Source of the DNA: Escherichia coli | GTDB taxonomy: Bacteria > Pseudomonadota > Gammaproteobacteria > Enterobacterales > Enterobacteriaceae | Reading direction: 5' to 3' (one strand) | Assembly (NCBI RefSeq): GCF_016026235.1 | Contig: NZ_CP065613.1 | Length of the DNA: 64,000 nt | In this document: positions 1 through 64,000 of the stretch, in pieces | Position numbering within the stretch: position 1 is the first letter of the stretch | How the letters are laid out: every line of letters begins with the position of its first letter | Translations under genes and position numbers: made by a program | The notes under the pieces: model-generated | Told to the model about the DNA's origin: nothing | Databases searched by the model: none | What the model saw: only the letters and a program-made list of their open reading frames with translations

Positions 1-616
1 CAGCTCCTAACGCGAAAGGAATACGCCATCCCCACTCTCTGAGTGCAGCGTCTTCCATGGTGTGTTGTAAAACCACGACAACCAGTAGGGCTAGCAGTTG
101 TCCGCCGATCAACGTCACATACTGAAATGATGCGTAAAAACCTTTGCGCCCTTCAACGGCAACTTCACTCATATAGGTGGCGCTGGTGCCATATTCTCCG
201 CCAACGGATAATCCCTGAAATAAACGAGCGAAAAGCAATAATGCCGGAGCCCACGTACCTATAGTTTCATAACCTGGGAGGCAGGCGATAACCAGCGATC
301 CGAAACACATCATACACACCGATAACAGCATCGATTTTTTGCGACCATGTTTATCGGCTATGCGGCCAAATAGCCAACCGCCTATTGGGCGCATCAGGAA
401 TCCCGCAGCAAAAACACCTGCTGTTTGTAGTAGTTGAGTCGTCGTGTTCCCGGAAGGGAAGAAAATGTGGGCGAAGTAGAGTGAACAGAACGAGTAGACA
501 TAGAAATCGAACCACTCGACCAGATTACCTGAAGAGGCCCCCACAATCGCCCAAATGCGGCGACGAGTATCACTACTTGTCAGTTTGCTGTCTGCCGTTA
601 CAGTACTTTCAGCCAT
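1..616 (-). CDS. kgtP: alpha-ketoglutarate permease KgtP (MFS transporter), N-terminal part; gene runs off the window start
   Basis: Minus-strand translation from ATG at 616..614 gives [41 protein letters not shown]... with MFS motif [10 protein letters not shown]; located next to the 5S end of the rrn operon as in K-12. Confidence 0.85.
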
Positions 617-892
617 GCCATTATGTCTCCTGCCGTAATCCGATGCTTTTGTTGGTCGCTTTTGTTTATTTCTTTTGGTAAAGAAAATGTTATACATTTG
701 TTGCGTATCATTATGCAACCTTAACCATGAATTTAGTTAGCAGGAAAATGGTTATTGAGGAGCTTAAGGATAAATTTCTGGTAAGGAGGACACGTATGGA
801 AGTAGGCAAGTTGGGGAAACCGCATCCGTTGCTGAATCTGGCATATGTGGGAGTATAAGACGCGCAGCGTCGCATCAGGCATTTTTTTCTGC

Positions 893-931
893 GCCAATGC
901 AAAAAGGCCATCCGTCAGGATGGCCTTCTGC
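893..931 (-). terminator. rrn operon terminator hairpin downstream of 5S rRNA
   Basis: GC-rich inverted repeat AAGGCCATCC-GTCA-GGATGGCCTT next to a run of A/T, directly 3' of the 5S gene on the minus strand. Confidence 0.7.
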
Positions 932-939
932 TAAATTTG

Positions 940-1059
940 ATGCCTGGCAGTTCCCTACTCTCGCATGGGGAGACCCCACACTATCATCGGCGCTACGGCG
1001 TTTCACTTCTGAGTTCGGCATGGGGTCAGGTGGGACCACCGCGCTAAGGCCGCCAGGCA
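940..1059 (-). rRNA. rrfG: 5S ribosomal RNA
   Basis: Reverse complement reads TGCCTGGCGGCC...GAGAGTAGGGAACTGCCAGGCAT, the canonical E. coli 5S sequence, 120 nt. Confidence 0.95.
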
Positions 1060-1151
1060 AATTCTGTTTTATCAGACCGCTTCTGCGTTCTGATTTAATC
1101 TGTATCAGGCTGAAAATCTTCTCTCATCCGCCAAAACATCTTCGGCGTTGT

Positions 1152-4053
<2,902 letters not shown>

Positions 4054-4246
4054 TCACAACCCGAAGATGTTTCTTGCGATTCATCATCGTGTTGCGAAAA
4101 TTTGAGAGACTCACGAACAACTCTCGTTGTTCAGTGTTTCAATTTTCAGCTTGATCCAGATTTTTAAAGAGCAAATATCTCAAACATCACCCGAAGATGA
4201 GTTTTGAGATATCAAGGCAGGTGACTTTCACTCACAAACCAGCAAG

Positions 4247-4322
4247 TGGCGTCCCCTAGGGGATTCGAACCCCTGTTACCGCCGTGAAAGGGCGGTGTCC
4301 TGGGCCTCTAGACGAAGGGGAC
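4247..4322 (-). tRNA. gltW: tRNA-Glu (UUC) in the 16S-23S spacer
   Basis: Reverse complement GTCCCCTTCGTCTAGAGGCCCAGGACACCGCCCTTTCACGGCGGTAACAGGGGTTCGAATCCCCTAGGGGACGCCA. Confidence 0.95.
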
Positions 4323-4407
4323 GTATCAGTCTGCTTCGCAAGACGCCTTGCTTTTCACTTTCTATCAGACAATCTGTGTGAGCACTGCAAAGTACGCTTC
4401 TTTAAGG

Positions 4408-5949
<1,542 letters not shown>

Positions 5950-6124
5950 AAAAGTTTGATGCTCAAAGAATTAAACTTCGTAATGAATTACGTGTTCACT
6001 CTTGAGACTTGGTATTCATTTTTCGTCTTGCGACGTTAAGAATCCGTATCTTCGAGTGCCCACACAGATTGTCTGATAAATTGTTAAAGAGCAGTGCCGC
6101 TTCGCTTTTTCTCAGCGGCGCGGG

Positions 6125-6160
6125 GTGTGCATAATACACTTTCCCGCTACAGAGTCAAGC
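6125..6160 (-). promoter_or_regulatory. rrn P2 promoter
   Basis: Minus strand reads TTGACT-N17-TATTAT upstream of the 16S 5' end, matching the known rrn P2 architecture. Confidence 0.7.
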
Positions 6161-6244
6161 ATTTATTTTTGCCTTCTCTGCCGGAATTCTCAGGAGAACC
6201 CCGCTGACCCGGCGGCGTGTTTGCCGTTGTTCCGTGTCAGTGGT

Positions 6245-6330
6245 GGCGCATTATAGGGAGTTATTCCGGCCTGACAAGCGAAAAATATAAAAACTTTATC
6301 GTTCGCTCATTTTTCAGGCAAAACATCTTA
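6245..6330 (-). promoter_or_regulatory. rrn P1 promoter with upstream AT-rich UP/FIS region
   Basis: Minus strand reads TTGTCAGGCCGGAATAACTCCCTATAATGCGCCACCACTG (-35 TTGTCA, -10 TATAAT, GC-rich discriminator); AT-rich sequence further upstream. Confidence 0.75.
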
Positions 6331-6392
6331 AATATAGTCTTTTCCGTCTAACTTATAGACAAAAACGAGCCCCGAAGGGCTCGTTTTATCAT

Positions 6393-8966
6393 TTACTGGA
6401 CGGCGACAATCCGGTCTTCATTAACTTCCAGGCGAATCACTTTACCCGGAACCAATTCACCAGACAGTATTTGCTGTGCCAGCGGGTTTTCGATCTGCTG
6501 CTGAATTGCACGTTTCAGAGGACGTGCACCATAGACCGGATCGTAACCGTTCTCGCTCAGCAGTTTCAGCGCCTCGTCAGAAATGTGGATTTCATAACCA
6601 CGTTCTTCCAGACGTTTATACAGACGTTTCAACTGAATCTGCGCAATCGACGCAATGTGCTGTTCACCCAGCGGATGGAAGACCACCACTTCATCGATAC
6701 GGTTAATGAATTCCGGACGGAAGTTATGGCTAACCACACCGAGCACCAGCTCTTTCATGTGCGCATAATCCAGTTCACCGAAGCGTTCCTGAATCAGATC
6801 GGAACCGAGGTTAGAGGTCATAATGACAACCGTATTACGGAAGTCGACCGTTCTCCCCTGCCCGTCAGTCAGACGCCCATCATCCAGTACCTGCAACAGA
6901 ATATTGAAGACATCCGGATGCGCTTTTTCCACTTCATCCAACAGGATGACGGAATACGGACGACGACGCACAGCTTCGGTCAGGTAGCCACCTTCTTCAT
7001 AACCGACATATCCCGGAGGCGCACCAACCAGACGAGACACCGAGTGTTTCTCCATAAACTCGGACATATCGATACGGACCATCGCCTCGTCGCTATCAAA
7101 CATAAAGTTCGCCAGCGCCTTACAAAGCTCTGTTTTCCCCACACCAGTTGGGCCGAGGAACAGGAATGAACCAATCGGGCGATTTGGATCCGCCAGCCCC
7201 GCACGGCTACGACGAATAGCGTTAGATACCGCATCAACCGCTTCGTTCTGACCAATAACGCGATGGTGCAGTTCTTGCTCCATACGCAGCAGTTTTTCGC
7301 GCTCGCTTTCCATCATGCGAGAAACCGGAATCCCCGTCCAACGCGCCAGCACTTCAGCAATTTCGGCGTCGGTCACTTTATTACGCAACAGACGCATAGT
7401 TTTGCCTTCGAGCTGCGTTGCGGCTTCCAGTTGCTTTTCCAGTTCCGGGATTTTGCCGTATTGCAGTTCAGACATCCGCGCCAGGTCCCCCACACGGCGA
7501 GCCTGTTCAATAGCGATTTTCGCCTGTTCCAGTTCCGCTTTAATGGTCTGCGTACCAGAAAGCGATGCCTTCTCTGCTTTCCACTCTTCTTCTAACTTGG
7601 AGTACTGACGTTCTTTGTCGCTCAGTTCTTCGTTGAGCATATCCAGACGTTTTTTACTGGCTTCATCAGACTCTTTCATTAACGCCTGTTGTTCCAGTTT
7701 GAGCTGGATGATACGGCGATCGAGTCGGTCGAGTTCTTCTGGTTTTGAGTCAATCTGCATACGAATGCTGGATGCTGCTTCATCGATCAGGTCGATGGCT
7801 TTATCCGGCAGCTGACGGTCAGCAATGTAGCGATGAGACAACGTCGCCGCTGCAACAATTGCCGGGTCAGTAATTTGCACATGGTGGTGCAATTCGTAAC
7901 GTTCTTTCAGGCCACGTAGAATCGCAATGGTATCTTCAACAGAAGGCTCGGCAACAAACACTTTCTGGAAACGACGTTCCAGCGCAGCATCTTTTTCGAT
8001 GTACTGGCGATATTCGTCAAGCGTCGTGGCACCTACGCAGTGCAATTCACCACGCGCCAGCGCCGGTTTCAGCATGTTTCCGGCGTCCATTGCGCCATCG
8101 GCTTTACCCGCGCCGACCATGGTATGTAATTCGTCGATAAACAGGATGACGTTGCCTTCCTGTTTGGCAAGATCGTTAAGCACGCCTTTTAAACGTTCTT
8201 CAAACTCACCGCGATATTTCGCCCCAGCCACCAGCGCGCCCATATCCAGCGCCAGTACGCGGCGGCCTTTCAACCCTTCCGGCACTTCGCCGTTGATAAT
8301 ACGCTGCGCCAGACCTTCAACGATGGCAGTTTTACCGACGCCGGGTTCACCAATCAGTACCGGGTTATTTTTAGTACGACGTTGCAGCACCTGAATGGTA
8401 CGGCGAATTTCTTCATCACGACCAATCACCGGATCGAGTTTGCCTTGTTCGGCTCGTTCGGTAAGATCGATGGTATATTTTTTCAAAGCCTGACGTTGGT
8501 CTTCAGCACCTTGATCGTTCACGCTTTCACCTCCACGCATTTGTTCAATCGCTTGAGTAATGTTGGCGGTGGTCGCCCCTGCTGCTTTCAGGATGTCGGC
8601 CAGCGTGCCGCGAGACTCAAGTGCCGCCAGAACGAACAGTTCTGACGAGATAAAGTTATCACCACGTTTTTGCGCCAGCTTGTCGCAAAGATTAAGAACG
8701 CGCACCAGATCCTGTGATGGCTGGACATCACCACCAGTACCTTCAACCTGCGGTAAACGATTTAATGCCTGATTGATATCTGTGCGCAACTGGCCAGCAT
8801 TTATGCCAGCGGATGTTAATAAAGGACTAACCGAACCCCCTTCCTGATTCAGCAGGGCGCTCATTAAATGAAGTGGTTCGATGAATTGGTTGTCGTGCCC
8901 GAGTGCAAGTGATTGGGCATCGGCAAGAGCAAGCTGGAATTTATTAGTAAGACGATCCAGACGCAT
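6393..8966 (-). CDS. clpB: ClpB disaggregase chaperone (AAA+, two nucleotide-binding domains)
   Basis: ORF 6393..8978; native start taken as [11 protein letters not shown] (857 aa); two Walker A motifs ([16 protein letters not shown]). Confidence 0.95.
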
Positions 8967-9004
8967 AACTCCTCCCATAACGGATCAAAGTTGCTACTGG
9001 AGAT

Positions 9005-9033
9005 TAAATGAGGTCATCCCTCAATTATTCAAG
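9005..9033 (-). promoter_or_regulatory. sigma-32 heat-shock promoter of clpB
   Basis: Minus strand reads CTTGAATAATTGAGGGATGACCTCATTTAAT, matching sigma-32 -35 CTTGAA and -10 CCCCATnT-like. Confidence 0.65.
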
Positions 9034-9095
9034 GTTATTGACCAGATTAATGTGAAAAGAAAATCACGCGTACCGGATCGTCTTGATTCTTTAGG

Positions 9096-9827
9096 TTATA
9101 TCAGCCAAATGAAACTTGCCATACGCCCGGTGGTCTTGTCGCGACGATAAGAGAAGAAAGTCTCATTTTCCGTATATGTACAACGGTCGCCGCCGAAAAT
9201 TTGTTCAACGCCAACGCTCGCCAGACGCTGCCGGGCAAGCAGATAAATATCCGCCAGATACTTATCACCATGCTGAATGAAAGCTGTACTCGCTTTGGCG
9301 TCTGCTGCCATAAACGCCTCGCGAACCTCCGCCCCCACTTCGAACGCGCGTGGACCAATTGCCGGCCCTAACCAGGCGAGAATATTTTCCGGATTATCAG
9401 CAAAACAGGAAACTGTCTCTTCCAGCACGCCTGCGCACAGTCCACGCCAGCCAGCATGAGCGGCGGCGACTTCCGTTCCCGCTCGATTGCAAAACAGCAC
9501 AGGGAGGCAGTCGGCAGTCATCACTGCGCAAACCGTGCCAGGCGTATTGCTATAAGAGGCATCTGCTCGTTTTGAGGCATAAGGTTCGCCAGTAAGCTTA
9601 AGCACATCTTTGCCGTGTACCTGCTCAAGCCAGACCGGTTTAGAAGGCAAATTGCCCGCAGCAAAAAGTCGCTTGCGATTCTCCTCAACGTGATCCGGGT
9701 TATCGCCACAATGGGCAACGAGGTTGAGCGAGTCATACGGGGGCAAGCTCACGCCGCCGATACGAGTAGAGCTACAAGCCGCAACACCTTTTGGCAGCGG
9801 CCACTGCGGGACAATCAGCTTACTCAT
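9096..9827 (-). CDS. pgeF: YfiH/PgeF family protein (purine nucleoside phosphorylase / peptidoglycan editing factor)
   Basis: 243 aa ORF MSKLIVPQWPLPKGVAACSSTRIGGVS...; 4-nt start/stop overlap with rluD. Confidence 0.9.
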   Translation of the reverse strand: MSKLIVPQWPLPKGVAACSSTRIGGVSLPPYDSLNLVAHCGDNPDHVEENRKRLFAAGNLPSKPVWLEQVHGKDVLKLTGEPYASKRADASYSNTPGTVCAVMTADCLPVLFCNRAGTEVAAAHAGWRGLCAGVLEETVSCFADNPENILAWLGPAIGPRAFEVGAEVREAFMAADAKASTAFIQHGDKYLADIYLLARQRLASVGVEQIFGGDRCTYTENETFFSYRRDKTTGRMASFIWLI

Positions 9828-10804
9828 AACCAGTCCACTTCATCCTTATGCTCTTCGAAATCGGCGCGCATCACCTCAATCAGCTCCACCATATCTTGTG
9901 GAATAGGCGCATGCCATTCCATTTCGATGCCGGAGATCGGGTGATAAAGACGCAGCATGGTTGCATGAAGCGCCTGGCGGTCAAACTTACGCAGCGTGGA
10001 GATAAATGCTTCCGAAGCACCTTTTGGCGGACGCGGACGGCCACCATAAACCGGATCGCCCACCAGCGGATGAGTGATATGGGCCATATGCACGCGGATC
10101 TGGTGCGTACGTCCAGTTTCCAGACGCAACCGCAGACGCGTGTGCACACGGAAGTGTTCCATGATGCGATAGTGAGTCACCGCCGGTTTGCCCATCGGAT
10201 GCACCGCCATGTGAGTACGTTTGGTCGGGTGGCGGCTGATGGGTTCATCTACTGTACCGCCAGCGGTCATATGACCAATTGCCACCGCTTCATACTCACG
10301 AGTAATTTCACGCCTTTGCAAAGATTCGACTAAACGCGTCTGAGCCGGAACGGTTTTTGCCACAACCATCAGGCCAGTGGTGTCTTTATCCAGACGATGG
10401 ACGATGCCTGCACGCGGTACATCAGCAATGGGCGGATAGTAATGAAGCAACGCATTCAGTACCGTGCCATCCGGGTTACCCGCGCCAGGATGTACCACCA
10501 GGTCGCGCGGTTTATTAATGACAATGATATCTTCATCTTCATAGACGATATCCAGCGGGATATCCTGCGGTTCAAAACGCGCTTCTTCTTCAATCTCAGC
10601 GTTTATGGCAACCTGCTCGCCACCCAATACTTTTTCTTTCGGCTTATCACAAACTTTGCCGTTTACCAGCACGCGCTGGTCGAGGATCCATTCTTTTATT
10701 CGCGAACGTGAATAATCCGGGAACATTTCGGCCAAAGCCTGATCTAAGCGTTGACCGAGTTGGTTTTCGGACACCGTTGCAGTGAGCTGTACTCGTTGTG
10801 CCAT
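9824..10804 (-). CDS. rluD: 23S rRNA pseudouridine synthase RluD
   Basis: 326 aa ORF with S4 domain N-terminus and pseudouridine synthase core (HRLDKDTTGLMVVAK). Confidence 0.92.
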   Translation of the reverse strand: MAQRVQLTATVSENQLGQRLDQALAEMFPDYSRSRIKEWILDQRVLVNGKVCDKPKEKVLGGEQVAINAEIEEEARFEPQDIPLDIVYEDEDIIVINKPRDLVVHPGAGNPDGTVLNALLHYYPPIADVPRAGIVHRLDKDTTGLMVVAKTVPAQTRLVESLQRREITREYEAVAIGHMTAGGTVDEPISRHPTKRTHMAVHPMGKPAVTHYRIMEHFRVHTRLRLRLETGRTHQIRVHMAHITHPLVGDPVYGGRPRPPKGASEAFISTLRKFDRQALHATMLRLYHPISGIEMEWHAPIPQDMVELIEVMRADFEEHKDEVDWL

Positions 10805-10938
10805 ATATACTGCTTCTTCGTTTATCGTTGGGGTTTTACGGCTTTGCCGTTTAATATAGTGTGCTATTGTAGCTGGTCTTAACCGGGAGCAGGAACAGAG
10901 AATCTCCCGTATTACATTTTGAGGAAAGTCAAAACGTC

Positions 10939-11676
10939 ATGACGCGCATGAAATATCTGGTGGCAGCCGCCACACTAAGCCTGTTTTTGGCGGGTTGCTC
11001 GGGGTCAAAGGAAGAAGTACCTGATAATCCGCCAAATGAAATTTACGCGACTGCACAACAAAAGCTGCAGGACGGTAACTGGAGACAGGCAATAACGCAA
11101 CTGGAAGCGTTAGATAATCGCTATCCGTTTGGTCCGTATTCGCAGCAGGTGCAGCTGGATCTCATCTACGCGTACTATAAAAACGCCGATTTGCCGTTAG
11201 CGCAGGCTGCCATCGATCGTTTTATTCGCCTAAACCCGACCCATCCGAATATCGATTATGTCATGTACATGCGTGGCCTGACCAATATGGCGCTGGATGA
11301 CAGTGCGCTGCAAGGGTTCTTTGGCGTTGACCGTAGCGATCGCGATCCTCAACATGCACGAGCTGCGTTTAGTGACTTTTCCAAACTGGTGCGCGGCTAT
11401 CCAAACAGCCAGTACACCACCGATGCCACCAAACGTCTGGTATTCCTGAAAGATCGTCTGGCGAAATATGAATACTCCGTGGCCGAGTACTATACAGAAC
11501 GTGGCGCATGGGTTGCCGTCGTTAACCGCGTAGAAGGCATGTTGCGCGACTACCCGGATACCCAGGCTACGCGTGATGCGCTGCCGCTGATGGAAAATGC
11601 ATACCGTCAGATGCAGATGAATGCGCAAGCTGAAAAAGTAGCGAAAATCATCGCCGCAAACAGCAGCAATACATAA
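10939..11676 (+). CDS. bamD: outer membrane protein assembly factor BamD (lipoprotein, TPR)
   Basis: 245 aa; lipobox LFLAGC; matches BamD/YfiO. Confidence 0.93.
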
Positions 11677-11693
11677 CAGAAACCTGAAACACA

Positions 11694-11726
11694 AAACGGC
11701 AGCCATTGAGCTGCCGTTTTTTATTC
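11694..11726 (+). terminator. rho-independent terminator after bamD
   Basis: AAAACGGCAGC-CATTGA-GCTGCCGTTTTTTATT hairpin followed by T-run. Confidence 0.8.
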
Positions 11727-11897
11727 TGTTAGTTGTGAATGTGAAACTGAAGCGATTTAGTCACTATCGATCTCATCAAATATGGCTCGCTTTGAGATAT
11801 TCCTCAAGTAAAAAAACACCTCTTCCTGCGATTTCTCACAAAAAAGATTCGTTGACAAAAAGTGACAAAATTATGAGATTTCCATCACACATTTTGA

Positions 11898-12293
<396 letters not shown>

Positions 12294-12316
12294 TCCTTTA
12301 TATTGAGTGTATCGCC

Positions 12317-12340
12317 AACGCGCCTTCGGGCGCGTTTTTT
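12317..12340 (+). terminator. rho-independent terminator after raiA
   Basis: AACGCGCC-TTCG-GGCGCGTTTTTT. Confidence 0.8.
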
Positions 12341-12396
12341 GTTGACAGCGTGAAAACAGTACGGGTACTGTACTAAAGTCACTTAAGGAAACAAAC

Positions 12397-12444
12397 ATGA
12401 AACACATACCGTTTTTCTTCGCATTCTTTTTTACCTTCCCCTGA
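12397..12444 (+). CDS. pheL: pheA leader peptide (Phe-rich attenuation leader)
   Basis: ATG AAA CAC ATA CCG TTT TTC TTC GCA TTC TTT TTT ACC TTC CCC TGA = [15 protein letters not shown], seven Phe codons. Confidence 0.9.
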
Positions 12445-12490
12445 ATGGGAGGCGTTTCGTCGTGTGAAACAGAATGCGAAGACGAACAAT

Positions 12491-12520
12491 AAGGCCTCCC
12501 AAATCGGGGGGCCTTTTTTA
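12491..12520 (+). terminator. pheA attenuator terminator
   Basis: AAGGCCTCCCAAATCGGGGGGCCTTTTTTATT between pheL and pheA. Confidence 0.8.
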
Positions 12521-12542
12521 TTGATAACAAAAAGGCAACACT

Positions 12543-13703
12543 ATGACATCGGAAAACCCGTTACTGGCGCTGCGAGAGAAAATCAGCGCGCTGGATGAAA
12601 AATTATTAGCATTACTGGCAGAGCGGCGCGAACTGGCCGTCGAGGTGGGAAAAGCCAAACTGCTCTCGCATCGCCCGGTACGTGATATTGATCGTGAACG
12701 CGATTTACTGGAAAGATTAATTACGCTCGGTAAAGCGCACCATCTGGACGCCCATTACATTACTCGCCTGTTCCAGCTCATCATTGAAGATTCCGTATTA
12801 ACTCAGCAGGCTTTGCTCCAACAACATCTCAATAAAATTAATCCGCACTCAGCACGCATCGCTTTTCTCGGCCCCAAAGGTTCTTATTCCCATCTTGCGG
12901 CGCGCCAGTATGCTGCCCGTCACTTTGAGCAATTCATTGAAAGTGGCTGCGCCAAATTTGCCGATATTTTTAATCAGGTGGAAACCGGCCAGGCCGACTA
13001 TGCCGTCGTACCGATTGAAAATACCAGCTCCGGTGCCATAAATGACGTTTACGATCTGCTGCAACATACCAGCTTGTCGATTGTTGGCGAGATGACGTTA
13101 ACTATCGACCATTGTTTGTTAGTCTCCGGCACGACTGATTTATCCACCATCAATACGGTCTACAGCCATCCGCAGCCATTCCAGCAATGCAGCAAATTCC
13201 TTAATCGTTATCCGCACTGGAAGATTGAATATACCGAAAGTACGTCTGCGGCAATGGAAAAGGTTGCACAGGCAAAATCACCGCATGTTGCTGCGTTGGG
13301 AAGCGAAGCTGGCGGCACTTTGTACGGTTTGCAGGTACTGGAGCGGATTGAAGCGAATCAGCGACAAAACTTCACCCGATTTGTGGTGTTGGCGCGTAAA
13401 GCCATTAACGTGTCTGATCAGGTTCCGGCGAAAACGACGTTGTTAATGGCGACCGGGCAACAAGCCGGTGCGCTGGTTGAAGCGTTGCTGGTACTGCGCA
13501 ACCACAATCTGATTATGACCCGTCTGGAATCACGCCCGATTCACGGTAATCCATGGGAAGAGATGTTTTATCTGGATATTCAGGCCAATCTTGAATCAGC
13601 GGAAATGCAAAAAGCATTGAAAGAGTTAGGGGAAATCACCCGTTCAATGAAGGTATTGGGCTGTTACCCAAGCAAGAACGTAGTGCCTGTTGATCCAACC
13701 TGA
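12543..13703 (+). CDS. pheA: bifunctional chorismate mutase / prephenate dehydratase
   Basis: 386 aa [39 protein letters not shown]... Confidence 0.95.
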
Positions 13704-13705
13704 TG

Positions 13706-13739
13706 AAAAAGTGCCGGATGATGTGAATCATCCGGCACT
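13706..13739. terminator. bidirectional terminator between convergent pheA and tyrA
   Basis: AAAAAGTGCCGGATGA-TGTGAA-TCATCCGGCACT palindrome flanked by A/T. Confidence 0.8.
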
Positions 13740-13745
13740 GGATTA

Positions 13746-14867
13746 TTACTGGCGATTGTCATTCGCCTGACGCAATAACACGCGGCTTTCACTCTGAAAA
13801 CGCTGTGCGTAATCGCCGAACCAGTGCTCCACCTTGCGGAAACTGTCAATAAACGCCTGCTTATCGCCCTGCTCCAGCAACTCAATCGCCTCGCCGAAAC
13901 GCTTATAGTAACGTTTGATTAACGCCAGATTACGCTCTGACGACATAATAATGTCGGCATAAAGCTGCGGATCCTGAGCGAACAGTCGCCCGACCATCGC
14001 CAGCTCAAGGCGGTAAATCGGCGAAGAGAGCGCCAGAAGTTGCTCAAGCTGAACATTTTCTTCTGCCAGGTGCAGGCCATAAGCAAAAGTGGCAAAGTGG
14101 CGCAACGCCTGGATAAACGCCATATTCTGATCATGTTCGACAGCACTAATGCGATGCAGTCGCGCGCCCCAGACCTGAATTTGCTCAAGAAACCATTGGT
14201 ACGCTTCTGGCTGGCGTCCATCACACCAGACCACGACCTGCTTCGCCAGACTGCCGCTATCCGGACCAAACATCGGGTGTAACCCCAGCACCGGGCCATC
14301 ATGCGCCGCCAGCATGGCCTGTAACGGCCCATTTTTCACTGATGCCAGATCGACCAGAATACAGTCTTGCGGTAAAGGCGGTAATTTGCCGATAACTTGC
14401 TCAGTAATGTGGATTGGCACACTAACAATCACCATTCCAGCATCGGCAACAATATCAGCCGCTCGATCCCAGTCATGTTGCTCCAGAATCCGCACCTGAT
14501 AACCCGAGAGTGTCAGCATCTTCTCGAACAGACGTCCCATCTGACCGCCGCCGCCAACGATAACTACCGGGCGTAACGCAGGACAAAGCGTTTTAAATCC
14601 TTTGTCGTTTTCACTGGAGTAAGATTCACGCATCACCCGACGCAAAACATCCTCAATCAGATCTGGCGGTACACCCAGAGCTTCCGCCTCTGCACGACGC
14701 GAGGCCAACATAGATGACTCGCGCTCCGGAACATAAATAGGCAGTCCAAAGCGGCTTTTCACCTCTCCCACTTCAGCAACCAGTTCCAGACGCTTCGCTA
14801 ATAAATTCAGCAGCGCTTTATCGACTTCATCAATTTGATCGCGTAATGCGGTCAATTCAGCAACCAT
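13746..14867 (-). CDS. tyrA: bifunctional chorismate mutase / prephenate dehydrogenase
   Basis: 373 aa [37 protein letters not shown]... Confidence 0.95.
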
Positions 14868-14877
14868 AATAAACCTC

Positions 14878-15948
14878 TTAAGCCACGCGAGCCGTCAGCT
14901 GCCCGTTCAGATCCTGATGAATTTCACGCAGCAAGGCATCGGTCATTTCCCAGCTAATGCAGGCATCGGTTACGGATACACCGTATTTCATTTCACTGCG
15001 CGGTTGCTCGGAAGACTGATTGCCCTCGTGGATATTACTTTCGATCATCAGACCAATAATTGAGCGATTGCCATCTTTGATTTGAGCAACCACGGATTCT
15101 GCCACCGCAGGCTGACGGCGATAATCTTTATTGGAATTACCGTGGCTGCAATCTACCATCAGAGACGGGCGCAGTCCCGCCTGTTCCATCTCTTTTTCAC
15201 ATTGCGCAACATCCGCAGGGCTATAGTTCGGCGCTTTACCACCGCGCAGGATGACATGCCCGTCCGGATTCCCCTGAGTTTGTAGCAACGCAACCTGCCC
15301 TGCCTGGTTAATGCCAACAAAACGATGCGGCTGGGCGGCGGCGCGCATAGCGTTAATTGCTGTTGCCAGACTGCCGTCGGTGCCGTTTTTAAAACCAACC
15401 GGCATGGAAAGCCCGGAGGCCATTTCACGGTGAGTTTGCGATTCCGTTGTACGAGCACCAATGGCTGACCAGCTAAACAGATCGCCCAGGTATTGCGGGC
15501 TATTCGGATCTAACGCTTCCGTCGCCAGTGGCAGTCCCATATTCACCAGCTCAAGCAGCAATTTACGCGCGATCTGCAGCCCGGCTTCTACATCAAAAGA
15601 GCCATCCATATGGGGATCGTTAATTAACCCTTTCCAGCCGACAGTGGTACGGGGTTTTTCAAAATAGACGCGCATTACCAGATAGAGGCTATCGCTGACC
15701 TCTGCGGCAAGGGCTTTAAATCGACGAGCATATTCCAGAGCAGTTTCCGGATCATGAATGGAACAAGGACCACATACTACCAGCAGACGAGGATCGCGCC
15801 CGGCGATAATATCTGAAATGGTTTTACGCGAGTCAGCAATCTGGGCTTCTTGTTGCAGGCTTAATGGAAAAGCGGCCTTCAGTTGTGCCGGAGTCATTAA
15901 AACCTGTTCGTCGGTAATATGTACGTTATTCAGCGCGTCTTTTTGCAT
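14878..15948 (-). CDS. aroF: DAHP synthase, Tyr-sensitive
   Basis: ORF 14878..16017; native start taken at [27 protein letters not shown] (356 aa). Confidence 0.93.
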
Positions 15949-16042
15949 GATGGCGATCCTGTTTATGCTCGTTTGCGATAGTTGATCCTCAGCGAGGATG
16001 ACGTAACGATAACACATAAAGTAAAGTTTTCAATCCATATTT

Positions 16043-16112
16043 CGTACATTTTTCTTTACATAAGCAATTTATTCGCGCTTTAAACCCTTGCTTCTGTATA
16101 GATAAATTTACA
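16043..16112 (-). promoter_or_regulatory. aroF promoter region with TyrR-box-like palindromes
   Basis: TGTAAAGAAAAATGTACG (minus strand) and TGTATAGATAAATTTACA resemble the TyrR box TGTAAA-N6-TTTACA upstream of aroF. Confidence 0.6.
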
Positions 16113-16157
16113 CCACCTTTGAAAGCAATCCGCTATGCTTTGAAAAAGGAGAAAGAA

Positions 16158-16313
16158 ATGATGAAAAAGTTTATCGCCCCCTTGTTGGCTTTACTGGTTA
16201 GCGGATGCCAGATTGATCCTTATACTCACGCGCCAACCTTGACCAGCACCGACTGGTATGATGTTGGTATGGAAGATGCGATATCGGGCAGCGCCATAAA
16301 AGATGACGATGCA
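16158..16313 (+). pseudogene. yfiL: yfiL-like lipoprotein gene, 5' part only, cut by IS1
   Basis: AAGGAG RBS then MMKKFIAPLLALLVSGCQIDPYTHAPTLTSTDWYDVGMEDAISGSAIKDDDA; reading frame runs directly into the IS1 terminal inverted repeat at 16314. Confidence 0.7.
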
Positions 16314-16328
16314 GGTAATGACTCCAAC

Positions 16329-16832
16329 TTATTGATAGTGTTTTATGTTCAGATAATGCCCGATGACTTTGTCATGCAGCTCCACCGATTTTGAGAACGA
16401 CAGCGACTTCCGTCCCAGCCGTGCCAGGTGCTGCCTCAGATTCAGGTTATGCCGCTCAATTCGCTGCGTATATCGCTTGCTGATTACGTGCAGCTTTCCC
16501 TTCAGGCGGGATTCATACAGCGGCCAGCCATCCGTCATCCATATCACCACGTCAAAGGGTGACAGCAGGCTCATAAGACGCCCCAGCGTCGCCATAGTGC
16601 GTTCACCGAATACGTGCGCAACAACCGTCTTCCGGAGACTGTCATACGCGTAAAACAGCCAGCGCTGGCGCGATTTAGCCCCGACATAGCCCCACTGTTC
16701 GTCCATTTCCGCGCAGACGATGACGTCACTGCCCGGCTGTATGCGCGAGGTTACCGACTGCGGCCTGAGTTTTTTAAGTGACGTAAAATCGTGTTGAGGC
16801 CAACGCCCATAATGCGGGCAGTTGCCCGGCAT
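16329..16832 (-). CDS. insB: IS1 InsB (transposase catalytic part; expressed as InsAB' by frameshift)
   Basis: 167 aa ORF overlapping insA 3' end in the -1 frame. Confidence 0.9.
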
Positions 16833-17026
16833 CCAACGCCATTCATGGCCATATCAATGATTTTCTGGTGCGTACCGGGTTGAGAAGCGGTGTAAGTGAA
16901 CTGCAGTTGCCATGTTTTACGGCAGTGAGAGCAGAGATAGCGCTGATGTCCGGCGGTGCTTTTGCCGTTACGCACCACCCCGTCAGTAGCTGAACAGGAG
17001 GGACAGCTGATAGAAACAGAAGCCAC
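16751..17026 (-). CDS. insA: IS1 InsA (DNA-binding repressor / N-terminal part of transposase)
   Basis: 91 aa [43 protein letters not shown]... Confidence 0.93.
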
Positions 17027-17272
17027 TGGAGCACCTCAAAAACACCATCATACACTAAATCAGTAAGTTGGCAGCATCACCAAAGGGGCTGATGAAAATG
17101 CCAGCACAATACGATTAAATTAATTAAAACCCCACAAATAAATTAAACATAAGATTTTACTCATTATGTTTTATTTCTCACAATGATGACGACTGCATGA
17201 AATAATGATATTTTAATGAGCATTCAGAAAAAATATCGATGCATTTCGAGCGAAGATGGTGGGGATCCCTGA

Positions 17273-17791
17273 ATGCGTTTTTCTCACCGACTGTTCTTAC
17301 TGCTGATTATCCTGCTGACGGGAGCACCAATACTCGCTCAGGAGCCTTCTGACGTTGCGAAAAACGTGCGTATGATGGTTTCCGGTATTGTCAGTTACAC
17401 TCGCTGGCCTGCGCTATCAGGGCCACCAAAGTTATGTATCTTTTCATCTTCACGTTTTAGTACCGCCCTACAAGAGAATGCCGCGACATCTTTGCCTTAT
17501 CTGCCTGTCATCATTCACACTCAACAAGAGGCGATGATTTCAGGCTGCAATGGTTTTTATTTTGGCAACGAGTCACCGACATTCCAGATGGAATTAACCG
17601 AACAATATCCGTCAAAGGCGTTATTATTAATTGCCGAACAAAATACCGAGTGCATTATTGGTAGCGCCTTTTGTCTGATCATCCACAATAATGACGTCAG
17701 ATTTGCCGTAAACCTGGATGCCTTATCGCGTAGCGGTGTAAAGGTCAACCCGGATGTCTTGATGCTCGCACGGAAGAAAAATGATGGATAA
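17273..17791 (+). CDS. yfiR: periplasmic repressor of DgcN (YfiR)
   Basis: 172 aa with signal peptide [24 protein letters not shown]; first gene of yfiRNB. Confidence 0.9.
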
Positions 17792-19007
17792 CGATAATTC
17801 TCTTAATAAGCGCCCCACGTTTAAAAGAGCATTACGCAACATCAGTATGACCAGCATATTTATCACTATGATGCTGATCTGGTTGCTGCTTTCCGTGACC
17901 TCGGTGCTGACCCTGAAACAGTACGCGCAAAAAAACCTGGCACTGACAGCAGCAACAATGACTTACAGTCTGGAAGCAGCTGTCGTTTTTGCCGATGGCC
18001 CTGCAGCAACTGAAACACTGGCAGCGCTGGGCCAGCAAGGGCAATTTTCAACTGCAGAAGTACGTGATAAGCAGCAAAATATTCTGGCATCCTGGCATTA
18101 CACCCGTAAGGATCCAGGCGATACTTTCAGCAATTTCATAAGCCACTGGCTCTTCCCTGCCCCCATCATTCAGCCGATTCGTCACAATGGTGAAACCATT
18201 GGCGAAGTACGCTTAACCGCTCGCGACAGTTCAATCAGCCATTTTATCTGGTTTTCGCTCGCCGTACTGACCGGTTGTATTCTGCTGGCATCAGGAATCG
18301 CAATTACCCTCACCCGCCATTTGCACAATGGCCTGGTGGAAGCACTGAAAAATATCACCGATGTCGTACATGATGTGCGTTCCAACCGCAATTTTTCCCG
18401 ACGAGTTTCGGAAGAACGTATAGCTGAGTTTCACCGCTTCGCTCTCGACTTCAACAGTCTGCTGGATGAAATGGAAGAGTGGCAGCTTCGTTTACAGGCC
18501 AAAAATGCGCAGCTTCTGCGTACCGCGCTACATGACCCATTAACCGGGCTGGCTAACCGCGCAGCGTTTCGTAGCGGCATCAATACGTTGATGAACAATT
18601 CCGCTGCCCGAAAAACGTCGGCGTTACTATTTCTTGATGGCGATAATTTCAAATATATCAATGATACCTGGGGTCATGCGACGGGCGATAGAGTCTTGAT
18701 TGAAATCGCAAAACGGTTAGCTGAATTTGGCGGGCTACGACATAAAGCATACCGCCTGGGCGGCGATGAATTCGCGATGGTGCTCTATGGTGTACAGTCG
18801 GAATCTGAAGTGCAGCAGATATGCTCAGCACTGACACAAATCTTTAATCTCCCGTTTGATCTTAATAATGGCCATCAGACCACCATGACATTAAGCATTG
18901 GTTACGCAATGACCATTGCGCACGCTTCTGCGGAAAAATTACAAGAGCTGGCCGATCACAATATGTATCAGGCCAAACACCAGCGTGCCGAAAAGCTGGT
19001 GAGATAA
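17781..19007 (+). CDS. dgcN: membrane diguanylate cyclase DgcN (YfiN), HAMP-GGDEF
   Basis: 408 aa; transmembrane N-terminus; GGDEF motif (RLGGDEF). Confidence 0.92.
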
Positions 19008-19022
19008 CAAGGATATATCGAT

Positions 19023-19505
19023 ATGATAAAGCACCTGGTAGCACCCCTGATTTTCACCTCACTAATACTGACTGGCTGCCAGTCCCCTCAGGGAAAGTTT
19101 ACTCCTGAGCAAGTCGCCGCTATGCAATCTTATGGATTTACTGAATCCGCCGGCGACTGGTCGCTGGGCTTATCAGATGCCATTCTGTTCGCAAAAAATG
19201 ACTACAAATTGCTCCCGGAAAGCCAGCAACAGATCCAAACCATGGCAGCCAAATTGGCCTCGACAGGGCTAACACATGCCCGTATGGATGGACACACCGA
19301 TAACTATGGTGAAGACAGTTACAACGAAGGCTTATCATTGAAACGGGCGAATGTCGTGGCCGATGCATGGGCTATGGGTGGACAAATTCCACGCAGCAAT
19401 CTCACCACACAGGGTTTAGGAAAAAAATATCCCATAGCCAGTAACAAGACCGCCCAGGGCCGCGCCGAGAACCGCCGCGTCGCAGTGGTGATTACTACCC
19501 CTTAA
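19023..19505 (+). CDS. yfiB: OmpA-family lipoprotein YfiB
   Basis: 160 aa; lipobox LTGC; OmpA-like C-terminus (NRRVAVVI). Confidence 0.92.
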   Translation: MIKHLVAPLIFTSLILTGCQSPQGKFTPEQVAAMQSYGFTESAGDWSLGLSDAILFAKNDYKLLPESQQQIQTMAAKLASTGLTHARMDGHTDNYGEDSYNEGLSLKRANVVADAWAMGGQIPRSNLTTQGLGKKYPIASNKTAQGRAENRRVAVVITTP

Positions 19506-19581
19506 AACACGAGCAAACAGATAAAAAAAGGGCCAGCCAATTGGCCAGCCCTTCTTAACAGGATGTCGCTTAAGCGAAATC

Positions 19582-19932
<351 letters not shown>

Positions 19933-19970
19933 TTAATCTCTTATCCTGGGTAAACTGATATCTCGGGGGC

Positions 19971-20738
19971 TTACGCCATCCCATCATGTTTATGTTGCTG
20001 TTGTGCGTGTTCCGTTTTGAACTCCGCCAGCAACCTTGCTTGCTCTTCAGTCAGAGCCAGGTTTTCCAGAAGTTCAGGTCTTCTAAGCCAAGTACGGCCC
20101 AGCGACTGTTTCAAACGCCAGCGACGTATCTCGGCATGGTTGCCCGACAGTAACACTGGCGGAACTTCCATCCCTTCTAACACCTCAGGCCGCGTATAGT
20201 GCGGGCAATCCAGCAATCCTTCAGCAAAGGAATCTTCCGTTGCCGAGGCTTCATGTCCCAGTACTCCCGGAATAAACCGGGAAACGGAGTCAATCAGCGT
20301 CATTGCTGGTAACTCACCACCACTGAGAACGTAATCGCCGATTGACCATTCTTCGTCAATTTCGGTTTGGATCACGCGCTCATCTATACCTTCGTAGCGA
20401 CCGCACACCAGAATCAATTTTTGATTCGTTGCCAGTTCGCTGACGCCCGCTTGATCAAGCTTGCGTCCCTGTGGTGAAAGATAAATCACCTTTGCGCCTT
20501 CACCCGCCGCGGCTTTTGCTGCATGAATGGCGTCCCGCAAGGGTTGCACCATCATTAACATCCCCGGTCCGCCGCCATAAGGACGATCGTCCACGGTACG
20601 GTGCCGGTCATGCGTGAAATCGCGAGGACTCCAGCTCTGGATGCTCAGCAGGCCATTTTTAACTGCCCGGCCAGTTACCCCGTAATCGGTAATTGCGCGG
20701 AACATTTCAGGAAACAGGCTAATTATGCCAATCCACAT
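19971..20738 (-). CDS. trmD: tRNA (guanine37-N1)-methyltransferase
   Basis: 255 aa [30 protein letters not shown]... Confidence 0.96.
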
Positions 20739-20768
20739 AGCGCCGTCTTTTACCGTTTATCCGGTGGT

Positions 20769-21317
20769 TTAAAAACCAGGATCCCAATCTACTTCGATTG
20801 AACGAGTAGTGAGATCGACTTTCTTGATAACCTGCCCATCGAGGAACGGTACGAGACGTTCCTTGATACCAAACGCATCTTTCAGGTTTGCCTTAATGAC
20901 GAGAACGTCATTGGATCCGGTTTCCATCATATCGACGACTTTACCGAGATCGTAGCCTTCAGTGGTTACTACCTGGCAGCCCATCAGGTCTTTCCAGTAG
21001 TAGTCACCCTCTTCAAGCTGAGGCAGCTGCGATGAATCCACGACAATTTCACAATTCGTCAGCAGGTTCGCCGCATCACGATCGTCAACGCCTTTCAGCT
21101 TGATGATCATGTCCTGATTGTGGTGCTTCCAACTTTCCAGCTGGACTTGCTGCCACTGACCCGCCTTCTGGATAAACCAGGGCTGATAGTCAAAAATGCT
21201 TTCGGCGTCTTCGGTGGAAGAAAACACTCTGAGCCACCCACGAATACCGTAAGACGAACCCATTTTTCCCAAAACGATGGGATCAACAGGTGCTTGCGCG
21301 GTGAGTTGTTTGCTCAT
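20769..21317 (-). CDS. rimM: 16S rRNA processing protein RimM
   Basis: ORF 20769..21326; native start taken at [20 protein letters not shown] (182 aa). Confidence 0.93.
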
Positions 21318-21335
21318 CATGACCACCGTGACAGA

Positions 21336-21662
<327 letters not shown>

Positions 21663-21720
21663 TTACTGATTTCTGGAGAAAATGCAATCAGCAGTTAATA
21701 ACTCTGTCGCATAAGGTCAT

Positions 21721-23082
21721 TTAGCGACCAGGAAATCCCGGTGGCATCATCCCTTTCATGCTTCTCATCATCTTCGCCATTCCGCCCTTCTTCATTTTCT
21801 TCATCATGCGCTGCATGTCGTCGAACTGTTTCAGAAGACGGTTAACGTCCTGCACCTGCATACCGCAACCGGCAGCAATACGGCGTTTACGCGAACCTTT
21901 GATGATTTCTGGCTTAGCGCGTTCTTTCATCGTCATCGAGTTGATGATGGCTTCCATACGCACCAGCACTTTATCGTCCATCTGCGACTTGACATTATCC
22001 GGGATCTGCCCCATGCCCGGCAGCTTGCCCATCAGGCTAGCCATGCCGCCCATATTTTTCATCTGGCGCAGCTGCTCAAGAAAGTCGTTGAGATCGAAGC
22101 CGTCGCCTTTTTTTAGCTTGCTGGCTAATTTCTCTGCCTGCGCGCGGTCAACTTTGCTTTCGATATCTTCGATCAGCGACAGTACGTCGCCCATGCCGAG
22201 AATACGCGACGCAATGCGGTCCGGATGGAACGGCTCCAGCGCCTCAGTTTTCTCGCCAACACCGAGGAACTTGATCGGTTTGCCAGTGATGTGACGAATA
22301 GAGAGCGCCGCACCGCCGCGGGCATCGCCGTCCACTTTGGTCAACACTACGCCGGTAAGCGGTAACGCTTCATTGAATGCTTTTGCCGTATTGGCCGCAT
22401 CCTGACCGGTCATGGCGTCAACCACAAACAGGGTTTCAACTGGGTTAATCGACGCATGGACTTGTTTGATCTCGTCCATCATCGCTTCGTCAACGTGCAG
22501 ACGACCAGCGGTATCCACCAGCAGCACGTCGTAGAATTTCAGTTTGGCTTCTTTCAGCGCCGCGTTAACGATATCTACCGGCTTCTGACCAACATCAGAA
22601 GGGAAGAAATCAACGCCCACCTGCTCAGCCAGCGTCTCAAGCTGTTTGATTGCCGCCGGGCGATAGACGTCGGCAGAAACCACCAGCACTTTCTTCTTGT
22701 GCTTCTCGCGCAGGAACTTACCGAGTTTACCAACGCTGGTTGTTTTACCAGCACCTTGCAGGCCCGCCATCAGTACGACCGCAGGCGGTTGCGCAGCCAG
22801 GTTCAGGGTCTGGTTCTCTTCGCCCATCGCCGCAACCAGTTCGTTACGGACGATTTTGACGAACTCCTGCCCCGGCGTCAGGCTCTTATTAACTTCATGA
22901 CCAACCGCTTTCTCTTTTACGCGATTGATAAACTCACGCACTACCGGCAGAGCGACGTCCGCCTCCAGCAGCGCCATGCGCACTTCGCGCAGCGTATCTT
23001 TTACGTTGTCTTCAGTGAGGCGTCCACGGCCACTGATATTGCGCAGCGTGCGCGACAAACGATCGGTTAAATTATCAAACAT
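21721..23082 (-). CDS. ffh: signal recognition particle protein Ffh
   Basis: 453 aa; GTPase motifs (GLQGAGKTT, DTAGR); Met-rich C-terminal M domain. Confidence 0.96.
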   Translation of the reverse strand: MFDNLTDRLSRTLRNISGRGRLTEDNVKDTLREVRMALLEADVALPVVREFINRVKEKAVGHEVNKSLTPGQEFVKIVRNELVAAMGEENQTLNLAAQPPAVVLMAGLQGAGKTTSVGKLGKFLREKHKKKVLVVSADVYRPAAIKQLETLAEQVGVDFFPSDVGQKPVDIVNAALKEAKLKFYDVLLVDTAGRLHVDEAMMDEIKQVHASINPVETLFVVDAMTGQDAANTAKAFNEALPLTGVVLTKVDGDARGGAALSIRHITGKPIKFLGVGEKTEALEPFHPDRIASRILGMGDVLSLIEDIESKVDRAQAEKLASKLKKGDGFDLNDFLEQLRQMKNMGGMASLMGKLPGMGQIPDNVKSQMDDKVLVRMEAIINSMTMKERAKPEIIKGSRKRRIAAGCGMQVQDVNRLLKQFDDMQRMMKKMKKGGMAKMMRSMKGMMPPGFPGR

Positions 23083-23248
23083 TGTCTCTCGCCTGGGGTG
23101 GAAACGGTTGGCCGCAATCGCGACACATCATCAGTATTTTGCCGCAGTATAACATGAAGGCGTCTTTGTTGTTATGCAACGGTTGGAGCAGCGTTCACCT
23201 GACGCTATACTGCTTCTCTTTCTTATTGCTCAAACTGTCGACATTACT

Positions 23249-24040
23249 ATGCCCGTTTTTGCTCTGCTCGCGCTTGTCGCCTACTCCGTCAGTCTTGCGC
23301 TGATTGTTCCCGGTCTGCTGCAAAAAAACGGCGGCTGGCGGCGCATGGCTATTATTTCTGCGGTCATTGCGCTGGTCTGCCACGCAATCGCTCTGGAAGC
23401 CCGCATCCTGCCCGACGGTGATAGCGGACAAAACCTCAGCCTGCTGAACGTTGGTTCATTGGTCAGTTTGATGATCTGTACGGTAATGACCATTGTGGCT
23501 TCTCGCAATCGTGGCTGGTTGCTGCTACCCATTGTCTATGCCTTTGCGCTTATCAACCTGGCGCTGGCAACCTTCATGCCCAATGAATACATCACCCATC
23601 TGGAAGCTACGCCTGGGATGCTGGTGCACATTGGCTTATCGCTCTTTTCCTATGCCACGCTAATTATCGCCGCCCTGTACGCGCTGCAACTGGCGTGGAT
23701 TGATTACCAACTGAAGAACAAGAAACTGGCGTTTAACCAGGAAATGCCGCCATTGATGAGTATCGAGCGTAAAATGTTCCACATCACGCAGATTGGCGTG
23801 GTGCTGCTAACGCTCACGCTTTGCACTGGCCTGTTCTACATGCACAACTTATTTAGCATGGAAAATATCGACAAGGCTGTGCTCTCTATCGTGGCGTGGT
23901 TTGTCTATATTGTGCTGCTGTGGGGACATTATCATGAAGGATGGCGTGGACGCCGCGTCGTCTGGTTTAACGTTGCGGGTGCAGTCATTCTGACACTGGC
24001 CTACTTCGGCAGCCGAATTGTCCAGCAGTTAATCAGCTAA
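23249..24040 (+). CDS. ypjD: inner membrane protein YpjD (cytochrome c assembly-like)
   Basis: ORF 23174..24040; start taken at MPVFALLALVAYSV (263 aa); multiple transmembrane helices. Confidence 0.85.
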   Translation: MPVFALLALVAYSVSLALIVPGLLQKNGGWRRMAIISAVIALVCHAIALEARILPDGDSGQNLSLLNVGSLVSLMICTVMTIVASRNRGWLLLPIVYAFALINLALATFMPNEYITHLEATPGMLVHIGLSLFSYATLIIAALYALQLAWIDYQLKNKKLAFNQEMPPLMSIERKMFHITQIGVVLLTLTLCTGLFYMHNLFSMENIDKAVLSIVAWFVYIVLLWGHYHEGWRGRRVVWFNVAGAVILTLAYFGSRIVQQLIS

Positions 24041-24084
24041 ACCCAGAAAAGGAGTTTCCCCTGGAACACATTTCTACTACTACG

Positions 24085-25347
24085 TTGATCATTATTCTGA
24101 TCATCATGGTGGTCATTTCAGCCTATTTTTCCGGGTCCGAAACCGGAATGATGACCCTCAACCGCTATCGTCTTCGACATATGGCGAAACAGGGTAATCG
24201 CTCGGCCAAACGCGTCGAAAAATTGCTGCGTAAGCCAGACCGCCTGATAAGCCTGGTGTTAATCGGCAATAACCTGGTCAATATTCTTGCCTCCGCGCTC
24301 GGCACTATTGTTGGGATGCGTTTGTACGGTGATGCAGGCGTGGCAATTGCGACTGGTGTGCTGACTTTTGTCGTACTGGTATTTGCTGAGGTATTGCCGA
24401 AAACCATTGCCGCGCTGTACCCGGAAAAAGTCGCTTATCCGAGTAGTTTTCTGCTGGCTCCGCTGCAAATTTTGATGATGCCGCTGGTCTGGTTGCTGAA
24501 TGCTATCACCCGTATGCTGATGCGCATGATGGGTATCAAAACCGATATCGTGGTTAGCGGCTCTTTGAGCAAAGAAGAGTTGCGCACTATCGTGCACGAA
24601 TCACGCTCACAAATTTCCCGTCGCAATCAGGATATGCTGCTGTCGGTGCTCGATCTGGAAAAAATGACCGTTGATGACATCATGGTGCCGCGCAGTGAAA
24701 TTATCGGTATTGATATCAACGATGACTGGAAATCTATTCTGCGCCAACTCTCCCACTCACCTCACGGGCGCATCGTGCTCTACCGTGATTCGCTGGACGA
24801 CGCCATCAGTATGCTGCGAGTACGTGAAGCTTGGCGGTTGATGTCGGAGAAAAAAGAGTTCACCAAAGAAACCATGCTGCGCGCCGCGGACGAGATCTAT
24901 TTTGTGCCGGAAGGTACGCCGCTCAGCACGCAGTTGGTAAAGTTTCAGCGCAACAAAAAGAAAGTCGGCCTGGTCGTCAACGAGTATGGAGACATTCAGG
25001 GGCTGGTGACGGTTGAAGATATTCTGGAAGAGATTGTCGGCGATTTCACCACGTCGATGTCGCCAACACTTGCCGAAGAGGTCACGCCGCAAAACGACGG
25101 TTCGGTGATTATCGATGGCACCGCCAACGTGCGGGAAATCAACAAAGCCTTTAACTGGCATCTACCGGAAGATGATGCCCGCACGGTTAATGGCGTCATT
25201 CTTGAGGCACTGGAAGAGATCCCTGTCGCAGGCACCCGCGTGCGTATTGGCGAGTACGATATAGATATTCTCGACGTACAGGACAATATGATTAAGCAGG
25301 TAAAAGTTTTTCCTGTGAAACCGCTGCGCGAGAGTGTGGCGGAGTAA
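24085..25347 (+). CDS. yfjD: UPF0053 membrane protein YfjD (CNNM/CorB-type: DUF21 + CBS pair + CorC C-terminal domain)
   Basis: 420 aa MIIILIIMVVISAYFSGSETGMMTLNRYRLRH... Confidence 0.88.
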   Translation: MIIILIIMVVISAYFSGSETGMMTLNRYRLRHMAKQGNRSAKRVEKLLRKPDRLISLVLIGNNLVNILASALGTIVGMRLYGDAGVAIATGVLTFVVLVFAEVLPKTIAALYPEKVAYPSSFLLAPLQILMMPLVWLLNAITRMLMRMMGIKTDIVVSGSLSKEELRTIVHESRSQISRRNQDMLLSVLDLEKMTVDDIMVPRSEIIGIDINDDWKSILRQLSHSPHGRIVLYRDSLDDAISMLRVREAWRLMSEKKEFTKETMLRAADEIYFVPEGTPLSTQLVKFQRNKKKVGLVVNEYGDIQGLVTVEDILEEIVGDFTTSMSPTLAEEVTPQNDGSVIIDGTANVREINKAFNWHLPEDDARTVNGVILEALEEIPVAGTRVRIGEYDIDILDVQDNMIKQVKVFPVKPLRESVAE

Positions 25348-25354
25348 CGAAAAC

Positions 25355-25378
25355 GGCCCTGCATTCGCATGCAGGGCC
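25355..25378. terminator. bidirectional terminator between yfjD and grpE
   Basis: GGCCCTGCAT-TCG-CATGCAGGGCC perfect palindrome. Confidence 0.8.
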
Positions 25379-25401
25379 GTGAATTATTACGAAAACAGAA
25401 A

Positions 25402-26028
<627 letters not shown>

Positions 26029-26117
26029 CTAACTTCGCTTATTATGGGGATCAGTTTCAGGGTTTCAAGGGAAGCACTCACATTGTCATCAATCTTCGCA
26101 ACAAGGACCTCGGAAAA

Positions 26118-26996
26118 ATGAATAATCATTTCAAGTGTATTGGCATTGTGGGACACCCACGGCACCCTACTGCACTGACAACACATGAAATGCTCTACCG
26201 CTGGCTGTGCACAAAAGGTTACGAGGTCATCGTTGAGCAACAAATCGCTCACGAATTGCAACTGAAGAATATGAAAACTGGCACGCTCGCGGAGATTGGG
26301 CAACTGGCTGATCTCGCGGTAGTCGTTGGTGGCGACGGTAATATGCTGGGCGCGGCACGCACACTCGCCCGTTACGATATTAAAGTTATTGGAATCAACC
26401 GTGGCAACCTGGGTTTCCTGACTGACCTTGACCCCGATAACGCCCAGCAACAGTTAGCCGATGTGCTGGAAGGCCACTACATCAGCGAGAAACGTTTTTT
26501 GCTGGAAGCGCAAGTCTGTCAGCAAGATTGCCAGAAACGCATCAGCACCGCGATAAATGAAGTGGTGCTTCATCCAGGCAAAGTGGCGCATATGATTGAG
26601 TTCGAAGTGTATATCGACGAGATCTTTGCGTTTTCTCAGCGATCTGATGGACTAATTATTTCGACGCCAACAGGCTCCACCGCCTATTCCCTCTCTGCAG
26701 GCGGTCCTATTCTGACCCCCTCTCTGGATGCGATTACCCTGGTGCCCATGTTCCCGCATACGTTGTCAGCACGACCACTGGTCATAAACAGCAGCAGCAC
26801 GATCCGTCTGCGTTTTTCGCATCGCCGTAACGACCTGGAAATCAGTTGCGACAGCCAGATAGCACTGCCGATTCAGGAAGGTGAAGATGTCCTGATTCGT
26901 CGCTGTGATTACCATCTGAATCTGATTCATCCGAAAGATTACAGTTATTTCAATACATTAAGCACCAAGCTCGGCTGGTCAAAAAAATTATTCTAA
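26118..26996 (+). CDS. nadK: NAD kinase
   Basis: 292 aa; GGDGN motif ([14 protein letters not shown]). Confidence 0.95.
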
Positions 26997-27015
26997 TTTT
27001 ACGCCAGCCTCTTTA

Positions 27016-27053
27016 CTGTATATAAAACCAGTTTATACTGTACACAATAACAG
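27016..27053 (+). promoter_or_regulatory. tandem LexA boxes (SOS operator) of recN
   Basis: CTGTATATAAAACCAG (27016..27031) and CTGTACACAATAACAG (27038..27053), both matching CTGT-N8-ACAG, just upstream of the recN start. Confidence 0.85.
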
Positions 27054-27081
27054 TAATGGTTTTTCATACAGGAAAACGACT

Positions 27082-28743
27082 ATGTTGGCACAACTGACCA
27101 TCAGCAACTTTGCTATCGTTCGTGAGCTTGAGATTGATTTTCATAGCGGCATGACCGTAATAACTGGCGAGACCGGCGCGGGTAAATCTATTGCAATAGA
27201 TGCCCTCGGTCTTTGTCTCGGTGGTCGCGCTGAAGCCGACATGGTGCGTACCGGCGCTGCTCGCGCTGACCTGTGCGCCCGTTTTTCTCTGAAAGATACG
27301 CCAGCGGCTCTGCGCTGGCTGGAAGAAAACCAGCTTGAAGACGGGCATGAATGTTTGCTTCGTCGCGTGATCAGCAGCGATGGTCGCTCCCGTGGTTTCA
27401 TCAACGGTACAGCTGTTCCTCTGTCACAACTGCGCGAACTGGGTCAGTTGCTGATTCAGATCCATGGTCAGCACGCTCATCAGTTACTCACCAAACCCGA
27501 GCACCAAAAGTTCCTGCTTGATGGCTATGCCAATGAAACCTCTCTACTCCAGGAAATGACCGCACGTTATCAGTTGTGGCATCAAAGCTGCCGTGACCTC
27601 GCGCATCATCAACAGTTAAGTCAGGAACGCGCTGCCCGTGCGGAACTGCTGCAATACCAATTAAAAGAACTTAACGAATTTAATCCGCAGCCCGGAGAGT
27701 TTGAGCAAATCGACGAAGAGTACAAACGTCTGGCGAACAGCGGTCAATTGCTGACCACCAGCCAGAATGCATTGGCATTAATGGCCGACGGTGAAGACGC
27801 AAACCTGCAAAGTCAGCTTTACACGGCTAAACAACTGGTGAGCGAATTGATTGGCATGGACAGCAAACTGTCCGGCGTACTTGATATGCTGGAAGAAGCT
27901 ACCATCCAGATTGTTGAAGCCAGCGACGAACTGCGCCACTACTGCGATCGTCTGGATCTCGATCCCAACCGACTGTTTGAACTTGAACAGCGCATCTCAA
28001 AACAGATTTCGCTGGCACGTAAACATCACGTCAGCCCTGAGACATTGCCACAGTATTACCAGTCGCTACTGGAAGAACAGCAGCAACTGGACGATCAGGC
28101 CGACTCACAAGAAACGCTCGCGCTGGCGGTAACGAAACATCATCAGCAGGCACTGGAAACGGCGCGCGCATTACACCAGCAACGCCAGCATTATGCAGAA
28201 GAACTTGCACAGCTGATCACCGACAGTATGCATGCGCTCTCAATGCCGCATGGGCAGTTTACGATTGATGTCAAATTTGACGAGCATCACCTGGGCGCTG
28301 ACGGCGCCGATCGTATTGAGTTTCGGGTAACCACCAACCCAGGTCAGCCAATGCAGCCTATTGCCAAAGTCGCATCCGGTGGTGAATTGTCCCGCATCGC
28401 ATTGGCAATTCAGGTCATCACGGCGCGTAAAATGGAAACCCCGGCACTGATTTTTGATGAAGTGGATGTAGGGATTAGCGGTCCAACAGCGGCAGTTGTC
28501 GGCAAACTGCTGCGTCAACTCGGCGAATCAACTCAGGTGATGTGTGTTACCCACCTGCCACAAGTCGCGGGATGTGGTCATCAACACTATTTTGTCAGCA
28601 AAGAAACCGATGGTGCGATGACAGAAACGCATATGCAATCTCTGGATAAAAAAGCGCGGTTACAAGAGCTGGCGCGCCTGCTTGGTGGCAGTGAAGTCAC
28701 ACGTAACACACTGGCGAATGCGAAAGAACTGCTTGCGGCGTAA
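27082..28743 (+). CDS. recN: DNA repair protein RecN (SMC-like ATPase)
   Basis: 553 aa; Walker A GETGAGKS; coiled-coil middle region. Confidence 0.95.
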
Positions 28744-28891
28744 ACTTTTTCCCTGCTTCACGGTCAGAGTAAACAGCAAAACGCCGTAAGACTGGAAAGC
28801 AAAAGGTTTTAAAGTGATGAAAGGTCTATTATCATCGGCATATTACAGATGAGCCACGTACTGCTCGGGCCCGAAAAGGAATCAAATCACT

Positions 28892-29233
28892 ATGCGCTGT
28901 AAAACGCTGACTGCTGCAGCAGCAGTACTATTGATGTTGACCGCAGGCTGTTCCACTCTGGAGCGAGTGGTTTACCGTCCTGACATCAACCAGGGGAACT
29001 ATCTGACCGCTAACGACGTATCCAAAATACGTGTTGGCATGACGCAACAACAAGTTGCGTACGCATTGGGTACACCGCTGATGTCCGATCCATTTGGTAC
29101 GAATACCTGGTTCTATGTCTTCCGCCAGCAACCAGGTCATGAAGGTGTAACGCAGCAAACGCTGACGCTAACCTTTAACAGTAGCGGTGTGTTGACCAAT
29201 ATTGATAACAAACCTGCGCTGAGTGGTAACTAA
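28892..29233 (+). CDS. bamE: outer membrane protein assembly factor BamE (SmpA)
   Basis: 113 aa; lipobox LTAGC. Confidence 0.93.
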
Positions 29234-29258
29234 TAATAAAGTTGCTCTCAAAGACGTT

Positions 29259-29288
29259 AAAAAAGGTGCTCAATGAGCACCTTTTTTC
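29259..29288. terminator. bidirectional terminator between bamE and ratB
   Basis: AAAAAGGTGCTCA-ATGA-GCACCTTTTTTCT. Confidence 0.8.
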
Positions 29289-29294
29289 TGTCTG

Positions 29295-29585
29295 TTATTT
29301 ATTCGCTGATTTTTCTGCTCGTTGCCTGCGCAGCTCTTTCGGATCGGCAATGAGAGGGCGATAAATCTCCACCCGATCGCCATCATGCACACTATCGCTT
29401 AGTTTTGCCGGACGGCTGTAAATGCCGACTTTGTTTTTAGTTAAATCGATATCGGTACGCAATTCCAGCAAGCCACTGGCGCGAATAGCTTCTTCAACCG
29501 TCGCGCCCTTCTGCAGCGTCACTCGCTGCAGGTACTGCTTCTCAGGTAGCGCATAAGCCACCTCAACGGCAATTTTACCTGGCAC
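29295..29585 (-). CDS. ratB: RatB / YfjF (UPF0125; antitoxin-like partner of RatA)
   Basis: ORF 29295..29669; start taken at the in-frame GTG giving (M)[21 protein letters not shown] (96 aa), overlapping the ratA 3' end. Confidence 0.75.
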
Positions 29586-30051
29586 TGTAAACCTCTTTCG
29601 CACGAACCGTAAAAGCCTGGACCATATTAGACGCCAGCTCTTTAAACACGCGACCAAAGGCGAGTTCAATCAACTTATTGGTAAACTCAAAGTCGAGATG
29701 AAACTCGATACGACACGCCTCCTGGCTCAGCGGCGTAAACTTCCATCCACCAATCAATTTCTTGAACGGCCCATCCACCAGATTCATAAGAATACTTTGG
29801 TTACTGGTCAACTGGTTGCGGGTAGTAAACGTTTTGCTGATCCCAGCCTTAGAGACATCTACCGCCGCAGTCATCTGCCCAGGAGTGGACTCCAGAATCC
29901 GACTTCCGGTACAACCCGGCAAAAACTGAGGATAAGACTGAACGTCATTCACTAACTGATACATTTGCTCCGCGCTGTAGGGTACCAGTGCGGTCCGGCT
30001 AATCTGAGGCATAACAATTTCCATCAACAAAAATCCAACAAATAATATCAT
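29575..30051 (-). CDS. ratA: ribosome association toxin RatA (YfjG; SRPBCC/polyketide cyclase fold)
   Basis: 158 aa ORF ...[34 protein letters not shown]... Confidence 0.88.
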
Positions 30052-30182
30052 TTATCCTGCTGTAAAAAAAACGCTATCCCGGCGCTGGGTAACATCGGGT
30101 TCATGCTAAGATAGAGCCTTGTCCCCCGCAGGATTGATATGGGGTGTTTTCGATTTCAGATTACCGATGATTCACGACGCTT

Positions 30183-30665
30183 ATGACGAAGAAAAAAGCA
30201 CATAAACCTGGTTCAGCGACCATCGCGCTTAACAAGCGCGCCCGTCACGAATACTTTATCGAAGAAGAGTTCGAAGCGGGACTTGCCCTGCAAGGCTGGG
30301 AGGTTAAATCCCTGCGCGCAGGAAAAGCCAATATCAGCGACAGCTACGTCCTTCTGCGTGACGGAGAGGCATTTCTGTTTGGCGCTAACATCACGCCAAT
30401 GGCCGTGGCCTCCACGCATGTGGTGTGCGACCCTACCCGTACCCGCAAGTTACTTCTCAACCAGCGCGAACTGGACTCATTGTACGGTCGCGTCAATCGA
30501 GAAGGCTATACCGTAGTGGCGCTCTCCCTGTACTGGAAAAATGCCTGGTGCAAAGTGAAAATCGGCGTCGCCAAAGGTAAGAAACAGCACGATAAACGTT
30601 CAGATATCAAAGAGCGCGAATGGCAGGTGGATAAAGCGCGTATCATGAAAAACGCCCACCGTTAA
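30183..30665 (+). CDS. smpB: SsrA-binding protein SmpB
   Basis: 160 aa [45 protein letters not shown]... Confidence 0.96.
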
Positions 30666-30879
30666 ACCTGTACTCCAATTATTGACCAGTTCCTCACCGC
30701 GCCTCCCTCTCCGGCGGCGCGAATGAACATCTTATTGGTTATCACATCCGACACAAATGTTGCCATTCCATTGCTTAATCGAATAAAAATCAGGCTACAT
30801 GGGTGCTAAATCTTTAACGATAACGCCATTGAGGCTGGTCATGGCGCTCATAAATCTGGTATACTTACCTTTACACATT

Positions 30880-31242
30880 GGGGCTGATTCTGGATTCGAC
30901 GGGATTTGCGAAACCCAAGGTGCATGCCGAGGGGCGGTTGGCCTCGTAAAAAGCCGCAAAAAATAGTCGCAAACGACGAAAACTACGCTTTAGCAGCTTA
31001 ATAACCTGCTTAGAGCCCTCTCTCCCTAGCCTCCGCTCTTAGGACGGGGATCAAGAGAGGTCAAACCCAAAAGAGATCGCGTGGAAGCCCTGCCTGGGGT
31101 TGAAGCGTTAAAACTTAATCAGGCTAGTTTGTTAGTGGCGTGTCCGTCCGCAGCTGGCAAGCGAATGTAAAGACTGACTAAGCATGTAGTACCGAGGACG
31201 TAGGAATTTCGGACGCGGGTTCAACTCCCGCCAGCTCCACCA
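30880..31242 (+). ncRNA. ssrA: tmRNA (SsrA), 363 nt
   Basis: Begins GGGGCTGATTCTGGATTCGACGGGATTTGCG, contains the tag-encoding segment GCAAACGACGAAAACTACGCTTTAGCAGCTTAA (ANDENYALAA) and ends with the tRNA-like GGTTCAACTCCCGCCAGCTCCACCA. Confidence 0.97.
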
Positions 31243-31445
31243 AAATTCTCCATCGGTGATTACCAGAGTCATCCGATGAAGTCCTAAGAGCCCGCACGGC
31301 GCAAGCCCTGCGGGCTTTTTTGTATCTGCAATTTGTCCCGCGAAGTCCGAAGAGAACTAATTAAATCCGAACCTTTTAGGCCCATTGATAGGCCCAACGA
31401 AAAGCTCTATTGTTTTCGTTGGGCCTAAACGCATGGAGACTCCCC

Positions 31446-32687
31446 ATGGCAAGAAAAACCAAGCCGTTAACCGATACGGAAATCAAAGCCGCCAAACCTA
31501 AAGATGCCGATTACCAGCTGTATGATGGTGACGGGCTTACTCTGTTAATCAAGTCCAGTGGTAGTAAGCTCTGGCAGTTCCGTTACTATCGACCTCTGAC
31601 AAAGCAGCGAACCAAGCAGAGCTTCGGTGCCTACCCTGCCGTCTCACTTTCTGATGCGCGTAAACTCAGAGCCGAATCTCGAGTTTTATTGGCAAAAGAT
31701 ATTGATCCTCAGGAACATCAGAAAGAACAGGTGAGGAATTCTCAAGAGGCCAAAACCAACACCTTCTTGTTAGTTGCCGAGCGTTGGTGGAATGTGAAGA
31801 AAGCCAGCGTGACAGAGGACTATGCCGACGATATCTGGCGCTCGCTTGAGAGAGATGTTTTTCCAGCAATCGGTGATATCAGTGTCACTGAGATTAAGGC
31901 TCATACTCTGGTTAAAGCAGTTCAGCCGGTTCAGGCTAGAGGTGCATTAGAAACTGTTCGCCGTCTTTGTCAGCGTATTAACGAAGTCATGATTTATGCG
32001 CAGAACACGGGCCTGATTGATGCGGTTCCCAGCGTAAATATCGGAAAAGCGTTCGAGAAGCCTCAGAAAAAGAACATGCCGAGCATCCGGCCTGATCAAC
32101 TGCCTCAACTGATGCAGACGATGCGAACAGCAAACATCAGCCAATCAACACGATGCCTGTTCATGTGGCAGCTTCTTACTATTACCCGTCCTGCCGAAGC
32201 CGCTGAAGCTCGATGGGATGAGATCGATTTTGAAGCTAAAGAATGGAAAATTCCTGCAGCTCGAATGAAGATGAACCGGGACCATACGGTTCCATTGTCT
32301 GATGGAGCTCTCGCTATTCTGGCAATGATGAAGTCACTCAGTGGTGGCCGAGAATTTATCTTTCCTAGTCGAATCAAACCAACCCAGCCGATGAATAGCC
32401 AAACAGTGAATGCAGCACTCAAACGTGCTGGATTGGGAGGCGTTCTCGTTTCTCATGGCTTGCGTTCTATCGCCAGTACCGCCCTTAATGAACAAGGCTT
32501 CCCACCTGATGTTATTGAAGCGGCGCTGGCTCATGTGGACAAAAATGAAGTACGTCGCGCTTACAATCGCAGCGATTATCTTGAGCAGAGACGCCCGATG
32601 ATGCAGTGGTGGGCAAACCTTATAAAAGCGGCAGATAGTATTCCTACCGTTTGTAACGAAGTAGCAGGTCTTAGATTGGTTGGGTAG
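31446..32687 (+). CDS. intA: P4/CP4-57-type tyrosine integrase (site-specific recombinase)
   Basis: ORF 31410..32687; start taken at MARKTKPLTDTEIKAAKPKDADYQLYDGDGL (413 aa); sits directly 3' of ssrA, the classic attachment site of CP4-57-like elements; C-terminal HGLRS and Y-containing catalytic region. Confidence 0.9.
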   Translation: MARKTKPLTDTEIKAAKPKDADYQLYDGDGLTLLIKSSGSKLWQFRYYRPLTKQRTKQSFGAYPAVSLSDARKLRAESRVLLAKDIDPQEHQKEQVRNSQEAKTNTFLLVAERWWNVKKASVTEDYADDIWRSLERDVFPAIGDISVTEIKAHTLVKAVQPVQARGALETVRRLCQRINEVMIYAQNTGLIDAVPSVNIGKAFEKPQKKNMPSIRPDQLPQLMQTMRTANISQSTRCLFMWQLLTITRPAEAAEARWDEIDFEAKEWKIPAARMKMNRDHTVPLSDGALAILAMMKSLSGGREFIFPSRIKPTQPMNSQTVNAALKRAGLGGVLVSHGLRSIASTALNEQGFPPDVIEAALAHVDKNEVRRAYNRSDYLEQRRPMMQWWANLIKAADSIPTVCNEVAGLRLVG

Positions 32688-32698
32688 TGGATTTAAAA

Positions 32699-32750
32699 TC
32701 TCAAGTGATTATCCTTAGAAAAGATAATCACTTGAGATAATTGAAATTTT
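32699..32750 (+). terminator. hairpin terminator after the integrase gene
   Basis: Perfect inverted repeat TCTCAAGTGATTATC-cttagaaaa-GATAATCACTTGAGA followed by AATTTTTATT. Confidence 0.7.
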
Positions 32751-33162
32751 TATTGGATTAAGGCAAAACCATGCTACATTAATTAAGATAGTTTAAAATA
32801 GCATTTATATAGATATATGTTACACTTTCTAAAAAAAATCGCGAAAAAGGAAATATGATAACAATCATATTTTAGAAGTTGACATAATACATACCAAATT
32901 TATCGTGCTATGAACACTACATTAACCTTTTATTTTTTCATAACAAGCAAGCAAAAATGATGAATACAATAGAAATTCACCGCAAACAACCAAACATAAC
33001 TCTAGCCCAGCACATACAAAATAAAAGACTACAACTTGGAAAAGAAATCTCCAAAAAATACAAGATTTATCTCGACTTAAGGTTCTGGTTTTTTTTAGAG
33101 ATATTGAGCTTGGGAATAATAACGATCGAGACTTAATTAATCTCCTACAAAAAATAAAGTAC

Positions 33163-34032
33163 TTGGTTGATAATGGAAAGGTAGTTTGCCCTATATCTGC
33201 TACTGTTTTTTTAGAACTAATGAAACAGAACGATATCGAAACAAGGATGGCCACAGCCAAAATTATTGATCATCTGAGTTTTGGAGTTACACTTATAGCT
33301 AGTCATGAGAGAGTCAAACAAGAATTATGTAATGCTACGTATTCGATTTTGGGAGCTAAGGACAGCATTCCAATTGATCAATTAGTATGGACCAAACTAA
33401 GTTATATTTTCGGCGATTACCATCCATACGATACATCTTTCGATGCAGCTGAAGAACTGATCATTCAGAAATCTTTTTTTGATCATATGTGGGATATTTC
33501 ACTCGTTGAAATGATGAACCATATCAACTATGAAAGCTGGGAACAATTTGATTGGCAGAAAACAACAGAAATGCTTAACTTGGCTAATAAAGAGCATACC
33601 AATGAGCTTAGAAGCTATCAACACGCATATCGTATTGAGTTCGACGGAGTGTTAAGCCTTTTCAACGAGCAATTAATCCAGATATTCAAAGAGGCTTACA
33701 AGGCCGGATATAACAATGATGAAATTAATAATAAGAAAAAATCAAAAAATGAAAAACTTAAACAATTTGCACAATTAGTCCGTACTTTACATATTGGTGC
33801 CTCTTGTCATGCTGCAGTAAGATGGGATCAGAAACGCCAGCTCAATGGTAATGATCTTTTAGATTTTCATCATGCCGAAGCAGCTTTAGGATATTGTGAT
33901 TTATTTTTGACTGAAAAACCTTTGAAAGTTCTAGTGAGTCAAGAACATTTGGGATTAAGAGAATTATTCTCATGCTCTGTTGAGTCATCAGCTAGTGAAG
34001 GGCTCAAGATACTTAACATGTGTAAAATATAA
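33163..34032 (+). CDS. hypothetical protein, AT-rich island cargo (no family recognised)
   Basis: 289 aa ORF (TTG start in the track; the true start may be an internal ATG); low GC; convergent with the 565 aa gene. Confidence 0.55.
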   Translation: MVDNGKVVCPISATVFLELMKQNDIETRMATAKIIDHLSFGVTLIASHERVKQELCNATYSILGAKDSIPIDQLVWTKLSYIFGDYHPYDTSFDAAEELIIQKSFFDHMWDISLVEMMNHINYESWEQFDWQKTTEMLNLANKEHTNELRSYQHAYRIEFDGVLSLFNEQLIQIFKEAYKAGYNNDEINNKKKSKNEKLKQFAQLVRTLHIGASCHAAVRWDQKRQLNGNDLLDFHHAEAALGYCDLFLTEKPLKVLVSQEHLGLRELFSCSVESSASEGLKILNMCKI

Positions 34033-34068
34033 AAATTAAGAATATTTCATATTACTAAATCTATAAAC

Positions 34069-34100
34069 TTTAGAGGTCATTTTCATAATTGAAGCTGACC
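34069..34100. terminator. hairpin between convergent island genes
   Basis: AGAGGTCA-ttttcataattgaagc-TGACCTCT inverted repeat. Confidence 0.5.
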
Positions 34101-34185
34101 TCTCACCCGCTCGATAAGTCTCACACAACTATGACTAAGATTGGCAAGTATTATCCCCCCCAATTATCATCTATTACAAAAATAG

Positions 34186-35883
34186 CTAATCATCTATTTT
34201 AAAATCAAAAATCCTTAAAATATCATTAAATGATGCTTCACATTGCCCCACAAGGCTAGTGAAGTGTGCACGTAGATTTTCATGATCGGTACGCGCTTCT
34301 AATATCGCTTTCTTCTTTTTTTCTGTAGAAGCATGTCCGCGTACTTCGGTTCGTAGAGCATGCAGTTTTTGCATAGGCTGAACTAACATTTTCGCTTCAT
34401 CTACTGTTGCACTTTTAGCAATAAGAGCTTCTTGTAGTATGCGCAAGGATCCCCATTTGGGTTCAATGATTCGGCCCTCATATTTAGCAATTTCACTCAG
34501 TGGCTTTGGTAAAAAGCCCTCAACTAAATACTGATCAAGCGCAAGGATTTCATCACCCCACTCTTTGATTGAATCTGTTGCAGGATACTGAACAGCGCCA
34601 CTCAATACTGTACCCCGTGGCTTCCACCAGGTGGGAGGATTCTTGTCCATTAGCGAAATTTTGTGTTTGAGTGCCAACAATGGTTCATTGGACAGATACC
34701 ATTCCCCAACAATATCCGTCTGAAATGCACGCTTAGAAATTGTTCCTTTTGGCCATTCATTGAAGGCTTGCCAATAGAGCTGTTCTTCATAAGGTAAATG
34801 AGCCAAATCACCAATGTATACATGAACTTGCCCGGCCTCATTAATATCATAGGATTTTAAATACCAAGCATTTCGACAAGCAATACTTCTTTCATCTAAA
34901 GTATATTTTTCTGGATCCGCCTTGAAACGATGTAACACTTCTGCTCTAAAAAAGGCAGGTGAAACTTCCCACGGTAATTTATTTTCTTGAAAATAGTTAG
35001 ATAGTGAGTCTGGTCCGCAAGATGTTTCAACATTGCAGCTATTTTTACGATCGTATATTTTAAAGGTTGCGTATTTCCTTTTAGATGGATTATCTTCATC
35101 CTTCCATGCTTTTACCAGACCGCGCACAGTTACTTGAGGGCGAATGATCATTACACCATTACAGTAACTGGCTTCCCCGTTAATACCACCATGATAAAAA
35201 AGACTCCCTTCATCTTTAGTATATCTGTTGATATTCCCCCAGCCAGCAAAATTACCCCATCTGACACGTGTAAAATCAAACTTTAAAACAAGACATGTTT
35301 TGGATAAAGCCATGAATGTATCTAAATCCTTTCTCTTAATAGTAACTATATCCAGATAGTTAAAAGGAGGTGAAATATTTTTGTTAATTATCCTGATTAC
35401 ATCTTCAATATCACCCCGTTCATCGAGACGACAATATGCATTTCTTTCTGGCAAGTAATATAACCCAAGGCTGTGCACAAGTTTCTGACTTAATTCGATA
35501 GGTGCACGGCCTTCTTCAACGCCATGAAACCTACGACGATAAATTAATGCCTCTCCCCCTTTGAACACCCCATCTAAAGGTGGCTCAAGATAAATACGAT
35601 GTCCTTGACCTCCACCCCATGACTTTTGAATCTTCCAACAATACTCAACATCCATACGCATATTCTGCAATGCCCATCTATCTGCTGTAGTAACATTTTT
35701 CTCTAGAGCTAGCGCGCCATGAATTAGGACACTATTTCCAATCGCGTAGATAACCACTTCATCATTTTGAGCATTTTCTTTCAGAAATTTAATTGACCTT
35801 TCAGCCTCTATTAACCAAGCGGCATCATCATTCTGTGGCTTTTCCGAAATAGCATGAAGCTCTGTGAATTTAAATTGGCTCAT
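34186..35883 (-). CDS. hypothetical protein, 565 aa (island cargo; no family recognised)
   Basis: Long uninterrupted ORF starting MSQFKFTELHAISEKPQNDDAAWLIEAERS...; AAGGA upstream of the ATG; lies directly downstream of the STAND operon. Confidence 0.7.
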   Translation of the reverse strand: MSQFKFTELHAISEKPQNDDAAWLIEAERSIKFLKENAQNDEVVIYAIGNSVLIHGALALEKNVTTADRWALQNMRMDVEYCWKIQKSWGGGQGHRIYLEPPLDGVFKGGEALIYRRRFHGVEEGRAPIELSQKLVHSLGLYYLPERNAYCRLDERGDIEDVIRIINKNISPPFNYLDIVTIKRKDLDTFMALSKTCLVLKFDFTRVRWGNFAGWGNINRYTKDEGSLFYHGGINGEASYCNGVMIIRPQVTVRGLVKAWKDEDNPSKRKYATFKIYDRKNSCNVETSCGPDSLSNYFQENKLPWEVSPAFFRAEVLHRFKADPEKYTLDERSIACRNAWYLKSYDINEAGQVHVYIGDLAHLPYEEQLYWQAFNEWPKGTISKRAFQTDIVGEWYLSNEPLLALKHKISLMDKNPPTWWKPRGTVLSGAVQYPATDSIKEWGDEILALDQYLVEGFLPKPLSEIAKYEGRIIEPKWGSLRILQEALIAKSATVDEAKMLVQPMQKLHALRTEVRGHASTEKKKKAILEARTDHENLRAHFTSLVGQCEASFNDILRIFDFKIDD

Positions 35884-35927
35884 GAGTAATATTCATATCC
35901 TTTTACTTTATCTATAACTGACATCAC

Positions 35928-35976
35928 TTATAAGTTATAAGTTATAAGTTATAAGTTATAAGTTATAAGTTATAAG
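35928..35976. repeat. perfect tandem heptanucleotide repeat (TTATAAG)x7
   Basis: 7 exact head-to-tail copies read directly from the sequence, in the 120-bp gap between the stop of the 482 aa gene and the start of the 565 aa gene. Confidence 0.95.
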
Positions 35977-36002
35977 TTCCCCTTATGAATTAAGAAATAA
36001 CA

Positions 36003-37451
36003 TCAAACAAATACCACCCCTCTCGTAATTTTTTCACTGAATCTGCCATAACTTCCATTACGATGGAATCTACGTACTTGCCAAGAGTAAAATGAGCGCA
36101 ATGACCCGGTATTTGTTATGTTTCTCTCGCGATATGTAGTGCCTCGCGATATGAGGGCTGTCCCACAATTACCTTGAATTTGCCCTAGCCTAGCTGGCCC
36201 CCATCCAGCATTCCAATAATAAAGCTCTGCGACGACTAGGTCCTTTAACTTAACCTGTAGACGCCCATCATGCGGGATGACTTCAAGAGAATTTTCTATG
36301 CCTGGCATCGTCGGTAAAAATAACCGGGATGGATACAAATCATGTTGTAGGTATCCTATCCGACCAAAATCGAGCATTCCCGCCAATGGCCAAGCCATAC
36401 AAGTTTTATTCACCAGTTGTTCAAAAGTTGGTGGAGTTATTAAGGTTGTTGTACTGAGTGGATCCGGAGCTTGGCTGGAAAGCATTTGTTCACGTGTCCA
36501 GAACGATTCAATATGGGATGTCAACGAGTCCGCTCCTTCCTTATCACTGCTTACAGTTTGTGACCACCGAACAATCGACAACTCTACGCACTGTTCCATT
36601 GACATTGAAATGGGCGAGCTAAATGCAATTAGCTCGTCTCCTGGGTTTGCCGCCTCTACTTGAGCAAAGAAAGTTCGCAATGAAGCCTCGATCGCCTTAC
36701 TATCACTTTTGAATTCAGTCGATACTGAGAGCCATTCGGGACGATAAGGTCGAAGAAAAGCCAAAGTTGGATGGATAGGCAACGCCAAGAGAGAATGTTG
36801 CTCGGTCAACTCCATTGGTATCCTCCAGATGTGTCTAGCCACAGCTAACGTGCGAAGATAAGCGGAAATTACGCGAAGGGCTGTTCGAGAGGAAAAATGA
36901 GGGGCAAAGCCCTCTCCCAAGGGCCGAATGAAATATCCTGCATCCCCTTGGTACGGTGCATTTGGATATGCCGTCCGGTTTTTTGTCCATTCGAAGGCCA
37001 TTTGTCGAATAAATGGACAGCGGGTAAAAGTTTCCAACTTGCTAATGGTTATATGGAAGATTCTTGGCAAATCCGTACCTTGAACACTATCAAAGTCATC
37101 GGGAATGATGAAGTCTTCTGGAGCTAGTTCCAAATCAGTATTCATGAGCAGAATCGATAACCCAAAATCTTTCATCAACAATGATGAAAGTGGTGAGGGT
37201 AGAAGAATATTCTCTGCCAACAAAGTCGTAGGAAAGTAGTTAAACTCTTTAATTGCCATCCAGAAAATACATAATACTTCGACAACCTCGGCTTCAAGTT
37301 TGCGCGAGCGCAGCAATTGAAGCAGCAATGATTCGGTTTCAGCTTTCGTCTCAGGCTCTCCCAGTCGAGCGGCAAGCTCCTGGATAGTCCACCACCGAGC
37401 AGACGTAGCAGGCCATCCAAGACGGGCAATAAGAATGCGAAGATCGTTCAT
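36003..37451 (-). CDS. hypothetical protein, about 482 aa, third gene of the STAND operon
   Basis: ORF 36003..37496; start more likely the ATG at 37451 (MNDLRILIARLGWPATSARWW...) because it overlaps the stop of the upstream gene as ATGA. Confidence 0.7.
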   Translation of the reverse strand: MNDLRILIARLGWPATSARWWTIQELAARLGEPETKAETESLLLQLLRSRKLEAEVVEVLCIFWMAIKEFNYFPTTLLAENILLPSPLSSLLMKDFGLSILLMNTDLELAPEDFIIPDDFDSVQGTDLPRIFHITISKLETFTRCPFIRQMAFEWTKNRTAYPNAPYQGDAGYFIRPLGEGFAPHFSSRTALRVISAYLRTLAVARHIWRIPMELTEQHSLLALPIHPTLAFLRPYRPEWLSVSTEFKSDSKAIEASLRTFFAQVEAANPGDELIAFSSPISMSMEQCVELSIVRWSQTVSSDKEGADSLTSHIESFWTREQMLSSQAPDPLSTTTLITPPTFEQLVNKTCMAWPLAGMLDFGRIGYLQHDLYPSRLFLPTMPGIENSLEVIPHDGRLQVKLKDLVVAELYYWNAGWGPARLGQIQGNCGTALISRGTTYRERNITNTGSLRSFYSWQVRRFHRNGSYGRFSEKITRGVVFV

Positions 37452-40400
37452 TTCACTTCCTGGGCGATTGGCTCGAGCAGTTTTGACATCCAGCAAGGTG
37501 GTTCTAAGGGCAAGGTCCGAGTATCCTCAATCACACAATTAACCATCGTCTCTGTGAACTTTACAGCTTCATCAATGCGATTTTGCTTAACGTAGAAATA
37601 GACCATAACTTCCGATGGAGCTAGGCGTGACGACACTGGCTCATCAAACATGTTGTAGGTTGTTACGGCCACAAATTCATCACAGCGCTGCGGATAATTT
37701 TGGACAACCAGGTCGAGTCTTTTGCAAGTCACATCCACGTTCTCCATGTAACCAATCCATCCCCCATTACGGATCTGTGCATGAACAAGATACTTCCAAG
37801 CTGCAGTTAAGCCACTTAATCTACGTTTTGTTTGAAATGCAAACTCGGAAAGATGTAGAGCTTCCCTCATCCATTTGTTGTTTTTTGCAAATAAAATCTT
37901 ATCCAGTTCGACGAGTAAATTTCGCCCCTGCTTTTGGCTTTCCCAGTGCTGATACCAAGTACGGAGAAGTTTTGGACGCTCTTTGTAATATGGTTCCAGA
38001 ACTTTGAGCAAGTCTTCCAATTGTTCAGGTCTAAAGACCGTCACATCACCTTCATAAGGTTTATTGTCAGCGTCACTACTTGAATTTTCGTGGCGTTGTA
38101 AACAACCAATATCCCATCCATTATGCTCTTCAAGAATGCGAAGCCGCTCGGAAGCAGTTGTACAACCATCCTCTACAAGTTGTTGAAGTGTATCCCGAAT
38201 TTCGGGATGAAGGCCTGTGCGCATTAGAGCATCCAGAGGCCACTCTTCAATGATTCCCTGTTTGATGTAGGCCTGCATACTGCTCTCGGCCAAAGCCCAG
38301 TCACCCACACATGTATGCTCTTCAAATTTTATTACCAATGCGGAAGGCTTCAGCTTTGCCAGTAGCCGATCTGCTTCAGCAAGAACATGTCTCGTACCCT
38401 TACCATCGGTGTAATCCAAAACATGGTGTATTTGCGGCGCAATTTTAGCCAGTAACCGACAAGCTTCTTTCGGCACTACATCAACTAAATAAGCGATGGC
38501 ATCAACCGTATTACTCAGTGTCGGATCTTTACGATGTCCGTATCCAGTGGTCAATTCCCACGTCTGCGTGCAAAGCTCACGAGCCTCCGAATTCAGTTGA
38601 TGGGAGATCGCTATCGCACAGAGTTGTAATGGTATTTGAAGATGTACACTGGTCTCATTTTGAATGTCTGCATCAAGTAACAAACGTTGAGCGCCAATGA
38701 ATGTTATAGCCGCTTCGTCGGCCATTCTGATCAATGAACCAGATGCGTACTGAGTGCGGAATGACGCACTATCGAACCAAGCGCATTGCAACGCAGCATC
38801 AATAGTCGATTGGGAAAGTACCACAGCACTAGTTCCCGAAAGCAGAACACTACCAATATATATATCGCAAGCAATACGGTGTAGTGCCGCTTGAAAGTCC
38901 GCCGTTGCCGATTTTCTAAAATAACTTTGTCTAAATCGCCGCGATTCAACAGGCTCGAGTAATTCATACAGCTCATGGAAGTTGATGAATTCCCCACACC
39001 ACCATCGTTGGGCTATTTGTGCACCAATTCCGGACAGTACATTGAGATAATCAGTAATATCTTCTCTATCTTCGTACATAGGGGCTTTGATGTGCTCGAA
39101 GTTTGTTTGCCCTTCTGCAATCATACAAAGATTCAGATGTACGGCACCAAACAGCCAGTGGTGCGTGAGAGTTGCCAAATTATCTTTGTGTTTGTAATAG
39201 CTGTCGCTTATCCAGTTCACCGGGATTGGTTGGCTCGAAGGAGTTGAGGTTTTGATTAACGCGACCTCTATTGCAGCCACAAATGGAGTTCTGACAAGTT
39301 CGTCGAAGTCCTCTCGCTCGGTCACTACTACCCCTGCAACCGCAGCCGCTCGTATACAAGCATCGCTAATTATGTTCTTTTTCTGTCCATCGGGTAGAGA
39401 AGCTGCTAGCAACATTAAATCATCCAAATTACCTTTTTGAATCAGCATTTGAACGCGAGGTAACCATATGTCCGGGCTATTTTTGTCGACTAACCAAGCG
39501 AGATTTTCAGATGTATCAGCGATAACGCCAAGCTGTGTAAATGCACTGGCCAGAAACAAGAGTTCATCAGAACCAGCCCTTGAATTATATTTATTGGAAA
39601 ATTGGCATAGGGCTCTGAACCGATGAAAGGCTTCTTCACCGCAAATTTCTGCCTGAATAATATCCCCTCGAGACAGTAAGGCCAGACCAAGTGCAACAAC
39701 GTGTAAAATATCCGTTTCATGCCTAGAGGCTATAGACTCACGTATCACACTTTCCTCTGAGGTTAGTGTCAATGTAAAAGATATGAGCCTAGCCAGATCG
39801 CTATCCTGCATCTGAAATTGACTTCCATCAACCATACGAGCTTTCAGATGCGCCAACCGGTAGGCATCTGAAAAATTTGCAGTTTCAAGCGCAGCGCTCA
39901 GGGCTTCTGACAATAATATCTCAAATAAAGCTTCTGAATATCCTTCTTTTAAGCGACTCATGATCCAGTCACGAGTTAAACCTGTAATGAGATTGTTGGG
40001 GTTACCAAGCTTCGCTTGAACTGTCCATAACCAGTTCACTCGTAGTGAAGTAGGTGCCTGATGTTCAAGCCAGTCTGCAATAACAGGCATTAATTCATTG
40101 ATTCGACTCTCATAGTCATCAGTTGCACGTACGAAAACAGCCAAACTTTCATGGAAGACTTTAAGACCAGCCACAGACGAATGGAGCAAATGCTCTACTT
40201 TATCCACATCTGGTTCCACCGCCTTAATTTTGGTAGCAATCTCTGAGAAGGCTGTCTTAGGCCAGAAAAAAGTAAAGGCACAGATAAGCCTTAGCGTATC
40301 CTTTTGGCTTGGAGCAAGACGTTCCCATAGAGATGCATAGTAAAATCGGGCGTCTTGGCTCAAGTCTCCCTTCAACTGCTCAATATCCCAACTGGATAGT

Positions 40401-41875
40401 CTGCGACCCGAATGTTTCAATTCTGATGTAGCATAAATAACGTGAAGAGGATGGCCATTAGTTTTCTTACGAAGAGCGGATGCTGCACTCTGCAGTTGTT
40501 CTTCAATTTGTTCTTCACTTTCAAAACCAGTTGTAAGCCAGCCTTCTTGAACTGTTCTACGTAGATAAGAAAGTACTGCACTCTCAGACATTGCAGGCAA
40601 TGTATGCCACTCAGATTTTGGTGCAAAGGCGAGCAAATCCGCTGGCAACTGTTCGTCATTTACCGGTTGAGTGCCGACGAGCAGTACCATATTTTCCGGG
40701 CAGGGAATTACCTGACAGAAAAGGTCATCTAGTGGTCGTTTATCCTCAGCGTTGATACGCCAGACATGATCCAAACCATCAAGAATGAGCACAAATGGCT
40801 TTCCCAGTACTTTGTAGTGGGCAGCACATGCCTCCAATTGTGTATGTAAGCCTCCACCAGTTTTCGGGACATCCTCGTGAAACTGTTGGATCTGCGCCAG
40901 AATGGATTGCTCGACAATGTAGCTATTAACCCGGTCGCGGCCTCGCTCGGTTGTCGACAGAAAATAGTGATGGCGAACCGTTGGGATACCTTTTTCTGCA
41001 AGCGTGTCGCACAGTGCGCTCAGGTAAGTACTCTTTCCGCGTCCTGGTGGACCAGTCAGCACAATTGCCTTTCCGGTAGCATTAATTGTGCTCTGGACAA
41101 ATTCTTGATGGAATATTTCATCAGGAACCTCATAACCTTCTGGAACAACAAAATCCTCTGGCAAAGGAGCTGGAGGTGAAGCTCGCAAGATGGTTCCAAC
41201 CTCTGCCAGTTTAATCCAGCCATCCGGCGCAGGGAGATTTTTTTGCGTTGCCCAATTCAGAGCCACATATTTTAGATTAGCGATTCCCTCTGGCGTACCA
41301 TGCAGTCGAAGGCGAGCATCAACTTCATGCTCCAATGCAAGATAGCCCTTATCGCTGTGTCGAATACATAATTGTCTGAAGAAAAGTTTGCATTCCTCAA
41401 CGCCGCCGAGTTCAACTTCTACCAAGGTGCGCTGAGGTTCTGGGATCTTAGAAGGATCAATCCGGTCTCGTTCCAGACAAACCTCAATAGCAGCATCTGG
41501 TCGGCGATTCGTTATGAGCGAAATTTCGCCAATACGCACTGGATCAAGTTGTTTGAAAGCATCGAACCATTTGCGTAGCATCGATCTCGACCGCTCTGTC
41601 TTGCCCGTTTTCTCCAGCATCCAATCCCAAGATAGAAGATGCGTCTCAGAATCTGGGGTGAACTTGATCTGCTGAAGGTCAACGAAGCCATCACTTCGTT
41701 CGATGACGATATCATCTAGTCCCTGTGGTGCTTCGTTTTCATTATCACATTCAAATTTCACGCGGCTATAGCGCGTCGGCGCATCAAGCCAATCGCACAG
41801 GACCTTAAGGCCCTGGCGATTTTGATAAATATAACCAGCTGCAGTGATGGCGGTTTTCTTAATATCTTCACTCAT
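37448..41875 (-). CDS. STAND-class P-loop NTPase (NACHT-like) with N-terminal nuclease-like domain and long C-terminal helical region; candidate anti-phage sensor/effector
   Basis: 1475 aa; Walker A VLTGPPGRGKST, Walker B FVLILDGLDHV (hhhhDGLD, NACHT-type); N-terminal ~250 aa contain ...GLDDIVIERSDGFVDLQQIKF (D...QxK, restriction-endonuclease-fold-like); C-terminal ~1000 aa helix-rich with no enzymatic motif. Confidence 0.8.
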   Translation of the reverse strand: MSEDIKKTAITAAGYIYQNRQGLKVLCDWLDAPTRYSRVKFECDNENEAPQGLDDIVIERSDGFVDLQQIKFTPDSETHLLSWDWMLEKTGKTERSRSMLRKWFDAFKQLDPVRIGEISLITNRRPDAAIEVCLERDRIDPSKIPEPQRTLVEVELGGVEECKLFFRQLCIRHSDKGYLALEHEVDARLRLHGTPEGIANLKYVALNWATQKNLPAPDGWIKLAEVGTILRASPPAPLPEDFVVPEGYEVPDEIFHQEFVQSTINATGKAIVLTGPPGRGKSTYLSALCDTLAEKGIPTVRHHYFLSTTERGRDRVNSYIVEQSILAQIQQFHEDVPKTGGGLHTQLEACAAHYKVLGKPFVLILDGLDHVWRINAEDKRPLDDLFCQVIPCPENMVLLVGTQPVNDEQLPADLLAFAPKSEWHTLPAMSESAVLSYLRRTVQEGWLTTGFESEEQIEEQLQSAASALRKKTNGHPLHVIYATSELKHSGRRLSSWDIEQLKGDLSQDARFYYASLWERLAPSQKDTLRLICAFTFFWPKTAFSEIATKIKAVEPDVDKVEHLLHSSVAGLKVFHESLAVFVRATDDYESRINELMPVIADWLEHQAPTSLRVNWLWTVQAKLGNPNNLITGLTRDWIMSRLKEGYSEALFEILLSEALSAALETANFSDAYRLAHLKARMVDGSQFQMQDSDLARLISFTLTLTSEESVIRESIASRHETDILHVVALGLALLSRGDIIQAEICGEEAFHRFRALCQFSNKYNSRAGSDELLFLASAFTQLGVIADTSENLAWLVDKNSPDIWLPRVQMLIQKGNLDDLMLLAASLPDGQKKNIISDACIRAAAVAGVVVTEREDFDELVRTPFVAAIEVALIKTSTPSSQPIPVNWISDSYYKHKDNLATLTHHWLFGAVHLNLCMIAEGQTNFEHIKAPMYEDREDITDYLNVLSGIGAQIAQRWWCGEFINFHELYELLEPVESRRFRQSYFRKSATADFQAALHRIACDIYIGSVLLSGTSAVVLSQSTIDAALQCAWFDSASFRTQYASGSLIRMADEAAITFIGAQRLLLDADIQNETSVHLQIPLQLCAIAISHQLNSEARELCTQTWELTTGYGHRKDPTLSNTVDAIAYLVDVVPKEACRLLAKIAPQIHHVLDYTDGKGTRHVLAEADRLLAKLKPSALVIKFEEHTCVGDWALAESSMQAYIKQGIIEEWPLDALMRTGLHPEIRDTLQQLVEDGCTTASERLRILEEHNGWDIGCLQRHENSSSDADNKPYEGDVTVFRPEQLEDLLKVLEPYYKERPKLLRTWYQHWESQKQGRNLLVELDKILFAKNNKWMREALHLSEFAFQTKRRLSGLTAAWKYLVHAQIRNGGWIGYMENVDVTCKRLDLVVQNYPQRCDEFVAVTTYNMFDEPVSSRLAPSEVMVYFYVKQNRIDEAVKFTETMVNCVIEDTRTLPLEPPCWMSKLLEPIAQEVK

Positions 41876-41879
41876 AGCA

Positions 41880-44800
41880 TCAAGGTATGTTTAGTTCGGT
41901 TTTGATCCAAGTGTCCAAAGTGTCTACACGTACAAACTGGGTCGGAACAGGATATGGCGGATGAACCATCCAGTAGTACACATCGCGGCTTACATAGAGT
42001 TCAATATTCCTTAAAGGAACACTCTCTGGCTGTGGCCACTGGAGCAGTTCAAGCAACCTTGAACGGTGAGTTTCGAGAAATTTTCTGCGGTCTAAAATAC
42101 GACTGAATTGTCCTGCCCTGTCATTCTCTGCCTTGCCAAATATCCGATCACGAAGACGACGGCTATCTTTCATTGTAAATGGCGGCTGGTTGTACTTACA
42201 CTCTACTGTCACGAGCAAATTGCTTTCCGGCCAGTATGCAAAAACATCGAAATCACCAACGTCATCAAACTTCTCTTCCCGGAATCTTCTAAAGAAATCA
42301 ATACCTCGCTGAACATAAGGTGTATGCCTGCGGAATATTTCCTCTGTACGAAGCTCGAGACGCTTTTCAATACTCTCCTTAACCTCGCGAATGACTGGCT
42401 TAACATGAGGCCAATCAAATTCCGCAGGCAAATAACCGTCTCGTACCGCCGACATCCAAATGTACATTGCCCGGCTTGCCGACTCTGCCCCCCAACGCAA
42501 ATCGGCACCATCAATTACCAGCGGCTTGATAGTGTATCGATCGATTCGCTTATTCCGCTCCCAATATGGAATATCTCCTTCATCGATATCCCTTCCAACG
42601 AGCCTACGAACTCCTACTTCCGAAAGAGTCAGAAAAGCAACAATCTTTTGGGCCTCAGAATAGTCAAGCCTATCAATGCTATCAGCCAACCCTCGCGCAA
42701 GGCGATCAGGTGCTGCAGCATAAGACAAGGAAAGTTCGTTCCCGAATCCATATCGTTGAGCTTGCGATAACACAGCGAGAACAGTGAGCATATTCTGAAG
42801 CTCGAACCCCAAATCGGTGATAAAAGCTTTTTTGAGTTTCTCTGAAGCCAGCAACCCCTCTGGCTCTCCTTCCACCGCATCCTTGTCATTTGTGCCAAGC
42901 CCCAACCTGGACTTCGCATACTCCTTTGCAAAGGTAGCCTCACGATCACCAAAATCTGTCGAATAGAAAACTTCTGGAATATATGAGTCGTCGATCTCAA
43001 CACCACCCACATCTATACCATTGTGAAGGGTATCACTGGCACCAGTCAGCACCATGAACCAATCAACCAAGCCAACTAATTCTCGTAGTACATCCTCTGT
43101 AACTCTATCTACACCATTTGAAGATAAATTGACGGTCTTCTCTAGTAGATATCGATAATGGCGGGCCTTATCACCGAATTCTTTGCGTGCATGTTCTATC
43201 GCATCAAGTCTGTCATACTCAACTTCATGAGCAAGACTCAAACGGGCTCGTTGGATTCTAGTCCTCTCAGTAACAAGGAGGGCATCGTGTTGCTCGATGA
43301 ATGCCTGCAGAAGCTGATGCCTATCAAATGCTGCAAGTCGATTCTCAATGTGAAGACGCATGCGAGCACTGGAAGGATCAATCCTGGCCTTGGCATCTGA
43401 CAGTTCATACCTGCCAGGAATAAACCCAAGCCCCATGATTTCTGCGGCCAGTTTTCTACGGGCAAGCTTGTAATCGGTAGGCGAAGGAATTATAGGGTAT
43501 ACATAGTCGGGGACATCAATATTACGGGTCATGACTTTTAAATGATAACGAGCCGCTTGCGACGCTATATGAGTAAATCGTTGAGCAAATTCATCAGGCA
43601 TCTGCAAACCAAGTACTGCATGACATTTTTCGAGCGTTTCCAGTAAGCAACGAACCTCGAATGATCCATCCTTGGAAAGATTTAATCCAGCAAGCACTGC
43701 ACGTGTATCAACTTGAACGTGAAATACATCGGGGTTGTGGGAATCCGGGATGACTGAAGTCACCACGTGTTTAAATTCGTCTAAAGAAGAAGGACTCTCT
43801 TCAGCTTTAACCAGACTAGATGGTTCAGGGGAGCACGTAAACAAAACATGCGGCTGCCTAAATAGAGAAATATCAGACATCATTTTTCTGCAGCGATAGC
43901 TACAGTCGGCCAGAAGTTGGGCAAAAAGGTCTATCAGACGTCCATCTTCAAAGCGTAATTCTTTGGTTATTTCTATTAATGTTTGAACGGTACAGGAACC
44001 AATCGATGTTGAGTATGCCATCGCTTTGTGATGACGCGATTCAAGTCGAACGACACCTTCAGTTGAAGAACTCAACGTCCATCCGATAGAGCTGTCTGGA
44101 AATACCTTGGGTGCACGAGACCAGAATTCTGTCAATATCTTGAAGCGCCAAGAAGTCCCCCAGTGAGGGTCTAGCCCAATGAAGTTAGGTGCAATCGCAC
44201 CTTCGACAAGCACACCATGCATGTCTTTGAATGATGCAAACAGGTCTACTGTTCCACGGGAAAATGGGCTGAGCGTCCCCTCTTGAGCATCTGTAAATTT
44301 CCAATAACTTTCTAATTCTTCCAGATCGTTGAGACTATCAAAAATCGTGATGAAATCCGCTAATGGAAACAAACGAGTTGGCTTTGAGGGGAGATTGATG
44401 GAATTAAACGCAGTACCCGCGAGTGTAACGACAATAACGATGTGAAGCTCATCGACGCTAGGTTCTGCACCAACTCTAGATAGAGAAAGGAAACGTCCAT
44501 CATCAAGACGGAAGAAAATCGGCGATCCACGACTCACCTTGGCGTATATGCTTTCCGCTGCGTTTGACAGGCGGTCATTAGATGTATGGTCACATGTGCA
44601 AATGAGATATATCCCAGAATTACCCAGTATAATACAACTGATAGGCAGGTCTTTGCAGGCGGTGCCGTCAACATACAGAGTCAAAGGCCCTATAAGGGTT
44701 CTTTGGAATCGCTCAGCGACAAACTCTGCAAGTTTCCTGTGCGTAGAGGGGCTAATCCCGTTCAGATTTTTGTTAGCCCAATGGTCAATAATGAGACCCG

Positions 44801-45662
44801 GTGCACTGCGTACTGACATTGGTATCCATACCCTATCCATCTCGACAGCAAGGAAAGGTAGCGCCATGCCTTGCATCACTGCATTTCCGAACGCATCCGG
44901 TTTCAGCGGTGCTTTGAAAGTGCCAACACGAGTATCGAACGTACACCCTGCTTTCTTTCGGCGGTTCGCTAGCTCATTGCCAAGTTGTTGAAGCAAAGAC
45001 TTGCAAGTCAACCAGAAGTCTTCAGTAGCTAGTTCAACATCAGCACATTGGGCCTCGGTGTTGACAGAGAGCATCAACTCAGGAATCGATTCGATGATCT
45101 GCGCTTGCAGCGCAATGGCAAGATCCATATGGGCTTGTGCTTCTGGAATATGAGCATAGGTAATGCGAAATGCTTCTACGAAGTCAGACATTCTCTCAAT
45201 GCAACTCCCGTAGAACATAGGGACGAAGTCTTGACCAAGCCGTACTTTGATTTGCCCCCAATCAGCCTCGGGGGAAAAATCCTCAAGCATTGGGAATTCA
45301 GGCCATGATGCGTATAATTCTTTTGTAAATACTTTAAAATCTACATAGCTATCAATCGATATACCTACCTGAGACTCAAATGGCAGCTCTAAAAGGACAC
45401 ACCAAGCAAAAATATGCTTTATGGGGCTACCTGTATTGGCTGGCCAGAGTTCGGAAGTAAATAATGCAACTGCTACGTCGAGGGTTTTGTATCGGCGAAA
45501 TAAATTCTGGGTGGCTTCCAGATGCTTACAAAAGTATGTGTCTTCACCTACCCCATTCGTAAACAATTCACGATATCTGGACATATCGTGTATCAAAGAA
45601 TCATAATCAACCTTTTGCTCTGTTAGTTTTCTTTCCCGCTTTTCACGTGACTTCCTACCCAC
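41880..45662 (-). CDS. large protein (1260 aa) with C-terminal PD-(D/E)xK-like nuclease motif; first gene of the STAND operon
   Basis: GTG start preceded by GGGAGGA Shine-Dalgarno; no Walker A found on reading; C-terminus has GDFDVFAYWPESNLLVTVECKY (D-x15-ExK); stop lies 4 nt before the start of the STAND gene. Confidence 0.75.
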   Translation of the reverse strand: MGRKSREKRERKLTEQKVDYDSLIHDMSRYRELFTNGVGEDTYFCKHLEATQNLFRRYKTLDVAVALFTSELWPANTGSPIKHIFAWCVLLELPFESQVGISIDSYVDFKVFTKELYASWPEFPMLEDFSPEADWGQIKVRLGQDFVPMFYGSCIERMSDFVEAFRITYAHIPEAQAHMDLAIALQAQIIESIPELMLSVNTEAQCADVELATEDFWLTCKSLLQQLGNELANRRKKAGCTFDTRVGTFKAPLKPDAFGNAVMQGMALPFLAVEMDRVWIPMSVRSAPGLIIDHWANKNLNGISPSTHRKLAEFVAERFQRTLIGPLTLYVDGTACKDLPISCIILGNSGIYLICTCDHTSNDRLSNAAESIYAKVSRGSPIFFRLDDGRFLSLSRVGAEPSVDELHIVIVVTLAGTAFNSINLPSKPTRLFPLADFITIFDSLNDLEELESYWKFTDAQEGTLSPFSRGTVDLFASFKDMHGVLVEGAIAPNFIGLDPHWGTSWRFKILTEFWSRAPKVFPDSSIGWTLSSSTEGVVRLESRHHKAMAYSTSIGSCTVQTLIEITKELRFEDGRLIDLFAQLLADCSYRCRKMMSDISLFRQPHVLFTCSPEPSSLVKAEESPSSLDEFKHVVTSVIPDSHNPDVFHVQVDTRAVLAGLNLSKDGSFEVRCLLETLEKCHAVLGLQMPDEFAQRFTHIASQAARYHLKVMTRNIDVPDYVYPIIPSPTDYKLARRKLAAEIMGLGFIPGRYELSDAKARIDPSSARMRLHIENRLAAFDRHQLLQAFIEQHDALLVTERTRIQRARLSLAHEVEYDRLDAIEHARKEFGDKARHYRYLLEKTVNLSSNGVDRVTEDVLRELVGLVDWFMVLTGASDTLHNGIDVGGVEIDDSYIPEVFYSTDFGDREATFAKEYAKSRLGLGTNDKDAVEGEPEGLLASEKLKKAFITDLGFELQNMLTVLAVLSQAQRYGFGNELSLSYAAAPDRLARGLADSIDRLDYSEAQKIVAFLTLSEVGVRRLVGRDIDEGDIPYWERNKRIDRYTIKPLVIDGADLRWGAESASRAMYIWMSAVRDGYLPAEFDWPHVKPVIREVKESIEKRLELRTEEIFRRHTPYVQRGIDFFRRFREEKFDDVGDFDVFAYWPESNLLVTVECKYNQPPFTMKDSRRLRDRIFGKAENDRAGQFSRILDRRKFLETHRSRLLELLQWPQPESVPLRNIELYVSRDVYYWMVHPPYPVPTQFVRVDTLDTWIKTELNIP

Positions 45663-45959
45663 TTCATATCCTCCCTGTATGCATACGTTGACAGTCTATA
45701 CGGTATCGAAGCATAGAAATTATTAATGCGTATCATAATGAATATCTTGAGTCACTTACTGTACCGCCCTCACAAAAGTGCATAGCCTCAAACTATCAAA
45801 CACATCCGACAAATTGTTACATTTATATTATTGCAACCATAAAACCCAATAATTTGATAAATAATAAATTTTTCTTATTTCAACTAGTCACACTTCAGAT
45901 TGGTTTACATAACTTTAGCGCAAATCACTGTTTGCCAATAATCACTTCTTCAAAAGCGG

Positions 45960-46195
45960 CTTTCACATTTTCATCCTCCGCTATCCGCCCTGATCAGTTA
46001 CCACAGCTAATGCAGACAATGCGAAATGCCAACATTATTTTGCCTACTCGATGCTTGTTCATGTGGCAACTTCTAACTATCTCACGACCCGCAGAAGCGG
46101 CAGAAGCTCGTTGGGATGAGATCGATTTTGAAGCTAAAGAATGGAAAATTCCTGCAGCTCGAATGAAGATGAACCGGGACCATACGGTTCCGCTA
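45960..46195 (+). pseudogene. truncated second copy of a P4-type integrase (internal fragment only)
   Basis: Encodes ...IRPDQLPQLMQTMRNANIILPTRCLFMWQLLTISRPAEAAEARWDEIDFEAKEWKIPAARMKMNRDHTVPL, matching residues ~215-285 of the intact integrase at 31446..32687; 80 bp (46112..46191) are identical to 32214..32293; no N- or C-terminal part present. Confidence 0.85.
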
Positions 46196-46622
46196 GGTTC
46201 GCGAGGCCTGAGCTTGGCGCAGCTATCGCCAGCAGAATCACCGCTGATGCAAGTGGCGCAGGCGCAGTTAAAGCATCTGTTACCCGCACATCTGATGGCT
46301 TCATTTTCGCCGTTTTTTAGTCAAGCGGGACACACTTCCTAGCCACAGCAAACGGGCGCTGAGAGAGTGGGAATGGCCGCAGAAGGTGCGGGTGGTCGCG
46401 GCCAGTCAGCCGCTCCTACCACCGGTGATCCAGGAAGGCATGTTTGACGCGGTCAGTGAAGCGCTTTACCAAGACCCTTGGCTGAACATTGATTACCGCA
46501 ATGCTCAAGATACTCGCCGTCAGGCGGAGGTGATGCCCCTTGGTTTTAGTCCTACAGGGCTCACGTCTGCAAAGCTAATGGGAAGAGTGTGGTACTCACT
46601 CTCTCCCATATAATCTTCCAAA

Positions 46623-46850
46623 CTATGGCGAAACAGGCGTTAGCGGTTTTTTTACTTTGCTCAAAATCCAGGCATCAATCTCGGATTCTAGCCACCCCAC
46701 CGTCTTTGCTCCCAGTTTCACCCTTTGGGGAAATGTCGGATCATGACGATCAGAACTAGGGTCAAGCCAGTCGTATACCATTGAACGCCCAATGCCTAAC
46801 TTCTTGACAAGTGCAGGTACACGAAGGATTTTTACAGACTTTGGTTCCAT
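46623..46850 (-). CDS. alpA: AlpA-family prophage transcriptional regulator (HTH)
   Basis: 75 aa MEPKSVKILRVPALVKKLGIGRSMVYDWLDPSSDRHDPTFPQRVKLGAKTVGWLESEIDAWI, the AlpA pattern. Confidence 0.8.
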   Translation of the reverse strand: MEPKSVKILRVPALVKKLGIGRSMVYDWLDPSSDRHDPTFPQRVKLGAKTVGWLESEIDAWILSKVKKPLTPVSP

Positions 46851-46964
46851 TAAAGAGCTTCCTCTCTTGGTTTGCTTAGGATGGAAGTCAGACTATCTAC
46901 TGATGCAACTGTGCGACATACGGCTGCAGTACTTCATTTTTTACGGAGCTTAACTGATTGAATA

Positions 46965-47687
46965 ATGGATAATTTTAGTTTTAACGATTTTATCGTTGAT
47001 TTGAAAACTATGTTCAATAATAAGAGCGCAAGCTTGTCCAATAGACTCATGGCGGCTGACCGGGAGCAGGAAAAGGTTATTTCAGATGCAAATGAATATC
47101 ATGAGTTTGTACTATCGCTGGTTGAAAGCATGCTTACGAACCCGGTAGTACGCCGTAGGTTTGATGATCAAGTCTACAGAATGTCATTTGATGAACCAGA
47201 CACGGTTAGCGAAACTATAAGTGAGCTTGTTTTCCTGGCTGATGTTAACTGGCAGCTAGGGCTTGGGCTTCTGAATACGAATAAAAATGAAGCGATAAAG
47301 TGCCTACTCTTAGCTATTGAATACCTTGATTACTGTCGTGGTCTTGAAGATCAAGAATTATGGCAACAGCAACAGACCACAAAATTAGATGTTCCGGCGC
47401 AGAGGGGTAGAAGTAAAGCTGCTCGCTTTGATCCCATTAAAGCCAAAATTATCAGGCTTTTGCAGGAAGCTTGCCCCTCAGACGGATGGGATACTAAATC
47501 AGAAGCTTTGAAGAGCATAGAGAATGGGATTAATGAACTGAAATGGCCATCTGCACGTGATCAGAACAATCTGCCCAAAACCGGAGCTGAAATATTTGCA
47601 ATGAAGATACGCCAGGTTGAGGTCTGGTCAAGTCAGGATCAGAAAATTAAAGCTGCATTTGATAGTGTCGTAAAGCCTAAAAAATAG
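46965..47687 (+). CDS. hypothetical prophage protein, 240 aa
   Basis: Clean ORF MDNFSFNDFIVDLKTMFNNKSASLSNRLMAADREQEK...; no family recognised. Confidence 0.6.
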   Translation: MDNFSFNDFIVDLKTMFNNKSASLSNRLMAADREQEKVISDANEYHEFVLSLVESMLTNPVVRRRFDDQVYRMSFDEPDTVSETISELVFLADVNWQLGLGLLNTNKNEAIKCLLLAIEYLDYCRGLEDQELWQQQQTTKLDVPAQRGRSKAARFDPIKAKIIRLLQEACPSDGWDTKSEALKSIENGINELKWPSARDQNNLPKTGAEIFAMKIRQVEVWSSQDQKIKAAFDSVVKPKK

Positions 47688-47757
47688 ATGTACTTGAGGT
47701 CTAATATGCTGGCAGTTTAAGCCTTAAAAGCCAAACTGCCATCTCACAACGCGCATG

Positions 47758-48342
47758 TTACCTGCGGCTCATTCCAATTGATCGATATCCATCGTCATAA
47801 CTCTTGGTGTGGTCTTTAGCCATATACTCCATGCGCTTCAGTAATTCTTTAACCTGTTGCATATAATTAGGGAGTTTTCTGTTTAAATAAAAACAACCGT
47901 TCTCAGTCATATTCGCCAGACCTGTATATTGCTCTGTATCCAAGCCTAACGCACTACACCATGCCTGCTGGATTAATGCGTATAAACTGTCATCGGAGTT
48001 ATAGTTCCCGGCACCATGGTAGAAGTCTTTATTCAGTAGCAGTAATACATGGTAATGTTTACGGCGGTTAAGTTCACCTACTTCACGTACCCATGCATAC
48101 CGTAATCTATTAGATCGGTTACGTTTCCATCGTAGGTTCTTACGTTGGCAATCGACCAGCAACTTAGCTTTCAGTGATTCAATAAAACGAGTAACCTCTT
48201 TGTTCGAATCACCATACTGATAGTGGCGGGGAAAACGTAAATCAACACGTAGTGCTAACGTACGTGGAAACTCGTCTACTGCATTACGAATAACATCATA
48301 AAATGCTTGCTGGTAGTAAGCATTCAAGGAATTATGCTGCAT
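47758..48342 (-). CDS. yfjJ: YagK/YfjJ-family protein (inovirus Gp2-like, HUH-type replication initiator-like)
   Basis: ORF 47758..48399; likely start MQHNSLNAYYQQAFYDVIRNAVDEFPRTLALRVDLRFP; HYHVLLLL resembles an HUH motif. Confidence 0.65.
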   Translation of the reverse strand: MQHNSLNAYYQQAFYDVIRNAVDEFPRTLALRVDLRFPRHYQYGDSNKEVTRFIESLKAKLLVDCQRKNLRWKRNRSNRLRYAWVREVGELNRRKHYHVLLLLNKDFYHGAGNYNSDDSLYALIQQAWCSALGLDTEQYTGLANMTENGCFYLNRKLPNYMQQVKELLKRMEYMAKDHTKSYDDGYRSIGMSRR

Positions 48343-48406
48343 GTTAATACCTGAATAAATAATTAATATTGAGGTGAGTAAGAATAAATAACCATACAAT
48401 TAACCA

Positions 48407-49645
48407 TCATGATAATGTAGCATGCAGAAGCCATGATAATAGCAGCGCTTCATAGTAGCCCTCCTGAGCCCCAAAGACCTTTATTGCCTGTTGCATGTAC
48501 CATTCACACAGCAACCAGGCATTTTCGACATATTCTTTTTTTATCGCGCATTCACCTTCAGTATAGTAACTCAGCAGCGCGGCCAGACGTGCAACATTAT
48601 TCGGAAGTTTGGATGCAAAATCATTCATGTTTGCATATTCCCTGTCGGGGCCAATACTGCTTTCTATTTCATCGTGAATTTCTTTCCACGCCGCCAAGGC
48701 TGAGGGCTCGAATGATAAACATGTCTGATGCCCAGTCCCGTGTTGAGAAGCACTTTTTTCTATCAGTTCATTCATACGTTGGTAGAAGCGATTAAGATTC
48801 TCCAGCTTACCTGACTGAGGGGAAGATAGACGACTAATAAAACGCTGGCCCTGTGTCGATAATTTCGCATCAATATACAAGATAAAACAGCGTGCAAACA
48901 AACCACTCCCGCGTGCATGTTCGCCCTTGCGTTTTAAAAAATCGTAAAATATTGCTTTTTGTACCATGACTAACAACGTAATACGTCCATTCTTAATCGT
49001 AAAACTTGGCCCTGTTTTCCGATTAACATGAAAACTTTCATCATCCCATATGGAGTTCATAAATCCCAAATCACTCATAGTCCGTCTGCTAAGTATATTA
49101 GCCCCCTCATCAGTTATTAGTCCTGTTTGTGGCGAGTGGGTATACATTTCAAACTGCAGGGCTTCAGGGGTGACATTATTATAAATATACCTTTTGGCTT
49201 TCGGTTGTACTGGCTTTTCAGCAGATAACTGTTCTAACTGCCGTGAAAGTTTATCTGTACATAGTCCTTTCATAGTGTCTTTATCAATGCATTTCAGAAG
49301 TGCATTTTCTTTCTTGCTCCATATTTTAGACTGGACCTCATGTTCTTTCTTCTGCTTTTCATACTGGAGTAATACACGCAGATCATGCTCATGAAAAGGT
49401 TTTAACAGCAGTTTTTCCACCGCTGTTTTTCTCTCGCCAGAATCTGCTATCACGAATGAATACAATGACACCGGAGACTTCATGGTGTCTGTTATTTTTA
49501 CATTAATCAGGCTCTGACACGCCAGTGATAATCCACTCAGCAATGTTAATGCAATCATTTCCCCCGGGGCTCGTGTGCATTCCTCAATATCAAAAATAGT
49601 TTCAAGCAATGACGAGGGGAAAGCGTTAAATGGAAACTCCTGCAT
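48407..49645 (-). CDS. hypothetical prophage protein, 412 aa (probably the replication/primase-associated partner of the YfjJ-like gene)
   Basis: Long ORF MQEFPFNAFPSSLLETIFDIEECTRAPGEMIALTLLSGLSLACQ...; co-oriented and adjacent to the YfjJ-like gene. Confidence 0.6.
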   Translation of the reverse strand: MQEFPFNAFPSSLLETIFDIEECTRAPGEMIALTLLSGLSLACQSLINVKITDTMKSPVSLYSFVIADSGERKTAVEKLLLKPFHEHDLRVLLQYEKQKKEHEVQSKIWSKKENALLKCIDKDTMKGLCTDKLSRQLEQLSAEKPVQPKAKRYIYNNVTPEALQFEMYTHSPQTGLITDEGANILSRRTMSDLGFMNSIWDDESFHVNRKTGPSFTIKNGRITLLVMVQKAIFYDFLKRKGEHARGSGLFARCFILYIDAKLSTQGQRFISRLSSPQSGKLENLNRFYQRMNELIEKSASQHGTGHQTCLSFEPSALAAWKEIHDEIESSIGPDREYANMNDFASKLPNNVARLAALLSYYTEGECAIKKEYVENAWLLCEWYMQQAIKVFGAQEGYYEALLLSWLLHATLS

Positions 49646-49932
49646 GACAATACCTCCAGAAAATGTTGTTTTGATAATTGAAAACTAATCTGGAATGCGA
49701 TCGCAAGTCAATATGAAAAACTGATATTTAGTCTAGTCAGACAGCGTTGGACTAAATTAGTCAAGTGGCAGCTTCTGGTATTTTCATTCGCCTGTGCTTT
49801 CTTTATAAAAACACAGACGAGTAATGTCAGTACGGAGATATACTGCCAGGTAATATGATTTAAATAATTCTCAGATATATATAACCTCAGTGAATTTCCA
49901 CCCGTTTTAATCCAACAGGTCATCCCCACCGG

Positions 49933-50847
49933 ATGGCCTTTTTTCATTCAGAGGCCGATATGAAACATCCCTCGGGTTATACCCTTATCCGTCGCCATCT
50001 GCGGCGTTATCCACACGCGCTACGCCAGCATTTGCTGCAGGAGCTCAACCGACTCGTTACGTATGAACCGGTGATTGGCATCATGGGAAAAACCGGCGTC
50101 GGCAAATCCTCGCTGTGCAATGCACTGTTCCGGAGCGAAGTCTGTACTGTCAATGCCGTGGAAGCCTGCACCCGTCAGCCACAGCGTGTCCGGCTGCGCT
50201 TCGGCAGCCATTATCTGACGCTGGTCGACTTGCCCGGAGTGGGCGAGTCTGTTACCCGCGACGGTGAATACCGTGAGCTGTATCGTGACCTCATGCCACA
50301 GCTCGATATGGTGCTGTGGGTGCTCAAGGCCGATGACCGCGCATTTGCGGTGGAAGAGCAATTTTATCAGGACGTGTTCGCGCAGTTCAGAGGACCGATA
50401 CCGCCAGTGCTGTGGATACTCAACCAAGTGGACAAAACCGAACCTGCCGAGCAGTGGCGATGGTTGTCGGCTCAACCCTCGGCGTTACAGGCGGAGCGTA
50501 TTGCGCAGAAACGGCAGGCTGTGGCACGTCAGTTGCAGATAGCAGAAATAGATATTCTGCCAGTCTCTGTCCGGGGGCGTTACCGGCTGCCGCGCCTGGT
50601 GGAGACCATGATTACCCGCCTCCCAAAGCAAGCCCGCAGTCCACTTGTGCCTCATCTGCAGAACCGGTATCGCACTGATACCGTTATCAATACCGCCAGC
50701 AGCAGCTTTGGCGATGCCGTGGTAGAGGTGATTGATAACATCATTGACCTCGCACCGCTGCCGCAGGTGGCCCGCACAGCACTGCATGCGGTGACCCACA
50801 CCGTCGCCCGCGCGGCAGGCTCCCTGTGGGGATTTTTCTTCGGCTAG
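49933..50847 (+). CDS. yfjP: YfjP/YkfA/YeeP-family GTPase (Era-like small GTPase of CP4-type prophages)
   Basis: G1 motif GIMGKTGVGKSS, G3 DLPGVGES; alternative start at MKHPSGYT (49960). Confidence 0.85.
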   Translation: MAFFHSEADMKHPSGYTLIRRHLRRYPHALRQHLLQELNRLVTYEPVIGIMGKTGVGKSSLCNALFRSEVCTVNAVEACTRQPQRVRLRFGSHYLTLVDLPGVGESVTRDGEYRELYRDLMPQLDMVLWVLKADDRAFAVEEQFYQDVFAQFRGPIPPVLWILNQVDKTEPAEQWRWLSAQPSALQAERIAQKRQAVARQLQIAEIDILPVSVRGRYRLPRLVETMITRLPKQARSPLVPHLQNRYRTDTVINTASSSFGDAVVEVIDNIIDLAPLPQVARTALHAVTHTVARAAGSLWGFFFG

Positions 50848-51059
50848 TCACTTCGCTTTCGATGAGCGGCCTTGCCGTTTTCGATAAGTTTCTTTGTTTC
50901 ATTACGATCGATTTTGTCGATCGAGCCGATCGATATTCATCGTTGTACATGATTAATCCGGTAGCCACATAATCCACAGGGCATTATGTGATTTGTTAAT
51001 TTTAACCATCAAAATCAATGCGATGTATCGCAGGGATTGTCACGCATTAAGGAAAGTAT

Positions 51060-51218
51060 ATGCCGTTAATTCTGTTATGGGGCGGTCTGGCCCTGTTGCT
51101 GGGTATCGTGGCTTCCGCTAATGGACGCTCGTTCTGGGGCTGGTTCATTCTCGGTCTGATTATCGACCCGATACTGGCGGGGCTGCTGTACTGGCTTATT
51201 GCAAAGGACCGCACATGA
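51060..51218 (+). CDS. small hydrophobic membrane peptide (52 aa), unannotated-type small ORF
   Basis: ATG..TGA: MPLILLWGGLALLLGIVASANGRSFWGWFILGLIIDPILAGLLYWLIAKDRT; two predicted TM helices; below the ORF-track size cutoff. Confidence 0.4.
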   Translation: MPLILLWGGLALLLGIVASANGRSFWGWFILGLIIDPILAGLLYWLIAKDRT

Positions 51219-51343
51219 AAACATTTCTGCGTCTGTTCGGTAAGTTCACCCGCTGGTACATCACCCTCATTATCTTTATGGCCTGCCTACTGCTCATTAT
51301 CACCACCCTGGGCAATATGGCTGGCTTCTGACAGGACACTCCA

Positions 51344-51808
51344 ATGAAAAATAAACTGGTTATTTCATTTTTACTGGCTTCAGTGCTGACGCCTTCTGTC
51401 TCGCATGCGTTTGGCAACCCTGATAGCTGGGTAAGTGGCTATGCGCAGGGAACGTCTGAATACACCATCCTCGGTAAAGGGCAATCACAACTTTATCTGG
51501 CCTGCGATAGTTCCGGCTCACAGCCAGCGACCATTATCTTCACTGACGTGAACGGCCAACAGGTCAGGATGGACAGCGGCCAGACACTTGCCATGAGAAT
51601 TGATAACGCTGAAGAAGTGAATATCAGCGAAAGCGAGTCTCATGTGGGATCTGACAATGTGATGTGGGCATGGAACAAATTACGCACCGGCAAACGTGTT
51701 GTGGTTTCAGGTAGCGGGGTAAAACCTGCCACTTTCACTTTAGCGGGGGCTGCTGCAGTTCTTCCTGCCTTCGGTGACAACGGCTGTGTGCCCGGATTTG
51801 CACTGTAG
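51344..51808 (+). CDS. secreted hypothetical protein (signal peptide)
   Basis: 154 aa, MKNKLVISFLLASVLTPSVSHAFG signal sequence. Confidence 0.7.
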   Translation: MKNKLVISFLLASVLTPSVSHAFGNPDSWVSGYAQGTSEYTILGKGQSQLYLACDSSGSQPATIIFTDVNGQQVRMDSGQTLAMRIDNAEEVNISESESHVGSDNVMWAWNKLRTGKRVVVSGSGVKPATFTLAGAAAVLPAFGDNGCVPGFAL

Positions 51809-51842
51809 CTCTGCCTCACTCTTACAGATTAAAGGAAATTTA

Positions 51843-52184
51843 ATGAAGAAAATTATTACAGTCGCAGCACTCAGTCTGCTGTCATTTTCTTCGCTGGCCG
51901 GGTCTTCACCTGTTAGCGTCAGCGTCAGCCCGGGAAGCTACAGTCACTATTCATCGATTCGGGTTACATCAAAAGTCGATTCGATTGTGATTAAACAACT
52001 CATTGTCAACAGGGGAAACTGCCAGGATGCAGAATTCGCCAGCCCCTGGAAACCGGTACGTCTGGGATTTGGCGGTGCTGTATCCCATGAATTTACCGGC
52101 AAGGGGCTGATGGTTCCCTGTAATGTACTGGAAGTAGTTGTCCAGACAAGCGAAGGCGCATGGCAGTTTGATTTTGACAGCTGA
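51843..52184 (+). CDS. secreted hypothetical protein (signal peptide)
   Basis: Start taken at MKKIITVAALSLLSFSSLAGSSPVSVS (113 aa); the track ORF 51774.. extends upstream in frame. Confidence 0.7.
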   Translation: MKKIITVAALSLLSFSSLAGSSPVSVSVSPGSYSHYSSIRVTSKVDSIVIKQLIVNRGNCQDAEFASPWKPVRLGFGGAVSHEFTGKGLMVPCNVLEVVVQTSEGAWQFDFDS

Positions 52185-52275
52185 CACCGCGCGCTTTTCC
52201 ACCTTTCTTTTCTATCTGAACGCCCTGCTCAAACGAGCAGGGCGTTTTCTTTTGCCTCTCTTAAAGGAATTACTT

Positions 52276-53097
52276 ATGAGATTAGCCAGCCGCTTTGGCC
52301 GTATAAACCAGATACGCCGTGACCGTCCTCTGACCCATGAAGAGCTGATGAGTCATGTTCCCAGTGTATTCGGGAGTGACAAACATGAATCGCGTTCAGA
52401 CCGTTACACCTACATTCCGACCATCACCATCCTCGAAAGCCTGCAGCGCGAGGGTTTTCAGCCGTTCTTTGCCTGCCAGACAAAGGTTCGGGACCAGAGC
52501 AAACGGGAGCACACCAAACACATGCTTCGCCTGCGTCGCGCCGGGCAGCTAAACGGTCATCAGGTACCGGAAATCATTTTACTCAACAGCCATGACGGCT
52601 CATCAAGCTACCAGATGCTGCCGGGGTTGTTTCGTGGCGTCTGTACTAACGGTCTGGTCTGCGGTCAGTCATTCGGAGAGGTGCGGGTACCACATAAAGG
52701 TAATGTCGTTGAGAAGGTAATTGAAGGGGCTTACGAAGTTCTCGGGGTATTTGACTGGGTGGATGAAAAGCGTGATGCCATGGCGTCACTTTTACTTCCG
52801 CCACCAGCACAGCACGCTCTGGCGAATGCCGCGCTGAAATATCGCTTTGGTGAGGACCACCAGCCGGTCACGGTATCGCAGTTGCTGACCTCACGTCGCC
52901 GGGAGGATTGCAGCGATGACCTGTGGACCGTCTACCAGCGCGTGCAGGAGAACCTGATGAAAGGGGGATTGTCAGGACGAACCGCACAGGGGAAAAGCAG
53001 TCGCACCCGTGCCGTTACCGGTATTAATGGCGACGTGAAGCTCAATCGTGCCCTGTGGGTAATGGCAGAGAATATGCTCGAGTTTTTCGGGCGTTAA
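52276..53097 (+). CDS. yfjQ: DUF932-family protein (YafZ/YfjQ-like)
   Basis: Start at MRLASRFGRINQIRRDRPLTHEELMSHVPSVFGSDKHESRSDRYTYIPTI (273 aa), typical of CP4-type prophage DUF932 proteins. Confidence 0.8.
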   Translation: MRLASRFGRINQIRRDRPLTHEELMSHVPSVFGSDKHESRSDRYTYIPTITILESLQREGFQPFFACQTKVRDQSKREHTKHMLRLRRAGQLNGHQVPEIILLNSHDGSSSYQMLPGLFRGVCTNGLVCGQSFGEVRVPHKGNVVEKVIEGAYEVLGVFDWVDEKRDAMASLLLPPPAQHALANAALKYRFGEDHQPVTVSQLLTSRRREDCSDDLWTVYQRVQENLMKGGLSGRTAQGKSSRTRAVTGINGDVKLNRALWVMAENMLEFFGR

Positions 53098-53127
53098 ACA
53101 ACGATACAAGCATAAGGAGATAGTTTC

Positions 53128-53571
53128 ATGGATACACAAAACCTTCAGTTCGCTGAGCAGACAGCAATTACTGCCTCTGTGGTACCTGACGAGTTACGCA
53201 TCGGCTTCTGGCCACAGCACTTTGGCTCCATCCCGCAATGGATAACCCTTGAGCCCAGAATTTTTGCCTGGATGGACCGTCTGTGTACCGATTATCACGG
53301 TGGTATCTGGCACTTTTCGACGCTCAGCAACGGCGGCGCTTTTATGGCCCCTGAGTCAGAGCAGGATGAGAAGTGGAAATTGTTCAACAGTATGAATGGC
53401 AACGGCGCGGAACTTACTGGTGAAGCTGCAGGGATAGTCGCCTGTCTGATGGTATACAGCCATCATGCCTGCCGTATCGAATGTGACGCGATGACAGAGC
53501 ACTATTATCGCTTACGAGACTTCGCGCTAAACCATCCAGAGTGCAGTGCCATTATGTATCTAATCGACTGA
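53128..53571 (+). CDS. yfjX: antirestriction protein (KlcA/ArdB-like; YfjX family)
   Basis: 147 aa MDTQNLQFAEQTAITASVVPDELRIGFWPQHFGSIPQWITLEP... Confidence 0.8.
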   Translation: MDTQNLQFAEQTAITASVVPDELRIGFWPQHFGSIPQWITLEPRIFAWMDRLCTDYHGGIWHFSTLSNGGAFMAPESEQDEKWKLFNSMNGNGAELTGEAAGIVACLMVYSHHACRIECDAMTEHYYRLRDFALNHPECSAIMYLID

Positions 53572-53583
53572 GGGATACCTGAC

Positions 53584-54126
53584 ATGAATACCGTATTATG
53601 CCCGGAGTCTTCACAGCGCGAACTATTTCCGCTGACGGTTATGGCACAACATGGTTACCTGCTCCCTGCGACTTCCGGATTGACACCCTATGCCCAACGG
53701 ACCATTCGCCGGGCTATCAATCTGCTGGATAAATATCTGCGCCAGCCCGGCATATCCTTTACATCAAGTATTGCTGCCCGTGACTGGCTTCGGTTACAGC
53801 TGGCAGGACAAGAACGGGAAGTGTTTATGGTGCTCTATCTCGATAATCAGCACCGTTTACTGGAGAGCGAAACGCTGTTTGCCGGTTCGGTTTACCATGT
53901 CCAGGTCCATCCCCGTGAAGTGGTAAAGTCTGCACTTCGCTTCAATGCTGCCGCTGTCGTATTGGCGCACAACCATCCATCCGGCGATCCGGAGCCCAGC
54001 AAAGTCGATCGGCAGATGACTGACAAACTGAAGGAGGTGCTGGGACTGGTTGATGTGAAAACGCTCGATCACCTGGTTGTCGGTCAGGATGGCATTGTGT
54101 CGTTTGCAGAACGAGGCTGGATATGA
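53584..54126 (+). CDS. yfjY: RadC-like JAB-domain protein (YfjY/YeeS family)
   Basis: 180 aa; JAMM motif region HNHPSGDPEPSKVDRQMT. Confidence 0.85.
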   Translation: MNTVLCPESSQRELFPLTVMAQHGYLLPATSGLTPYAQRTIRRAINLLDKYLRQPGISFTSSIAARDWLRLQLAGQEREVFMVLYLDNQHRLLESETLFAGSVYHVQVHPREVVKSALRFNAAAVVLAHNHPSGDPEPSKVDRQMTDKLKEVLGLVDVKTLDHLVVGQDGIVSFAERGWI

Positions 54127-54344
54127 AAATCATCAGTAAGCGCCAGGCCATGGCTCTGTACCGGCAACATCCGGGCTCCCGACTGTTTCGCTTCTGTACC
54201 GGCAAATATAAATGGACTGGCAGTATCTGCCATTATGCTGGCTGGGAAGTTCAGGACATACGCAACGTTCTGGCCGTCTTTGCTGAGCGCCGTCAGGATC
54301 GTAATGGTCCCTATGTCATTCTTCGAAGTGTCACTCTTAATTAA
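54123..54344 (+). CDS. ypjJ: DUF987-family protein (YpjJ/YeeT-like)
   Basis: 73 aa MKIISKRQAMALYRQHPGSRLFRFCTGKYKWTGSICHYAGWEV...; start overlaps the stop of the RadC-like gene. Confidence 0.8.
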   Translation: MKIISKRQAMALYRQHPGSRLFRFCTGKYKWTGSICHYAGWEVQDIRNVLAVFAERRQDRNGPYVILRSVTLN

Positions 54345-54369
54345 TCCTTCCCTTTAATCAGGAACAATA

Positions 54370-54735
54370 ATGAACAATCACTCAGTATTCGGTACCAAAC
54401 CGGAGAATCTTACCTGCCAGGAGTGGGGACTAAAGCGCACGATCACCCCCTGTTTTGGCGCTCGTCTGGTGCAGGAAGGTAACCGGGTGCATTTTCTCGC
54501 TGACAGGGCCGGATTCAACGGTGCTTTCATCGACGATAACGCGCTACGCCTGGATCTGGCCTTTCCGTTGATACTCAAGCAACTGGAGCTGATGCTCACC
54601 AGCGGAGAACTCTCTCCCCGGCATGAGCACTGCGTCACGCTATATCACAATGGACTGACTTGCGAAGCCGATACACTCGGCTCCTGTGGCTATGTCTACA
54701 TCGCTATTTATCCCGACCAGCCTGAACCCCATTAA
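54370..54735 (+). CDS. yfjZ: type IV toxin-antitoxin antitoxin (CbeA/YfjZ/YagB family)
   Basis: 121 aa ...GARLVQEGNRVHFLADRAGFNG...PRHEHCVTLYHNGLTCEADTLGSCGYVYIAIYP. Confidence 0.85.
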   Translation: MNNHSVFGTKPENLTCQEWGLKRTITPCFGARLVQEGNRVHFLADRAGFNGAFIDDNALRLDLAFPLILKQLELMLTSGELSPRHEHCVTLYHNGLTCEADTLGSCGYVYIAIYPDQPEPH

Positions 54736-54772
54736 CTCTACGCTTATCTCTTAAACTCATAGAGCAAACATC

Positions 54773-55102
54773 ATGCAAACCTTATCATCACACCCGACAA
54801 GGGCGACTCAGCCCTGTCTGTCACCCGTTGAAACCTGGCAACGGCTGCTGACTCATCTGTTATCGCAGCACTATGGCCTCACGCTGAATGACACACCGTT
54901 CAGTAATGAAACCACCATACGTGAAGATATAGATGCCGGAGTATCGCTCAGCGATGCGGTGAACTTTCTGGTCGAAAAATACGAACTGGTTCGAATCGAC
55001 CGAAAGGGATTTTCGTGGCAAGAACAAACCCCGTATATTTCCGTAGTGGATATTCTGCGAGCAAGGCGCTCTACCGGCTTGCTAAAAACTAATGTGAAAT
55101 AA
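54773..55102 (+). CDS. ypjF: type IV toxin-antitoxin toxin (CbtA/YpjF/YkfI family; cytoskeleton-targeting)
   Basis: 109 aa ...[73 protein letters not shown]. Confidence 0.85.
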
Positions 55103-55460
55103 ACGCTTAAATACAGAGCAGACTTAAGGAAAGCAAAATGCTAATCTCACAGACGAAGAGACTCCTGCTGTAACCTCCCCTCCCTGCAAAATACCTGACA
55201 TTTTCTTTTAGGACCAACAATGGGACCAAAATGAAAATTGAACTGAAGGTTATCAGCCATTAAACAACAAGTTACAAACCCAATTCAGACTCCGCCAGCC
55301 AATCATGATTGGACGGTGTAAGGACAACACCAACAAAAACAGGAAGTTAGCAGTCTCAGCAGGACACCGACCAGACGGTGAGGAGACAAAAAAGATACGC
55401 AAAGGAGCCGCGGCTCCTGGCGACATGAAAGCCCACAGATGTGGGCTTTTTCGTTGATGG

Positions 55461-58400
55461 TCAGAACGACCAGTTCACACCAGCCACCGCGTTCCACGGG
55501 GATTCCACATCGGCACCGTTGCTATACCCCACCCCGAGATGCCCGCTTAACGTACTGCTGAATGAGGCTTTAATACCTGCCTGGTATATTCCACGTCTGC
55601 CCGACAAATCATTGACGAAATTACCGTCATTATTCACCTTCACCCGGTTATCATCGACAAATTCTTTGCGCACAGCCGCCTTCAGCCACGGCTCAACTTC
55701 CATACCGTTTCCCAGACGCATGTTGTAACTCAGCGTTGCGCCCAGTTCACGATATATACTGCGGGTATCGACTGATTTCGATTTCATGCCATTGGATAAA
55801 TGATATTCGGGGTTATCAGCGGTGAACCCCGTTAACGATGCATACGGCGTCAGGTTCCAGTTACCATCGGTAAATCGCATCCCGGTTTCAATGTGCCCCC
55901 CCAGCCCGTTGCTGTGATAACTGCCGTTGGCGGCTCCACCGCTGCTCATTTTACCGGCTACGTTACTTTCAAAACGGTTCAGCTTCACGATACCGTCCAG
56001 ATAGAAACCACTTTCATGTTCCCAACTGGCATAGCCGCCCAGAGAATAACTGCCCACACTGCCATGTCCTCCACGATCAAAACCGATATGTGAATGGGAA
56101 TAACCCATAAAAGCGCCCAGCGTCGCAATCCCCTCAGGAATATCATTACGGCTGTCGATCCCCACTGTCATTCCGGTCAGCGTCTGCTCAAACCCGGCAC
56201 CCGCATCGGTGGTGACATTATTACGGGTGTTATACGTCGCCCCCCAGACATTATTGTTGTGTGGACTCGCTTTCATTATGTTCAACCGCTCGCGAATACT
56301 GTTTAGCTCAGCATCAAATACCAACGGTAATGTTGCAGCCATATTGAGTACGGCTGCCGTAGAAGGCGTGATGCGTTTCTCCGGAACGGGTGTCGGCGTT
56401 GGATCGGGAGTCGGGTCTGGTTTCGGATCCGGTTTTGGGTCTGGTTTTGGATCCGGCTTCGGATTTGGGTTGGGATTTGGGTTGGGATCCGGGTTGGGTT
56501 TGACATCATTGGTCAGGTTCCAGTTGCTGTTGCCGTCGCTTTTCAGGACATACTCATAGGTCCCAAGATCAACGAAACCGCCGGTATTGCCCAGCGTAAA
56601 CGAAGCATCCCCTCCCCCTGTTTTCACCAGCGTCATCGCATCGTCAGACTGAGGGCTGACGCCGGTATCCTGAACAAAGATTTTAAAATTACCAGTGGCG
56701 TTGTTGTTGACGACCAGTTGATCGCCCCGGGAGCCAGCAACGTTGGTATGCAGGTAGAAATTACCGCTGCCGGAAAGTTCATTGGTTGTCAGCGTATTGT
56801 AGATACCGTTAGTTGTGGCAGGCGCTGCTGTTTGTGCTGATAAATAAACATCACCGTCGTTGAGTAGCAAACTGTTTACTCTATATTCGCAGTTGCTGGT
56901 ACCTGCACAGGAATTATTGCTGTTAAGCCAGACACTGCCCCGGCTGGCAGCCGTCAGGTCGGCAAGCGTGGTATCGACGCCATTTCCCAGAGTTAATGTC
57001 GCGCTATCGGTAATCCGGACCGCCCCTTCAAGTTTTACTGGCGTAACATTATCCCGTGGCGTGATTAACGACAGGCTTCCTGTCGCGCCACTGACCGATG
57101 CATCCGCCAGCGTACCTGCGTAGACGATTGCCGTCCCGCCAGCGACCTGTAGATCTTCTGCCCGGGCCAGAGCCTGAAACTCATCTTTTGACCGCCCAAG
57201 GGTATATTGCCCACCAGAGTTAACCTTTGTGGCGGAGTCCTGACCCAGGTTTTGCATTGCACCACCCTTGCCAACCGTGGAGTCATGGGCTTCGGTACCT
57301 GCTAATACCAATAAATTACCACCATTTTCCAGCAACATATTGGTCGCTAAATTTCCGGCAATGGAAAAGGTGCCGTACTGGTGAGTACCGCTGATTTCAA
57401 TACCGTTAGCCGTGCTCGTCTGGAGAGCGGCACCGCTGTTCTGGACGATATCTGTCGCTTTGCCATTATCGTTGACTGTCAGCGTTCCGCCTTCATTGAT
57501 CGTTGTTTTTATTGCTTCTCCGTTAGCTGAAACTGTTTGTATTCCGCCGTCGTTAATTGTTGTCTCATTCGCCACACCCTCGACGATTTGTTCACCGCCG
57601 GTGAGCGTCGTGCCTGTCGCAGTGGCTTTTGTTTTGACGATCTCCCGTCCGCCCGTATTGACCTGTGTTTTGTCAGAAGAGGTGTCTGACTCCACGGTTA
57701 ACACGCCGCCATTTGCCAGCTGGATATTGTTCGCCGCATCCTGCTCAATGCTGAACGCGACGCCATCAGCGCGTGTCCCTGTGACCCGCGTCGCCCTGGT
57801 GGTTGCAACCAACGCGCCCTGGCTACTCTGCTGTATCCCCGTTGCGCTGCCTTTCTCCCGCACATCGAGTGTGCCGCCGTCATTAAGCACCGAGTTTTCA
57901 GCCAGACCGCCCTCATTAACTACCTGTGAACCCCCATTAATAATGGAACCTTCCGCTGTCCCGTTTGCCATAATTTGTTGTAGGCCAGAGACGATATCGG
58001 TATTGATTGCCTTACCATAATTCTGAACGGTTTGCGTGCCACCATTGATGTGTGTTTTCTCTGTTGACCCACCATCAACAATTTGTTCACCACTTTCGAT
58101 ATTTGCTTCAGTGGCTAAACCATATACCGTTTGCTTGCCACCTTTGATATTTGCTTTATCAGAAGTGGCACTGGCATATATTGTTTGGGTGCCAGCACTA
58201 TTGAGTACAGTGCCAACATCTTTTCCATAAACATCCATTTTGCCGTTGGCATTAATAATCGTGTCAACTGCCCGGGAACCAGTGACGACTGTTAATGAGC
58301 CAGCGTTTTCCAGCACTACATTTTTAGCTTCTGAATTCCTGATGTAGAAAGCATCACCATAACTGTTGGTTCCTTCGATAAGTGTTCCGGAGGTCGTGGA

Positions 58401-64000: not shown

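Follow-up and report, generated by a model that had tools for sequence, protein, structure and literature searches.

A complete IS1 element adjoining a 168-bp deletion in yfiL, upstream of an intact yfiRNB operon in Escherichia coli

In the 64-kb window, by which we mean the whole stretch of Escherichia coli DNA analysed here, yfiL is split by a complete IS1 element, and the absence of a target duplication around this element is explained by a 168-bp deletion of yfiL that adjoins it. The most likely history, which we consider probable, is an IS1 insertion at the 9-bp sequence AAAGGGGCT in the 3' part of yfiL, followed by a leftward adjacent deletion mediated by the transposase. The structure is an ordinary example of a long-known type of event, and the allele is already present in public assemblies.

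The IS1 element and the remnants of yfiL

The IS1 family is recognised by a length of ~768 bp and imperfect inverted repeats of ~23 bp at the termini, beginning with GGT(A/G)ATG, by insA and insB' joined through a programmed -1 frameshift at an A6C site, by near-identity with a reference isoform, and by an 8-9-bp direct target duplication, and all of these features except the last are found here (Table 1). The element begins with GGTAATGACTCCAACTTATTGAT at 16314 and runs to ...GGCAGCATCACC at 17081, both boundaries being canonical and the two ends reading GGTAATGACTCCAACTTATTGAT and, in reverse complement, GGTGATGCTGCCAACTTACTGAT. A single base of the 768 separates it from IS1A of K-12 (NC_000913.3 19796-20563). 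On the minus strand, the A6C site (AAAAAAC) occupies 16769-16775, and the reconstructed InsAB' fusion is 232 aa long and free of stops. In addition, NCBIfam transpos_IS1 matches both parts of the transposase, and the Pfam domains on the called genes are Zn_ribbon_InsA, HTH_Tnp_IS1 and DDE_Tnp_IS1 (PF03811, PF12759, PF03400). Since the element is complete and nearly identical to K-12 IS1A, it encodes a working transposase frame, which is directed leftwards and points away from yfiR. These results bear out the first-pass annotation of this DNA, which had called a complete IS1 with flanks that are not a direct repeat: the flanks GACGATGCA and AAAGGGGCT differ and share neither an 8-bp nor a 9-bp repeat. 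Nevertheless, membership of the IS1 family stands, because it is a simple insertion, and not the element as such, that a duplication signals, and all other structural features tested agree with IS1. A second IS1 copy, or any other repeated IS, was not found in the 64-kb window.

Table 1. Features of the yfiL-yfiRNB locus in the window, and IS1-bounded deletions in other E. coli strains (for the deletions, positions are counted from the start of yfiL)
Feature	Position	Strand	Basis or remark
yfiL 5' fragment, codons 1-52	16158..16313	+	aligned to yfiL nt 1-156 of FDAARGOS_943 and K-12
Hybrid ORF, 78 aa and stop (YfiL 1-52 and 26 IS1-encoded residues)	16158..16394	+	ORF list
Left 9-bp flank GACGATGCA, yfiL nt 148-156	16305..16313	.	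alignment to intact loci
IS1 of IS1A type, complete, 768 bp	16314..17081	-	767/768 identical to K-12 IS1A
IRR end of IS1	16314-16336		terminal inverted repeat
insB' reading frame	16329..16832	-	ORF list, K-12 comparison, NCBIfam
insA, 91 aa	16751..17026	-	ORF list, K-12 comparison, NCBIfam
IRL end of IS1	17059-17081		terminal inverted repeat
yfiL 3' remnant, nt 325-366, 42 nt	17082..17123	+	codons 109-121 (KGADENASTIRLN) and stop
Right 9-bp flank AAAGGGGCT, yfiL nt 325-333	17082-17090		first 9 bp of yfiL 3' remnant
yfiL-yfiR spacer, 149 bp, complete	17124..17272	+	collinear with K-12 and FDAARGOS_943
Sigma-70-like site, the sole one on the plus strand in the scan	17177-17206	+	promoter scan
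yfiR, intact, 172 aa	17273..17791	+	1 aa difference from K-12
dgcN (yfiN), intact, 408 aa, GGDEF present	17781..19007	+	4 aa differences from K-12
yfiB, intact, 160 aa	19023..19505	+	1 aa difference from K-12
Deletion in DS26-1	334 to 1049		IS1 at 2992-3759 of L013
Deletion in 2018-11-3CC	335 to 1087		2602-3378 of L016
Deletion in 2018-02-2CC and PSS-16	329 to 1035		IS1 at 2596-3363 of L017 (2018-02-2CC)
Deletion in the O6:H16 ETEC group and others	357 to 931		IS1 at 2624-3391 of L018 (99-3165)
Deletion in FG92-1	300 to 931		IS1 at 2958-3725 of L014; right junction common to the ETEC group

The reference for yfiL was FDAARGOS_943, which is the closest intact locus with 99.9% identity, and K-12 was aligned as well. 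In both alignments yfiL nt 157-324 (168 bp, codons 53-108) are absent from the window and IS1 stands in their place; the comparison with the K-12 yfiL-yfiR region, which the first-pass annotation had suggested, finds nothing else missing. The edges of the deletion coincide with both IS1 ends to the base, and the deletion is wholly intragenic in yfiL. The break follows nt 156, i.e. 52 codons, in line with the earlier estimate of ~52. What is left of the 5' part encodes the signal peptide, the lipobox LLVSGC and 35 mature residues, and it matches positions 1-53 of the 124 in NCBIfam PRK11443 (DUF2799 lipoprotein) with 79.6 bits against a cut-off of 124. Because this match is partial and below the cut-off, yfiL is truncated: it is a pseudogene fragment and not a functional member of its family. 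The appropriate annotation of yfiL is that of a pseudogene, interrupted by IS1 and short of 168 bp. In the window itself little is at stake, as the inactivated gene, yfiL, is of unknown function and the adjoining c-di-GMP module is unaffected in sequence.

The size of the loss is confirmed by a search with both flanks joined without IS1. This IS-less query of 833 bases was run against 5,426 complete E. coli genomes. Its coverage reaches 80% or more in 5,360 of them, and in all matches listed it spans 1001 bases, so that the window is 168 bases short. No 168-bp deletion without IS1 was present among the matches listed in this search, the best match consisting of two pieces, and the idea that IS1 landed in a yfiL allele already carrying the deletion was rejected on this ground. 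A shift of the boundaries that would restore a duplication was rejected too, since both termini of IS1 are canonical and the loss of 168 bp is real; on the correct boundaries, a duplication accompanied by an intact yfiL 3' part was not found. Moreover, the window is collinear with K-12 2,725,131-2,757,352 across the site, for 16 kb left of IS1 and 15 kb right of it, which excludes an inversion or a larger rearrangement. Thus, the absent duplication is here no reason to assume a large rearrangement.

One may argue that the locus is misassembled, with a collapsed IS1 repeat hiding, for example, two IS1 copies that bracket other DNA, or an inversion. IS1 is indeed multicopy in these genomes, and the left junction recurs in three short-read assemblies whose contigs break inside this IS1, as is expected of a multicopy element. 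However, both junctions and the 768-bp IS1 are found with zero mismatches in two multi-megabase contigs: that of GCA_900449985.1 (4.56 Mb) is identical to the window over 6.2 kb, and the independent GCA_031665325.1 contains both junctions and the whole IS1 in an identical stretch of 3.5 kb. In addition, an inversion is excluded by flanks that are collinear with K-12 on both sides. A misassembly is therefore largely refuted already, and we regard it as extremely improbable. The 78-aa hybrid protein is called in identical form in four NCBI assemblies, GCA_900449985.1 among them, and the lineage with this allele also includes GCA_001907385/395/535. Neither junction occurs in the 5,426 complete E. 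coli genomes, and the left junction has zero matches in the GTDB species-representative genomes. The structure is no assembly artefact but belongs to one uncommon lineage, in which it is fixed.

Origin of the missing duplication

The first-pass annotation had attributed the non-matching flanks to a deletion tied to IS1, either adjacent to the element or between two IS1 copies, and this part of its interpretation stands, the endpoints of the deletion being the IS1 ends. Of these two routes, an adjacent deletion is the one that we favour. IS1 would first have inserted at AAAGGGGCT (nt 325-333), a 9-bp target in the 3' part of yfiL, and duplicated it. The IS1 transposase would then have linked the IRR end, on the left of this element, to nearby nt 148-156, where GACGATGCA would be the target of the deletion-forming end. 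Such an intramolecular, replicative adjacent deletion would lose the left copy of the duplication together with 168 bp of yfiL (168 + 9 bp) and retain IS1 and the right copy of the duplication, and AAAGGGGCT at 17082-17090 is presumably this surviving copy. We infer both the order of the events and the use of the transposase from the junctions. The structure has the features of an adjacent deletion in that the endpoint is an IS end, the IS is retained and the host DNA is collinear on both sides. It shares with known cases that the IS is kept, that the deletion starts at the IS end, that host DNA is lost and that there is no duplication, but the deletion in the window is unusually small (168 bp) and lies within one gene. 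IS1-mediated adjacent deletions were reportedly described by Reif and Saedler in the 1970s for the gal region.

More recent data indicate that inter-IS recombination and adjacent deletions are the main sources of IS copies without a duplication (PMC11708052). [quoted passage not shown] At the locus itself, simple IS1 insertions with 8- or 9-bp duplications are found in other E. coli, in yfiL at nt 114-122, 241-248 and 348-355 and in yfiR at 571-578 and 744-752, and these show the normal outcome when no deletion follows.

Strain DS26-1 provides a counterpart to the window. Its IS1 is 768/768 identical to the window copy and has the same orientation; AAAGGGGCT (yfiL 325-333) borders it on the left, and a 716-bp deletion follows on the right. 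This is the mirror image expected if the target duplication of AAAGGGGCT were halved by a deletion from either end. DS26-1 is an unrelated strain. Since its flanks are only 97.4% identical to the window, and all genomes that share its junction belong to the DS26-1 lineage, the two insertions would be independent, and AAAGGGGCT would then have served as a target more than once, the insertion not being inherited. The probability of a chance match is not negligible, being a few percent or more by a rough estimate, and the site lies within a cluster of IS1 junctions at nt 325-356. The intermediate, with IS1 at 325-333, both copies of the duplication and the full yfiL 5' part, was not found in the window lineage. 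Three assemblies with a DS26-1-type hybrid protein were considered as a source of the precursor and set aside, as all three belong to the DS26-1 lineage. The junction strings that mark the allele and precursor states are GGCAAAAAGGGGCT/GGTAATGACTCC, GACGATGCA/GGTAATG and CATCACC/AAAGGGGCT.

Recombination between two IS1 copies would yield an identical final sequence. In this scenario, two direct copies at yfiL nt ~148-156 and ~325-333 recombined in a RecA-dependent manner, with the loss of one copy and 168 bp, and the exact product is a single IS1 between non-matching 9-mers. Inter-IS recombination is a recognised source of missing duplications (PMC11708052), and the yfiL/yfiR locus collects IS1 in other strains, one of which, NT1N31, has two copies. 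However, three events would be required, i.e. two insertions within 168 bp and a recombination, against two for an insertion and an adjacent deletion, and an IS1 at or near yfiL nt 148-156 is present in no searched E. coli genome. The element shows no sign of being a chimera (767/768 to IS1A, 768/768 to DS26-1), though identical parents would leave none. We consider recombination between two copies possible but rather unlikely, and we would assign the structure to an adjacent deletion instead.

A third route would be a single step, in which IS1 integrated without a duplication while the 168 bp were lost, for example into a break during the deletion. Such a route has been proposed for de novo IS movements amid deletions without duplications (PMC11708052), and the sequence holds nothing against it. 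Nevertheless, that proposal was made for IS5 and IS481 in the context of large rearrangements and is unproven even there, the 14 of 14 events in the same paper were an insertion with an adjacent deletion (PMC11708052), and the mirror junction of DS26-1 is not predicted by a single step. Accordingly, we hold a single step to be very unlikely.

The yfiRNB operon and IS1-bounded deletions of yfiR in other strains

The three genes of the operon follow IS1 in the order yfiR-dgcN-yfiB with K-12 lengths, and all score above their NCBIfam cut-offs: 168 bits against 85 for sequest_YfiR, 502 against 325 for DgcN/YfiN, and 349 against 155 for YfiB. The right end of IS1 is 191 bp from the yfiR ATG (17273), close to the ~190 bp given by the first-pass annotation. 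That annotation had further supposed that native promoter sequence of yfiRNB might have been removed, and here its interpretation does not hold: the deletion is limited to yfiL codons 53-108, and both the 149-bp spacer and the sigma-70-like site in it are kept. The spacer has seven substitutions relative to K-12 and one relative to FDAARGOS_943, with nothing deleted. Hence the putative promoter DNA proximal to yfiR is not removed, because the last 42 nt of yfiL, the whole spacer, yfiR, dgcN and yfiB are intact.

What IS1 might do to the operon is a question of read-through. A scan and a fold of the yfiL-yfiR spacer found no convincing intrinsic terminator, the fold being a weak A/U-rich hairpin, and in the wild type transcription may, given this, continue from yfiL into yfiR. 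IS1 is a polar element, so that transcription from the yfiL promoter would no longer read into yfiR, and any effect of IS1 on yfiRNB would be limited to this block. A hybrid outward promoter at the right end of IS1 was not found either, as the promoter scan gave no plus-strand site at the junction; TTGGCA at the IS1 end was considered by eye as a -35 element and rejected, with no acceptable -10 element 16-18 nt downstream. A literature search on yfiL/yfiR co-transcription and on IS1 in the yfiL locus returned nothing useful. The native yfi promoter reportedly has weak activity in K-12 (PMC4992967).

YfiR is the periplasmic inhibitor of DgcN/YfiN, and yfiR loss-of-function mutants, known as small-colony variants of P. 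aeruginosa and from E. coli and Salmonella, have a derepressed diguanylate cyclase YfiN/DgcN (PMC4992967). The operon that adjoins the window IS1 is the same; unlike in these mutants, however, yfiR is intact in the window, and the sequence predicts no derepression phenotype. The window likewise differs from S. flexneri-type dgcN, which has a premature stop (PMC11327459), in that its dgcN is intact, and this speaks against an S. flexneri-type genome.

Among the E. coli genomes searched, yfiR is not fully covered in 62 of 5,426, against 14 of 5,426 for yfiB. At least four or five distinct IS1-bounded deletions start from the 3' end of yfiL (nt 299-356) in other strains (Table 1), removing the spacer and yfiR and keeping dgcN-yfiB, with the first dgcN codons lost in three cases, and in these deletions the IRL end of IS1 abuts dgcN. 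Junctions of IS1 are concentrated in the last part of yfiL, at nt 325, 328, 333, 334, 348-355 and 356. A yfiL-3'/IS1 junction of this kind is found in 41 genomes, in a search for IS1 copies in the locus that is biased to the orientation of the window IS1 and with counts inflated by clonal groups. According to a rough estimate based on the copy number of IS1, the overall number of IS1 matches in the locus would not in itself be excessive. The window resembles the yfiR-deleting strains in the orientation of IS1 and in the region of yfiL that is used (junctions at nt 299-356), and DS26-1 uses the very same 9-mer, AAAGGGGCT; however, the deletions in those strains run rightwards, whereas that in the window runs leftwards and spares the operon.

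These deletions may be natural yfiR-null, derepression alleles. If dgcN is still expressed in them, the strains would correspond in nature to the high-c-di-GMP variants without yfiR that are studied in Pseudomonas and uropathogenic E. coli. It is equally possible that dgcN is silent, the native promoter region being deleted too. The IS1-bounded yfiR deletions are thus a lead and not a finding. It is conceivable, though in our judgement unlikely, that the 3' end of yfiL by the AT-rich spacer is a preferred IS1 site from which deletions repeatedly strip yfiR in natural lineages, and that the window copy belongs to the same class, with its deletion in the harmless direction and an active IS1 191 bp from yfiR. 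If this were true, IS1 would act as a recurrent natural switch for c-di-GMP signalling.

Several strains show further states of the locus. FG92-1 and the ETEC group have a common right IS1 junction (3725/3726 of L014 and 3391/3392 of L018), which lies in yfiR, 932 nt from the start of yfiL, and their left junctions differ, at yfiL nt 299 and 356, respectively. FG92-1 looks as if the same IS1B copy had given rise to another deletion, this time leftwards, and the yfiL locus may undergo stepwise erosion from both IS1 ends. In NT1N31, an inverted IS1 pair (1501-2268 and 3016-3783 of L006) brackets yfiR. One copy is situated at the yfiL 3' end and its partner in the dgcN 5' part, both are flanked by separate duplications of 8 or 9 bp, and such a pair could invert the yfiR segment. 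In CP026774.1 (around 1100-1455 of L027), a 4.40-Mb chromosome encoding the same YfiR protein, a divergent IS1-family element ends 47 nt upstream of yfiR; it has no blastn match to IS1A and adjoins an IS3-family element. In this genome dgcN and yfiB are truncated, and the locus is in an IS-rich, Shigella-like state.

Other features of the window

The aroF-yfiL-yfiRNB segment (13500-20500) is a minority allele with 99.9% identity to FDAARGOS_943, and its left flank is only ~97.4% identical to K-12-type strains. The best matches of the first 25 kb of the window are different strains, at ~99%, which suggests that the window is a recombination mosaic. In addition, the rpsP-ffh spacer (21706-21721) is ~126 bp shorter than that of K-12 (2,746,307-2,746,434), and it probably lacks a repetitive extragenic element that is present in K-12. 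Just past ssrA (tmRNA, 30880-31242) and a K-12-like intA, a 22-kb island (32640-54865) replaces most of the K-12 CP4-57. In matching genomes this island is annotated with a NACHT-domain protein, a YfjI-family protein, a GTPase and DUF932 proteins, and it is present near full length with at least 99% identity in only ~9 of 5,426 E. coli genomes. There is also a second integrase-like segment, 45983-46191, which shares 85% identity with 32085-32293.

Follow-up and report, generated by a model that had tools for sequence, protein, structure and literature searches.

In a 64,000-nucleotide stretch of Escherichia coli DNA (NZ_CP065613.1; hereafter the window), an intact integrase gene is followed, on the far side of a block of cargo genes, by a short integrase sequence that is partly identical to it. 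How did this second sequence come to lie there, and what does the resulting repeat mean for the stability of the cargo? An earlier note had regarded the arrangement as the scar of modular cargo replacement or tandem integration by recombination within integrase genes, and had suggested that the cargo could be deleted across the repeat.

The ends of the element are marked by the following features:
30880..31242, plus strand: ssrA (tmRNA) gene (ARAGORN), its 3' end being the attL of the island
31446..32687, plus strand: intact integrase gene intA, 413 amino acids, with arm-binding, core-binding and catalytic domains (Pfam PF13356, PF22022, PF00589)
55284..55316, plus strand: degenerate attR, homologous to the K-12 attR but lacking 4 bp of the ssrA-derived core

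Island-specific sequence begins directly after 31242, and intA matches NCBIfam PRK09692 over its full length (1-413, E = 1e-270) and positions 3-170 of the 172 in PF00589. An integrase gene directly downstream of ssrA and an ssrA-derived repeat at the far end recall CP4-57, the cryptic prophage or integrative island of E. coli K-12, which likewise integrates at the ssrA 3' end and runs intA, yfjH, alpA, yfjI, yfjJ ... yfjZ-ypjF. The smpB-ssrA-intA region (30287-32639) is 94.6% identical to K-12, the last ~50 bp of intA being variable between alleles, and the right arm with the attR region shows 90% identity from 54424 onwards. Pfam, PGAP (NCBI's annotation pipeline) and protein comparisons further revealed homologues of the CP4-57 proteins AlpA (51%), YfjH (25%), YfjI, YfjJ, a GTPase, a DUF932 protein, an antirestriction protein, RadC and CbeA/CbtA, in line with the DNA similarity of this backbone to K-12 and CFSAN061762. 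The window thus carries a CP4-57-family integrative island at ssrA. Gene order, however, is unlike that of K-12: alpA and yfjH are inverted and follow the cargo slot, identity in the middle backbone is just 65-76%, the cargo comprises a STAND operon in place of abpAB and rnlAB, and K-12 lacks the second integrase fragment. The orientation of alpA and yfjH relative to K-12 and CFSAN061762 had given rise to the idea of an inversion of 32.7-47.7 kb, which we rejected since ssrA islands of Yersinia (L021-L023) and Citrobacter sp. Ce006 (L018-L020) have this order natively and share an identical architecture with the window. The order in this island subfamily is int, cargo slot, alpA (minus), yfjH (plus), gp2 (minus), yfjI (minus), GTPase ... 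cbtA, attR.

The second integrase sequence and the repeat are located as follows:
45980..46195, plus strand: integrase fragment, pseudogene holding residues 213-291 only of an IntA-type tyrosine recombinase (tblastn, Pfam, PGAP, allele comparison)
32214..32293, plus strand: copy 1 of an exact 80-bp repeat, within intA, coding for ...WDEIDFEAKEWKIPAARMKMNRDHTVP (repeat search, base-by-base comparison)
46112..46191, plus strand: copy 2 of the exact 80-bp repeat (repeat search, base-by-base comparison)

Apart from intA itself, tblastn with the intact IntA as query hit just one integrase piece in the 64 kb, at 45980-46216 (residues 213-291, 85% identity, E = 7e-41), with the integrase similarity ending at 46195. 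This fragment of about 213 bp covers positions 3-77 of the 172 in the Pfam Phage_integrase profile; the C-terminal part of the active site (HxxR and tyrosine) is absent from its incomplete catalytic domain (Pfam), as are the N-terminal arm-DNA-binding and central core-binding domains. Its integrase origin, proposed earlier, was borne out by these matches and by PGAP, which calls the same piece in strain PK8568 an integrase pseudogene without both ends. Upstream of 45980 lies the AT-rich upstream region of an operon, showing no integrase similarity, and an open reading frame (45854-46342) spans the fragment. The sequence is a real but dead internal piece of a second integrase gene, oriented like intA.

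The repeat search returned a direct repeat of 209 nt (32085-32293 and 45983-46191) with 85% identity and a spacing of 13,898 bp. Base-by-base comparison upheld the exact identity over 80 bp as well as the divergence upstream of it, where 97 of 129 bp match (75%); just 3' of the block, three of four bases differ between the copies. Both copies recur in independent assemblies, the check that the earlier note had named: they are present in the complete genomes L001 and L002, in one JGI metagenome contig and in 10 complete E. coli genomes covering ≥80% of the 18-kb region, and every carrier examined has retained the exact direct repeat of 80 bp.

Next, we considered the position of the fragment relative to the cargo and the conserved backbone:
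32640..45978, no strand assigned: cargo proper, comprising two orphan genes, a three-gene minus-strand operon and its upstream region (open reading frames)
33163-34032, plus strand: orphan gene (open reading frame)
34186-35883, minus strand: orphan gene (open reading frame)
36003-37496, minus strand: operon gene (open reading frame)
37448-41875, minus strand: operon gene for a NACHT/STAND protein (NACHT domain in Pfam)
41880-45662, minus strand: operon gene (open reading frame)
45663-45978, no strand assigned: operon upstream region, AT-rich
46196..46569, plus strand: relic of a YafY-like WYL-domain regulator gene, both ends absent, frameshifted (86.4% DNA identity to L032 399-767)
46571..48428, no strand assigned: first part of the conserved backbone of the island (from 46571 onwards, 88.8% identical to Citrobacter L018 and 86.1% identical to Yersinia L021)
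46623-46850, minus strand: alpA-like gene (protein comparison with AlpA, Pfam)
46965-47687, plus strand: yfjH-like gene (protein comparison with YfjH, Pfam)
47758-48399, minus strand: gp2/yfjJ-like gene (Pfam)

PADLOC assigned an Avs1b-like NTPase region and a nuclease-like N-terminus to the NACHT/STAND protein; the other four cargo proteins gave no family match in Pfam, PADLOC or NCBIfam. The cargo region is absent from the K-12, CFSAN061762, Citrobacter and Yersinia islands, and slot cargo differs between related islands: DUF2326/MC7/HNH in Yersinia, and a KAP NTPase, a reverse transcriptase and a caspase-like protein in Citrobacter. This variable slot beside an integrase, with differing defence-type cargo, resembles the tmRNA locus, a busy E. 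coli defence hotspot (#9; PMC10121019), and the hotspots of P4-like satellites (PMC10121019, PMC9122126). The element itself is not a P4-like satellite, as it encodes YfjI (DUF3987), carries gp2-like genes and showed no P4 genes.

The earlier note had placed the novel cargo exactly between the integrase copies. This does not hold, as the variable region extends from approximately 32615-32640 to 46570 and includes both the integrase fragment and the yafY-like relic. Because the similarity of the window to the Yersinia and Citrobacter islands (86-89% DNA identity over 46571-48428) resumes at 46571, the fragment lies inside the variable slot and is not the edge of the cargo. Slot bounds in this ssrA-island subfamily are consequently the intA 3' end and a point 52 bp past the alpA stop codon, which makes it easier to mark off as cargo the two orphan genes and the STAND operon, itself uncharacterised.

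At 46195|46196 the fragment is joined directly to the regulator remnant. The matching stretch of L032 belongs to a yafY-like gene whose N-terminal part is present there, and the relic shows 73-75% protein identity to P0061 and P0062, the latter carrying PF13280 and being named YafY by its source. In Pfam, the relic itself gives a weak WYL match of 14.5 bits, below the cut-off of 21.8 (E = 0.036); despite this, homology to YafY-like genes is clear from the alignments. The HTH part of the gene is missing from the window, and GC content rises to about 0.535 at 46200-46799. A relationship of the relic to K-12 YfjR or to the WYL gene of L006 was considered and dropped, as there is no similarity. 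Slot edges in such islands thus seem to gather remnants of past occupants, here of an integrase and a WYL regulator; the Yersinia and Citrobacter islands have neither relic at the alpA edge of their slot.

To which integrase did the fragment belong? Upstream of the 80-bp block, it differs at 16-18 of 129 positions (12-14%) from the L006/L007 alleles, which come from other species, and at 30-33 of 129 from E. coli and Yersinia intA alleles. The fragment thus stems from a different allele than the resident intA. The block itself behaves differently: compared with the intA of K-12, CFSAN061762 and KFu015, the fragment differs at 3-5 of 80 block positions (exact matches of 53, 48 and 45 bp, respectively) versus 31-33 of 129 upstream, and all sampled alleles differ from it at 0-11 of 80. 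The identity therefore largely reflects a conserved stretch coding for the catalytic core, the most conserved in the gene, and is partly to be expected. A naive statistic of 0.75^80 was rejected for this reason. The block was possibly homogenised by a short gene-conversion patch, but the signs of this are few: a single site (46132/32234, A) is peculiar to the two copies, and a test for a mosaic varies with the comparator (Fisher p from 7e-6 to 0.7). Both fragment junctions (~45980 and 46195) are also found in a lineage that has diverged by 1.7% (L025-L031), and the fragment structure is therefore old and stable.

We favour, with a probability of roughly 0.55, a history that we infer as follows: the fragment, together with the yafY-like relic, would be what is left of the former left end of a resident island, and the present intA and cargo would have come in later on the ssrA side. 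First, a resident island would have carried its own integrase and a yafY-regulated cargo. DNA with intA, both orphan genes and the STAND operon would then have arrived on its ssrA side. The route would have been tandem site-specific integration, or else recombination that used the shared smpB-ssrA flank as its anchor and ended on the right in an illegitimate join. Deletions would subsequently have taken away the internal att site, whatever backbone the first element had, and codons 1-212 of the older integrase; by one more deletion, codon 291 would have become fused to an internal position of the yafY-like gene. Such a history needs at least three separate illegitimate junctions.

Several observations are consistent with this reading. 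Two integrase sequences of different origin, one intact and one a remnant, lie on the plus strand of the window, and the relic order (int, cargo gene, alpA) is the left-end order of an island of this subfamily. Relatives show tandem elements and decayed integrases at ssrA: L010 has an integrase after attR, L021 has a copy of attR and, after it, an N-terminal piece of an integrase, and L034 has a P4-like element end with a hybrid att ahead of the island. Tandem accretion followed by deletion and decay has published precedent (PMC3146451, PMC7563491), and the shared attachment site, integrase decay and internal deletions resemble composite islands such as ICESt1/ICESt3 with CIMEs and the Dehalococcoides ssrA islands (PMC3146451, PMC7563491). 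Unlike those composite islands, however, the window has no internal att repeat and no second module set: a search of 31.4-55.2 kb (blastn-short; up to 3 mismatches) returned no second ssrA 3' end or island left-end sequence, and a single backbone set (alpA, yfjH, gp2, yfjI ... cbtA) is present. Because there is neither an internal att remnant nor a trace of a first-element backbone, we infer the tandem step rather than observe it; tandem integration followed by deletions is plausible. We found no relative with an intact fragment-type integrase beside an intact yafY-like gene on this backbone. The idea of a recombination scar consequently stands in part, with a second-allele integrase remnant in a cargo-variable slot and tandem elements in relatives, but not with respect to acquisition within integrase genes. 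The fragment is a real and ordinary scar of island turnover and reveals no new mechanism.

Alternatively, the integrase and yafY remnants could have originated in a different island or host and entered this backbone as passengers of the complete variable segment (32640-46570), by homologous recombination in the int and alpA-yfjH flanks. This is a possible but rather doubtful explanation. It would fit the different closest relatives of intA (94-95% to E. coli alleles) and of the backbone (86-89% to Citrobacter/Yersinia), the wholly different slot contents of islands with similar flanks, and the constant company of fragment and operon, seen both in the 252 blocks that the collection holds and in the lineage diverged by 1.7%. 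However, it merely shifts scar formation elsewhere, where the same illegitimate events are required, and no donor was found with the segment in another backbone.

Acquisition within integrase genes would require a Campbell-type insertion, which we consider unlikely. Here, a 13.9-kb circle with integrase codons 213-413, the orphan genes and the STAND operon would have entered by one crossover within the 80 bp. The target would be a resident integrase that had beforehand been truncated at codon 291 and joined to the yafY relic, and this single step would rebuild an intact integrase and leave an internal fragment. It accounts together for both truncation points and for the position of the identity block, and contigs resembling both substrates, cargo-less and closed-cassette, exist. 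It predicts, however, that the 3' part of intA and the 5' part of the fragment share one allele, whereas E. coli alleles resemble 32294-32614 more closely (0.84-0.88) than do the fragment-like L006/L007 (0.70-0.84). In addition, the similarity of intA to K-12 switches not at the block but near 32046. Moreover, the cassette shows no recognisable replication or transfer function in Pfam, PADLOC or NCBIfam, and the substrate-like contigs stem solely from low-coverage short-read assemblies, as a repeat-induced graph loop yields.

The same contigs bear on the proposed loss of cargo. The 80-bp repeat could permit rare RecA-dependent loss of the 13.9-kb cassette, which, if it occurs, would truncate intA and leave an island without a working integrase. 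Both the exact predicted deletion product (P0064, L033-L037) and the reciprocal junction (P0094/P0095, L041-L047, including a 13,911-bp self-closing contig) exist in the low-coverage assemblies. There were no recombinants across the repeat in 5,426 complete genomes, and the recombinant junctions are absent from isolate and complete genomes alike; in JGI metagenomes, a pattern covering all four possible junctions hit the two normal ones only, on 2 contigs. Since the reciprocal junction shares this restricted occurrence, we withdrew the cargo-less contigs as proof of natural deletion, both junctions being the pattern of a repeat-induced assembly-graph loop. As a caution, an 80-bp repeat flanking a cassette gives artefactual "deletion" and "circular" contigs in short-read metagenome assemblies. 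It is very improbable that intA and the fragment form a homologous-recombination system in which the 13.9-kb candidate defence cassette circles out via the 80-bp core and re-enters related integrase genes; if they did, cargo would move between ssrA islands by single crossover, independent of site-specific recombination, and the cargo-less and closed-cassette contigs would be real molecules.

Scarcely credible, too, is a retained function of the fragment or repeat, be it a programmed loop-out/in switch or an integrase-modulating small protein. The preservation of the repeat in carriers, the open reading frame across the fragment and the sighting of both recombinant junctions in assemblies would suit such a role. 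Against it stand the missing HxxR and tyrosine part of the active site, the same-architecture Yersinia and Citrobacter islands without the fragment, and the lack of recombinants among the complete genomes. Furthermore, the fragment diverges at a non-coding rate: it differs by 2.8% between lineages, like neighbouring non-coding DNA (adjacent coding sequence 1.1%), with 6 substitutions giving 2 amino-acid changes.

Finally, the direct orientation and the 80 identical bases might suggest that the resident intA was duplicated locally and that the copy then decayed. This is effectively refuted by the allele comparison, the upstream 129 bp being 25% from the resident gene and only 12-14% from L006/L007, and intA itself is invariant among all carriers examined. 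Short integrase "homologues" in the collection (P0002-P0040) turned out to be assorted pseudogene pieces with no conserved truncated form. Similarly, a 5' truncation of the L006 integrase that resembles the one in the window is due to an IS3-family insertion and is a coincidence.

The window lies on the E. coli chromosome at smpB/ssrA, with the tmRNA gene at 30880-31242, and the island 3' of ssrA is a member of the CP4-57 family. The tmRNA locus is a busy E. coli hotspot for defence-carrying elements (PMC10121019). Compared with K-12, identity amounts to 94.6% from smpB through ssrA and intA as far as 32639. It is 90% along the right arm, which begins at 54424 and extends across a degenerate attR (approximately 55284-55316) into ypjA; the backbone in the middle reaches only 65-76%. 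Among 5,426 complete genomes of E. coli, only 10 cover 80% or more of the 18-kb region; three further ones carry IS-mediated deletion derivatives of it. Overall, the edge of the cargo slot in this island of a known kind holds a dead integrase remnant beside a dead regulator gene. The features are:

31446-32687, plus strand: intact integrase gene intA
36003-37496, minus strand: STAND operon gene
37448-41875, minus strand: STAND operon gene, NACHT protein
41880-45662, minus strand: STAND operon gene
45980-46195, plus strand: integrase fragment
46196-46569: yafY-like relic, a GC-richer stretch with 86.4% identity to 399-767 of L032, a JGI contig
46623-46850, minus strand: AlpA homologue (protein comparison)
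46965-47687, plus strand: YfjH homologue (protein comparison)

A repeat search of the window revealed a direct repeat of 209 nt (32085-32293 and 45983-46191; 85% identity, spacing 13,898 bp), and base-by-base comparison an exact run of 80 bp (32214-32293 and 46112-46191). Only 97/129 bp (75%) directly 5' of this run are identical between the copies, in line with the upstream divergence described in the earlier note, and three of the four bases directly 3' of it differ. Using the intact integrase as query, tblastn located just one further integrase piece in the 64 kb, which lies at 45980-46216 and corresponds to residues 213-291. This fragment covers only positions 3-77 of 172 of the Pfam catalytic-domain profile; profile searches of the intact gene product returned arm-binding, core-binding and full catalytic domains. 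For every allele tried, integrase similarity stops at 46195. A second integrase has left this fragment as a dead remnant, flagged already by PGAP in strain PK8568 as an integrase pseudogene without both ends. Both repeat copies are also present in independent complete genomes and one JGI metagenome contig. The internal-only fragment, its integrase origin and the 80-bp identity reported in the earlier note are thus confirmed, the last also in independent assemblies.

The limits of the cargo slot became apparent from the ssrA islands of Yersinia and Citrobacter, located via close relatives of the YfjH-like protein. These share the order of the window (int, cargo, alpA(-), yfjH(+), gp2(-), yfjI(-), GTPase ... 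cbtA) but carry wholly different cargo. The order int(+), yfjH(-), alpA(+) is that of K-12 and of E. coli CFSAN061762, in which Qat and a helicase form the cargo. An inversion in the window, suspected from these strands, was dropped, since the Yersinia and Citrobacter islands natively have the window's order. DNA similarity to the window breaks off at 32614, a left limit seen in Yersinia only, as the Citrobacter locus ends before reaching its integrase, and restarts in both at 46571, 52 bp past the alpA stop codon, with 86-89% identity over 46571-48428. The variable slot therefore extends from approximately 32615/32640 to 46570. Judged by this alignment, the fragment does not border the slot but lies within it, at the alpA end; the cargo is not exactly the DNA between the integrase copies, as had been proposed.

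Similarity to yafY starts at 46195/46196, where integrase similarity ends, and the relic's end at 46569 abuts the start of the conserved backbone exactly. Consequently, two internal gene pieces adjoin at the edge of the slot, and the resulting order (int, cargo gene, alpA) is the left-end order of an island in the window's subfamily. The relic lacks the N-terminal gene part that is present upstream in L032, read there in a different frame. Its protein relatives (P0061, P0062) are YafY-like WYL regulators; its own Pfam WYL match is weak (E = 0.036). K-12 YfjR was ruled out as kin, being unrelated.

Tandem integration followed by later deletion would be the most economical history of this arrangement. 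Tandem occupancy of ssrA is observed in relatives: in L010, an integrase directly follows cbtA and attR (20061-20282); in the Yersinia locus L021 (19511-20257), an N-terminal integrase fragment of 176 aa comes after an attR copy; in L034 (1-1000), the island directly follows a hybrid att and the C-terminal end of a P4-alpha-like protein. The relics in the window retain the expected order and orientation, and islands are documented to evolve by tandem accretion with subsequent deletion (PMC3146451, PMC7563491). No second ssrA 3' end or island left-end sequence was found between the copies and the island has only one set of backbone genes, so that tandem integration cannot be demonstrated directly. 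The same product would result from an illegitimate join anchored by homology. If a circle had entered an integrase that was already truncated, by Campbell-type insertion, both truncation points would be accounted for at once, but the 3' part of intA and the 5' part of the fragment should then derive from the same allele, and they do not. Over its 5' 129 bp, the fragment shows 30-33 differences to the resident intA and to the K-12, CFSAN061762, KFu015 and Yersinia alleles and only 16-18 to the alleles of two other assemblies (L006, L007), the L007 allele adjoining an smpB only 74% identical to that of E. coli. These counts rule out a decayed duplicate of the resident intA.

Within the 80-bp block the pattern is reversed, with no differences to the resident gene, 3-5 to other E. 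coli alleles, 7 to Yersinia and 6-11 to L007/L006. An informative-site test favours a mosaic, with a strength that varies with the comparator (Fisher p 7e-6 to 0.7). The block is the gene's conserved core. Here the fragment shares exact runs of 53, 48 and 45 bp with K-12, CFSAN061762 and KFu015, respectively. Among E. coli alleles, with 82-88% identity to each other over this half of the gene, four of six pairs also have their longest exact run (46-54 bp) at this place. At only one site do the two copies in the window have a base found in no other allele compared (A at 46132/32234; T in a sister lineage of the cassette). These comparisons suggest that conservation accounts for most of the identity, to which a short gene-conversion patch may have added. 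The interpretation proposed earlier holds in part: the second-integrase remnant is real, but the 80-bp identity alone is no recombination scar.

The predicted product of deletion across the repeat (intA to 32293 joined to 46192 onward) was looked up by exact sequence and found as P0064 in five ENA metagenome contigs, in the order smpB, ssrA, hybrid integrase, alpA, yfjH ... cbtA. These match the window from intA to 32293, with at most one mismatch, or three single-base gaps (L034), further upstream, and show 1-5 differences past 46192, mostly polymorphisms also found among cassette carriers. The reciprocal junction (5' part of the fragment, block, 3' part of intA; P0094, P0095) occurs in eight contigs from other samples, one of which closes on itself at 13,911 bp (L041, ENA ERZ7982086 NODE_1171). 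All 13 recombinant contigs stem from short-read assemblies, either of metagenomes or SRA-wide (Logan), and SPAdes contigs with stated coverage have only 2.9-5.2x. NCBI isolate assemblies and the 5,426 complete genomes yielded none of them, and a JGI scan with a pattern matching all four junction types returned the two normal ones only. A repeat of 80 bp that exceeds the assembler k-mer creates a graph loop with exactly these two alternative paths, and the contigs are therefore no evidence of natural deletion or circles. Most likely, the "circular" L041 and the "cargo-less" L033-L037 are graph-loop artefacts, and such short-read metagenome contigs are a trap for calling circular elements and deletions. 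If deletion occurs, the C-terminal third of IntA is lost too, and the island then has no working integrase.

In the protein collection, 252 blocks contain the exact fragment ORF (P0015); at all ten places listed, the STAND operon lies to its left and alpA to its right. A lineage that is 1.7% different (L025-L031) has the same operon-fragment and fragment-yafY junctions and an IS inserted after 46227. Between the lineages the fragment differs by 2.8%, like adjacent non-coding DNA, and adjacent coding sequence by 1.1%, which fits neutral decay.

The 1,475-aa NACHT protein matches PD-(D/E)xK/Cap4-like nuclease effector models at its N-terminus and Avs1b in its NTPase region (PADLOC, E = 4e-11). 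Its operon partners (1,260 and 497 aa) and both orphan genes had no match in Pfam, NCBIfam or PADLOC. The operon may be an uncharacterised defence operon of the STAND type. A 7-bp tandem repeat, (ATAAGTT)n (35923-35978), closely precedes the start of the orphan gene for a 565-aa protein (34186-35883, minus strand). It has eight copies in the window and five in PK8568 (L001), while L041 has one copy less than the window; a role as phase-variable promoter or leader is possible.

Relative to K-12 and L033 (GCCAGCCCACCAATCATG), the attR core (55284-55316) carries a 4-bp deletion (GCCAGCC----AATCATG), and island excision may be impaired in this strain; that of L040 has a 2-bp deletion. Approximately 590 bp present in other carriers are missing from the window (at 48399-48430, between the gp2-like and the yfjI-like gene) and from L016, and YfjI has 412 aa in the window versus 485 aa elsewhere. 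The window at approximately 16931-17081 shares 95% identity with the end of contig L034, where it adjoins the gp2-like gene; we take this stretch to be an IS1 end.

Follow-up and report, generated by a model that had tools for sequence, protein, structure and literature searches.

RNases of the HEPN superfamily are metal-independent, and their active site is a composite formed by two HEPN domains. ApeA is a single-gene HEPN anti-phage system (Gao et al., 2020), of which Ec1ApeA (WP_000706972.1) is annotated by NCBI as 'HEPN family anti-phage protein ApeA'. Its mechanism has been addressed in two bioRxiv reports (10.64898/2026.01.26.701840 and 10.64898/2026.03.20.713152). Cryo-EM revealed a predominantly alpha-helical, catenin-like N-terminal domain and a PafA-like Mid domain, which form a ligand pocket with HEPN (10.64898/2026.01.26.701840). 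ApeA-NTD1, a domain of ~300 aa composed mostly of beta strands with conserved aromatic residues, was described in the ApeA/BMEI1217 family (Anantharaman et al., 2013, PMC3710099). We found no experimental characterisation of the ApeA-NTD1/Apea-like HEPN family in the literature.

In a 64,000-nucleotide stretch of Escherichia coli DNA (hereafter, the window), we analyzed a region that lies in the ssrA/intA (tmRNA) island found in 13 of 5,426 complete genomes. A 289-aa open reading frame (ORF) with a TTG start converges on a 565-aa gene with an ATG start across an intergenic gap of 153 bp that holds an inverted repeat, and the 565-aa gene is on the same strand as a neighboring STAND operon, starting 119 bp past the stop codon of the 482-aa gene with a TTATAAG heptamer array in the spacer (Table 1). 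This arrangement is the one given by a sequence-only reading of the window, which was also right about the higher AT content of the region: GC over 32500-36000 was 0.29-0.43, compared with 0.46-0.53 on the integrase and core-genome side and 0.43-0.49 in the STAND genes. In contrast, the term "orphan" applied to neither sequence. The family of the 565-aa protein comprises at least 991 clusters at 90% identity and at least 1,515 cluster representatives at 50% identity, both lower bounds, nearly all of ~570 aa, and 316 clusters are related to the 289-aa ORF.

Table 1. Coordinates of the features described in this study (window numbering; ".", no strand)
Feature	Position	Strand	Basis or remark
565-aa gene, beta-rich N-terminal domain (ApeA-NTD1-like) and C-terminal HEPN domain	34186..35883	-	intact in window
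RTEVRGH codons (R511-H517), R-x5-H predicted HEPN catalytic motif	34333..34353	-	family conservation; read from sequence
C-terminal all-helical region, ~residues 400-560, predicted HEPN RNase domain	34204..34686	-	
Beta-rich N-terminal and middle region, ~residues 40-360, presumed sensor/regulatory	34804..35766	-	model secondary structure, per-column conservation
Most conserved block of the family, residues 285-395	34699-35031	-	per-column conservation
Inverted repeat (hairpin), imperfect, 14-nt arms	34072..34103	.	between convergent genes
TTATAAG heptamer array, 7.3 copies at 100% match (TRF)	35928..35978	.	between 482-aa and 565-aa genes
Sigma-70-like promoter match TTGACA-16-TATCGT, 10/12	32879..32906	+	consensus scan; precedes the true PIN-gene ATG
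Pseudogene of 358-codon PIN-domain nuclease	32957..34032	+	frames: 59-aa ORF 32957-33136, 289-aa ORF 33163-34032
T8 run, site of 1-nt deletion splitting the PIN gene	33089..33096	+	DNA alignment with Photorhabdus and Klebsiella
D40 codon, invariant first acidic residue of PIN active site	33074..33076	+	alignment A1

Models of Pfam, NCBIfam, PADLOC and PHROGs matched neither the 565-aa protein nor the 289-aa ORF. Further, Pfam, NCBIfam and PADLOC did not match the reconstructed PIN protein described below, and profile searches of family members (88 for the 565-aa protein and 60 for the PIN protein) gave no match. The earlier reader's lack of an assignable motif is thus explained by the blindness of standard HMM libraries to both families; nevertheless, the folds were clear. 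Remote homology and structure prediction, which that reader had proposed as a check, assigned the 565-aa protein to a HEPN family and the 289-aa ORF to a broken PIN nuclease. An Rfam scan of 30000-37000 returned tmRNA only, the literature yielded nothing under the RefSeq accessions of the ORFs, and tblastn of the ORFs detected no match in phage genomes and 11 plasmid records, with full-length matches only in two P. aeruginosa megaplasmids. We concluded that the region consists of two unrelated pieces of island cargo adjoining the intA integrase. Because these are a HEPN family protein and a broken PIN remnant, the cargo is fairly ordinary for a defence island. The suggestion that such an island could harbor new systems therefore held in part: the island is of the defence type and the 565-aa gene is a plausible defence gene, whereas the 289-aa ORF is a pseudogene and provides no candidate system. 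In the joint reading that we consider probable, the 565-aa gene is a separable defence module of a beta-rich N-terminal domain and a HEPN domain, and the 289-aa ORF is the remnant of a PIN pseudogene.

The AF2 model of the 565-aa protein (pLDDT 94.5) was beta-rich at residues 40-360, with ~25 beta strands at residues 42-356, and helical at residues 400-560. The C-terminal region was predicted to form the four-helix up-and-down bundle typical of HEPN domains, and the conserved Rx4-6H motif of the superfamily was present as RTEVRGH at residues 511-517. Among 88 family members with identities down to 27%, R511 was invariant and H517 was conserved in at least 90%. Further, W23, F202, F274, Y297, F311, F312, W340, Y356 and W371 were invariant or nearly so in these members. 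A PDB sequence search using the protein and the family profile found no match. Foldseek searches of AFDB50 retrieved full-length matches to the model (TM 0.87-0.90, 31-37% identity, ~565 columns). Neighbors such as A0A941RNF2, A0A450U2X2, A0A972EKC5 and A0A1U6GIW2 (TM 0.87-0.89) belong to this group, and the structural neighbors are named "ApeA N-terminal domain-containing" or "Apea-like HEPN domain-containing" in UniProt.

The STAND operon next to the 565-aa gene has the makeup 1260 / NACHT / 482. The sequence-only reading had proposed the 565-aa gene as a fourth component of this operon, an accessory or immunity factor, and we asked whether the protein is a functional accessory (a fourth component, extra effector or regulator) co-transcribed with the NACHT/STAND system. 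The two are physically linked in E. coli, Photorhabdus, Serratia, Lonsdalea and Pectobacterium, where the 565-aa gene is on the same strand 88-133 bp past the 482-aa gene; the spacer has no predicted terminator-like site, and the 565-aa and NACHT proteins diverge in parallel (74-95% and 81-91%, respectively). The linkage is kept down to ~75-80% identity in the five genera with a conserved spacer of 88-89 bp, which is compatible with some functional cooperation. However, all named organisms in which the operon and the 565-aa gene co-occur are Enterobacterales, and, of the 25 NACHT+482 loci in the genome scan that could be assessed, only two had a 565 homolog within 10 kb, a count that excludes the window, Lonsdalea and Pectobacterium (operon and 565-aa gene) and locus L015 (operon remnant). 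The remaining 23 loci had no such homolog, and the NACHT+482 pair occurs in ~22 other species without one in that distance.

Loss and isolation of the gene pointed the same way. No trace of the operon was detected in four of eight homolog contexts, and homologs at 64-75% identity were alone in unrelated mobile-element contexts, adjoining Fic/HTH, BrnTA, ICE transfer genes, integrases, or a Tn7-like element with an OLD-family nuclease. Either partner has been lost independently: in L015 the 565 homolog (77% identical) is intact and the operon is a remnant, and in E. coli FDAARGOS_943 the 565-aa gene is intact and the operon is destroyed. Three of the 13 E. coli genomes have the 565-aa gene interrupted by IS1, indicating that it is dispensable. 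Moreover, the NACHT protein has its own N-terminal nuclease-like effector (PADLOC matches, residues 8-145), the 565-aa protein has a sensor-plus-HEPN architecture of its own, and hhalign found no domain or profile similarity shared between it and any operon protein, including the NACHT protein. We therefore consider a role as an accessory of the STAND system unlikely. Given the Enterobacterales-only linkage, the 2 of 25 loci and the operon-free contexts, the 565-aa gene is no fourth core component but a module that can be separated from the 1260 / NACHT / 482 operon and that one Enterobacterales lineage has inherited together with it. What is conserved in the neighboring STAND system is the pair of NACHT and 482-aa genes and not a block of four genes.

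The same contexts bear on whether the HEPN protein is instead a selfish toxin or addiction module that stabilises the island, or a weapon between mobile elements. HEPN domains are common toxins (PMC3710099), the 565-aa gene was always found in mobile elements, and identities of 60-67% across distant taxa suggest frequent transfer. However, no conserved small partner gene that could encode an antitoxin was present; neighbors differed except for a gene encoding a 456-aa protein, which recurred in two of the eight contexts, and we accordingly rejected a conserved partner for the family. Further, the fusion to a large N-terminal domain is in keeping with a sensor-effector layout such as that of ApeA. 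We consider a toxin or weapon very unlikely. Most likely, by analogy with other HEPN proteins, the 565-aa gene is a predicted self-contained HEPN RNase gene acting in defence or abortive infection.

N-terminal sensing and RNA cutting are extrapolated here from ApeA and other abortive-infection proteins with HEPN domains: the ~350-residue ApeA-NTD1-type N-terminal domain would hold the HEPN RNase off until an infection cue is sensed. The HEPN domains would then become active, presumably as pairs within a dimer or a larger assembly, and might cut tRNA, whose anticodon loops are the targets of ApeA, or other RNA, halting phage replication. The data themselves establish the architecture, the conserved motif and the occurrence of most homologs as lone genes in mobile elements. 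A bolder version, which we regard as rather unlikely, is that the family is a distinct single-gene anti-phage system whose N-terminal domain is a new type of sensor for infection and may have a fold in common with part of Avs3, and that in Enterobacterales it may be coupled to the NACHT/STAND operon with its expression tuned by the strain-variable heptamer array. In six other E. coli loci that were otherwise at least 99.6% identical, the array had 3, 4, 6, 8 or 9 copies or had been lost with a deletion of the region, and it was absent from the loci of other genera. On the other side of the gene, the hairpin may be a bidirectional terminator. The intergenic RNA between the convergent genes folded better than shuffled sequences (z = -2.9); a terminator scan did not pick up the hairpin, and a clear T-run is absent. 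The number of sigma-70-like sites in the region did not exceed that in shuffled sequences.

Although the 289-aa ORF had been read as an independent gene, it represents the 3' portion of a longer gene of 358 codons, which a 1-nt deletion has split. The 358-codon reconstruction aligned end to end with the PIN family and adopted the PIN fold, and the invariant residues D40, E87, D105 and D303 of the family occupied active-site positions in the alignment and model. Intact relatives read TGG ATA TTT TTT AGA at the break, and the T8 lesion, present in all seven E. coli copies (the window and six other loci), is a deletion relative to ATATTTTTT of the relatives. Y38, D40, W44 and R48 were invariant in alignment A1, and in the model D40 comes immediately after strand 1. 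Because D40 is upstream of the frameshift, it is absent from the 289-aa ORF, which consequently does not have the full acidic active-site set. The deletion removes the N-terminal 69 residues, including this first catalytic aspartate; thus, the E. coli PIN gene is a pseudogene, which most likely makes no active nuclease.

Could the ORF nevertheless encode a functional shortened protein (a new gene or regulator), or could slippage at T8 restore the full-length PIN protein? Most E. coli copies retain the ORF intact, RefSeq annotates it as a CDS, and the break is at a homopolymer run. However, the ORF does not include the four invariant residues of alignment A1 or the first beta strand of the PIN core. 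The run was not variable in length among the seven copies, which, together with the reading of the relatives, led us to reject a phase-variable tract. Further, the Photorhabdus copy was inactivated independently by a stop codon at W179, some strains carry IS1 insertions in the PIN gene, and the ORF has no ATG and no obvious ribosome-binding site, its TTG start having been picked mechanically. A functional product is therefore extremely improbable. Pairing of the PIN gene with the 565-aa gene was also rejected: the two are neighbors in E. coli and Photorhabdus alone, a PIN homolog is missing from the 565 homolog loci of Lonsdalea, Pectobacterium, L015, L017 and L004-L006, and no gene of 565-family size was called at five PIN-homolog loci.

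These results remove a false lead, the 289-aa "gene" being a decayed PIN nuclease, and show that the neighboring STAND system is conserved as a NACHT and 482-aa pair. Should the 565-aa family turn out to be protective against phage, annotation would become possible for a large, widespread group of HEPN proteins now missed by the HMM libraries of defence finders, and a second, structurally different sensor domain would be available for comparison with the recently solved ApeA.

Compared with known systems, the reconstructed PIN protein has a VapC-like fold but is 358 aa long, whereas VapC-type PIN ribonucleases are ~130 aa; it carries a 33-residue N-terminal extension and a ~180-residue insertion between strand 3 and the last catalytic helix. 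Unlike in VapBC pairs, an upstream VapB-like antitoxin gene was absent in the window and in five PIN homolog contexts. The 565-aa protein differs from Avs/NLR-like STAND systems (SeAvs3, PDB 8DGC) in having no NTPase domain. It resembles ApeA as a single gene product of ~570-600 aa with a large non-catalytic N-terminal region and a C-terminal HEPN domain with Rx4-6H, in that the nearest solved HEPN structures are HepT-type toxins, and in being island-borne with no fixed partner gene. However, its N-terminal part is beta-rich, in contrast to that of ApeA, which is by description predominantly alpha-helical. The curated ApeA model PADLOC PDLC02157 scored the Ec1ApeA control at 1386 bits and matched neither the 565-aa protein nor 10 distant relatives; NCBIfam gave no ApeA match for the protein, BLASTP against Ec1ApeA found nothing (E > 1), and the hhalign probability was 0.1%. 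We also rejected identity with a tested ApeA homolog, since the 11 tested homologs differ in accession and N-terminal sequence. Thus, the 565-aa protein differs from the ApeA protein whose defence activity has been tested, and, with no detectable sequence relation to Ec1ApeA, the analogy to ApeA is one of fold and architecture. The ApeA-NTD1 and Apea-like HEPN proteins, whose Pfam names in UniProt are ApeA_NTD1 and HEPN_Apea, have the same architecture, a ~300-aa beta domain with conserved aromatics fused to HEPN, and the model of the 565-aa protein is structurally equivalent to annotated members over its full length, whereas the Pfam ApeA/HEPN models matched none of 88 members of the 565-aa family at E <= 0.1. 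We concluded that the 565-aa family is a divergent, currently unannotated branch of the ApeA-NTD1/Apea-like HEPN proteins.

The 565-aa gene had been read as a possible fourth component of the STAND operon (the neighboring 1260-aa, 1475-aa NACHT and 482-aa genes), and both it and the 289-aa ORF as orphan genes. Both ORFs were located where the sequence-only reading placed them and were convergent with a hairpin between them, and the fold of the intergenic RNA was better than those of shuffled sequences (z = -2.9). The GC content over 32500-36000 was 0.29-0.43, compared with approximately 0.46-0.53 on the core/integrase side and 0.43-0.49 in the STAND genes, and the 565-aa gene lay on the operon's strand, starting 119 bp past the 482-aa gene with seven TTATAAG units between them. 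Family assignment by motif was lacking for both ORFs, as the models of Pfam, NCBIfam, PADLOC and PHROGs gave no match. Remote homology and structure prediction indicated a HEPN fold for the 565-aa protein and a PIN fold for the 289-aa ORF, and orphan status did not hold for either. The description was accurate, except for the term orphan and the treatment of the 289-aa ORF as a complete gene; the observation is real and its interpretation needs correcting.

Positions and contexts of the features (L numbers denote homologous loci fetched from other genomes, in their own coordinates)
Feature	Coordinates	Remark
ssrA (tmRNA)	window 30880-31242	
intA integrase	window 31410-32687	NCBIfam NF007246
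59-aa ORF	window 32957-33136	other frame than 289-aa ORF
289-aa ORF	window 33163-34032 (+)	TTG start
Imperfect inverted repeat	window 34072-34103	hairpin
565-aa gene	window 34186-35883 (-)	ATG start
TTATAAG array	window 35928-35978	
Second tyrosine recombinase fragment	L009 26065-26310; L010 25260-25505	approximately 0.3 kb past 1260-aa gene, annotated E. coli genomes
IS1 copies	L009 13056-13753; L011 8837-9534; L012 7460-8157	
Operon remnant	L015 7037-9908	GCA_051987155.1; 565 homolog 77% identical
456-aa gene	L017 11725-13095; L005 724-2094 (-)	
PIN gene, Photorhabdus tasmaniensis	L018 13386-14465	adjoins 565 homolog
Block, Lonsdalea quercina		next to kdpFABC
Block, Pectobacterium		next to integrase
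Block, Photorhabdus tasmaniensis		complete
Block, Serratia marcescens		partial
565 homolog without operon trace, 75% identity		Tn7-like element with OLD-family nuclease and CHAT/TCAD7 genes
565 homolog without operon trace, 67% identity		adjoins Fic/HTH, Rep_trans, integrase
565 homolog without operon trace, 64% identity		ICE with TraG/TraH
565 homolog without operon trace, 64% identity		adjoins BrnT/BrnA, Nitrotoga
PIN homolog, Klebsiella ICE		adjoins Gabija-like OLD+UvrD pair and PIN_12 gene
PIN homolog, Agrobacterium		adjoins integrase, Fic gene, IS66
PIN homolog, Citrobacter		directly adjoins P4-type integrase
PIN homolog, Aeromonas		small island
PIN homolog, Oceanococcus		among AbiJ_NTD4, DUF4145, DUF4062, HNH, SNase genes

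At 90% identity, the 565 family comprised at least 991 clusters; the top 120 matched over the full length at 60-96% identity and were of diverse origin (Lonsdalea, Pectobacterium and Candidatus Nitrotoga among others). An exhaustive search among 50%-identity representatives gave 1,515 matches at E <= 0.001, 379 of them at E <= 1e-30, and the matches were nearly all of 550-590 aa. When 88 sequences (to 27% identity) were aligned, seven columns were invariant (G243, P304, F312, W340, P364, W371 and R511), and H517 and H540 were conserved in at least 90%. The segment R511-T-E-V-R-G-H517 is an R-x5-H motif, a hallmark of HEPN RNases. In the AF2 model, which was very confident (pLDDT 94.5, pTM 0.88), beta strands were abundant in residues 42-356 and the stretch 400-558 was all helical; conservation within the family was highest in the block of residues 285-395, at the junction of the N-terminal part and HEPN. 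Foldseek against AFDB50 returned full-length matches to uncharacterised proteins (TM 0.85-0.97), and the matches at 31-37% identity (TM 0.87-0.90) included entries named "ApeA N-terminal domain-containing protein" and "Apea-like HEPN domain-containing protein". ApeA-NTD1 was defined computationally in 2013 as a domain of approximately 300 aa, mostly beta strands with several conserved aromatics, fused to HEPN (PMC3710099), and the predicted structure of the 565-aa protein fits this architecture. None of the 88 members matched the Pfam ApeA and HEPN models. The 565-aa protein belongs to a large family of predicted HEPN proteins whose architectural type is known, and current HMM libraries miss this family.

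The block 1260/NACHT/482/565 was present in the same order, with an 88-89 bp spacer, in several other genera, and the 565 and NACHT proteins had diverged alike (74-95% and 81-91% identity, respectively). An alignment of the 482-aa protein, run against one genome per species, gave 28 loci, of which the 25 with at least 2.7 kb 3' of the match were assessable. The NACHT+482 pair was kept in about 20 of these 25 loci (Pseudomonas, Halomonas, Thiobacillus, Caballeronia, Cupriavidus, Variovorax, Undibacterium, Marinomonas, Morganella, Pantoea and others). Conservation of this pair (window 36003-41875; L018-L042) extended to about 22 species of gamma- and betaproteobacteria. A 565 homolog occurred within 10 kb on either side in only two of the 25 (Photorhabdus and Serratia), and homologs also occurred without any trace of the operon, which speaks against a fourth operon component. 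At locus L015, the operon had shrunk to one 864-aa ORF in which the N-terminus of the 1260-aa protein (1-858) was fused with the last 106 residues of the 482-aa protein; NACHT was deleted, whereas the 565 homolog was intact. Likewise, IS600 replaced most of the NACHT gene in E. coli FDAARGOS_943, with the 565 gene intact, and IS1 cut the 565 gene in three other E. coli genomes, in one of which the operon was intact. The NACHT protein had its own nuclease-like N-terminus (PADLOC matches, residues 8-145), and profile comparison revealed no similarity between the 565 family and any of the operon proteins. The operon-free homologs, the operon loci lacking 565 and the independent losses led us to conclude that the 565-aa gene can be separated from the operon: it is a module that accompanied the operon in one lineage of Enterobacterales, rather than one of its core components. 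Some cooperation between them in that lineage is unlikely.

The 1260-aa gene was detectable in about 10 of the approximately 22 NACHT+482 species, once downstream instead of upstream (locus L030). NCBI records commonly label the 482-aa protein 'multidrug DMT transporter permease' although it has no Pfam match, and the label looks like a propagated misannotation. A 456-aa protein without a Pfam match was encoded near a 565 homolog in two otherwise unrelated contexts (76% identical to each other); in the Tn7-like element its gene lay 24 bp downstream of the homolog on the same strand. It was absent from the other six 565 contexts and from the window.

Five other E. coli genomes (L001, L009, L010, L012 and L013) carried 3, 4, 6, 8 and 9 copies of TTATAAG between flanks at least 99.6% identical, and no array was found at this position in Photorhabdus, Lonsdalea, Pectobacterium or Serratia. 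In its behavior the array resembles a fast-changing repeat (VNTR). Its position, 45-95 nt upstream of the start codon, means that it could affect 565 expression.

The stretch 32700-36000 was present in 13 of 5,426 complete E. coli genomes (identity at least 99.6%), chromosomal every time, and in annotated genomes came directly after ssrA and intA. The order in these was intA, the 289-aa ORF and the 565-aa gene (both "hypothetical"), the 482-aa, 1475-aa NACHT and 1260-aa genes, and a tyrosine recombinase fragment. This fragment of a second tyrosine recombinase was located in L009 and L010, and its window counterpart would be near 45980-46225; genes for an HTH regulator, a 240-aa hypothetical protein and an inovirus Gp2-family protein followed it there. 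Because the fragment and the Gp2-side genes lie beyond the 1260-aa gene, the approximately 13-kb block (PIN remnant, 565, STAND operon) looks like a nested insertion, with intA on one side and older remnants of the island on the other. IS1 was inserted in the AT-rich stretch in at least 5 of the 13 genomes. It lay in the PIN remnant in two (one inspected, L009) and cut the 565-aa gene in L012. Two sister strains (Res13-Lact; L011 inspected) had a 565 gene truncated at IS1 and had lost the entire STAND operon and remaining island, with core genes (kbp onward) directly next.

The 289-aa ORF proved to be the 3' frame of a 358-aa PIN gene split by a 1-nt deletion. The upstream 59-aa ORF ran ...KIYLDLRFWFF to a T8 run, and the 289-aa frame went on ...RDIELGNNNDRDL...; joined, the frames gave 358 aa, which aligned along 100% of its length with a Klebsiella huaxiensis protein, likewise of 358 aa, at 67% identity. 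This reconstruction matched 316 clusters, mostly of 355-385 aa. Intact relatives read TGG ATA TTT TTT AGA where E. coli reads TGG TTTTTTTT AGA, and each of the six further E. coli loci fetched had the identical lesion. Y38, D40, W44 and R48, all 5' of the break, were invariant in an alignment of 60 sequences. The alignment and model placed invariant D40, E87, D105 and D303 and near-invariant T319-E320 at PIN active-site positions (in order: following strand 1, within helix 3, preceding strand 3, where the last catalytic helix begins, and following strand 4), with an insertion of approximately 180 residues (116-297). None of the 60 members matched Pfam, and the PADLOC and NCBIfam models also gave no match. 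Family members stood alone in islands in five homolog contexts, where no recurrent small antitoxin-like gene was found upstream. The nearest copy, of Photorhabdus tasmaniensis (92% identity), was intact at the E. coli break and had an in-frame stop at near-invariant W179; the gene was therefore inactivated independently at least twice. In this window the 289-aa ORF is part of a PIN pseudogene, and the repeated loss suggests that the protein was costly or useless in this island.

For the 565-aa protein, our analysis established the domain architecture, a conserved HEPN motif, a mobile lone-gene distribution and the lack of a conserved partner gene. The main functional alternative to a defense role is a selfish toxin. 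In defense, the beta-rich N-terminal region would restrain the HEPN RNase until a signal of infection was sensed; paired HEPN domains would then cut tRNA or other RNA and stop phage growth.

ApeA, represented by Ec1ApeA (WP_000706972.1), is a validated single-gene defense system. It forms doughnut-shaped decamers and cuts tRNA anticodon loops, and Ec2ApeA is activated by 5'-phosphorylated deoxydinucleotides, whose binding pocket is formed between its N-terminal and HEPN domains (10.64898/2026.01.26.701840); Ec1ApeA also cuts RNA-phage genomes (10.64898/2026.03.20.713152). Ec1ApeA taken from an E. coli genome scored 1386 bits with the PADLOC ApeA model, whereas the 565-aa protein and 10 distant relatives gave no score. 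Neither BLASTP nor profile-sequence hhalign related the 565 family to Ec1ApeA, and none of 11 tested ApeA homologs had the 565-aa protein's accession or N-terminal sequence. Further, the ApeA N-terminal and Mid domains are described as predominantly alpha-helical, whereas the model of the 565-aa protein is beta-rich in the corresponding region. We therefore rejected membership in the tested ApeA family and regard the protein as outside it, ApeA-like in outline. Within the ApeA-NTD1/HEPN architecture it represents a divergent branch that carries no annotation, and on which we found no experimental work in the literature. The outline that it appears to have in common with ApeA is a single chain in which a non-catalytic N-terminal part is joined to a HEPN effector.

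Follow-up and report, generated by a model that had tools for sequence, protein, structure and literature searches.

A hypervariable heptanucleotide repeat upstream of an ApeA-like HEPN gene on an Escherichia coli island

Introduction

Repeat-based contingency loci are generally considered scarce in Escherichia coli, and neuO is the best-known case. Perfect short tandem repeats of the length described here are rare in this species; a search of the literature found no citable survey of how rare they are, and no mention of the present heptanucleotide repeat sequence or of the RefSeq protein accessions.

The closest described elements are the 7-bp repeats of Haemophilus influenzae hmw1A and hmw2A, which are transcribed and contribute to a 5'-UTR hairpin that is cut by RNase III (PMC2651432, PMC12721329). 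The expression of hmw1A is inversely proportional to the number of repeats; the effect is graded and not on/off (PMC2651432, PMC12721329). In E. coli K1 the neuO gene of the CUS-3 prophage contains a heptanucleotide poly-psi repeat, which varies by slipped-strand mispairing (PMC9659370, citing the original description). The TA repeats of hifA/hifB in H. influenzae and the homopolymers of porA and opc in Neisseria are intergenic and alter the transcription of the adjacent gene; they sit between the -35 and -10 elements and vary a spacing of 15-19 bp. The VNTR loci used for MLVA in E. coli are short tandem repeats that vary between strains, usually without known function.

Here we describe a heptanucleotide tract in a 64-kb stretch of E. 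coli DNA, which is called the window throughout, and compare it with these systems. The tract has a 7-bp unit like the hmw repeats, (ATCTTTC)n and (TGAAAGA)n; both are located outside the coding region, tens to about 100 bp 5' of a start codon, and both differ in copy number between strains. The hmw tracts, however, comprise 11-38 units that pair with a separate G-rich arm, whereas the E. coli units pair mutually. The hmw genes encode adhesins, whereas the E. coli tract precedes a defence-like gene; furthermore, the hmw effect and its RNase III processing are experimentally proven, while an effect of the E. coli tract is proposed. Both the tract and neuO combine a heptanucleotide unit with a location on an E. 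coli mobile element. In neuO the units belong to the coding sequence and operate as a frameshift switch; the present tract has stops in every frame, which excludes a mechanism of the neuO type. In contrast to the hifA/hifB, porA and opc tracts it is 21-84 bp long and changes in steps of 7 bp. It resembles the MLVA loci in its variation between strains, but it occurs in only ~0.2% of complete genomes and is therefore no general typing marker. To a known type of element the tract adds a case from an unusual host, beside a gene of an unusual class.

Results

A perfect repeat in non-coding DNA

The tract and its immediate neighbours are the following (window coordinates):

36003-37451, minus strand: 482-aa gene of unknown function, nearest gene 5' of the tract
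35979-36002, minus strand: unique spacer that separates the tract from the TGA of the 482-aa gene, with a weak -35-like TTCATA
35928-35978, minus strand: heptanucleotide repeat tract, 7 perfect units (35928-35976) and 2 further in-register bases
35884-35927, minus strand: fixed leader of 44 nt from the tract to the ATG, in which GTTATAG is a degenerate pseudo-unit and TAAAGT a weak -10-like element, and which includes AAGGA
34186-35883, minus strand: 565-aa gene for an ApeA-like protein with an N-terminal beta-rich domain, a C-terminal HEPN fold and R511-x5-H517

On the strand of the genes (minus) the unit reads CTTATAA, which is TTATAAG on the plus strand. The tract of the window, (TTATAAG)x7.3 with 100% matches and 0 indels, is the top-scoring tandem repeat of the 64 kb (TRF score 102); a perfect period-7 run of 51 nt has a chance expectation of ~1e-20 in 64 kb of equal composition. 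The TTATAA core of the unit is its own reverse complement; A+T make up 86% of the tract, and TpA steps are frequent in it.

An earlier reading made from the sequence alone (the sequence-only reading) had reported seven exact TTATAAG copies at 35928-35976, located 45-93 nt 5' of the start codon of the 565-aa gene and just past the last stop codon of the upstream operon. All of this is confirmed: there is no mismatch or indel in the copies, the ATG occupies 35883-35881, and the tract starts 24 nt past the TGA (36005-36003) of the 482-aa gene. The leader contains a Shine-Dalgarno sequence, AAGGA (35902-35898), 14 nt ahead of the ATG, and its segment AAAAGGA...ACTCATG is kept in relatives.

Reading the sequence in all frames revealed TAA stops within the tract in 3/3 frames on each strand, six frames in all; the tract is therefore non-coding. 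It consists, as at hmw, of a 7-bp unit 5' of a start codon and outside the coding region. A search of Rfam gave no RNA family match for the tract region at E <= 1.

The downstream gene encodes an ApeA-like HEPN protein

ApeA, an anticodon nuclease of the HEPN type, acts in defence through abortive infection (bioRxiv 10.64898/2026.01.26.701840). The 565-aa protein resembles ApeA in that a single polypeptide of ~570 aa carries the HEPN fold at its C-terminus. Its Foldseek matches are annotated with ApeA N-terminal or Apea-like HEPN domains, and it combines the features of the ApeA family, namely a C-terminal HEPN fold, a conserved Rx4-6H motif and an ApeA-like N-terminal domain. The Rx5H motif (R511-x5-H517) is invariant in the alignment of the family. 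Unlike ApeA, the protein is not matched by the models of Pfam or PADLOC, in either case even at E <= 10, and in Enterobacterales its gene is the last of a four-gene NACHT cassette, whereas ApeA is a lone gene. There was also no match in NCBIfam or among PDB sequences. Membership of ApeA proper is thus not established, since the sequence models of that family do not match. An assignment to DARNA was rejected; the HEPN domain of DARNA is N-terminal, with R117/H122.

The family of the 565-aa protein is large (about 1000 matches), and the best 120 of these are 60-80% identical and spread over distant bacteria. Outside Enterobacterales the gene is found alone on mobile elements. The sequence-only reading had called the gene defence-associated; judged by the modelled ApeA-like HEPN fold, the NACHT cassette and the position of the island at ssrA, this appears to be a reasonable label.

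One region of the protein merits a separate remark. Residues ~294-399, in which invariant W, R, E and N are numerous, belong to the most conserved parts of the family and have a very low model confidence (pLDDT 30-45). This region may have a fold that is missing from known structures, or it may be ordered only in an oligomer.

The tract lies within a NACHT cassette on an island at ssrA

The remaining features of the island that are relevant here are:

30880-31242, plus strand: ssrA (tmRNA), the integration site of the island
31410-32687, plus strand: island integrase, which adjoins ssrA
37448-41875, minus strand: 1475-aa NACHT/STAND NTPase whose N-terminal part is similar to PD-(D/E)xK nucleases
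41880-45662, minus strand: 1260-aa gene of unknown function, the first of the four-gene cassette

The cassette consists of four genes on the same strand, in the order 1260-aa gene, NACHT gene, 482-aa gene and, past the repeat, 565-aa gene. A gap of 4 nt separates the first two, and the NACHT gene shares 4 nt with the 482-aa gene. The 1475-aa protein, annotated in RefSeq as NACHT domain-containing protein, matches Avs1b (4e-11) and, with its N-terminus, SAVED_PDDEXK, Effector endonuclease and LmuA. The 482-aa protein (WP_000999054) has no match in Pfam, NCBIfam or PADLOC; it is the same protein in 11/11 complete genomes. These are all of the complete E. coli genomes, 11 of 5,426, in which the locus is present; the plasmid and phage collections that were searched do not contain it. 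The order NACHT, 482-aa and 565-aa gene is common to Photorhabdus, Serratia, Lonsdalea and Pectobacterium. In Lonsdalea and Pectobacterium these genes are preceded by the 1260-aa gene, while the loci of Photorhabdus and Serratia start inside the NACHT gene.

Several copies of the cassette are damaged. Sequence L014 (5037-7911) contains a deletion derivative, in which the first 858 codons of the 1260-aa homologue are followed by the last 106 of the 482-aa gene; the deletion removes the NACHT gene and leaves the ApeA-like 565-aa homologue and its 89-nt spacer intact. IS1 truncates the 565-aa gene in L003 (~1392-2089) and interrupts the NACHT gene in L020 (1-70), while IS600 interrupts the NACHT gene in L004 (~5220-6376). 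An IS1 copy is located beside the 289-aa gene in L002 (279-976), and L009 and L027 have shortened NACHT products. The independent IS hits in several genomes suggest that the cassette is often inactivated. The cases are too few to judge a link between copy number and the disruption of cassette genes by IS elements.

Two further observations concern other genes of the window. A gene of 261-289 aa at 33163-34032 on the plus strand is convergent with the 565-aa gene; it is AT-rich (35% GC), and its product has no match in Pfam, NCBIfam or PADLOC. Genes of similar size occur 3' of the 565-aa homologue in Pectobacterium (258 aa), L035 (275 aa) and L036 (277 aa, with an FRG domain), and the gene may be a partner of the 565-aa gene. 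An imperfect tandem array of 12/24 nt with 78-84% matches is located at 56401-56502 inside the minus-strand ORF 55461-60176, which encodes a 1571-aa autotransporter adhesin of the AIDA-I/Ag43 type. With a period that is a multiple of 3 the array stays in frame, and it could therefore vary the length of the adhesin.

Near-identical islands differ in copy number, with 3 to 12 units

Copy numbers were determined in 42 non-duplicate E. coli sequences, comprising complete genomes and contigs that encode four variants of the 565-aa protein. The four variants are indexed in ~1,350 blocks of the collection; the sample of 42 is non-random, and similar places are represented once. Eight alleles occur, with 3, 4, 5, 6, 7, 8, 9 and 12 units in 6, 18, 7, 4, 2, 2, 2 and 1 sequences respectively, and all units are perfect in 42/42 alleles. 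The allele diversity is 0.75. The modal copy number is 4, more than half of the sequences (24/42) have 3-4 copies, and alleles with 1 or 2 units are absent (0/42). The 11 complete genomes have 3, 4, 6, 8 or 9 units; the window has 7. No copy-number class modulo 3 contains an excess of alleles among the 42 sequences.

The DNA around the tract is nearly constant. In 2.5 kb of flanking DNA the 42 sequences exhibit only 7 variable sites, for the most part singletons. Even groups of sequences that are identical over 6,450 bp of flank differ in the tract, with copy numbers of {3,4,4}, {4,5,6} and {5,7}. The tract is a real mutational hotspot, hypervariable between otherwise identical strains. It has two of the properties by which contingency loci are recognized: it is a perfect tandem repeat of several units (7.3 in the window), and among close genomes its length changes far outpace point substitutions. 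The sequence-only reading had taken the repeat for a slippage-prone substrate and had proposed a comparison of copy number across related genomes, with invariance as an argument against its view; the range of 3-12 units among near-identical islands in these 42 E. coli sequences agrees with that view.

A G/A difference at window position 35093, which is non-synonymous in codon 264 of the 565-aa gene, defines the two main haplotypes of the E. coli island. The mean number of units is 3.8 in one haplotype and 5.9 in the other (p = 8e-5). The copy number thus keeps some lineage signal: it changes fast compared with substitutions, yet ancestry is not erased.

The repeat is of recent origin in the E. 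coli island

The homologous site of Photorhabdus tasmaniensis, whose homologue of the 565-aa protein is 95% identical, reads GTTATCA CTTATAA, that is, a degenerate unit followed by one true unit. In the unique spacer (35979-36002) Photorhabdus differs at 1/24 nt, whereas the sequences of Serratia, Lonsdalea and Pectobacterium are different. The latter three and L014 contain a homologous 89-nt spacer between the two genes without a repeat. With 3 units the E. coli spacer measures 91 nt, compared with these 89 nt in the repeat-less relatives and 84 nt in Photorhabdus. A comparable repeat was found upstream of none of the other members of the 565-aa family that were inspected (0/18 loci).

Because the orthologous loci and the 18 family members are without it, the microsatellite is recent and confined to the E. 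coli version of the island. Its absence from the orthologous cassettes of other genera and from the 18 family members gives no sign of conserved selection for a repeat.

In P. tasmaniensis T327 (L038, ~2430-2460, homologous to window 35920-35985) the site also contains a perfect 16-bp palindrome, ATCACTTATAAGTGAT. It resembles an operator of the lambdoid type with half-sites ATCAC/GTGAT, and the chance of a 16-bp palindrome within the 84-nt Photorhabdus spacer is ~0.002. E. coli retains 7/8 pairs of the palindrome at the promoter-proximal end of the tract.

Copy number changes the leader but not the predicted start signals

A standard scan of 35500-36400 found no intrinsic terminator and no consensus sigma-70 promoter. 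With an approximate sigma-70 matrix of our own, in which the consensus scores 17 and lacP1 10.4, there were only two weak candidates. One consists of TTCATA, 16 nt and TATAAC in the second unit (score 8.1); the other consists of TTATAA of the last unit, 17 nt and TAAAGT (score 7.4). The scores of both are constant at >=3 copies.

According to the sequence-only reading, changes in unit number would shift the spacing of the promoter or of the ribosome binding site. Neither proposal is upheld. The spacing of the ribosome binding site is constant because the tract is located upstream of the Shine-Dalgarno AAGGA, and the distance between this element and the ATG is fixed. A switch that acts on the spacer between -35 and -10 was rejected, since the tract is too long for such a spacer (21-84 bp vs 15-19 bp), the promoter scan was negative, and the weak candidates are unaffected by copy number.

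Three other modes of action were considered and rejected. A switch of the coding frame, that is a translational switch, is incompatible with stops in all six frames and with a start codon, M1, that is invariant across 53 aligned homologues of the 565-aa protein. Occlusion of the ribosome site by RNA structure is not predicted, as the unpaired probability from the Shine-Dalgarno sequence to the AUG remains at 0.46-0.52 for 0-12 copies. The tract is also not an intrinsic terminator of the upstream operon, because none appeared in the scan and no U-run follows the hairpin.

What scales with copy number is only the length of the leader and a self-paired AU hairpin. The predicted energy of this RNA hairpin is -7.6 kcal/mol at 3 copies, -16.0 at 7, -19.6 at 9 and -25.3 at 12; the single-stranded DNA of the tract is predicted to form a hairpin of -7.5 kcal/mol (z = -3.5). 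No terminator is predicted upstream of the RNA hairpin. The predicted stem contains A-U pairs only, with C-C mismatches, and the hairpin may be absent in the cell.

Discussion

The apparent differences in copy number could be an artefact of assembly or sequencing, as some of the assemblies are long-read and prone to miscounts of repeats. This explanation is hardly credible: all differences are whole 7-bp units of perfect sequence, they are seen in complete genomes, short-read drafts and metagenome contigs from many laboratories, and a tract of 21-84 bp is below the length of a single short read. It is a much more serious possibility that the tract is a neutral variable-number tandem repeat, which is a slippage-prone stretch of AT-rich intergenic DNA, is tolerated since it encodes nothing, and has no meaningful effect on either neighbouring gene. 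The repeat is present in one lineage only and is missing at orthologous loci; the skew to short alleles, with a mode of 4 copies, and the tracking of the flanking haplotype by copy number both fit a neutral microsatellite. Furthermore, the promoter candidates and the accessibility of the ribosome site are independent of copy number, and since a unit that is not a multiple of 3 persists only in non-coding DNA, an intergenic site is expected even without function. Less easily reconciled with neutrality are the proximity of the tract, at 45 nt, to the start codon of a gene that is probably toxic, the lack of 1- and 2-unit alleles among the 42 sequences, and the fact that a hairpin-forming leader insert of 21-84 bp usually alters expression somewhat, as at hmw (PMC12721329). 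Neutral variation is a close rival to an effect of the tract through the leader.

Two explanations assign the tract a role at the level of DNA. The sequence-only reading had considered a phase-variable switch, in which certain copy numbers place promoter elements or an activator site in register, resulting in expression, while others do not. One part of this proposal stands, namely a hypervariable tract beside a defence-like gene, and the hypervariability is what such a switch would require. Repeat tracts just upstream of promoters are known elsewhere in bacteria, for example at nadA in Neisseria, and a step of 7 bp would turn the upstream DNA by ~240 degrees, such that a factor bound there changes its helical face. 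The on/off part does not stand: the tract exceeds the size of a -35/-10 spacer, the standard scan yielded no promoter, the two weak candidates are anchored and unaltered by copy number, alleles are not in excess in one class modulo 3, and the spacing between the Shine-Dalgarno sequence and the ATG is fixed, with the accessibility of the ribosome site insensitive to copy number. Nothing that we computed predicts an on/off switch; a binary phase switch is not indicated, and we consider it improbable. Alternatively, the palindromic TTATAA units could multiply an operator-like site or nucleate H-NS or another nucleoid protein, with copy number setting the degree of repression. H-NS prefers A+T-rich DNA with many TpA steps, and the composition of the tract is of this kind; in addition, the perfect Photorhabdus palindrome, which is rarely expected by chance, occupies the same position, and most of its pairs survive in E. 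coli. The palindrome is, however, absent from Serratia, Lonsdalea and Pectobacterium, no cognate regulator gene adjoins the tract, and the binding motif of no known factor was matched. We consider a protein-binding array improbable as well.

The likeliest reading, which we favour tentatively on the basis of the whole analysis, is that the tract, as part of a transcribed leader, would tune the ApeA-like HEPN gene in a graded manner. The tract would have originated from a proto-repeat, GTTATCA plus CTTATAA, which is still present in Photorhabdus and would have expanded into the E. coli tract. Whole units would be gained or lost by slipped-strand mispairing at replication, and slippage would be favoured by self-complementary units that let the slipped strands fold back. 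MutS-dependent mismatch repair does not act on loops as large as 7 nt, and the tract can for this reason be unstable even in repair-proficient cells.

We infer that the tract is transcribed, as leader or intercistronic RNA, because it is located in an untranslated spacer within a same-strand cassette that other genera also have, and no terminator is predicted; it is probably part of a polycistronic or leader RNA. Once transcribed, it would form an AU-rich hairpin that becomes longer with each unit. Such a hairpin could make the amount of downstream transcript or protein change in graded steps, comparable to H. influenzae hmw1A/hmw2A, and the route of this effect would be RNA processing or stability.

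It is conceivable, although unlikely, that the tract is a genuine contingency locus, which through frequent changes in length spreads a clone over different expression levels of a toxic ApeA-like HEPN RNase, or over different ratios of the RNase to the NACHT cassette, and in this way hedges immunity against self-damage. If this were true, the locus would be a case in which a repeat varies an anti-phage gene outside the restriction-modification systems, in a species thought to be poor in such loci.

The island provides a natural allelic series of 3-12 units directly 5' of a gene that is predicted to encode a probable abortive-infection RNase. With these alleles one could study how the dose of a toxic immune effector is set in bacteria. 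Should the tract not tune expression, the locus would still be a fast-evolving marker for tracking the island. If it does, repeat-driven heterogeneity would extend from surface antigens and restriction-modification to defence genes of the NLR and HEPN types.

Follow-up and report, generated by a model that had tools for sequence, protein, structure and literature searches.

An Upx homolog co-transcribed with a split Avs1-like STAND protein as probable anti-phage cargo of an ssrA-integrated island in Escherichia coli

The window is a 64,000-nucleotide stretch of Escherichia coli DNA that carries, in an island integrated at ssrA, three large minus-strand genes, here called A, B and C (Table 1). 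Both junctions were read directly. The stop codon of gene A (TGA) and the ATG of gene B are separated by 4 nt, and the stop of gene B overlaps the start of gene C as ATGA, just as an earlier note on this DNA had described the three packed genes. The GTG start of gene A is preceded by GGGAGGA. The mechanical open reading frame of gene C runs to a TTG at 37496, but the ATG is the start used by RefSeq and in the orthologs. The same three genes are called by RefSeq, where A and C are named hypothetical proteins. In 43/45 loci, drawn from many genera, genes B and C overlap by 1 or 4 nt, and most of the A-B-C loci (32 A+ loci) keep A and B 4-16 nt apart. This arrangement is far beyond chance. The full locus is rare, being present in 10 of 5,426 complete E. 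coli genomes.

The coordinates fit the position given by the earlier note, between an integrase and an alpA-like gene in an ssrA island, and the remnant of a second integrase is additionally present. The remnant shares 84.7% nucleotide identity with positions 676-884 of intA and is annotated in RefSeq as a partial tyrosine recombinase pseudogene. This stretch is the sole matching part in 389 other E. coli genomes, at 80-90% identity. A second copy of the ssrA 3' end (attR) was sought in the window and not found.

Table 1. Features of the island and of the proteins encoded by genes A, B and C (coordinates in the window).
Feature	Coordinates	Strand	Description
ssrA (tmRNA)	30880-31242	+	Context
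intA	31410-32687	+	Intact integrase of the island; context
565-aa gene	34186-35883	-	Adjoins gene C; no library match
Gene C	36003-37451	-	482 aa from ATG; split-off C-terminal part, Avs1-like sensor; RefSeq WP_000999054.1
Gene B	37448-41875	-	1475 aa; Avs1-like antiviral STAND, N-terminal part of the split protein; RefSeq WP_001287788.1 (NACHT domain-containing)
B residues about 700-1475	37451-39778	-	C-terminal region, inferred first part of the sensor
B residues 255-681	39833-41113	-	STAND/NACHT NTPase module; Walker A GPPGRGKST (275-283), Walker B LDGLD (365-369)
B residues 8-145	41441-41854	-	Cap4/LmuA-type PD-(D/E)xK effector nuclease domain
Gene A	41880-45662	-	1260 aa, GTG start; Upx-family defence protein; RefSeq WP_000532863.1
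Gene A nuclease core	42195-42368	-	C-terminal PD-(D/E)xK, residues 1099-1156: E1099, E1103, D1137, D1139, E1154-C-K1156
Integrase remnant	45983-46191 (approx.)	+	Second, CP4-57-type integrase; just upstream of gene A
alpA-like HTH gene	about 46623-46850	-	Beyond the integrase remnant

The protein encoded by gene B is, judging from its domains and motifs, an Avs/bNACHT-type STAND with an N-terminal nuclease. The NACHT family of Pfam matches residues 271-443 (5.8e-12), and the nuclease is matched by the PADLOC models SAVED_PDDEXK (2.8e-8), CBASS endonuclease effector (1.2e-7) and LmuA (1.6e-5) and, weakly, by Pfam Cap4_nuclease (0.12). The Walker A residues G275, K281, S282 and T283, the Walker B residues D366 and D369 and the Cap4-type residues D54, D55, E59, Q69 and K71 do not vary across 50 homologs, which bears out the NACHT-type motifs and the N-terminal nuclease reported in the earlier note. 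The top family match for B is Avs1b of PADLOC (4.4e-11), confined to the NTPase (residues 255-681); just positions 209-626 of the 1,924 in the Avs1b profile align, for B and for the fused homolog P0352 alike. The NTPase is 46% identical to the STAND seed ECC9552481.1 (Lee et al. 2026). Residues about 700-1475 gave zero domain matches in Pfam and PADLOC. This region is conserved full-length in all homologs, is continuous with C in the fused ones, and probably constitutes the first part of the sensor. The B-family sequence profile matched no solved STAND or Avs structure, and the profiles of A, B and C gave nothing significant among the sequences of solved structures.

Gene C lies directly 3' of gene B, and the gene pair B-C always co-occurs. 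The C protein has no match in Pfam, NCBIfam, PADLOC or PHROGs, and no homolog was found in the phage collections. The description of C as a third protein with no recognisable domain thus holds for the sequence libraries, but C is not an independent component, since it is fused to the C-terminus of B in many homologs. The B::C fusions, of ~1950 aa, are found in many betaproteobacterial homologs. B and C are therefore one Avs-type sensor protein split in two genes. Together they comprise 1,957 aa, against 1,924 positions of the Avs1b profile and 2,028 aa of SeAvs3. The composite contains an effector, a STAND NTPase and a large C-terminal region, namely the Cap4-type nuclease, the NACHT module, and ~800 aa in B plus 482 aa in C. 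The longest structural match of C is SeAvs3 (PDB 8dgc), over 335 aa and at rank 3, and the sensor is predicted to be structurally similar to Avs3. Some C orthologs are misnamed as DMT transporter in their annotation.

The Upx family, to which gene A belongs, is said to go back to Gao et al. 2020. For SeUpx (WP_060647174.1) the nuclease structure and biochemistry are described, with a cryo-EM model (9wuf) and an N-terminal atypical exonuclease ('DXR') site formed by D122, D127, R129, E147 and D173 (Zhou et al. Nat Commun 2026, PMC13099982). Upx is reported to be a sensor of the large terminase, and the SeUpx mutant E1176A loses defence; terminase-triggered, ExK-nuclease-dependent defence was shown for SeUpx, HpUpx and PbUpx (Evans et al. 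2026, bioRxiv 10.64898/2026.04.30.721860). The trigger of SeUpx is disputed between gp16 (PMC13099982) and the terminase (Evans et al. 2026).

In gene A, the seven residues of the nuclease core (E1099 to K1156 in Table 1, C1155 included) are invariant across 85 homologs, so the earlier note was right that this protein ends in a PD-(D/E)xK nuclease. The 15 residues from D to ExK equal the spacing of D1161, E1176 and K1178 in SeUpx, and weak HMM alignments place D1139 and E1154-C-K1156 in register with the SeUpx catalytic residues. These alignments are the PADLOC Upx model on A (E=0.054) and the A-family profile on the 9wuf sequence (E=1.6), both in register at the nuclease core. The predicted structure of A has a strong and unique full-length Foldseek match to Upx (E=1.2e-20, probability 1.00), and its length is close to the Upx median (1260 versus 1,245 aa). 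The A model, with a pTM of 0.59 that leaves domain packing uncertain, predicts a single large polypeptide with the Upx NTD-MD-CTD fold, whose N-terminal and middle domains are a putative terminase sensor. The accession WP_000532863.1 is included in the Upx homolog list of Evans et al. (Table S5), built by iterative PSI-BLAST. Gene A encodes an Upx homolog of a divergent clade, as its similarity to SeUpx is nearly undetectable by a single profile search. In the plasmid collections, the sole match to A was a distant Lactococcus protein.

These identifications bear on the claim that the three-gene combination is an undescribed system, as the earlier note proposed. Searches of Pfam, NCBIfam, PADLOC v2 and PHROGs yielded zero significant matches for A and for C, and the HMM searches recommended in the note reached B alone (NACHT, Avs1b). 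The structural comparison, also recommended there, gave the full-length Upx match for A and the 335 aa of SeAvs3 for C. The structural match and the listed accession of A, the top rank of Avs1b for B and the fusion of C to B in relatives make a defence system unrelated to the named families very improbable, even with two proteins that RefSeq names hypothetical. The cluster representative of the gene A protein is annotated 'Next to Avs1' by Evans et al., and the Upx-Avs1 pairing is thus already catalogued in that 2026 preprint. The tight, co-transcribed pairing is real and was noted there earlier. A full-text literature search for the three RefSeq accessions returned no mention, that of gene A being found only in supplementary tables. 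The name Avs1 for B-C rests mainly on the annotation by Evans et al. that accompanies the Upx clusters.

The three genes are not always found together. About 29 metagenomic loci whose flanks are long enough carry an A homolog but no B-C within the available sequence; these homologs include proteins 70% identical to that of gene A (L110, L043). B-C without A occurs in about 11 loci, with relatives at 66-69% identity, in P. aeruginosa, Duganella, Undibacterium, Stutzerimonas, Cupriavidus, Caballeronia, Variovorax and Pantoea. These loci adjoin Avs2 or Gabija; a variable 'partner slot' upstream of B was considered and rejected, the occupants being independent known systems. Among the informative loci of a sample of species genomes centred on C, 10 contain A and about 9 lack it. 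Of about 51 informative A loci, about 22 also carry B-C. The A-B-C loci are distributed over Enterobacterales, Pseudomonas, Halomonas, Marinobacter, Thiobacillus and others (32 A+ loci). The decayed remnants L035-L038 were disregarded. From this genomic co-occurrence, gene A appears to function as a stand-alone gene, and the three genes are not 'locked' to each other as first thought, each module occurring without the other in many genomes.

An integrated three-component system, in which Upx and the split Avs1 cooperate physically and neither module works fully alone in this lineage, is unlikely. In such a system Upx might unfold or capture the terminase for the B+C sensor, or one nuclease might license the other. 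The A-B spacing, tighter than usual for merely adjacent defence genes, would fit it, as would the maintained B/C overlap and the linkage that persists when the order is permuted to B-C-A (L005, L023). Both families, moreover, are reported to sense the same phage protein, and the Fig. S13 legend of Evans et al. presents the Avs1-associated Upx homologs as a highlighted clade. On the other hand, the modules part both ways even in the close relatives named above, and stand-alone Upx homologs defend on their own (Evans et al. 2026). The B/C split is equally present in loci without A. The divergence of the modules is also incongruent, with A at 37% and B at 61% identity in L023, and A at 52-53% and B at 68% in L016 and L029, which indicates re-association rather than strict co-inheritance.

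The neighbours of these genes are defence genes. Homologs of A are found beside Mokosh and SIR2-HerA, as B-C is beside Avs2 and Gabija, and in Providencia the genes are carried as Tn7 cargo. The location on mobile elements (ssrA island, Tn7 cargo) and nucleases that could be toxic might suggest a role other than defence, either selfish, as toxin or addiction genes, or in DNA processing for the integrative element. This is extremely improbable, given the canonical defence neighbours in unrelated genomes, the phage protection shown for family members and the lack of a consistent link to one mobile-element type across the loci. The locus is almost certainly anti-phage cargo of the ssrA-integrated island.

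The 565-aa gene is outside both core systems and is a recurrent neighbour of the Upx clade of A. It has no match in any library searched, and its GC content is 39%, compared to 45.7% for A-B-C. Its position after C is restricted to E. coli, Photorhabdus and Serratia; in L063-L065 a 54%-identical homolog lies directly 3' of a stand-alone Upx homolog. A conserved fourth gene was also considered and rejected: the convergent open reading frames of 285-289 aa beside C in E. coli, Providencia, P. aeruginosa and Duganella are unrelated.

The locus probably consists of two known, self-sufficient anti-phage systems, Upx and a split Avs1, encoded in one transcription unit of the island. Terminase sensing, oligomerisation and abortive infection are extended to these proteins from the literature on their relatives, both families being reported as large-terminase sensors. 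The large N-terminal and middle region of A would bind the large terminase subunit of the phage. Subsequently, its C-terminal nuclease would cause toxicity or abortive infection. In the second system, B would carry the Cap4-type nuclease, the NACHT NTPase and the first part of the sensor, and C, made by translational coupling through the ATGA overlap, the last roughly 480 residues. By analogy with Avs1-3, the B+C sensor, once bound to terminase, would cause the protein to tetramerise in an ATP-dependent manner, and the Cap4 nuclease would then be switched on and degrade DNA. The pairing most likely provides two detectors that work by different mechanisms on the same essential phage protein, and a phage that escapes or inhibits one detector would still be caught by the other.

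In a bolder and rather unlikely reading, the Upx proteins of the Avs1-associated clade cooperate with the split Avs1 as paired sensors of the large terminase. The unfolded or nascent terminase ATPase might be bound by Upx and the folded protein by the B+C sensor. The two might communicate physically, or each might serve as backup where phage inhibitors or escape mutants defeat the other. Division of the sensor between B and C might allow sensor exchange or a regulated stoichiometry. No experiment on the E. coli ortholog or on any pair of Upx and split Avs1 was found in the literature.

With two self-sufficient systems as the preferred reading, the locus does not define a new class of defence, and its study would follow up existing work. 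Two of the three proteins stay 'hypothetical' under Pfam, NCBIfam, PADLOC v2 and PHROGs; structure comparison and the 2026 homolog table identify them. The locus would offer a natural case in which two sensors that are structurally unrelated, yet recognise one and the same indispensable phage protein, are co-transcribed. It would also offer a STAND receptor with its sensor divided between two translationally coupled genes. Redundancy, synergy or interdependence of the pair would bear on the layering of bacterial pattern-recognition receptors.

Among the known systems, Avs1 and Avs3 share with B-C an N-terminal effector, a STAND NTPase and a large C-terminal sensor, and the predicted structure of Avs1 is described as strongly similar to Avs3. 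SeAvs3 has the same Cap4-type nuclease effector as B. The sensor of B-C differs in being split over two translationally coupled genes, and the HMM similarity to Avs1b is limited to the NTPase. The Avs1 systems of Erwinia and Bacillus contain a trypsin-like protease and the MBL-fold pro-nuclease Avs1A; neither is encoded in the B-C locus, and the HMM searches matched no MBL or protease domain in A, B or C. AVAST type I (Avs1A/B/C), with Avs1A as MBL-fold pro-nuclease and Avs1B carrying a protease, was therefore rejected as a direct match, and the locus is read as an Avs1-family sensor/NTPase with a different (Cap4) effector.

Avs8 (PD-lambda-4) resembles the locus in joining a nuclease-STAND protein to a small downstream gene without a recognisable domain. 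However, Avs8B is dispensable and unrelated to the sensor, whereas C is sensor-like and in many homologs part of the B chain. Avs8A, which senses the major capsid protein, carries an Mrr effector. With a partner in Avs1 (Avs1A) and in Avs8 (Avs8B), STAND systems are not always single-gene; the earlier note had taken them to be normally so. The bNACHT proteins (Kibby et al.) also combine a NACHT-module NTPase with an effector of restriction-endonuclease fold, and are described as seldom found in conserved operons; no sign was found that the family of B was one of those assayed. Finally, Upx shares with A the C-terminal PD-(D/E)xK core, with D and ExK at the same spacing, and the occurrence as a stand-alone gene in defence islands, whereas here A is co-transcribed with a split Avs1.

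The locus formed by genes A, B and C, three minus-strand ORFs of this Escherichia coli contig, and its Upx-Avs1 association are already known. The ORF positions claimed in the earlier note are exact, as are the 4 nt between the stop of A and the start of B and the ATGA overlap shared by the B stop and the C start. ORF calls, direct reading of the sequence and RefSeq, whose annotation of ten near-identical E. coli genomes has the same three genes, agree on this. The operon geometry allows co-transcription of A-B-C and translational coupling from B to C.

Features of the locus and its surroundings (window coordinates)
Feature	Position	Strand	Remarks
ssrA	30880-31242		context of the locus
289-aa ORF	33163-34032	+	between intA and the 565-aa gene; without family match
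565-aa gene	34186-35883	-	counterparts L011 11531-13225, L012 11536-13232, L063 13673-15385
AAGTTAT repeat	35932-35973		six perfect tandem copies (ATAACTT on the gene strand)
gene C	36003-37451	-	482 aa
gene B	37448-41875	-	1475 aa
gene A	41880-45662	-	1260 aa; GTG start, GGGAGGA ribosome-binding site ahead
second integrase remnant, decayed	~45983-46191	+	just upstream of A; 84.7% nucleotide identity to intA 676-884

The PD-(D/E)xK-like ending previously read in A is borne out by a C-terminal GDFD...ECK motif, with E1099, E1103, D1137, D1139, E1154, C1155 and K1156 invariant in 85 homologs. Sequence libraries gave no family assignment for A and its structure was therefore predicted (residues 62-1260, 85-sequence alignment; pLDDT 76, pTM 0.59). 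With the predicted model, Foldseek returned a full-length Upx match (E=1.2e-20) and, beyond Upx, nothing else below E=0.1. Gao et al. 2020 is reportedly the source of Upx, a single-gene defence system. Both the PADLOC Upx model against A (E=0.054) and the A-family profile against the SeUpx cryo-EM sequence 9wuf (E=1.6) remain sub-threshold, and both align exactly on the D/ExK motif. The Upx structure paper (PMC13099982) describes the domains NTD, MD and CTD and the catalytic residues D1161/E1176/K1178, whose spacing is that of D1139/E1154/K1156 in A. The identification of A as Upx is settled by Evans et al. (bioRxiv preprint, May 2026, 10.64898/2026.04.30.721860). In their Table S5, WP_000532863.1 (gene A in RefSeq) belongs to cluster 92, whose representative WP_000532864.1 is annotated "Next to Avs1" and differs from A by one mismatch over the roughly 400 residues compared; the Fig. 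S13 legend mentions an Avs1-associated Upx clade with 18 such neighbourhoods. The locus had been proposed as an undescribed system, a claim that does not hold: the preprint lists the accession of A as Upx and the neighbour as Avs1, and points out their association. The recognition of an anti-phage locus and of its motifs from raw sequence was correct.

A distant Upx-like protein is encoded on the mobilizable Lactococcus cremoris MG1363 plasmid pFI430 (L039 4942-7620). WP_014735040.1, an 892-aa hypothetical protein without a PADLOC match, is 21% identical to A over A residues 715-1166 (pairwise E=1e-13), an alignment that covers the GDxD...ExK nuclease motif.

Gene B contains the expected NACHT domain (Pfam, 5.8e-12) and its N-terminus matches Cap4/LmuA-type PD-(D/E)xK nuclease models (PADLOC, 1.6e-5 to 2.8e-8); across 50 homologs there is no variation in the Walker A, Walker B or nuclease residues. 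The B-family profile detects no solved STAND structure by sequence and the family is therefore divergent. For C, the lack of a recognisable domain stands at the sequence level (no match in Pfam, NCBIfam, PADLOC or PHROGs), and the predicted fold is a soluble helical-repeat plus beta domain. Many C orthologs carry the NCBI name 'multidrug DMT transporter permease', a propagated misannotation: C has the soluble predicted fold and lacks any hydrophobic segment (its 19-residue Kyte-Doolittle mean peaks at 1.26). In every sampled locus with a complete C and an upstream flank, B is the gene directly preceding C. Of 45 loci, 43 have B and C overlapping by 1 or 4 nt, and in the other 2 they form a single fused ORF. 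Many proteins of ~1950 aa appear in the homolog lists, such as a Duganella fusion (P0352) that shares 58% identity with C over its residues 1474-1953, and an exhaustive profile search gave more than 20 B::C fusions among the top 150 representatives. This constant adjacency, the overlaps and the fusions indicate that B and C are one protein, usually split, and C is shown here to be part of B's sensor.

The three genes are not the locked system envisaged in the earlier note. In the C-centred sample (a C-family scan with one genome per species giving 28 loci, a tblastn re-analysis and loci fetched via individual proteins) only about half of the species have A. B-C occurs without A in P. aeruginosa, Duganella, Undibacterium, Stutzerimonas, Cupriavidus, Caballeronia, Variovorax and Pantoea, and adjoins Avs2 or Gabija in A-less genomes. 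Scanning metagenomes for the A family gave 80 loci: in ~22, B(-C) is directly downstream of A, and ~29 have enough flank and neither B nor C, among them A homologs 70% identical to that of the window. Stand-alone A genes adjoin Mokosh or SIR2-HerA. The divergence of A and B-C is not always congruent, as in L023 (A at 37%, B at 61% identity). A and B-C are two modules that are often joined but can also each occur without the other. A cooperative mechanism of A and B-C is improbable. The pairing is most economically read as layered detection, in which two unrelated sensors respond to one essential phage protein.

The catalytic residues are intact in both modules. By analogy with characterised relatives, the large terminase of a tailed phage would trigger the C-terminal nuclease of A. 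Independently, the terminase would bind the B+C sensor, leading to ATP-dependent tetramerisation and activation of the Cap4 nuclease; by either route, abortive infection would follow. Evans et al. found that phage large terminases activate SeUpx and two divergent homologs; the SeUpx trigger is disputed, being gp16 in PMC13099982.

The ssrA, intA and alpA-like regulator context is as formerly described. The integrase remnant is the only part of the region common to 389 other E. coli genomes (80-90% identity), and intA seems to have come in as the Upx/Avs1 cargo's own integrase, beside a decayed CP4-57-type one. In Providencia rettgeri (L002/L003 2024-9739) a Tn7-like transposon has inserted beside glmS, and the first cargo downstream of its tnsABCDE is the A-B-C cassette, a second mobilisation route for this cassette. 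Both modules reside in defence islands and on mobile elements, here an ssrA island and in Providencia the Tn7 cargo. The 289-aa ORF is interrupted by IS1A in strain MB57 (L001 4471-5676).

The 565-aa gene, without match in any library searched, has a GC content of 39% vs 45.7% for A-B-C. In E. coli, Photorhabdus and Serratia it comes after C, with a frameshift in Serratia. In L063-L065 a 54%-identical homolog lies directly after a stand-alone Upx homolog and is followed by a 777-aa gene with a weak PDC-S12/E2-like C-terminus. The gene is a recurrent Upx neighbour. The AAGTTAT repeat occupies part of the 119-nt spacer from the C stop to the 565-aa gene start. Slipped-strand phase variation is one possible role, promoter spacing for the downstream gene another.

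The main interest of the locus is the annotation gap that it exposes and the testable question of sensor layering. The best PADLOC family for B is Avs1b (4.4e-11, alignment confined to the NTPase), and the NTPase shares 46% identity with ECC9552481.1, a Salmonella STAND that Lee et al. 2026 used as a seed. Together with the 1,957 aa of B+C, which match the unsplit size of Avs1 and Avs3, these support the published label "split-TPR Avs1", an assignment that rests on the NTPase match, the architecture, the fold of C and the literature note in a divergent family. The Avs1A/Avs1B operon type was rejected for A-B-C, since that type combines an MBL pro-nuclease with a protease-STAND, whereas B carries a Cap4-type nuclease as its effector, like SeAvs3, the Avs3-type STAND of PDB 8dgc.

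Follow-up and report, generated by a model that had tools for sequence, protein, structure and literature searches.

The minus-strand gene at positions 37448-41875 of the window (the whole 64,000-nucleotide stretch of Escherichia coli DNA analysed here) encodes a 1475-residue protein consisting of a Cap4-type nuclease domain, a NACHT NTPase module and a helical tail. Together with an obligate partner, p482, it likely belongs with Avs and bNACHT among the antiviral STAND (bacterial NLR-like) proteins, acting by the mechanism proposed below. The gene was delimited from the open reading frame list, its ATG start and its translation, and its product is identical to E. coli WP_001287788.1, annotated as a 'NACHT domain-containing protein'. 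Ten E. coli chromosomes carry this DNA at 100% identity, and it is a rare island gene in the species. Because its length is that of the family norm (1473-1475 residues), the gene is considered intact. More than 1300 homologues were found, and the representatives of 50%-identity clusters (n=375 at E<1e-30) align over their whole length at identities as low as 27%; the reading frame is therefore not a chance one. Residue conservation was counted over 117 family sequences, in which the motif residues are invariant or almost so.

The N-terminal domain (residues 1-235, 41171-41875, minus strand) is a PD-(D/E)xK endonuclease domain of the Cap4 type. Its predicted catalytic motif, D54-D55 ... Q69-x-K71 (41663-41716, minus strand), is placed by conservation and by the AlphaFold2 model (pLDDT 88.6 for the protein), and lies within a stretch quoted in an earlier note on this DNA, GLDDIVIERSDGFVDLQQIKF (residues 52-72), which is exact in the translation. 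D55, Q69 and K71 are each conserved in 116 of the 117 sequences and D54 in 113. E42 (41750-41752), present as E or D in 116, probably also belongs to the site. In the model D55 sits just ahead of strand 2 and Q69 and K71 within strand 3; the site residues fall on strands 1-3, and the acidic and lysine residues of this predicted site are intact. The Pfam Cap4/DUF4297 family (PF14130) matches the window protein weakly, with an E-value of 0.0072 for the isolated domain and 0.1 in context; it is matched at E<=1e-3 by 15 of 29 diverse relatives (best 9.5e-12) and is the sole family found. Two Cap4-type models of PADLOC match the window protein at 2.8e-8 and 1.2e-7, and the predicted fold resembles that of solved Cap4. 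The earlier note had proposed a nuclease of Mrr/Cap4 type. The Cap4 half of that proposal agrees with Pfam, PADLOC and the fold, whereas the Mrr half finds no counterpart, the Mrr family being absent from the Pfam matches and Cap4_nuclease the only nuclease family among them.

The central NACHT/STAND NTPase module (residues 256-600, 40076-41110, minus strand) was identified by Pfam and by fold matches and consists of a nucleotide-binding domain, a helical domain and a winged helix. The NACHT family PF05729 matches residues 271-443 over model positions 3-165 of 167 (i-E 5e-12), and its precomputed annotation is present on essentially all homologues. The Walker A motif GPPGRGKST (G275-T283, 41027-41053, minus strand), quoted earlier as AIVLTGPPGRGKSTYL, and the Walker B motif FVLILDGLDH (residues 361-370, 40766-40795, minus strand), quoted as FVLILDGLDHV (D366-H370), both read exactly so in the translation. 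Each of G280, K281, S282 and T283 in the former and of D366, G367, L368, D369 and H370 in the latter is found in 117 of 117 sequences. The NACHT-specific Walker B signature is D[GAS]hDE (10.1101/2022.07.19.500537); the small residue and first acidic residue of D366-G-L-D369-H370 fit it, whereas in place of the final Glu there is an invariant His. Also invariant in the family are R301, H302, H303, R315, Q403, G474-x-P476-L477 and H575. The last of these, in the winged helix, is plausibly equivalent to position H443 of NLRC4, and mutation at the H443-equivalent position hyperactivates bNACHT25 (10.1101/2022.07.19.500537). Fold matches of the module include MalT, ZAR1, NRC2, NOD2, Apaf-1, CED-4 and ORC/Cdc6, and this NLR/Apaf-1/MalT-like fold with helical and winged-helix domains makes it a STAND NTPase, as had been read from the motifs, rather than an ABC or SMC ATPase. 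The best match of this region in the defence libraries is Avs1b (PADLOC PDLC02159, E 4.4e-11). Identity with Avs1 was rejected because the match spans only ~420 of 1924 profile positions, those of the NTPase, and leaves effector and sensor unmatched.

The remainder of the protein (residues 601-1475, 37451-40075, minus strand) forms an all-alpha region in the AlphaFold2 model and is presumed to be the sensor. Residues 588-1200, the modelled portion of the ~1000-residue helix-rich tail described earlier, contain helices only, with a pLDDT of about 90. The repeats expected there did not appear: profile self-alignment detected none in residues 600-1200 (best off-diagonal probability 3%). Pfam scans of the protein, including one of residues 700-1475, gave no match in the C-terminal region, and no similarity was found to any sensor with a known ligand. 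Column identity in this region is 0.78-0.82, compared with 0.85 in the NTPase. It is thus conserved like the NTPase, whereas the C-termini of the bNACHT01 clade are reported to be fast-evolving. Taken as a whole, the effector-NTPase-sensor layout put forward in the earlier note is supported, with the role of the sensor presumed.

The closest structural relative is SeAvs3 of Salmonella enterica (PDB 8dgc), whose chain 8dgc_A is the top Foldseek match (E 1e-18), widely ahead of the others. In the predicted model the window protein shares with Avs3 both its overall fold and its order of Cap4 domain, STAND module and long helical sensor. The link to Cap4 and Avs3 structures runs only through this fold comparison, since sequence searches of the solved structures with the single protein, a family profile and an N-terminal profile returned nothing similar. 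That SeAvs3 is by far the best structural match, shares the domain order and, with p482 included, is of comparable total length would also fit a divergent Avs3 orthologue sensing the large terminase subunit of phages. Such orthology is improbable. Identity to SeAvs3 is 12-14%, Pfam assigns the NTPase of the window protein to NACHT, and the distal 480 residues form a separate gene in most members of this family but part of a single chain in Avs3, for which large terminase is the ligand. PADLOC and NCBIfam searches with the window protein and five diverse relatives gave no Avs3 match, although each library may not contain an Avs3 model; both do detect Avs2 in a neighbouring gene (E=0 and 3.4e-234). 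Sequence models of Avs and bNACHT proteins gave no match beyond generic NTPase or nuclease domains.

Other known systems share parts of this architecture. SeAvs7 is a Cap4-STAND-TPR sensor of the major capsid protein, whose Cap4 domain is kept sequestered in the apo protein, with a tetramer forming upon activation (10.64898/2026.01.04.697583). Its Cap4 effector, STAND NTPase and helical sensor correspond to those found here by description, there being no Avs7 among the listed PDB matches. bNACHT25 and other REase-NACHT proteins likewise carry an N-terminal effector of restriction-endonuclease fold on a NACHT module and occur in E. coli accessory genomes. However, the effector of bNACHT25 has been called Mrr-like and the present one is of Cap4/DUF4297 type, and bNACHT25 is a single gene in Kibby et al. 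whereas the window family has an obligate second gene. In CBASS, Cap4 (E. cloacae 7yib, A. baumannii 6vm6) is switched on when its SAVED domain binds a cyclic oligonucleotide, and the Lamassu nuclease LmuA (9ux8) is switched on by the SMC-like LmuB/C complex; the nuclease described here differs from both in being attached to a NACHT NTPase.

The partner gene p482 (482 residues, WP_000999054.1) occupies 36003-37451 on the same strand, and its start codon overlaps the NACHT stop codon (ATGA, as read from the sequence). A homologue lies immediately downstream of the NACHT gene in each of the 22 full-length species loci from GTDB and in one further locus (L014), even where NACHT identity falls to 31%. 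Of 41 long representatives, 39 carry p482 fused to the NACHT protein (a fused representative, P0112, a Duganella protein of 1953 residues, is 58% identical), and in about a third of relatives the two are fused. The two proteins are one system. Searches of p482 against Pfam, PADLOC and NCBIfam gave no match. Its AlphaFold2 model, built from 46 close homologues, reaches a pLDDT of 56, with residues 1-235 confidently helical and the C-terminal half unusable. Foldseek gave no significant match for this model; the top one, 8dgc at E 0.033, serves as a hint only. A membrane role was rejected, the maximal 19-residue hydropathy being only 1.26.

We infer, as a guess, that p482 forms the far end of the sensor. 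A possible but unlikely alternative is a regulatory role. As an inhibitor or chaperone, p482 would keep the nuclease-NTPase off until infection brought about its displacement or degradation, after the manner of a guard or an antitoxin; as an adaptor, it would present the trigger. Consistent with a regulator, about 64% of full-length representatives have p482 as a polypeptide of its own, translational coupling would give it a fixed stoichiometry like that of toxin-antitoxin pairs, no similarity to known sensor repeats is detectable, and its C-terminal half has beta strands whereas the NACHT tail is all-alpha. However, the in-frame fusion at the C-terminus fits a continued chain better than a displaceable inhibitor, the confident N-terminal half of p482 is helical like the preceding sensor, and the combined length of NACHT protein and p482 matches that of single-chain Avs3.

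Two further hypothetical genes on the minus strand flank the pair and are facultative. The upstream gene, up1260 (1260 residues, 41880-45662), has its stop codon separated from the NACHT start by 4 nt in the sequence, and in two other loci (L039 and L041) the two genes overlap by 8 nt. Near its C-terminus up1260 carries a conserved PD-(D/E)xK-like motif with the invariant pattern DVGD.D..AYWP(8)ECKYNQP. The downstream gene, p565 (565 residues, 34186-35883), has homologues following p482 in Pectobacterium, Serratia and Photorhabdus, and none of its searches against Pfam, PADLOC and NCBIfam gave a match. The functional unit could conceivably be a system of three or four genes (up1260, NACHT, p482 and p565) in which the NACHT protein controls, or is controlled by, up1260, although this is not the favoured reading. 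The tight junctions point in that direction, as do the adjacency of up1260 and NACHT genes in 10 of 22 species loci (in one of them on the other side of the pair, downstream of p482), the position of three of four more distant up1260 homologues, looked up separately, directly upstream of a NACHT+p480 pair (the fourth is not), and a between-species identity of up1260 that tracks that of NACHT.

Against this, the NACHT gene and p482 occur without up1260 in over half of the species loci, which have unrelated neighbours such as Avs2, MkoB, a 508-residue protein or nothing conserved, and in Duganella the fused NACHT-p482 protein stands alone. Conversely, in locus L040 an up1260 homologue adjoins p565 in a setting that lacks both NACHT and p482. 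No match to up1260 was found in Pfam, and none of significance in PADLOC or NCBIfam. The PADLOC Upx profile is matched weakly but recurrently, at E-values of 0.0078-0.054 in four of six family members, below any significance threshold. These matches are always co-linear and near the C-terminus, and the 1260 residues of up1260 compare with 1271 profile positions. Upx is reported to be a single-gene defence system (Gao 2020). The independent occurrence of up1260 and its weak Upx matches suggest that it is an independent co-travelling defence module. Two Pseudomonas genes upstream of the pair (524 and 508 residues) were considered as a split up1260 and rejected for want of similarity; the 524-residue protein is MkoB of Mokosh. 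A more elaborate reading, likewise held with low confidence, is a two-chain bacterial NLR in which p482 is an exchangeable ligand-recognising subunit, with a large sub-lineage wired to up1260 (possibly Upx-related) together with p565. If true, this would be a sensor/executor immune complex of several components and not an Avs of one chain.

The family is spread over Gamma- and Betaproteobacteria, with its cassette residing on ssrA islands, Tn7, ICEs and plasmids. Genes neighbouring it across loci include Gabija-like systems, Avs2, Mokosh and HNH/helicase genes (counts are qualitative). A phage-encoded origin was rejected, none of 50,697 phage records giving a match. Scans of 33-47 kb of the window found fewer promoter-like sites than in shuffled sequence and nothing informative for terminators. 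That the cassette is always mobile-element cargo, and that STAND proteins such as MalT, itself among the fold matches, are regulators, could suggest a role other than antiphage defence: a module for mobile-element maintenance or competition (addiction, or keeping out rival elements) or a regulator of the STAND type. This is very improbable. The protein has a conserved, predicted nuclease active site instead of a DNA-binding output and no HTH domain, known defence systems repeatedly adjoin the cassette, and all nuclease-STAND fusions characterised so far serve in defence (10.1101/2022.07.19.500537; 10.64898/2026.01.04.697583). Activity against plasmids, moreover, would still count as defence.

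For the antiviral NLR-like protein favoured here, a mechanism may be transferred by analogy, on the basis of fold and architecture only. At rest the protein would be a closed, nucleotide-bound monomer with its N-terminal Cap4-type nuclease kept inactive. The all-alpha C-terminal region, extended by p482, would bind a ligand derived from infection, most likely a conserved phage protein. Binding would open the NACHT module and allow it to oligomerise, as in the tetramers of Avs3, Avs4 and Avs7, and the oligomer would gather the Cap4 domains into an active dsDNA endonuclease. Degradation of phage and host DNA by the activated nuclease would then abort the infection.

Avs and bNACHT proteins already represent antiphage proteins of this kind. 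Neither the accession of the window NACHT protein nor that of p482 was found in a literature search or in the supplementary material of Kibby et al., of the 2026 STAND survey and of DefensePredictor. Nothing is overturned, because the architecture and likely mechanism are established for Avs3, Avs4, Avs7 and bNACHT proteins. The family is large and well conserved, and is uncovered by PADLOC and by the NCBIfam Avs models that surfaced here (Avs2 and Avs4), while Pfam covers only the two N-terminal domains of the NACHT protein. For the two genes, NACHT and p482, NCBI's 'ATP-binding protein' and 'multidrug DMT transporter permease' could be replaced. STAND/NLR-like proteins armed with nucleases form a central class in the innate immunity of bacteria for which triggers are known in few cases, and this family provides a defined target for trigger discovery. 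Its naturally split and fused forms of NACHT and p482 also allow the contribution of the far end of an NLR sensor to recognition to be asked.

The NACHT gene (37448–41875, minus strand) is an open reading frame of 1475 codons with an ATG start. Its DNA is 100% identical to the gene for WP_001287788.1 ('NACHT domain-containing protein') in ten complete E. coli chromosomes, and the three motif strings quoted in the earlier note are found in its translation at residues 52–72, 272–285 and 361–371. This confirms the original observation and shows an intact gene. Some trace of the gene is present in 11 of 5426 complete genomes. In one E. coli record (NZ_OY757949.1) the copy is split by IS1203, and in another (NZ_CP065615.1) only the last 415 bp are left, which shows that E. 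coli is still losing the system.

The best Pfam match of the protein is NACHT (PF05729; i-E 5e-12, covering 163 of 167 model positions). NPHP3_N and AAA_16 score below it, and ABC_tran reaches merely E 0.035, at the P-loop. Fold matches of the NTPase include MalT, plant NLRs, NOD2 and ORC/Cdc6. The protein is thus a NACHT/STAND protein, as had been read from its motifs. Conservation was counted over the window protein and 116 cluster representatives no shorter than 1400 aa (117 sequences in all), and K281, D366, D369, H370, R315 and H575 are each present in all 117. The Walker B motif is DGLDH, the invariant His of which departs from the published NACHT signature D[GAS]hDE.

The N-terminal domain had been proposed to be a nuclease of the Mrr/Cap4 type. 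Pfam Cap4_nuclease matches this region of the window protein weakly (E 0.1 in context, 0.0072 for the domain alone). Among 29 diverse N-termini of the family it is the sole Pfam family found, with E<=1e-3 in 15, E<=0.1 in 25 and 9.5e-12 at best. In PADLOC, the window protein also matches three models of Cap4-type nucleases: SAVED_PDDEXK (2.8e-8), Effector endonuclease (1.2e-7) and LmuA (1.6e-5). E42 (E or D), D55, Q69 and K71 are each conserved in 116/117 sequences, and D54 in 113/117. The AlphaFold2 model places D55 directly before strand 2 and Q69-x-K71 within strand 3, a predicted arrangement that is the canonical PD-(D/E)xK geometry. By family and fold the effector is a Cap4/DUF4297 nuclease, unlike the Mrr-type effector of bNACHT25.

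The structure of residues 1–1200 was predicted from an alignment of 65 sequences at 23–88% identity (mean pLDDT 88.6, pTM 0.85). The top Foldseek match is SeAvs3 bound to terminase (8dgc; E 1e-18, 1353 columns), followed by generic AAA+/STAND proteins at ~1e-5 to 1e-6. In the model, residues 588–1200 of the tail consist of helices only. A Pfam scan of residues 700–1475 gave no match, and profile self-comparison of residues 600–1200 found no internal repeat. The helix-rich sequence described in the earlier note is borne out over the modelled residues. Conservation changes little along the chain (nuclease 0.85, NACHT 0.85, tail halves 0.82 and 0.78).

The stop codon of the NACHT gene shares bases with the start of p482, an open reading frame of 482 aa (36003–37451, minus strand): GTGAAATGA. 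Homologues of the NACHT protein fall into two lengths, ~1473 and ~1953 aa, and the extra 480 residues of a fused homologue from Duganella (P0112) are 58% identical to p482. An HMM finds a p482-like C-terminus in 39 of the 41 representatives of 1850–2010 aa (~36% of full-length representatives). GTDB species genomes gave 30 loci. In all 22 of these with a full-length NACHT gene, p482 is the next gene downstream, as it also is in one with a 5'-cut NACHT gene (L014); the other loci are remnants or are truncated at contig ends. This linkage is kept at NACHT identities as low as 31–46%. No match to p482 was found in Pfam, PADLOC or NCBIfam. Its homologues are often labelled 'multidrug DMT transporter permease' by NCBI; as p482 lacks any hydrophobic segment (19-residue hydropathy peaks at 1.26) and has no Pfam match, this name looks like a propagated error. 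The AlphaFold2 model of p482 is confident and helical over residues 1–235 only, and the C-terminal half is the least conserved part in a deeper alignment. The best PDB match of the model is again 8dgc, at a non-significant E of 0.033. Together NACHT and p482 comprise 1957 residues, compared with 2028 in the Avs3 chain. We infer that p482 forms the far end of the receptor, which most lineages have split off into a chain of its own, and conclude that the two proteins are the core of the system.

The E. coli copy lies within a low-GC island (~32000–50000; GC 0.38–0.47, against ~0.50 in the flanks) inserted at the ssrA tmRNA (30880–31242), with an integrase gene at 31410–32687. According to the annotation of the identical E. 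coli locus, CP4-57-like genes come after the island (YfjI, a GTPase, an antirestriction protein, RadC and the YeeU/CbtA toxin-antitoxin pair). Between the integrase and p565 is a 289-aa reading frame (33163–34032, plus strand), 'hypothetical' in the E. coli record, where its start is not that of the longest open reading frame. Near the right end, a tRNA-Met (63088–63163, minus strand; local GC 0.34–0.38) could be the far island boundary or another site of insertion. Plasmids carry relatives in 24 records, among them the megaplasmids of C. metallidurans CH34, whereas a search of 50,697 phage records found none. Homologous cassettes elsewhere (L021:3052-7581, L028:3269-7699, L003:6757-8331, L007:5825-8988 and L038:1024-8739) have as neighbours Avs2 (PADLOC E=0), MkoB of Mokosh (4e-120) and genes for a Gabija-like ATPase and a UvrD helicase; one cassette is carried by a Tn7-like transposon (TnsABCDE) at glmS.

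The upstream gene, up1260 (41880–45662, minus strand), ends 4 nt ahead of the NACHT start codon. Its 246 homologues are all ~1260 aa and unnamed, with no Pfam domains. A homologue adjoins the NACHT-p482 pair in 10 of 22 species loci, in one of these on the downstream side of p482. Three of four remoter homologues, looked up independently, are directly upstream of NACHT and a p482 homologue, with settings that comprise Tn7 cargo in Providencia and, in two, adjoining conjugation genes. The fourth (L040, 8001–13568) has no NACHT or p482, and is directly followed by a homologue (54% identity) of p565, the downstream gene in the window (34186–35883, minus strand), which itself has no family match. 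Homologue positions place the NACHT-p482 pair between up1260 and p565 in E. coli, Pectobacterium, Serratia and Photorhabdus. Given L040, up1260 and p565 may be a separate two-gene unit, with the NACHT pair nested within it in Enterobacterales. The C-terminus of up1260 carries an invariant PD-(D/E)xK-like motif, DVGD.D..AYWP(8)ECKYNQP, and four of six members show weak, recurrent, co-linear matches to Upx in PADLOC (E 0.0078–0.054). It may be a distant relative of Upx, a single-gene defence protein. Where up1260 is missing, the neighbours are a 508-aa protein, Avs2 (PADLOC E=0), Mokosh MkoB or Gabija-like genes, or there is no conserved neighbour. With or without p565, up1260 may be a defence module that travels with the pair, or else an optional accessory to it. 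In two Pseudomonas loci (L016:7754-8005 and L020:7742-8005) the stretch from up1260 to the NACHT start codon retains a fragment that matches just the final ~85 residues of the 508-aa protein seen upstream in other loci, which suggests that recombination exchanges upstream modules immediately 5' of the NACHT gene.

Beyond the domain assignments, the conserved active-site residues, the link to p482 and the genomic context, we infer a most likely mechanism by analogy with relatives that have been solved or tested. The resting protein would be autoinhibited and monomeric; an infection-derived ligand would be bound by the helical tail and p482; the NACHT module would drive nucleotide-dependent oligomerisation; and the Cap4 domains would gather into an active DNase, aborting the infection. 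This proposed mode of working resembles Avs3, Avs7 and REase-bNACHT proteins. Cap4 domains are tetrameric in SeAvs3 and SeAvs7, and are sequestered in apo SeAvs7 (10.64898/2026.01.04.697583). The antiphage REase-NACHT protein bNACHT25 needs its nuclease for toxicity, and is made hyperactive by mutation of a winged-helix histidine (10.1101/2022.07.19.500537). The family does not belong to any named Avs type at the sequence level, an Avs1b match being at domain level only, with no Avs match in NCBIfam. The literature searched yielded no experimental work on it. With 375 clusters at E<1e-30, it is very probably already within published STAND surveys, though unnamed. The finding is solid and testable, yet no surprise to specialists; the features worth pursuing are the split or fused distal module, p482, and the frequent 1260-aa companion.

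Follow-up and report, generated by a model that had tools for sequence, protein, structure and literature searches.

The GC-rich segment between a truncated integrase copy and alpA in Escherichia coli contig NZ_CP065613.1 (assembly GCF_016026235.1) is, with a probability of about 0.85, a pseudogene remnant of a gene encoding a wHTH-WYL-WCX regulator, made in an older ssrA island in the way reconstructed below. Its identity as the dead remnant of a WYL gene is close to certain; the reconstructed history, judged by itself, is probable at a clearly lower level of confidence. The remnant occupies 46194..46569 (+ strand) of the window, by which is meant the whole 64,000-nucleotide stretch that was analysed, and corresponds to codons 77-200 of a 330-codon gene. 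An earlier note on this DNA had called the segment an orphan, a label that should give way to “identified pseudogene remnant.”

The island around the segment

The segment belongs to an island integrated at ssrA. The tmRNA gene, found with ARAGORN (30880..31242, +), provides the integration site and the attL side, and smpB lies upstream of it (30183-30665; assigned because smpB is annotated at the syntenic place in other strains). An intact intA follows (31410..32687, +), a 425-aa open reading frame with 91% nucleotide identity to intA of the K-12 element CP4-57. At the opposite end, attR (55288..55301, +) is a degenerate copy of the ssrA 3' end (ACTCCGCCAGCCA, as against ACTCCCGCCAGCTCCACCA) and is therefore missed by searches for exact repeats. 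The sequence from about 55295 onward corresponds to what comes immediately after ssrA in strains without the island, and this match together with attR places the island at roughly 31243-55300, with the segment inside it.

The backbone begins at 46623 with an intact alpA (46623..46850, -), which encodes an AlpA-family HTH regulator (Pfam Phage_AlpA, 7.6e-17; “helix-turn-helix transcriptional regulator” in RefSeq), and continues with genes for a YfjI family protein, an inovirus Gp2/YfjJ-like protein, a GTPase, DUF932, an antirestriction protein and RadC; it also matches toxin-antitoxin genes of the CbtA/YeeU type. With its ssrA site, intA next to attL, degenerate attR and backbone of the alpA/yfjI/yfjJ type, the island is CP4-57-like, and it shares with the K-12 element the integration site, intA and the gene types from alpA through RadC, as well as CbtA/CbeA. 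Unlike CP4-57, it carries on the alpA side a rare allele set (11 of 5426 E. coli genomes), the closest named relative of its alpA (86%) comes from Erwiniaceae, and its int-alpA interval holds a NACHT cargo and two gene relics.

The cargo extends over about 13 kb (32700-45662) and includes genes for a 1475-aa NACHT protein (37448-41875, -) and a 1260-aa protein (41880-45662, -). The NACHT protein gives weak PADLOC matches to Avs1b (4e-11) and to N-terminal nuclease-type effector models, and the 1260-aa protein gives no PADLOC match; PADLOC leaves the pair unclassified, and only about 10 complete E. coli genomes carry it. Two genomes that carry only the first 2.8 kb of the cargo proved uninformative: in the one inspected (H200, L022), IS1 stands directly after the retained cargo and is followed by ordinary chromosomal genes, which reads as an IS1-associated deletion. 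Between two cargo genes lies a tandem array of about eight copies of the heptamer ATAAGTT (35923-35978). Just outside the island, a 1571-aa open reading frame (55461-60176, -) contains several internal direct repeats (families D2, D3, D5 and D13).

The source gene

In 200-nt windows, G+C is 0.535-0.585 over 46100-46599, against 0.31-0.43 just upstream and 0.38-0.47 downstream. An open frame (REWEWPQKVRVVAASQPLL...AEVMPLGF) runs through the segment; it contains no ATG, and its sole in-frame start is a GTG at 46386, which opens a 75-aa ORF. The G+C profile and the ORF scan thus agree with the original description of a GC-rich stretch with open frames and no credible start, and its neighbours are also those described: an integrase fragment on the left (Pfam Phage_integrase, 4.4e-15, partial) and alpA on the right. 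The borders first proposed (46196-46615) are accurate to within 1-2 nt on the left and lie about 45 nt too far on the right, where the WYL-derived DNA stops at 46569.

Translated across its frames, the segment matches weakly the first half of the Pfam WYL model (E 0.035, sub-threshold). On its own it reaches 14.5 bits over profile positions 2-37 of 70, below the cut-off of 21.8, and an NCBIfam scan of the translated fragment gives no match. A database search leads to three rare relatives. In one of them (P0003, from contig L003), an N-terminal HTH-like region runs directly into sequence of the window type, and another (contig L004) extends into a typical WYL motif, RLYLVCRFKGYDNERSL, and a C-terminal part. 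A composite of the relatives passes both the Pfam WYL model (37 bits against 21.8) and the PADLOC WYL models. Used as a tblastn query, the composite recovers three intact 330-aa genes, all with the annotation “WYL domain-containing protein” and all on plasmids, from Enterobacter asburiae, Citrobacter freundii and Raoultella planticola; species-representative genomes, when scanned, yielded further copies on the chromosomes of Mixta theicola, Citrobacter sp. and Yersinia rohdei.

On Pfam WYL, the intact proteins reach 43 bits (residues 158-223, profile positions 2-68 of 70), and they show a weak WCX match at residues 256-309. The family to which they belong counts 2491 cluster representatives at E <= 0.001, or 371 when the limit is set at 1e-30; most are about 320 aa long. 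The intact proteins are only remotely related to WYL proteins of solved structure (best E 4e-4, PafBC). The segment is homologous to this family over 374-376 nt, with 87-92% nucleotide identity to five intact genes and a tblastn E of 4e-49. The closest is the Mixta theicola gene (L008:10227-10600; 92.3% by blastn, 2 gaps); the others lie at 86.7-88.5%, the plasmid copy at L006:9228-9600 being 88.5% identical, also with 2 gaps. The earlier note had proposed to look for the source by BLAST among E. coli genomes, and had named membership of a complete, conserved gene in related islands as the finding that would count against its reading. Apart from the remnant itself, no copy turns up in 5426 complete E. 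coli genomes; the source lies on plasmids and islands of other Enterobacterales, where the gene is indeed complete; the window copy is still truncated and frameshifted.

Shortened versions of the gene are found elsewhere. In Limnobaculum allomyrinae it is independently truncated to its last 42 codons (L020:10001-10126), which precede an intact operon, and a short Logan contig keeps only codons 1-146 (L003:247-684). The WYL regulator seems to have been lost repeatedly. Three loci also carry a perfect palindrome, TGCGACAtagtcTGTCGCA, exactly 144 bp upstream of the WYL start codon (L003:103-121; L006:8857-8875; L008:9857-9875). The palindrome, a candidate operator of the WYL regulator, does not occur in the window, as expected from the loss of the gene's 5' part there.

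The integrase fragment and the three joints

The left neighbour of the remnant (45983..46193, +) covers codons ~225-296 of a 425-aa IntA-type tyrosine recombinase. It is 85% identical, in nucleotides and amino acids, to the corresponding part of the window's own intA (32085-32293), about 82% identical to intA of K-12 CP4-57, with the match ending at 46195, and 79% identical to the int gene of Mixta. Its catalytic domain is incomplete (Pfam Phage_integrase profile positions 3-77 of 172). The 17 private substitutions of this fragment are distributed 4/2/11 over codon positions 1/2/3, a pattern that fits a distinct, once-functional int allele with a smaller neutral component on top.

The two relics are bounded by three joints. 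The first (J1, 45982|45983) is the point from which integrase homology extends; on its other side lie 320 bp of AT-rich DNA, upstream of the gene for the 1260-aa cargo protein. At the second (J2, 46191-46195), homology to each of the three reference int genes ends and gives way to WYL homology, from 46194-46195 on; the two pieces are joined in frame, giving a 93-aa ORF that some annotations carry as a “hypothetical protein” (P0004). At the third (J3, 46569-46571), the WYL remnant meets the 3' flank of alpA. The pseudogene annotated by RefSeq as “tyrosine-type recombinase/integrase” ends at the equivalent of 46225, 30 nt into the WYL-derived sequence, and 46226-46622 is without any feature in the annotations of identical copies.

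The nature of J3 becomes apparent from sister islands. In three of them (L024, L025 and L030), homology to the window stops at 46571, and this common break suggested a site-specific cargo border at 46570. Such a border is ruled out: past that point the sisters have another stretch of about 160 bp in common that the window lacks, so that J3 is a deletion endpoint inside the backbone. The alpA of L024 and L025 is P0157, a protein named for Erwiniaceae with 86% amino acid identity to the window's alpA product; that of L030 is 92% identical. Just beyond alpA, at the position of the WYL remnant, the sister islands carry a CBASS system, which characterizes the int-alpA interval as a place of variable defence cargo. 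The CBASS genes (L024:10714-15647; L025-L029) encode JAB, Cap2/ThiF, SMODS and SAVED domains, and L024 and L026 additionally have AbiJ and PemK-like genes beyond alpA.

The intact arrangement in Mixta theicola

An unbroken version of the int-WYL order exists at ssrA in another genus. In Mixta theicola (L008), smpB (7067-7549), ssrA (7594-7957), an IntA-type integrase gene (8161-9401), the WYL gene (10001-10990) and an operon of six further genes (about 10983-17725) follow one another, with smpB through WYL on the + strand. The integrase is 84% identical in amino acids over residues 13-332 of the window IntA, with a second segment at 71%; its reading frame is split into ORFs 8161-9129 and 9150-9401, which may reflect a frameshift or an assembly error. 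The deletion of about 1216 bp from this locus (L008 9009-10226) recreates J2. The order and orientation of ssrA, int and WYL are thus those of the window relics, and the WYL gene is the remnant's closest relative; unlike the window, the Mixta locus still has an entire WYL gene with the operon behind it. The integrase fragment is nearer to the window's own intA than to the Mixta gene, so Mixta is a model of the arrangement and not the donor. The suggestion that the segment is the remnant of a former junction or of an older element was correct in substance: the integrase fragment plus the segment equals the int-WYL head of the Mixta island minus an internal deletion.

The gene that follows WYL matches JukA of PADLOC at 2.4e-58, and the next one matches the PADLOC candidate family PDC-M40B. 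The JukA-like gene stands after an intact WYL gene in six loci (L004 and L006-L010) and after the WYL stub in L020. WYL genes are reported to be among the most frequent defence-associated genes near jukA (10.1101/2022.09.17.508391). By tblastn, none of the operon genes, the jukA-like one included, is present in the window.

The seven-gene block headed by WYL is 91.5-100% identical in amino acids to that of pAR0468_1 (L006:9001-16713) across its full copies, which reside on Enterobacter and Raoultella plasmids and on Mixta, Citrobacter and Yersinia chromosomes (L008:10001-17725, with further loci L007, L009, L010 and L020); the six genes downstream of WYL are retained in Limnobaculum too. After WYL come the JukA-like gene (annotated as a ubiquinol-cytochrome C chaperone family protein), the gene for a 528-aa membrane protein (the PDC-M40B match), those for a radical SAM protein and a histidinol-phosphatase (PHP-type), and finally those for a 376-aa hypothetical protein and a 263-aa protein with weak glycosyltransferase matches. 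PADLOC recognises only the first two. The block could represent an uncharacterised Juk-type defence variant.

Distribution and proposed history

The 420-bp segment is present in 11 of 5426 complete E. coli genomes, in one copy each, at 99.8-100% identity and in every case between the integrase fragment and alpA. This alpA allele, the relic and the cargo are restricted to what is essentially one set of genomes. A further locus, L005, is a noisy long-read metagenome copy of the window locus and counts as no independent evidence.

The history would begin with an ancestral ssrA island in which int was followed by the WYL gene, its operon and, farther on, alpA, the first part being arranged as in Mixta theicola. 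A deletion of about 1.2 kb would have fused int codon 296 to WYL codon 77. A second deletion would have taken what followed WYL codon 200, namely the end of the gene, the operon and some 160 bp of the backbone, ending 52 bp past the alpA stop. A third break, at 45982|45983, would have cut off the first 224 integrase codons and joined the relic to a newer head, that is, an E. coli-like intA and the cargo of about 13 kb with the NACHT protein. The simplest route for the newer head would be a tandem integration at ssrA, followed by deletion of the newcomer's backbone, the hybrid att site and the 224 int codons. A search for an internal copy of the ssrA att core, lying between the two integrase sequences, found none (25-mer with <=3 mismatches; 12-mer with <=1 mismatch), so the tandem step is without a direct trace; a repeat search returns only the integrase duplication.

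The relic has accumulated about 5.6% private divergence, against <=0.2% among the 11 E. coli copies, so it was inactivated long before the island spread among these strains. The events ascribed to the older element may have taken place in another host, with the decay largely predating the arrival of the island in these strains. The same contrast is what would be expected if the relic had already decayed when it came in, either within the cargo or as part of a composite island acquired in one piece, and both the shared distribution of cargo, relic and alpA allele and the missing att remnant agree with such an arrival. This course of events is possible, although not the favoured one. It alters only the place of the events and not the identity of the segment; the int'-WYL' order still requires an ancestor headed by int and WYL such as that of Mixta, and the truncation of the backbone at 46571 means that the WYL remnant was joined directly to this backbone. 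The stepwise shortening of an int-WYL-headed ssrA island is the preferred account.

It is further conceivable, though very doubtful, that the int'-WYL' relic has been kept as a stretch of homologous sequence where the cargo interval borders on alpA. If so, incoming ssrA islands headed by int and WYL could swap whole defence cargos by homologous recombination; the locus would then record the replacement of a Juk-like operon by the NACHT cargo, and the relic would be the substrate for the next exchange.

Decay of the coding sequence

The remnant has lost both ends of the gene. Homology begins at codon 77, so that the winged-HTH region is gone, codons 1-76 being replaced by the integrase fragment, and it stops at codon 200, so that codons 201-330, with the end of WYL and the WCX part, are missing. 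The surviving codons cover the linker and, counted from its start, two thirds of the WYL domain, which is incomplete and falls under the Pfam gathering score. Relative to every intact gene, the window copy has two 1-nt insertions, at 46336 and 46544; the first shifts the frame and thereby brings a TAG (46340-46342) in frame, and tblastn accordingly places codons 77-123 and 125-197 in two different frames. A copy that holds only the frameshifted codons 77-200 cannot be a working regulator.

The substitutions point in the same direction. The window has 21 sites with a base that none of the five intact genes shows, and these private substitutions are spread 8/7/6 over codon positions 1/2/3, compared with 7/7/31 for the sites variable among the five intact genes (Fisher p=0.003). 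Against the Mixta gene alone, 18 of 27 differences would alter an amino acid. The pattern indicates neutral drift after the loss of function. An uninterrupted frame under purifying selection is thus not what the window copy presents: it combines two insertions, a TAG and a flat codon-position pattern.

The in-frame joint at J2 and the presence of the 93-aa ORF in some annotations might nevertheless speak for a small protein with a function, be it the int'-WYL' fusion (93-162 aa) or the product of the 75-aa ORF with the GTG start, acting for instance as a dominant-negative WYL partner. Such a role is highly improbable: a joint falls in frame by chance one time in three, neither ORF contains a complete domain, a scan of the + strand finds no promoter-like site, and the frameshifts, stop and codon-position pattern are those of a dead gene. 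The best explanation, with high confidence, is a relic that drifts neutrally and would be inert beyond separating the cargo from the alpA terminator.

The alpA flank and the base composition

Between the remnant and alpA lies a stretch of conserved island backbone (46571..46622, -), which forms a stable hairpin just past the alpA stop (-22.9 kcal/mol, z = -4.6 in RNA folding) and is, as judged from this fold, probably the alpA terminator. Promoter and terminator scans find nothing beyond this hairpin, and a scan with Rfam 15 gives no match at gathering score. A search of IMG/VR with the neighbouring 240-aa gene returns one locus, cut at a contig end; the hairpin sequence gives no match there. 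The hairpin directly after alpA might suggest that the segment works as a non-coding element, such as an sRNA, a regulatory 3' UTR of alpA or a recombination site. Such a role is very improbable: the hairpin is alpA backbone outside the WYL-derived part, Rfam offers only two sub-threshold, chance-level matches of miRNA models, both to the hairpin, and homology to a coding gene accounts for every base of the WYL-derived part.

The core of the segment (46194-46569) has a G+C content of 57.3%, compared with 45.2% for the island (31410-55000), and lies nearer to the core genome, which speaks for the captured fragment of a chromosomal gene suggested by the earlier note. This origin is already refuted for the collection searched and is extremely improbable overall: neither megablast nor blastn with a word size of 11 finds a second copy in the 5426 complete E. 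coli genomes, the source is a regulator gene on mobile elements of other Enterobacterales, and its matching stretch on a plasmid has the same composition (57.9%), so that the high G+C is inherited from the source gene.

Relation to known systems and significance

Regulators with a wHTH-WYL-WCX architecture are tied to defence, as in BrxR of BREX and CapW of CBASS (PMC9122601; PMC9122588; PMC11662680). The source gene resembles them in its 330-aa product, with an N-terminal HTH-like region, a WYL domain (43 bits) and a weak WCX part, and in being the first gene of an operon that opens with a JukA-like, defence-type gene; by this analogy, regulation of the operon is putative. The window copy is unlike BrxR and CapW in that it keeps only codons 77-200, frameshifted.

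For the strains that carry the island, a gap of about 400 bp in the RefSeq annotation is now filled by an identified pseudogene. The locus provides a small record of cargo turnover in ssrA islands, with a putatively WYL-regulated, JukA-like operon formerly, a NACHT-type cargo now and CBASS in the sister islands. The segment is an ordinary genomic scar, a previously unannotated gene relic of modest value; it adds no new mechanism, and its use lies in the annotation of such islands and in the history of defence islands.
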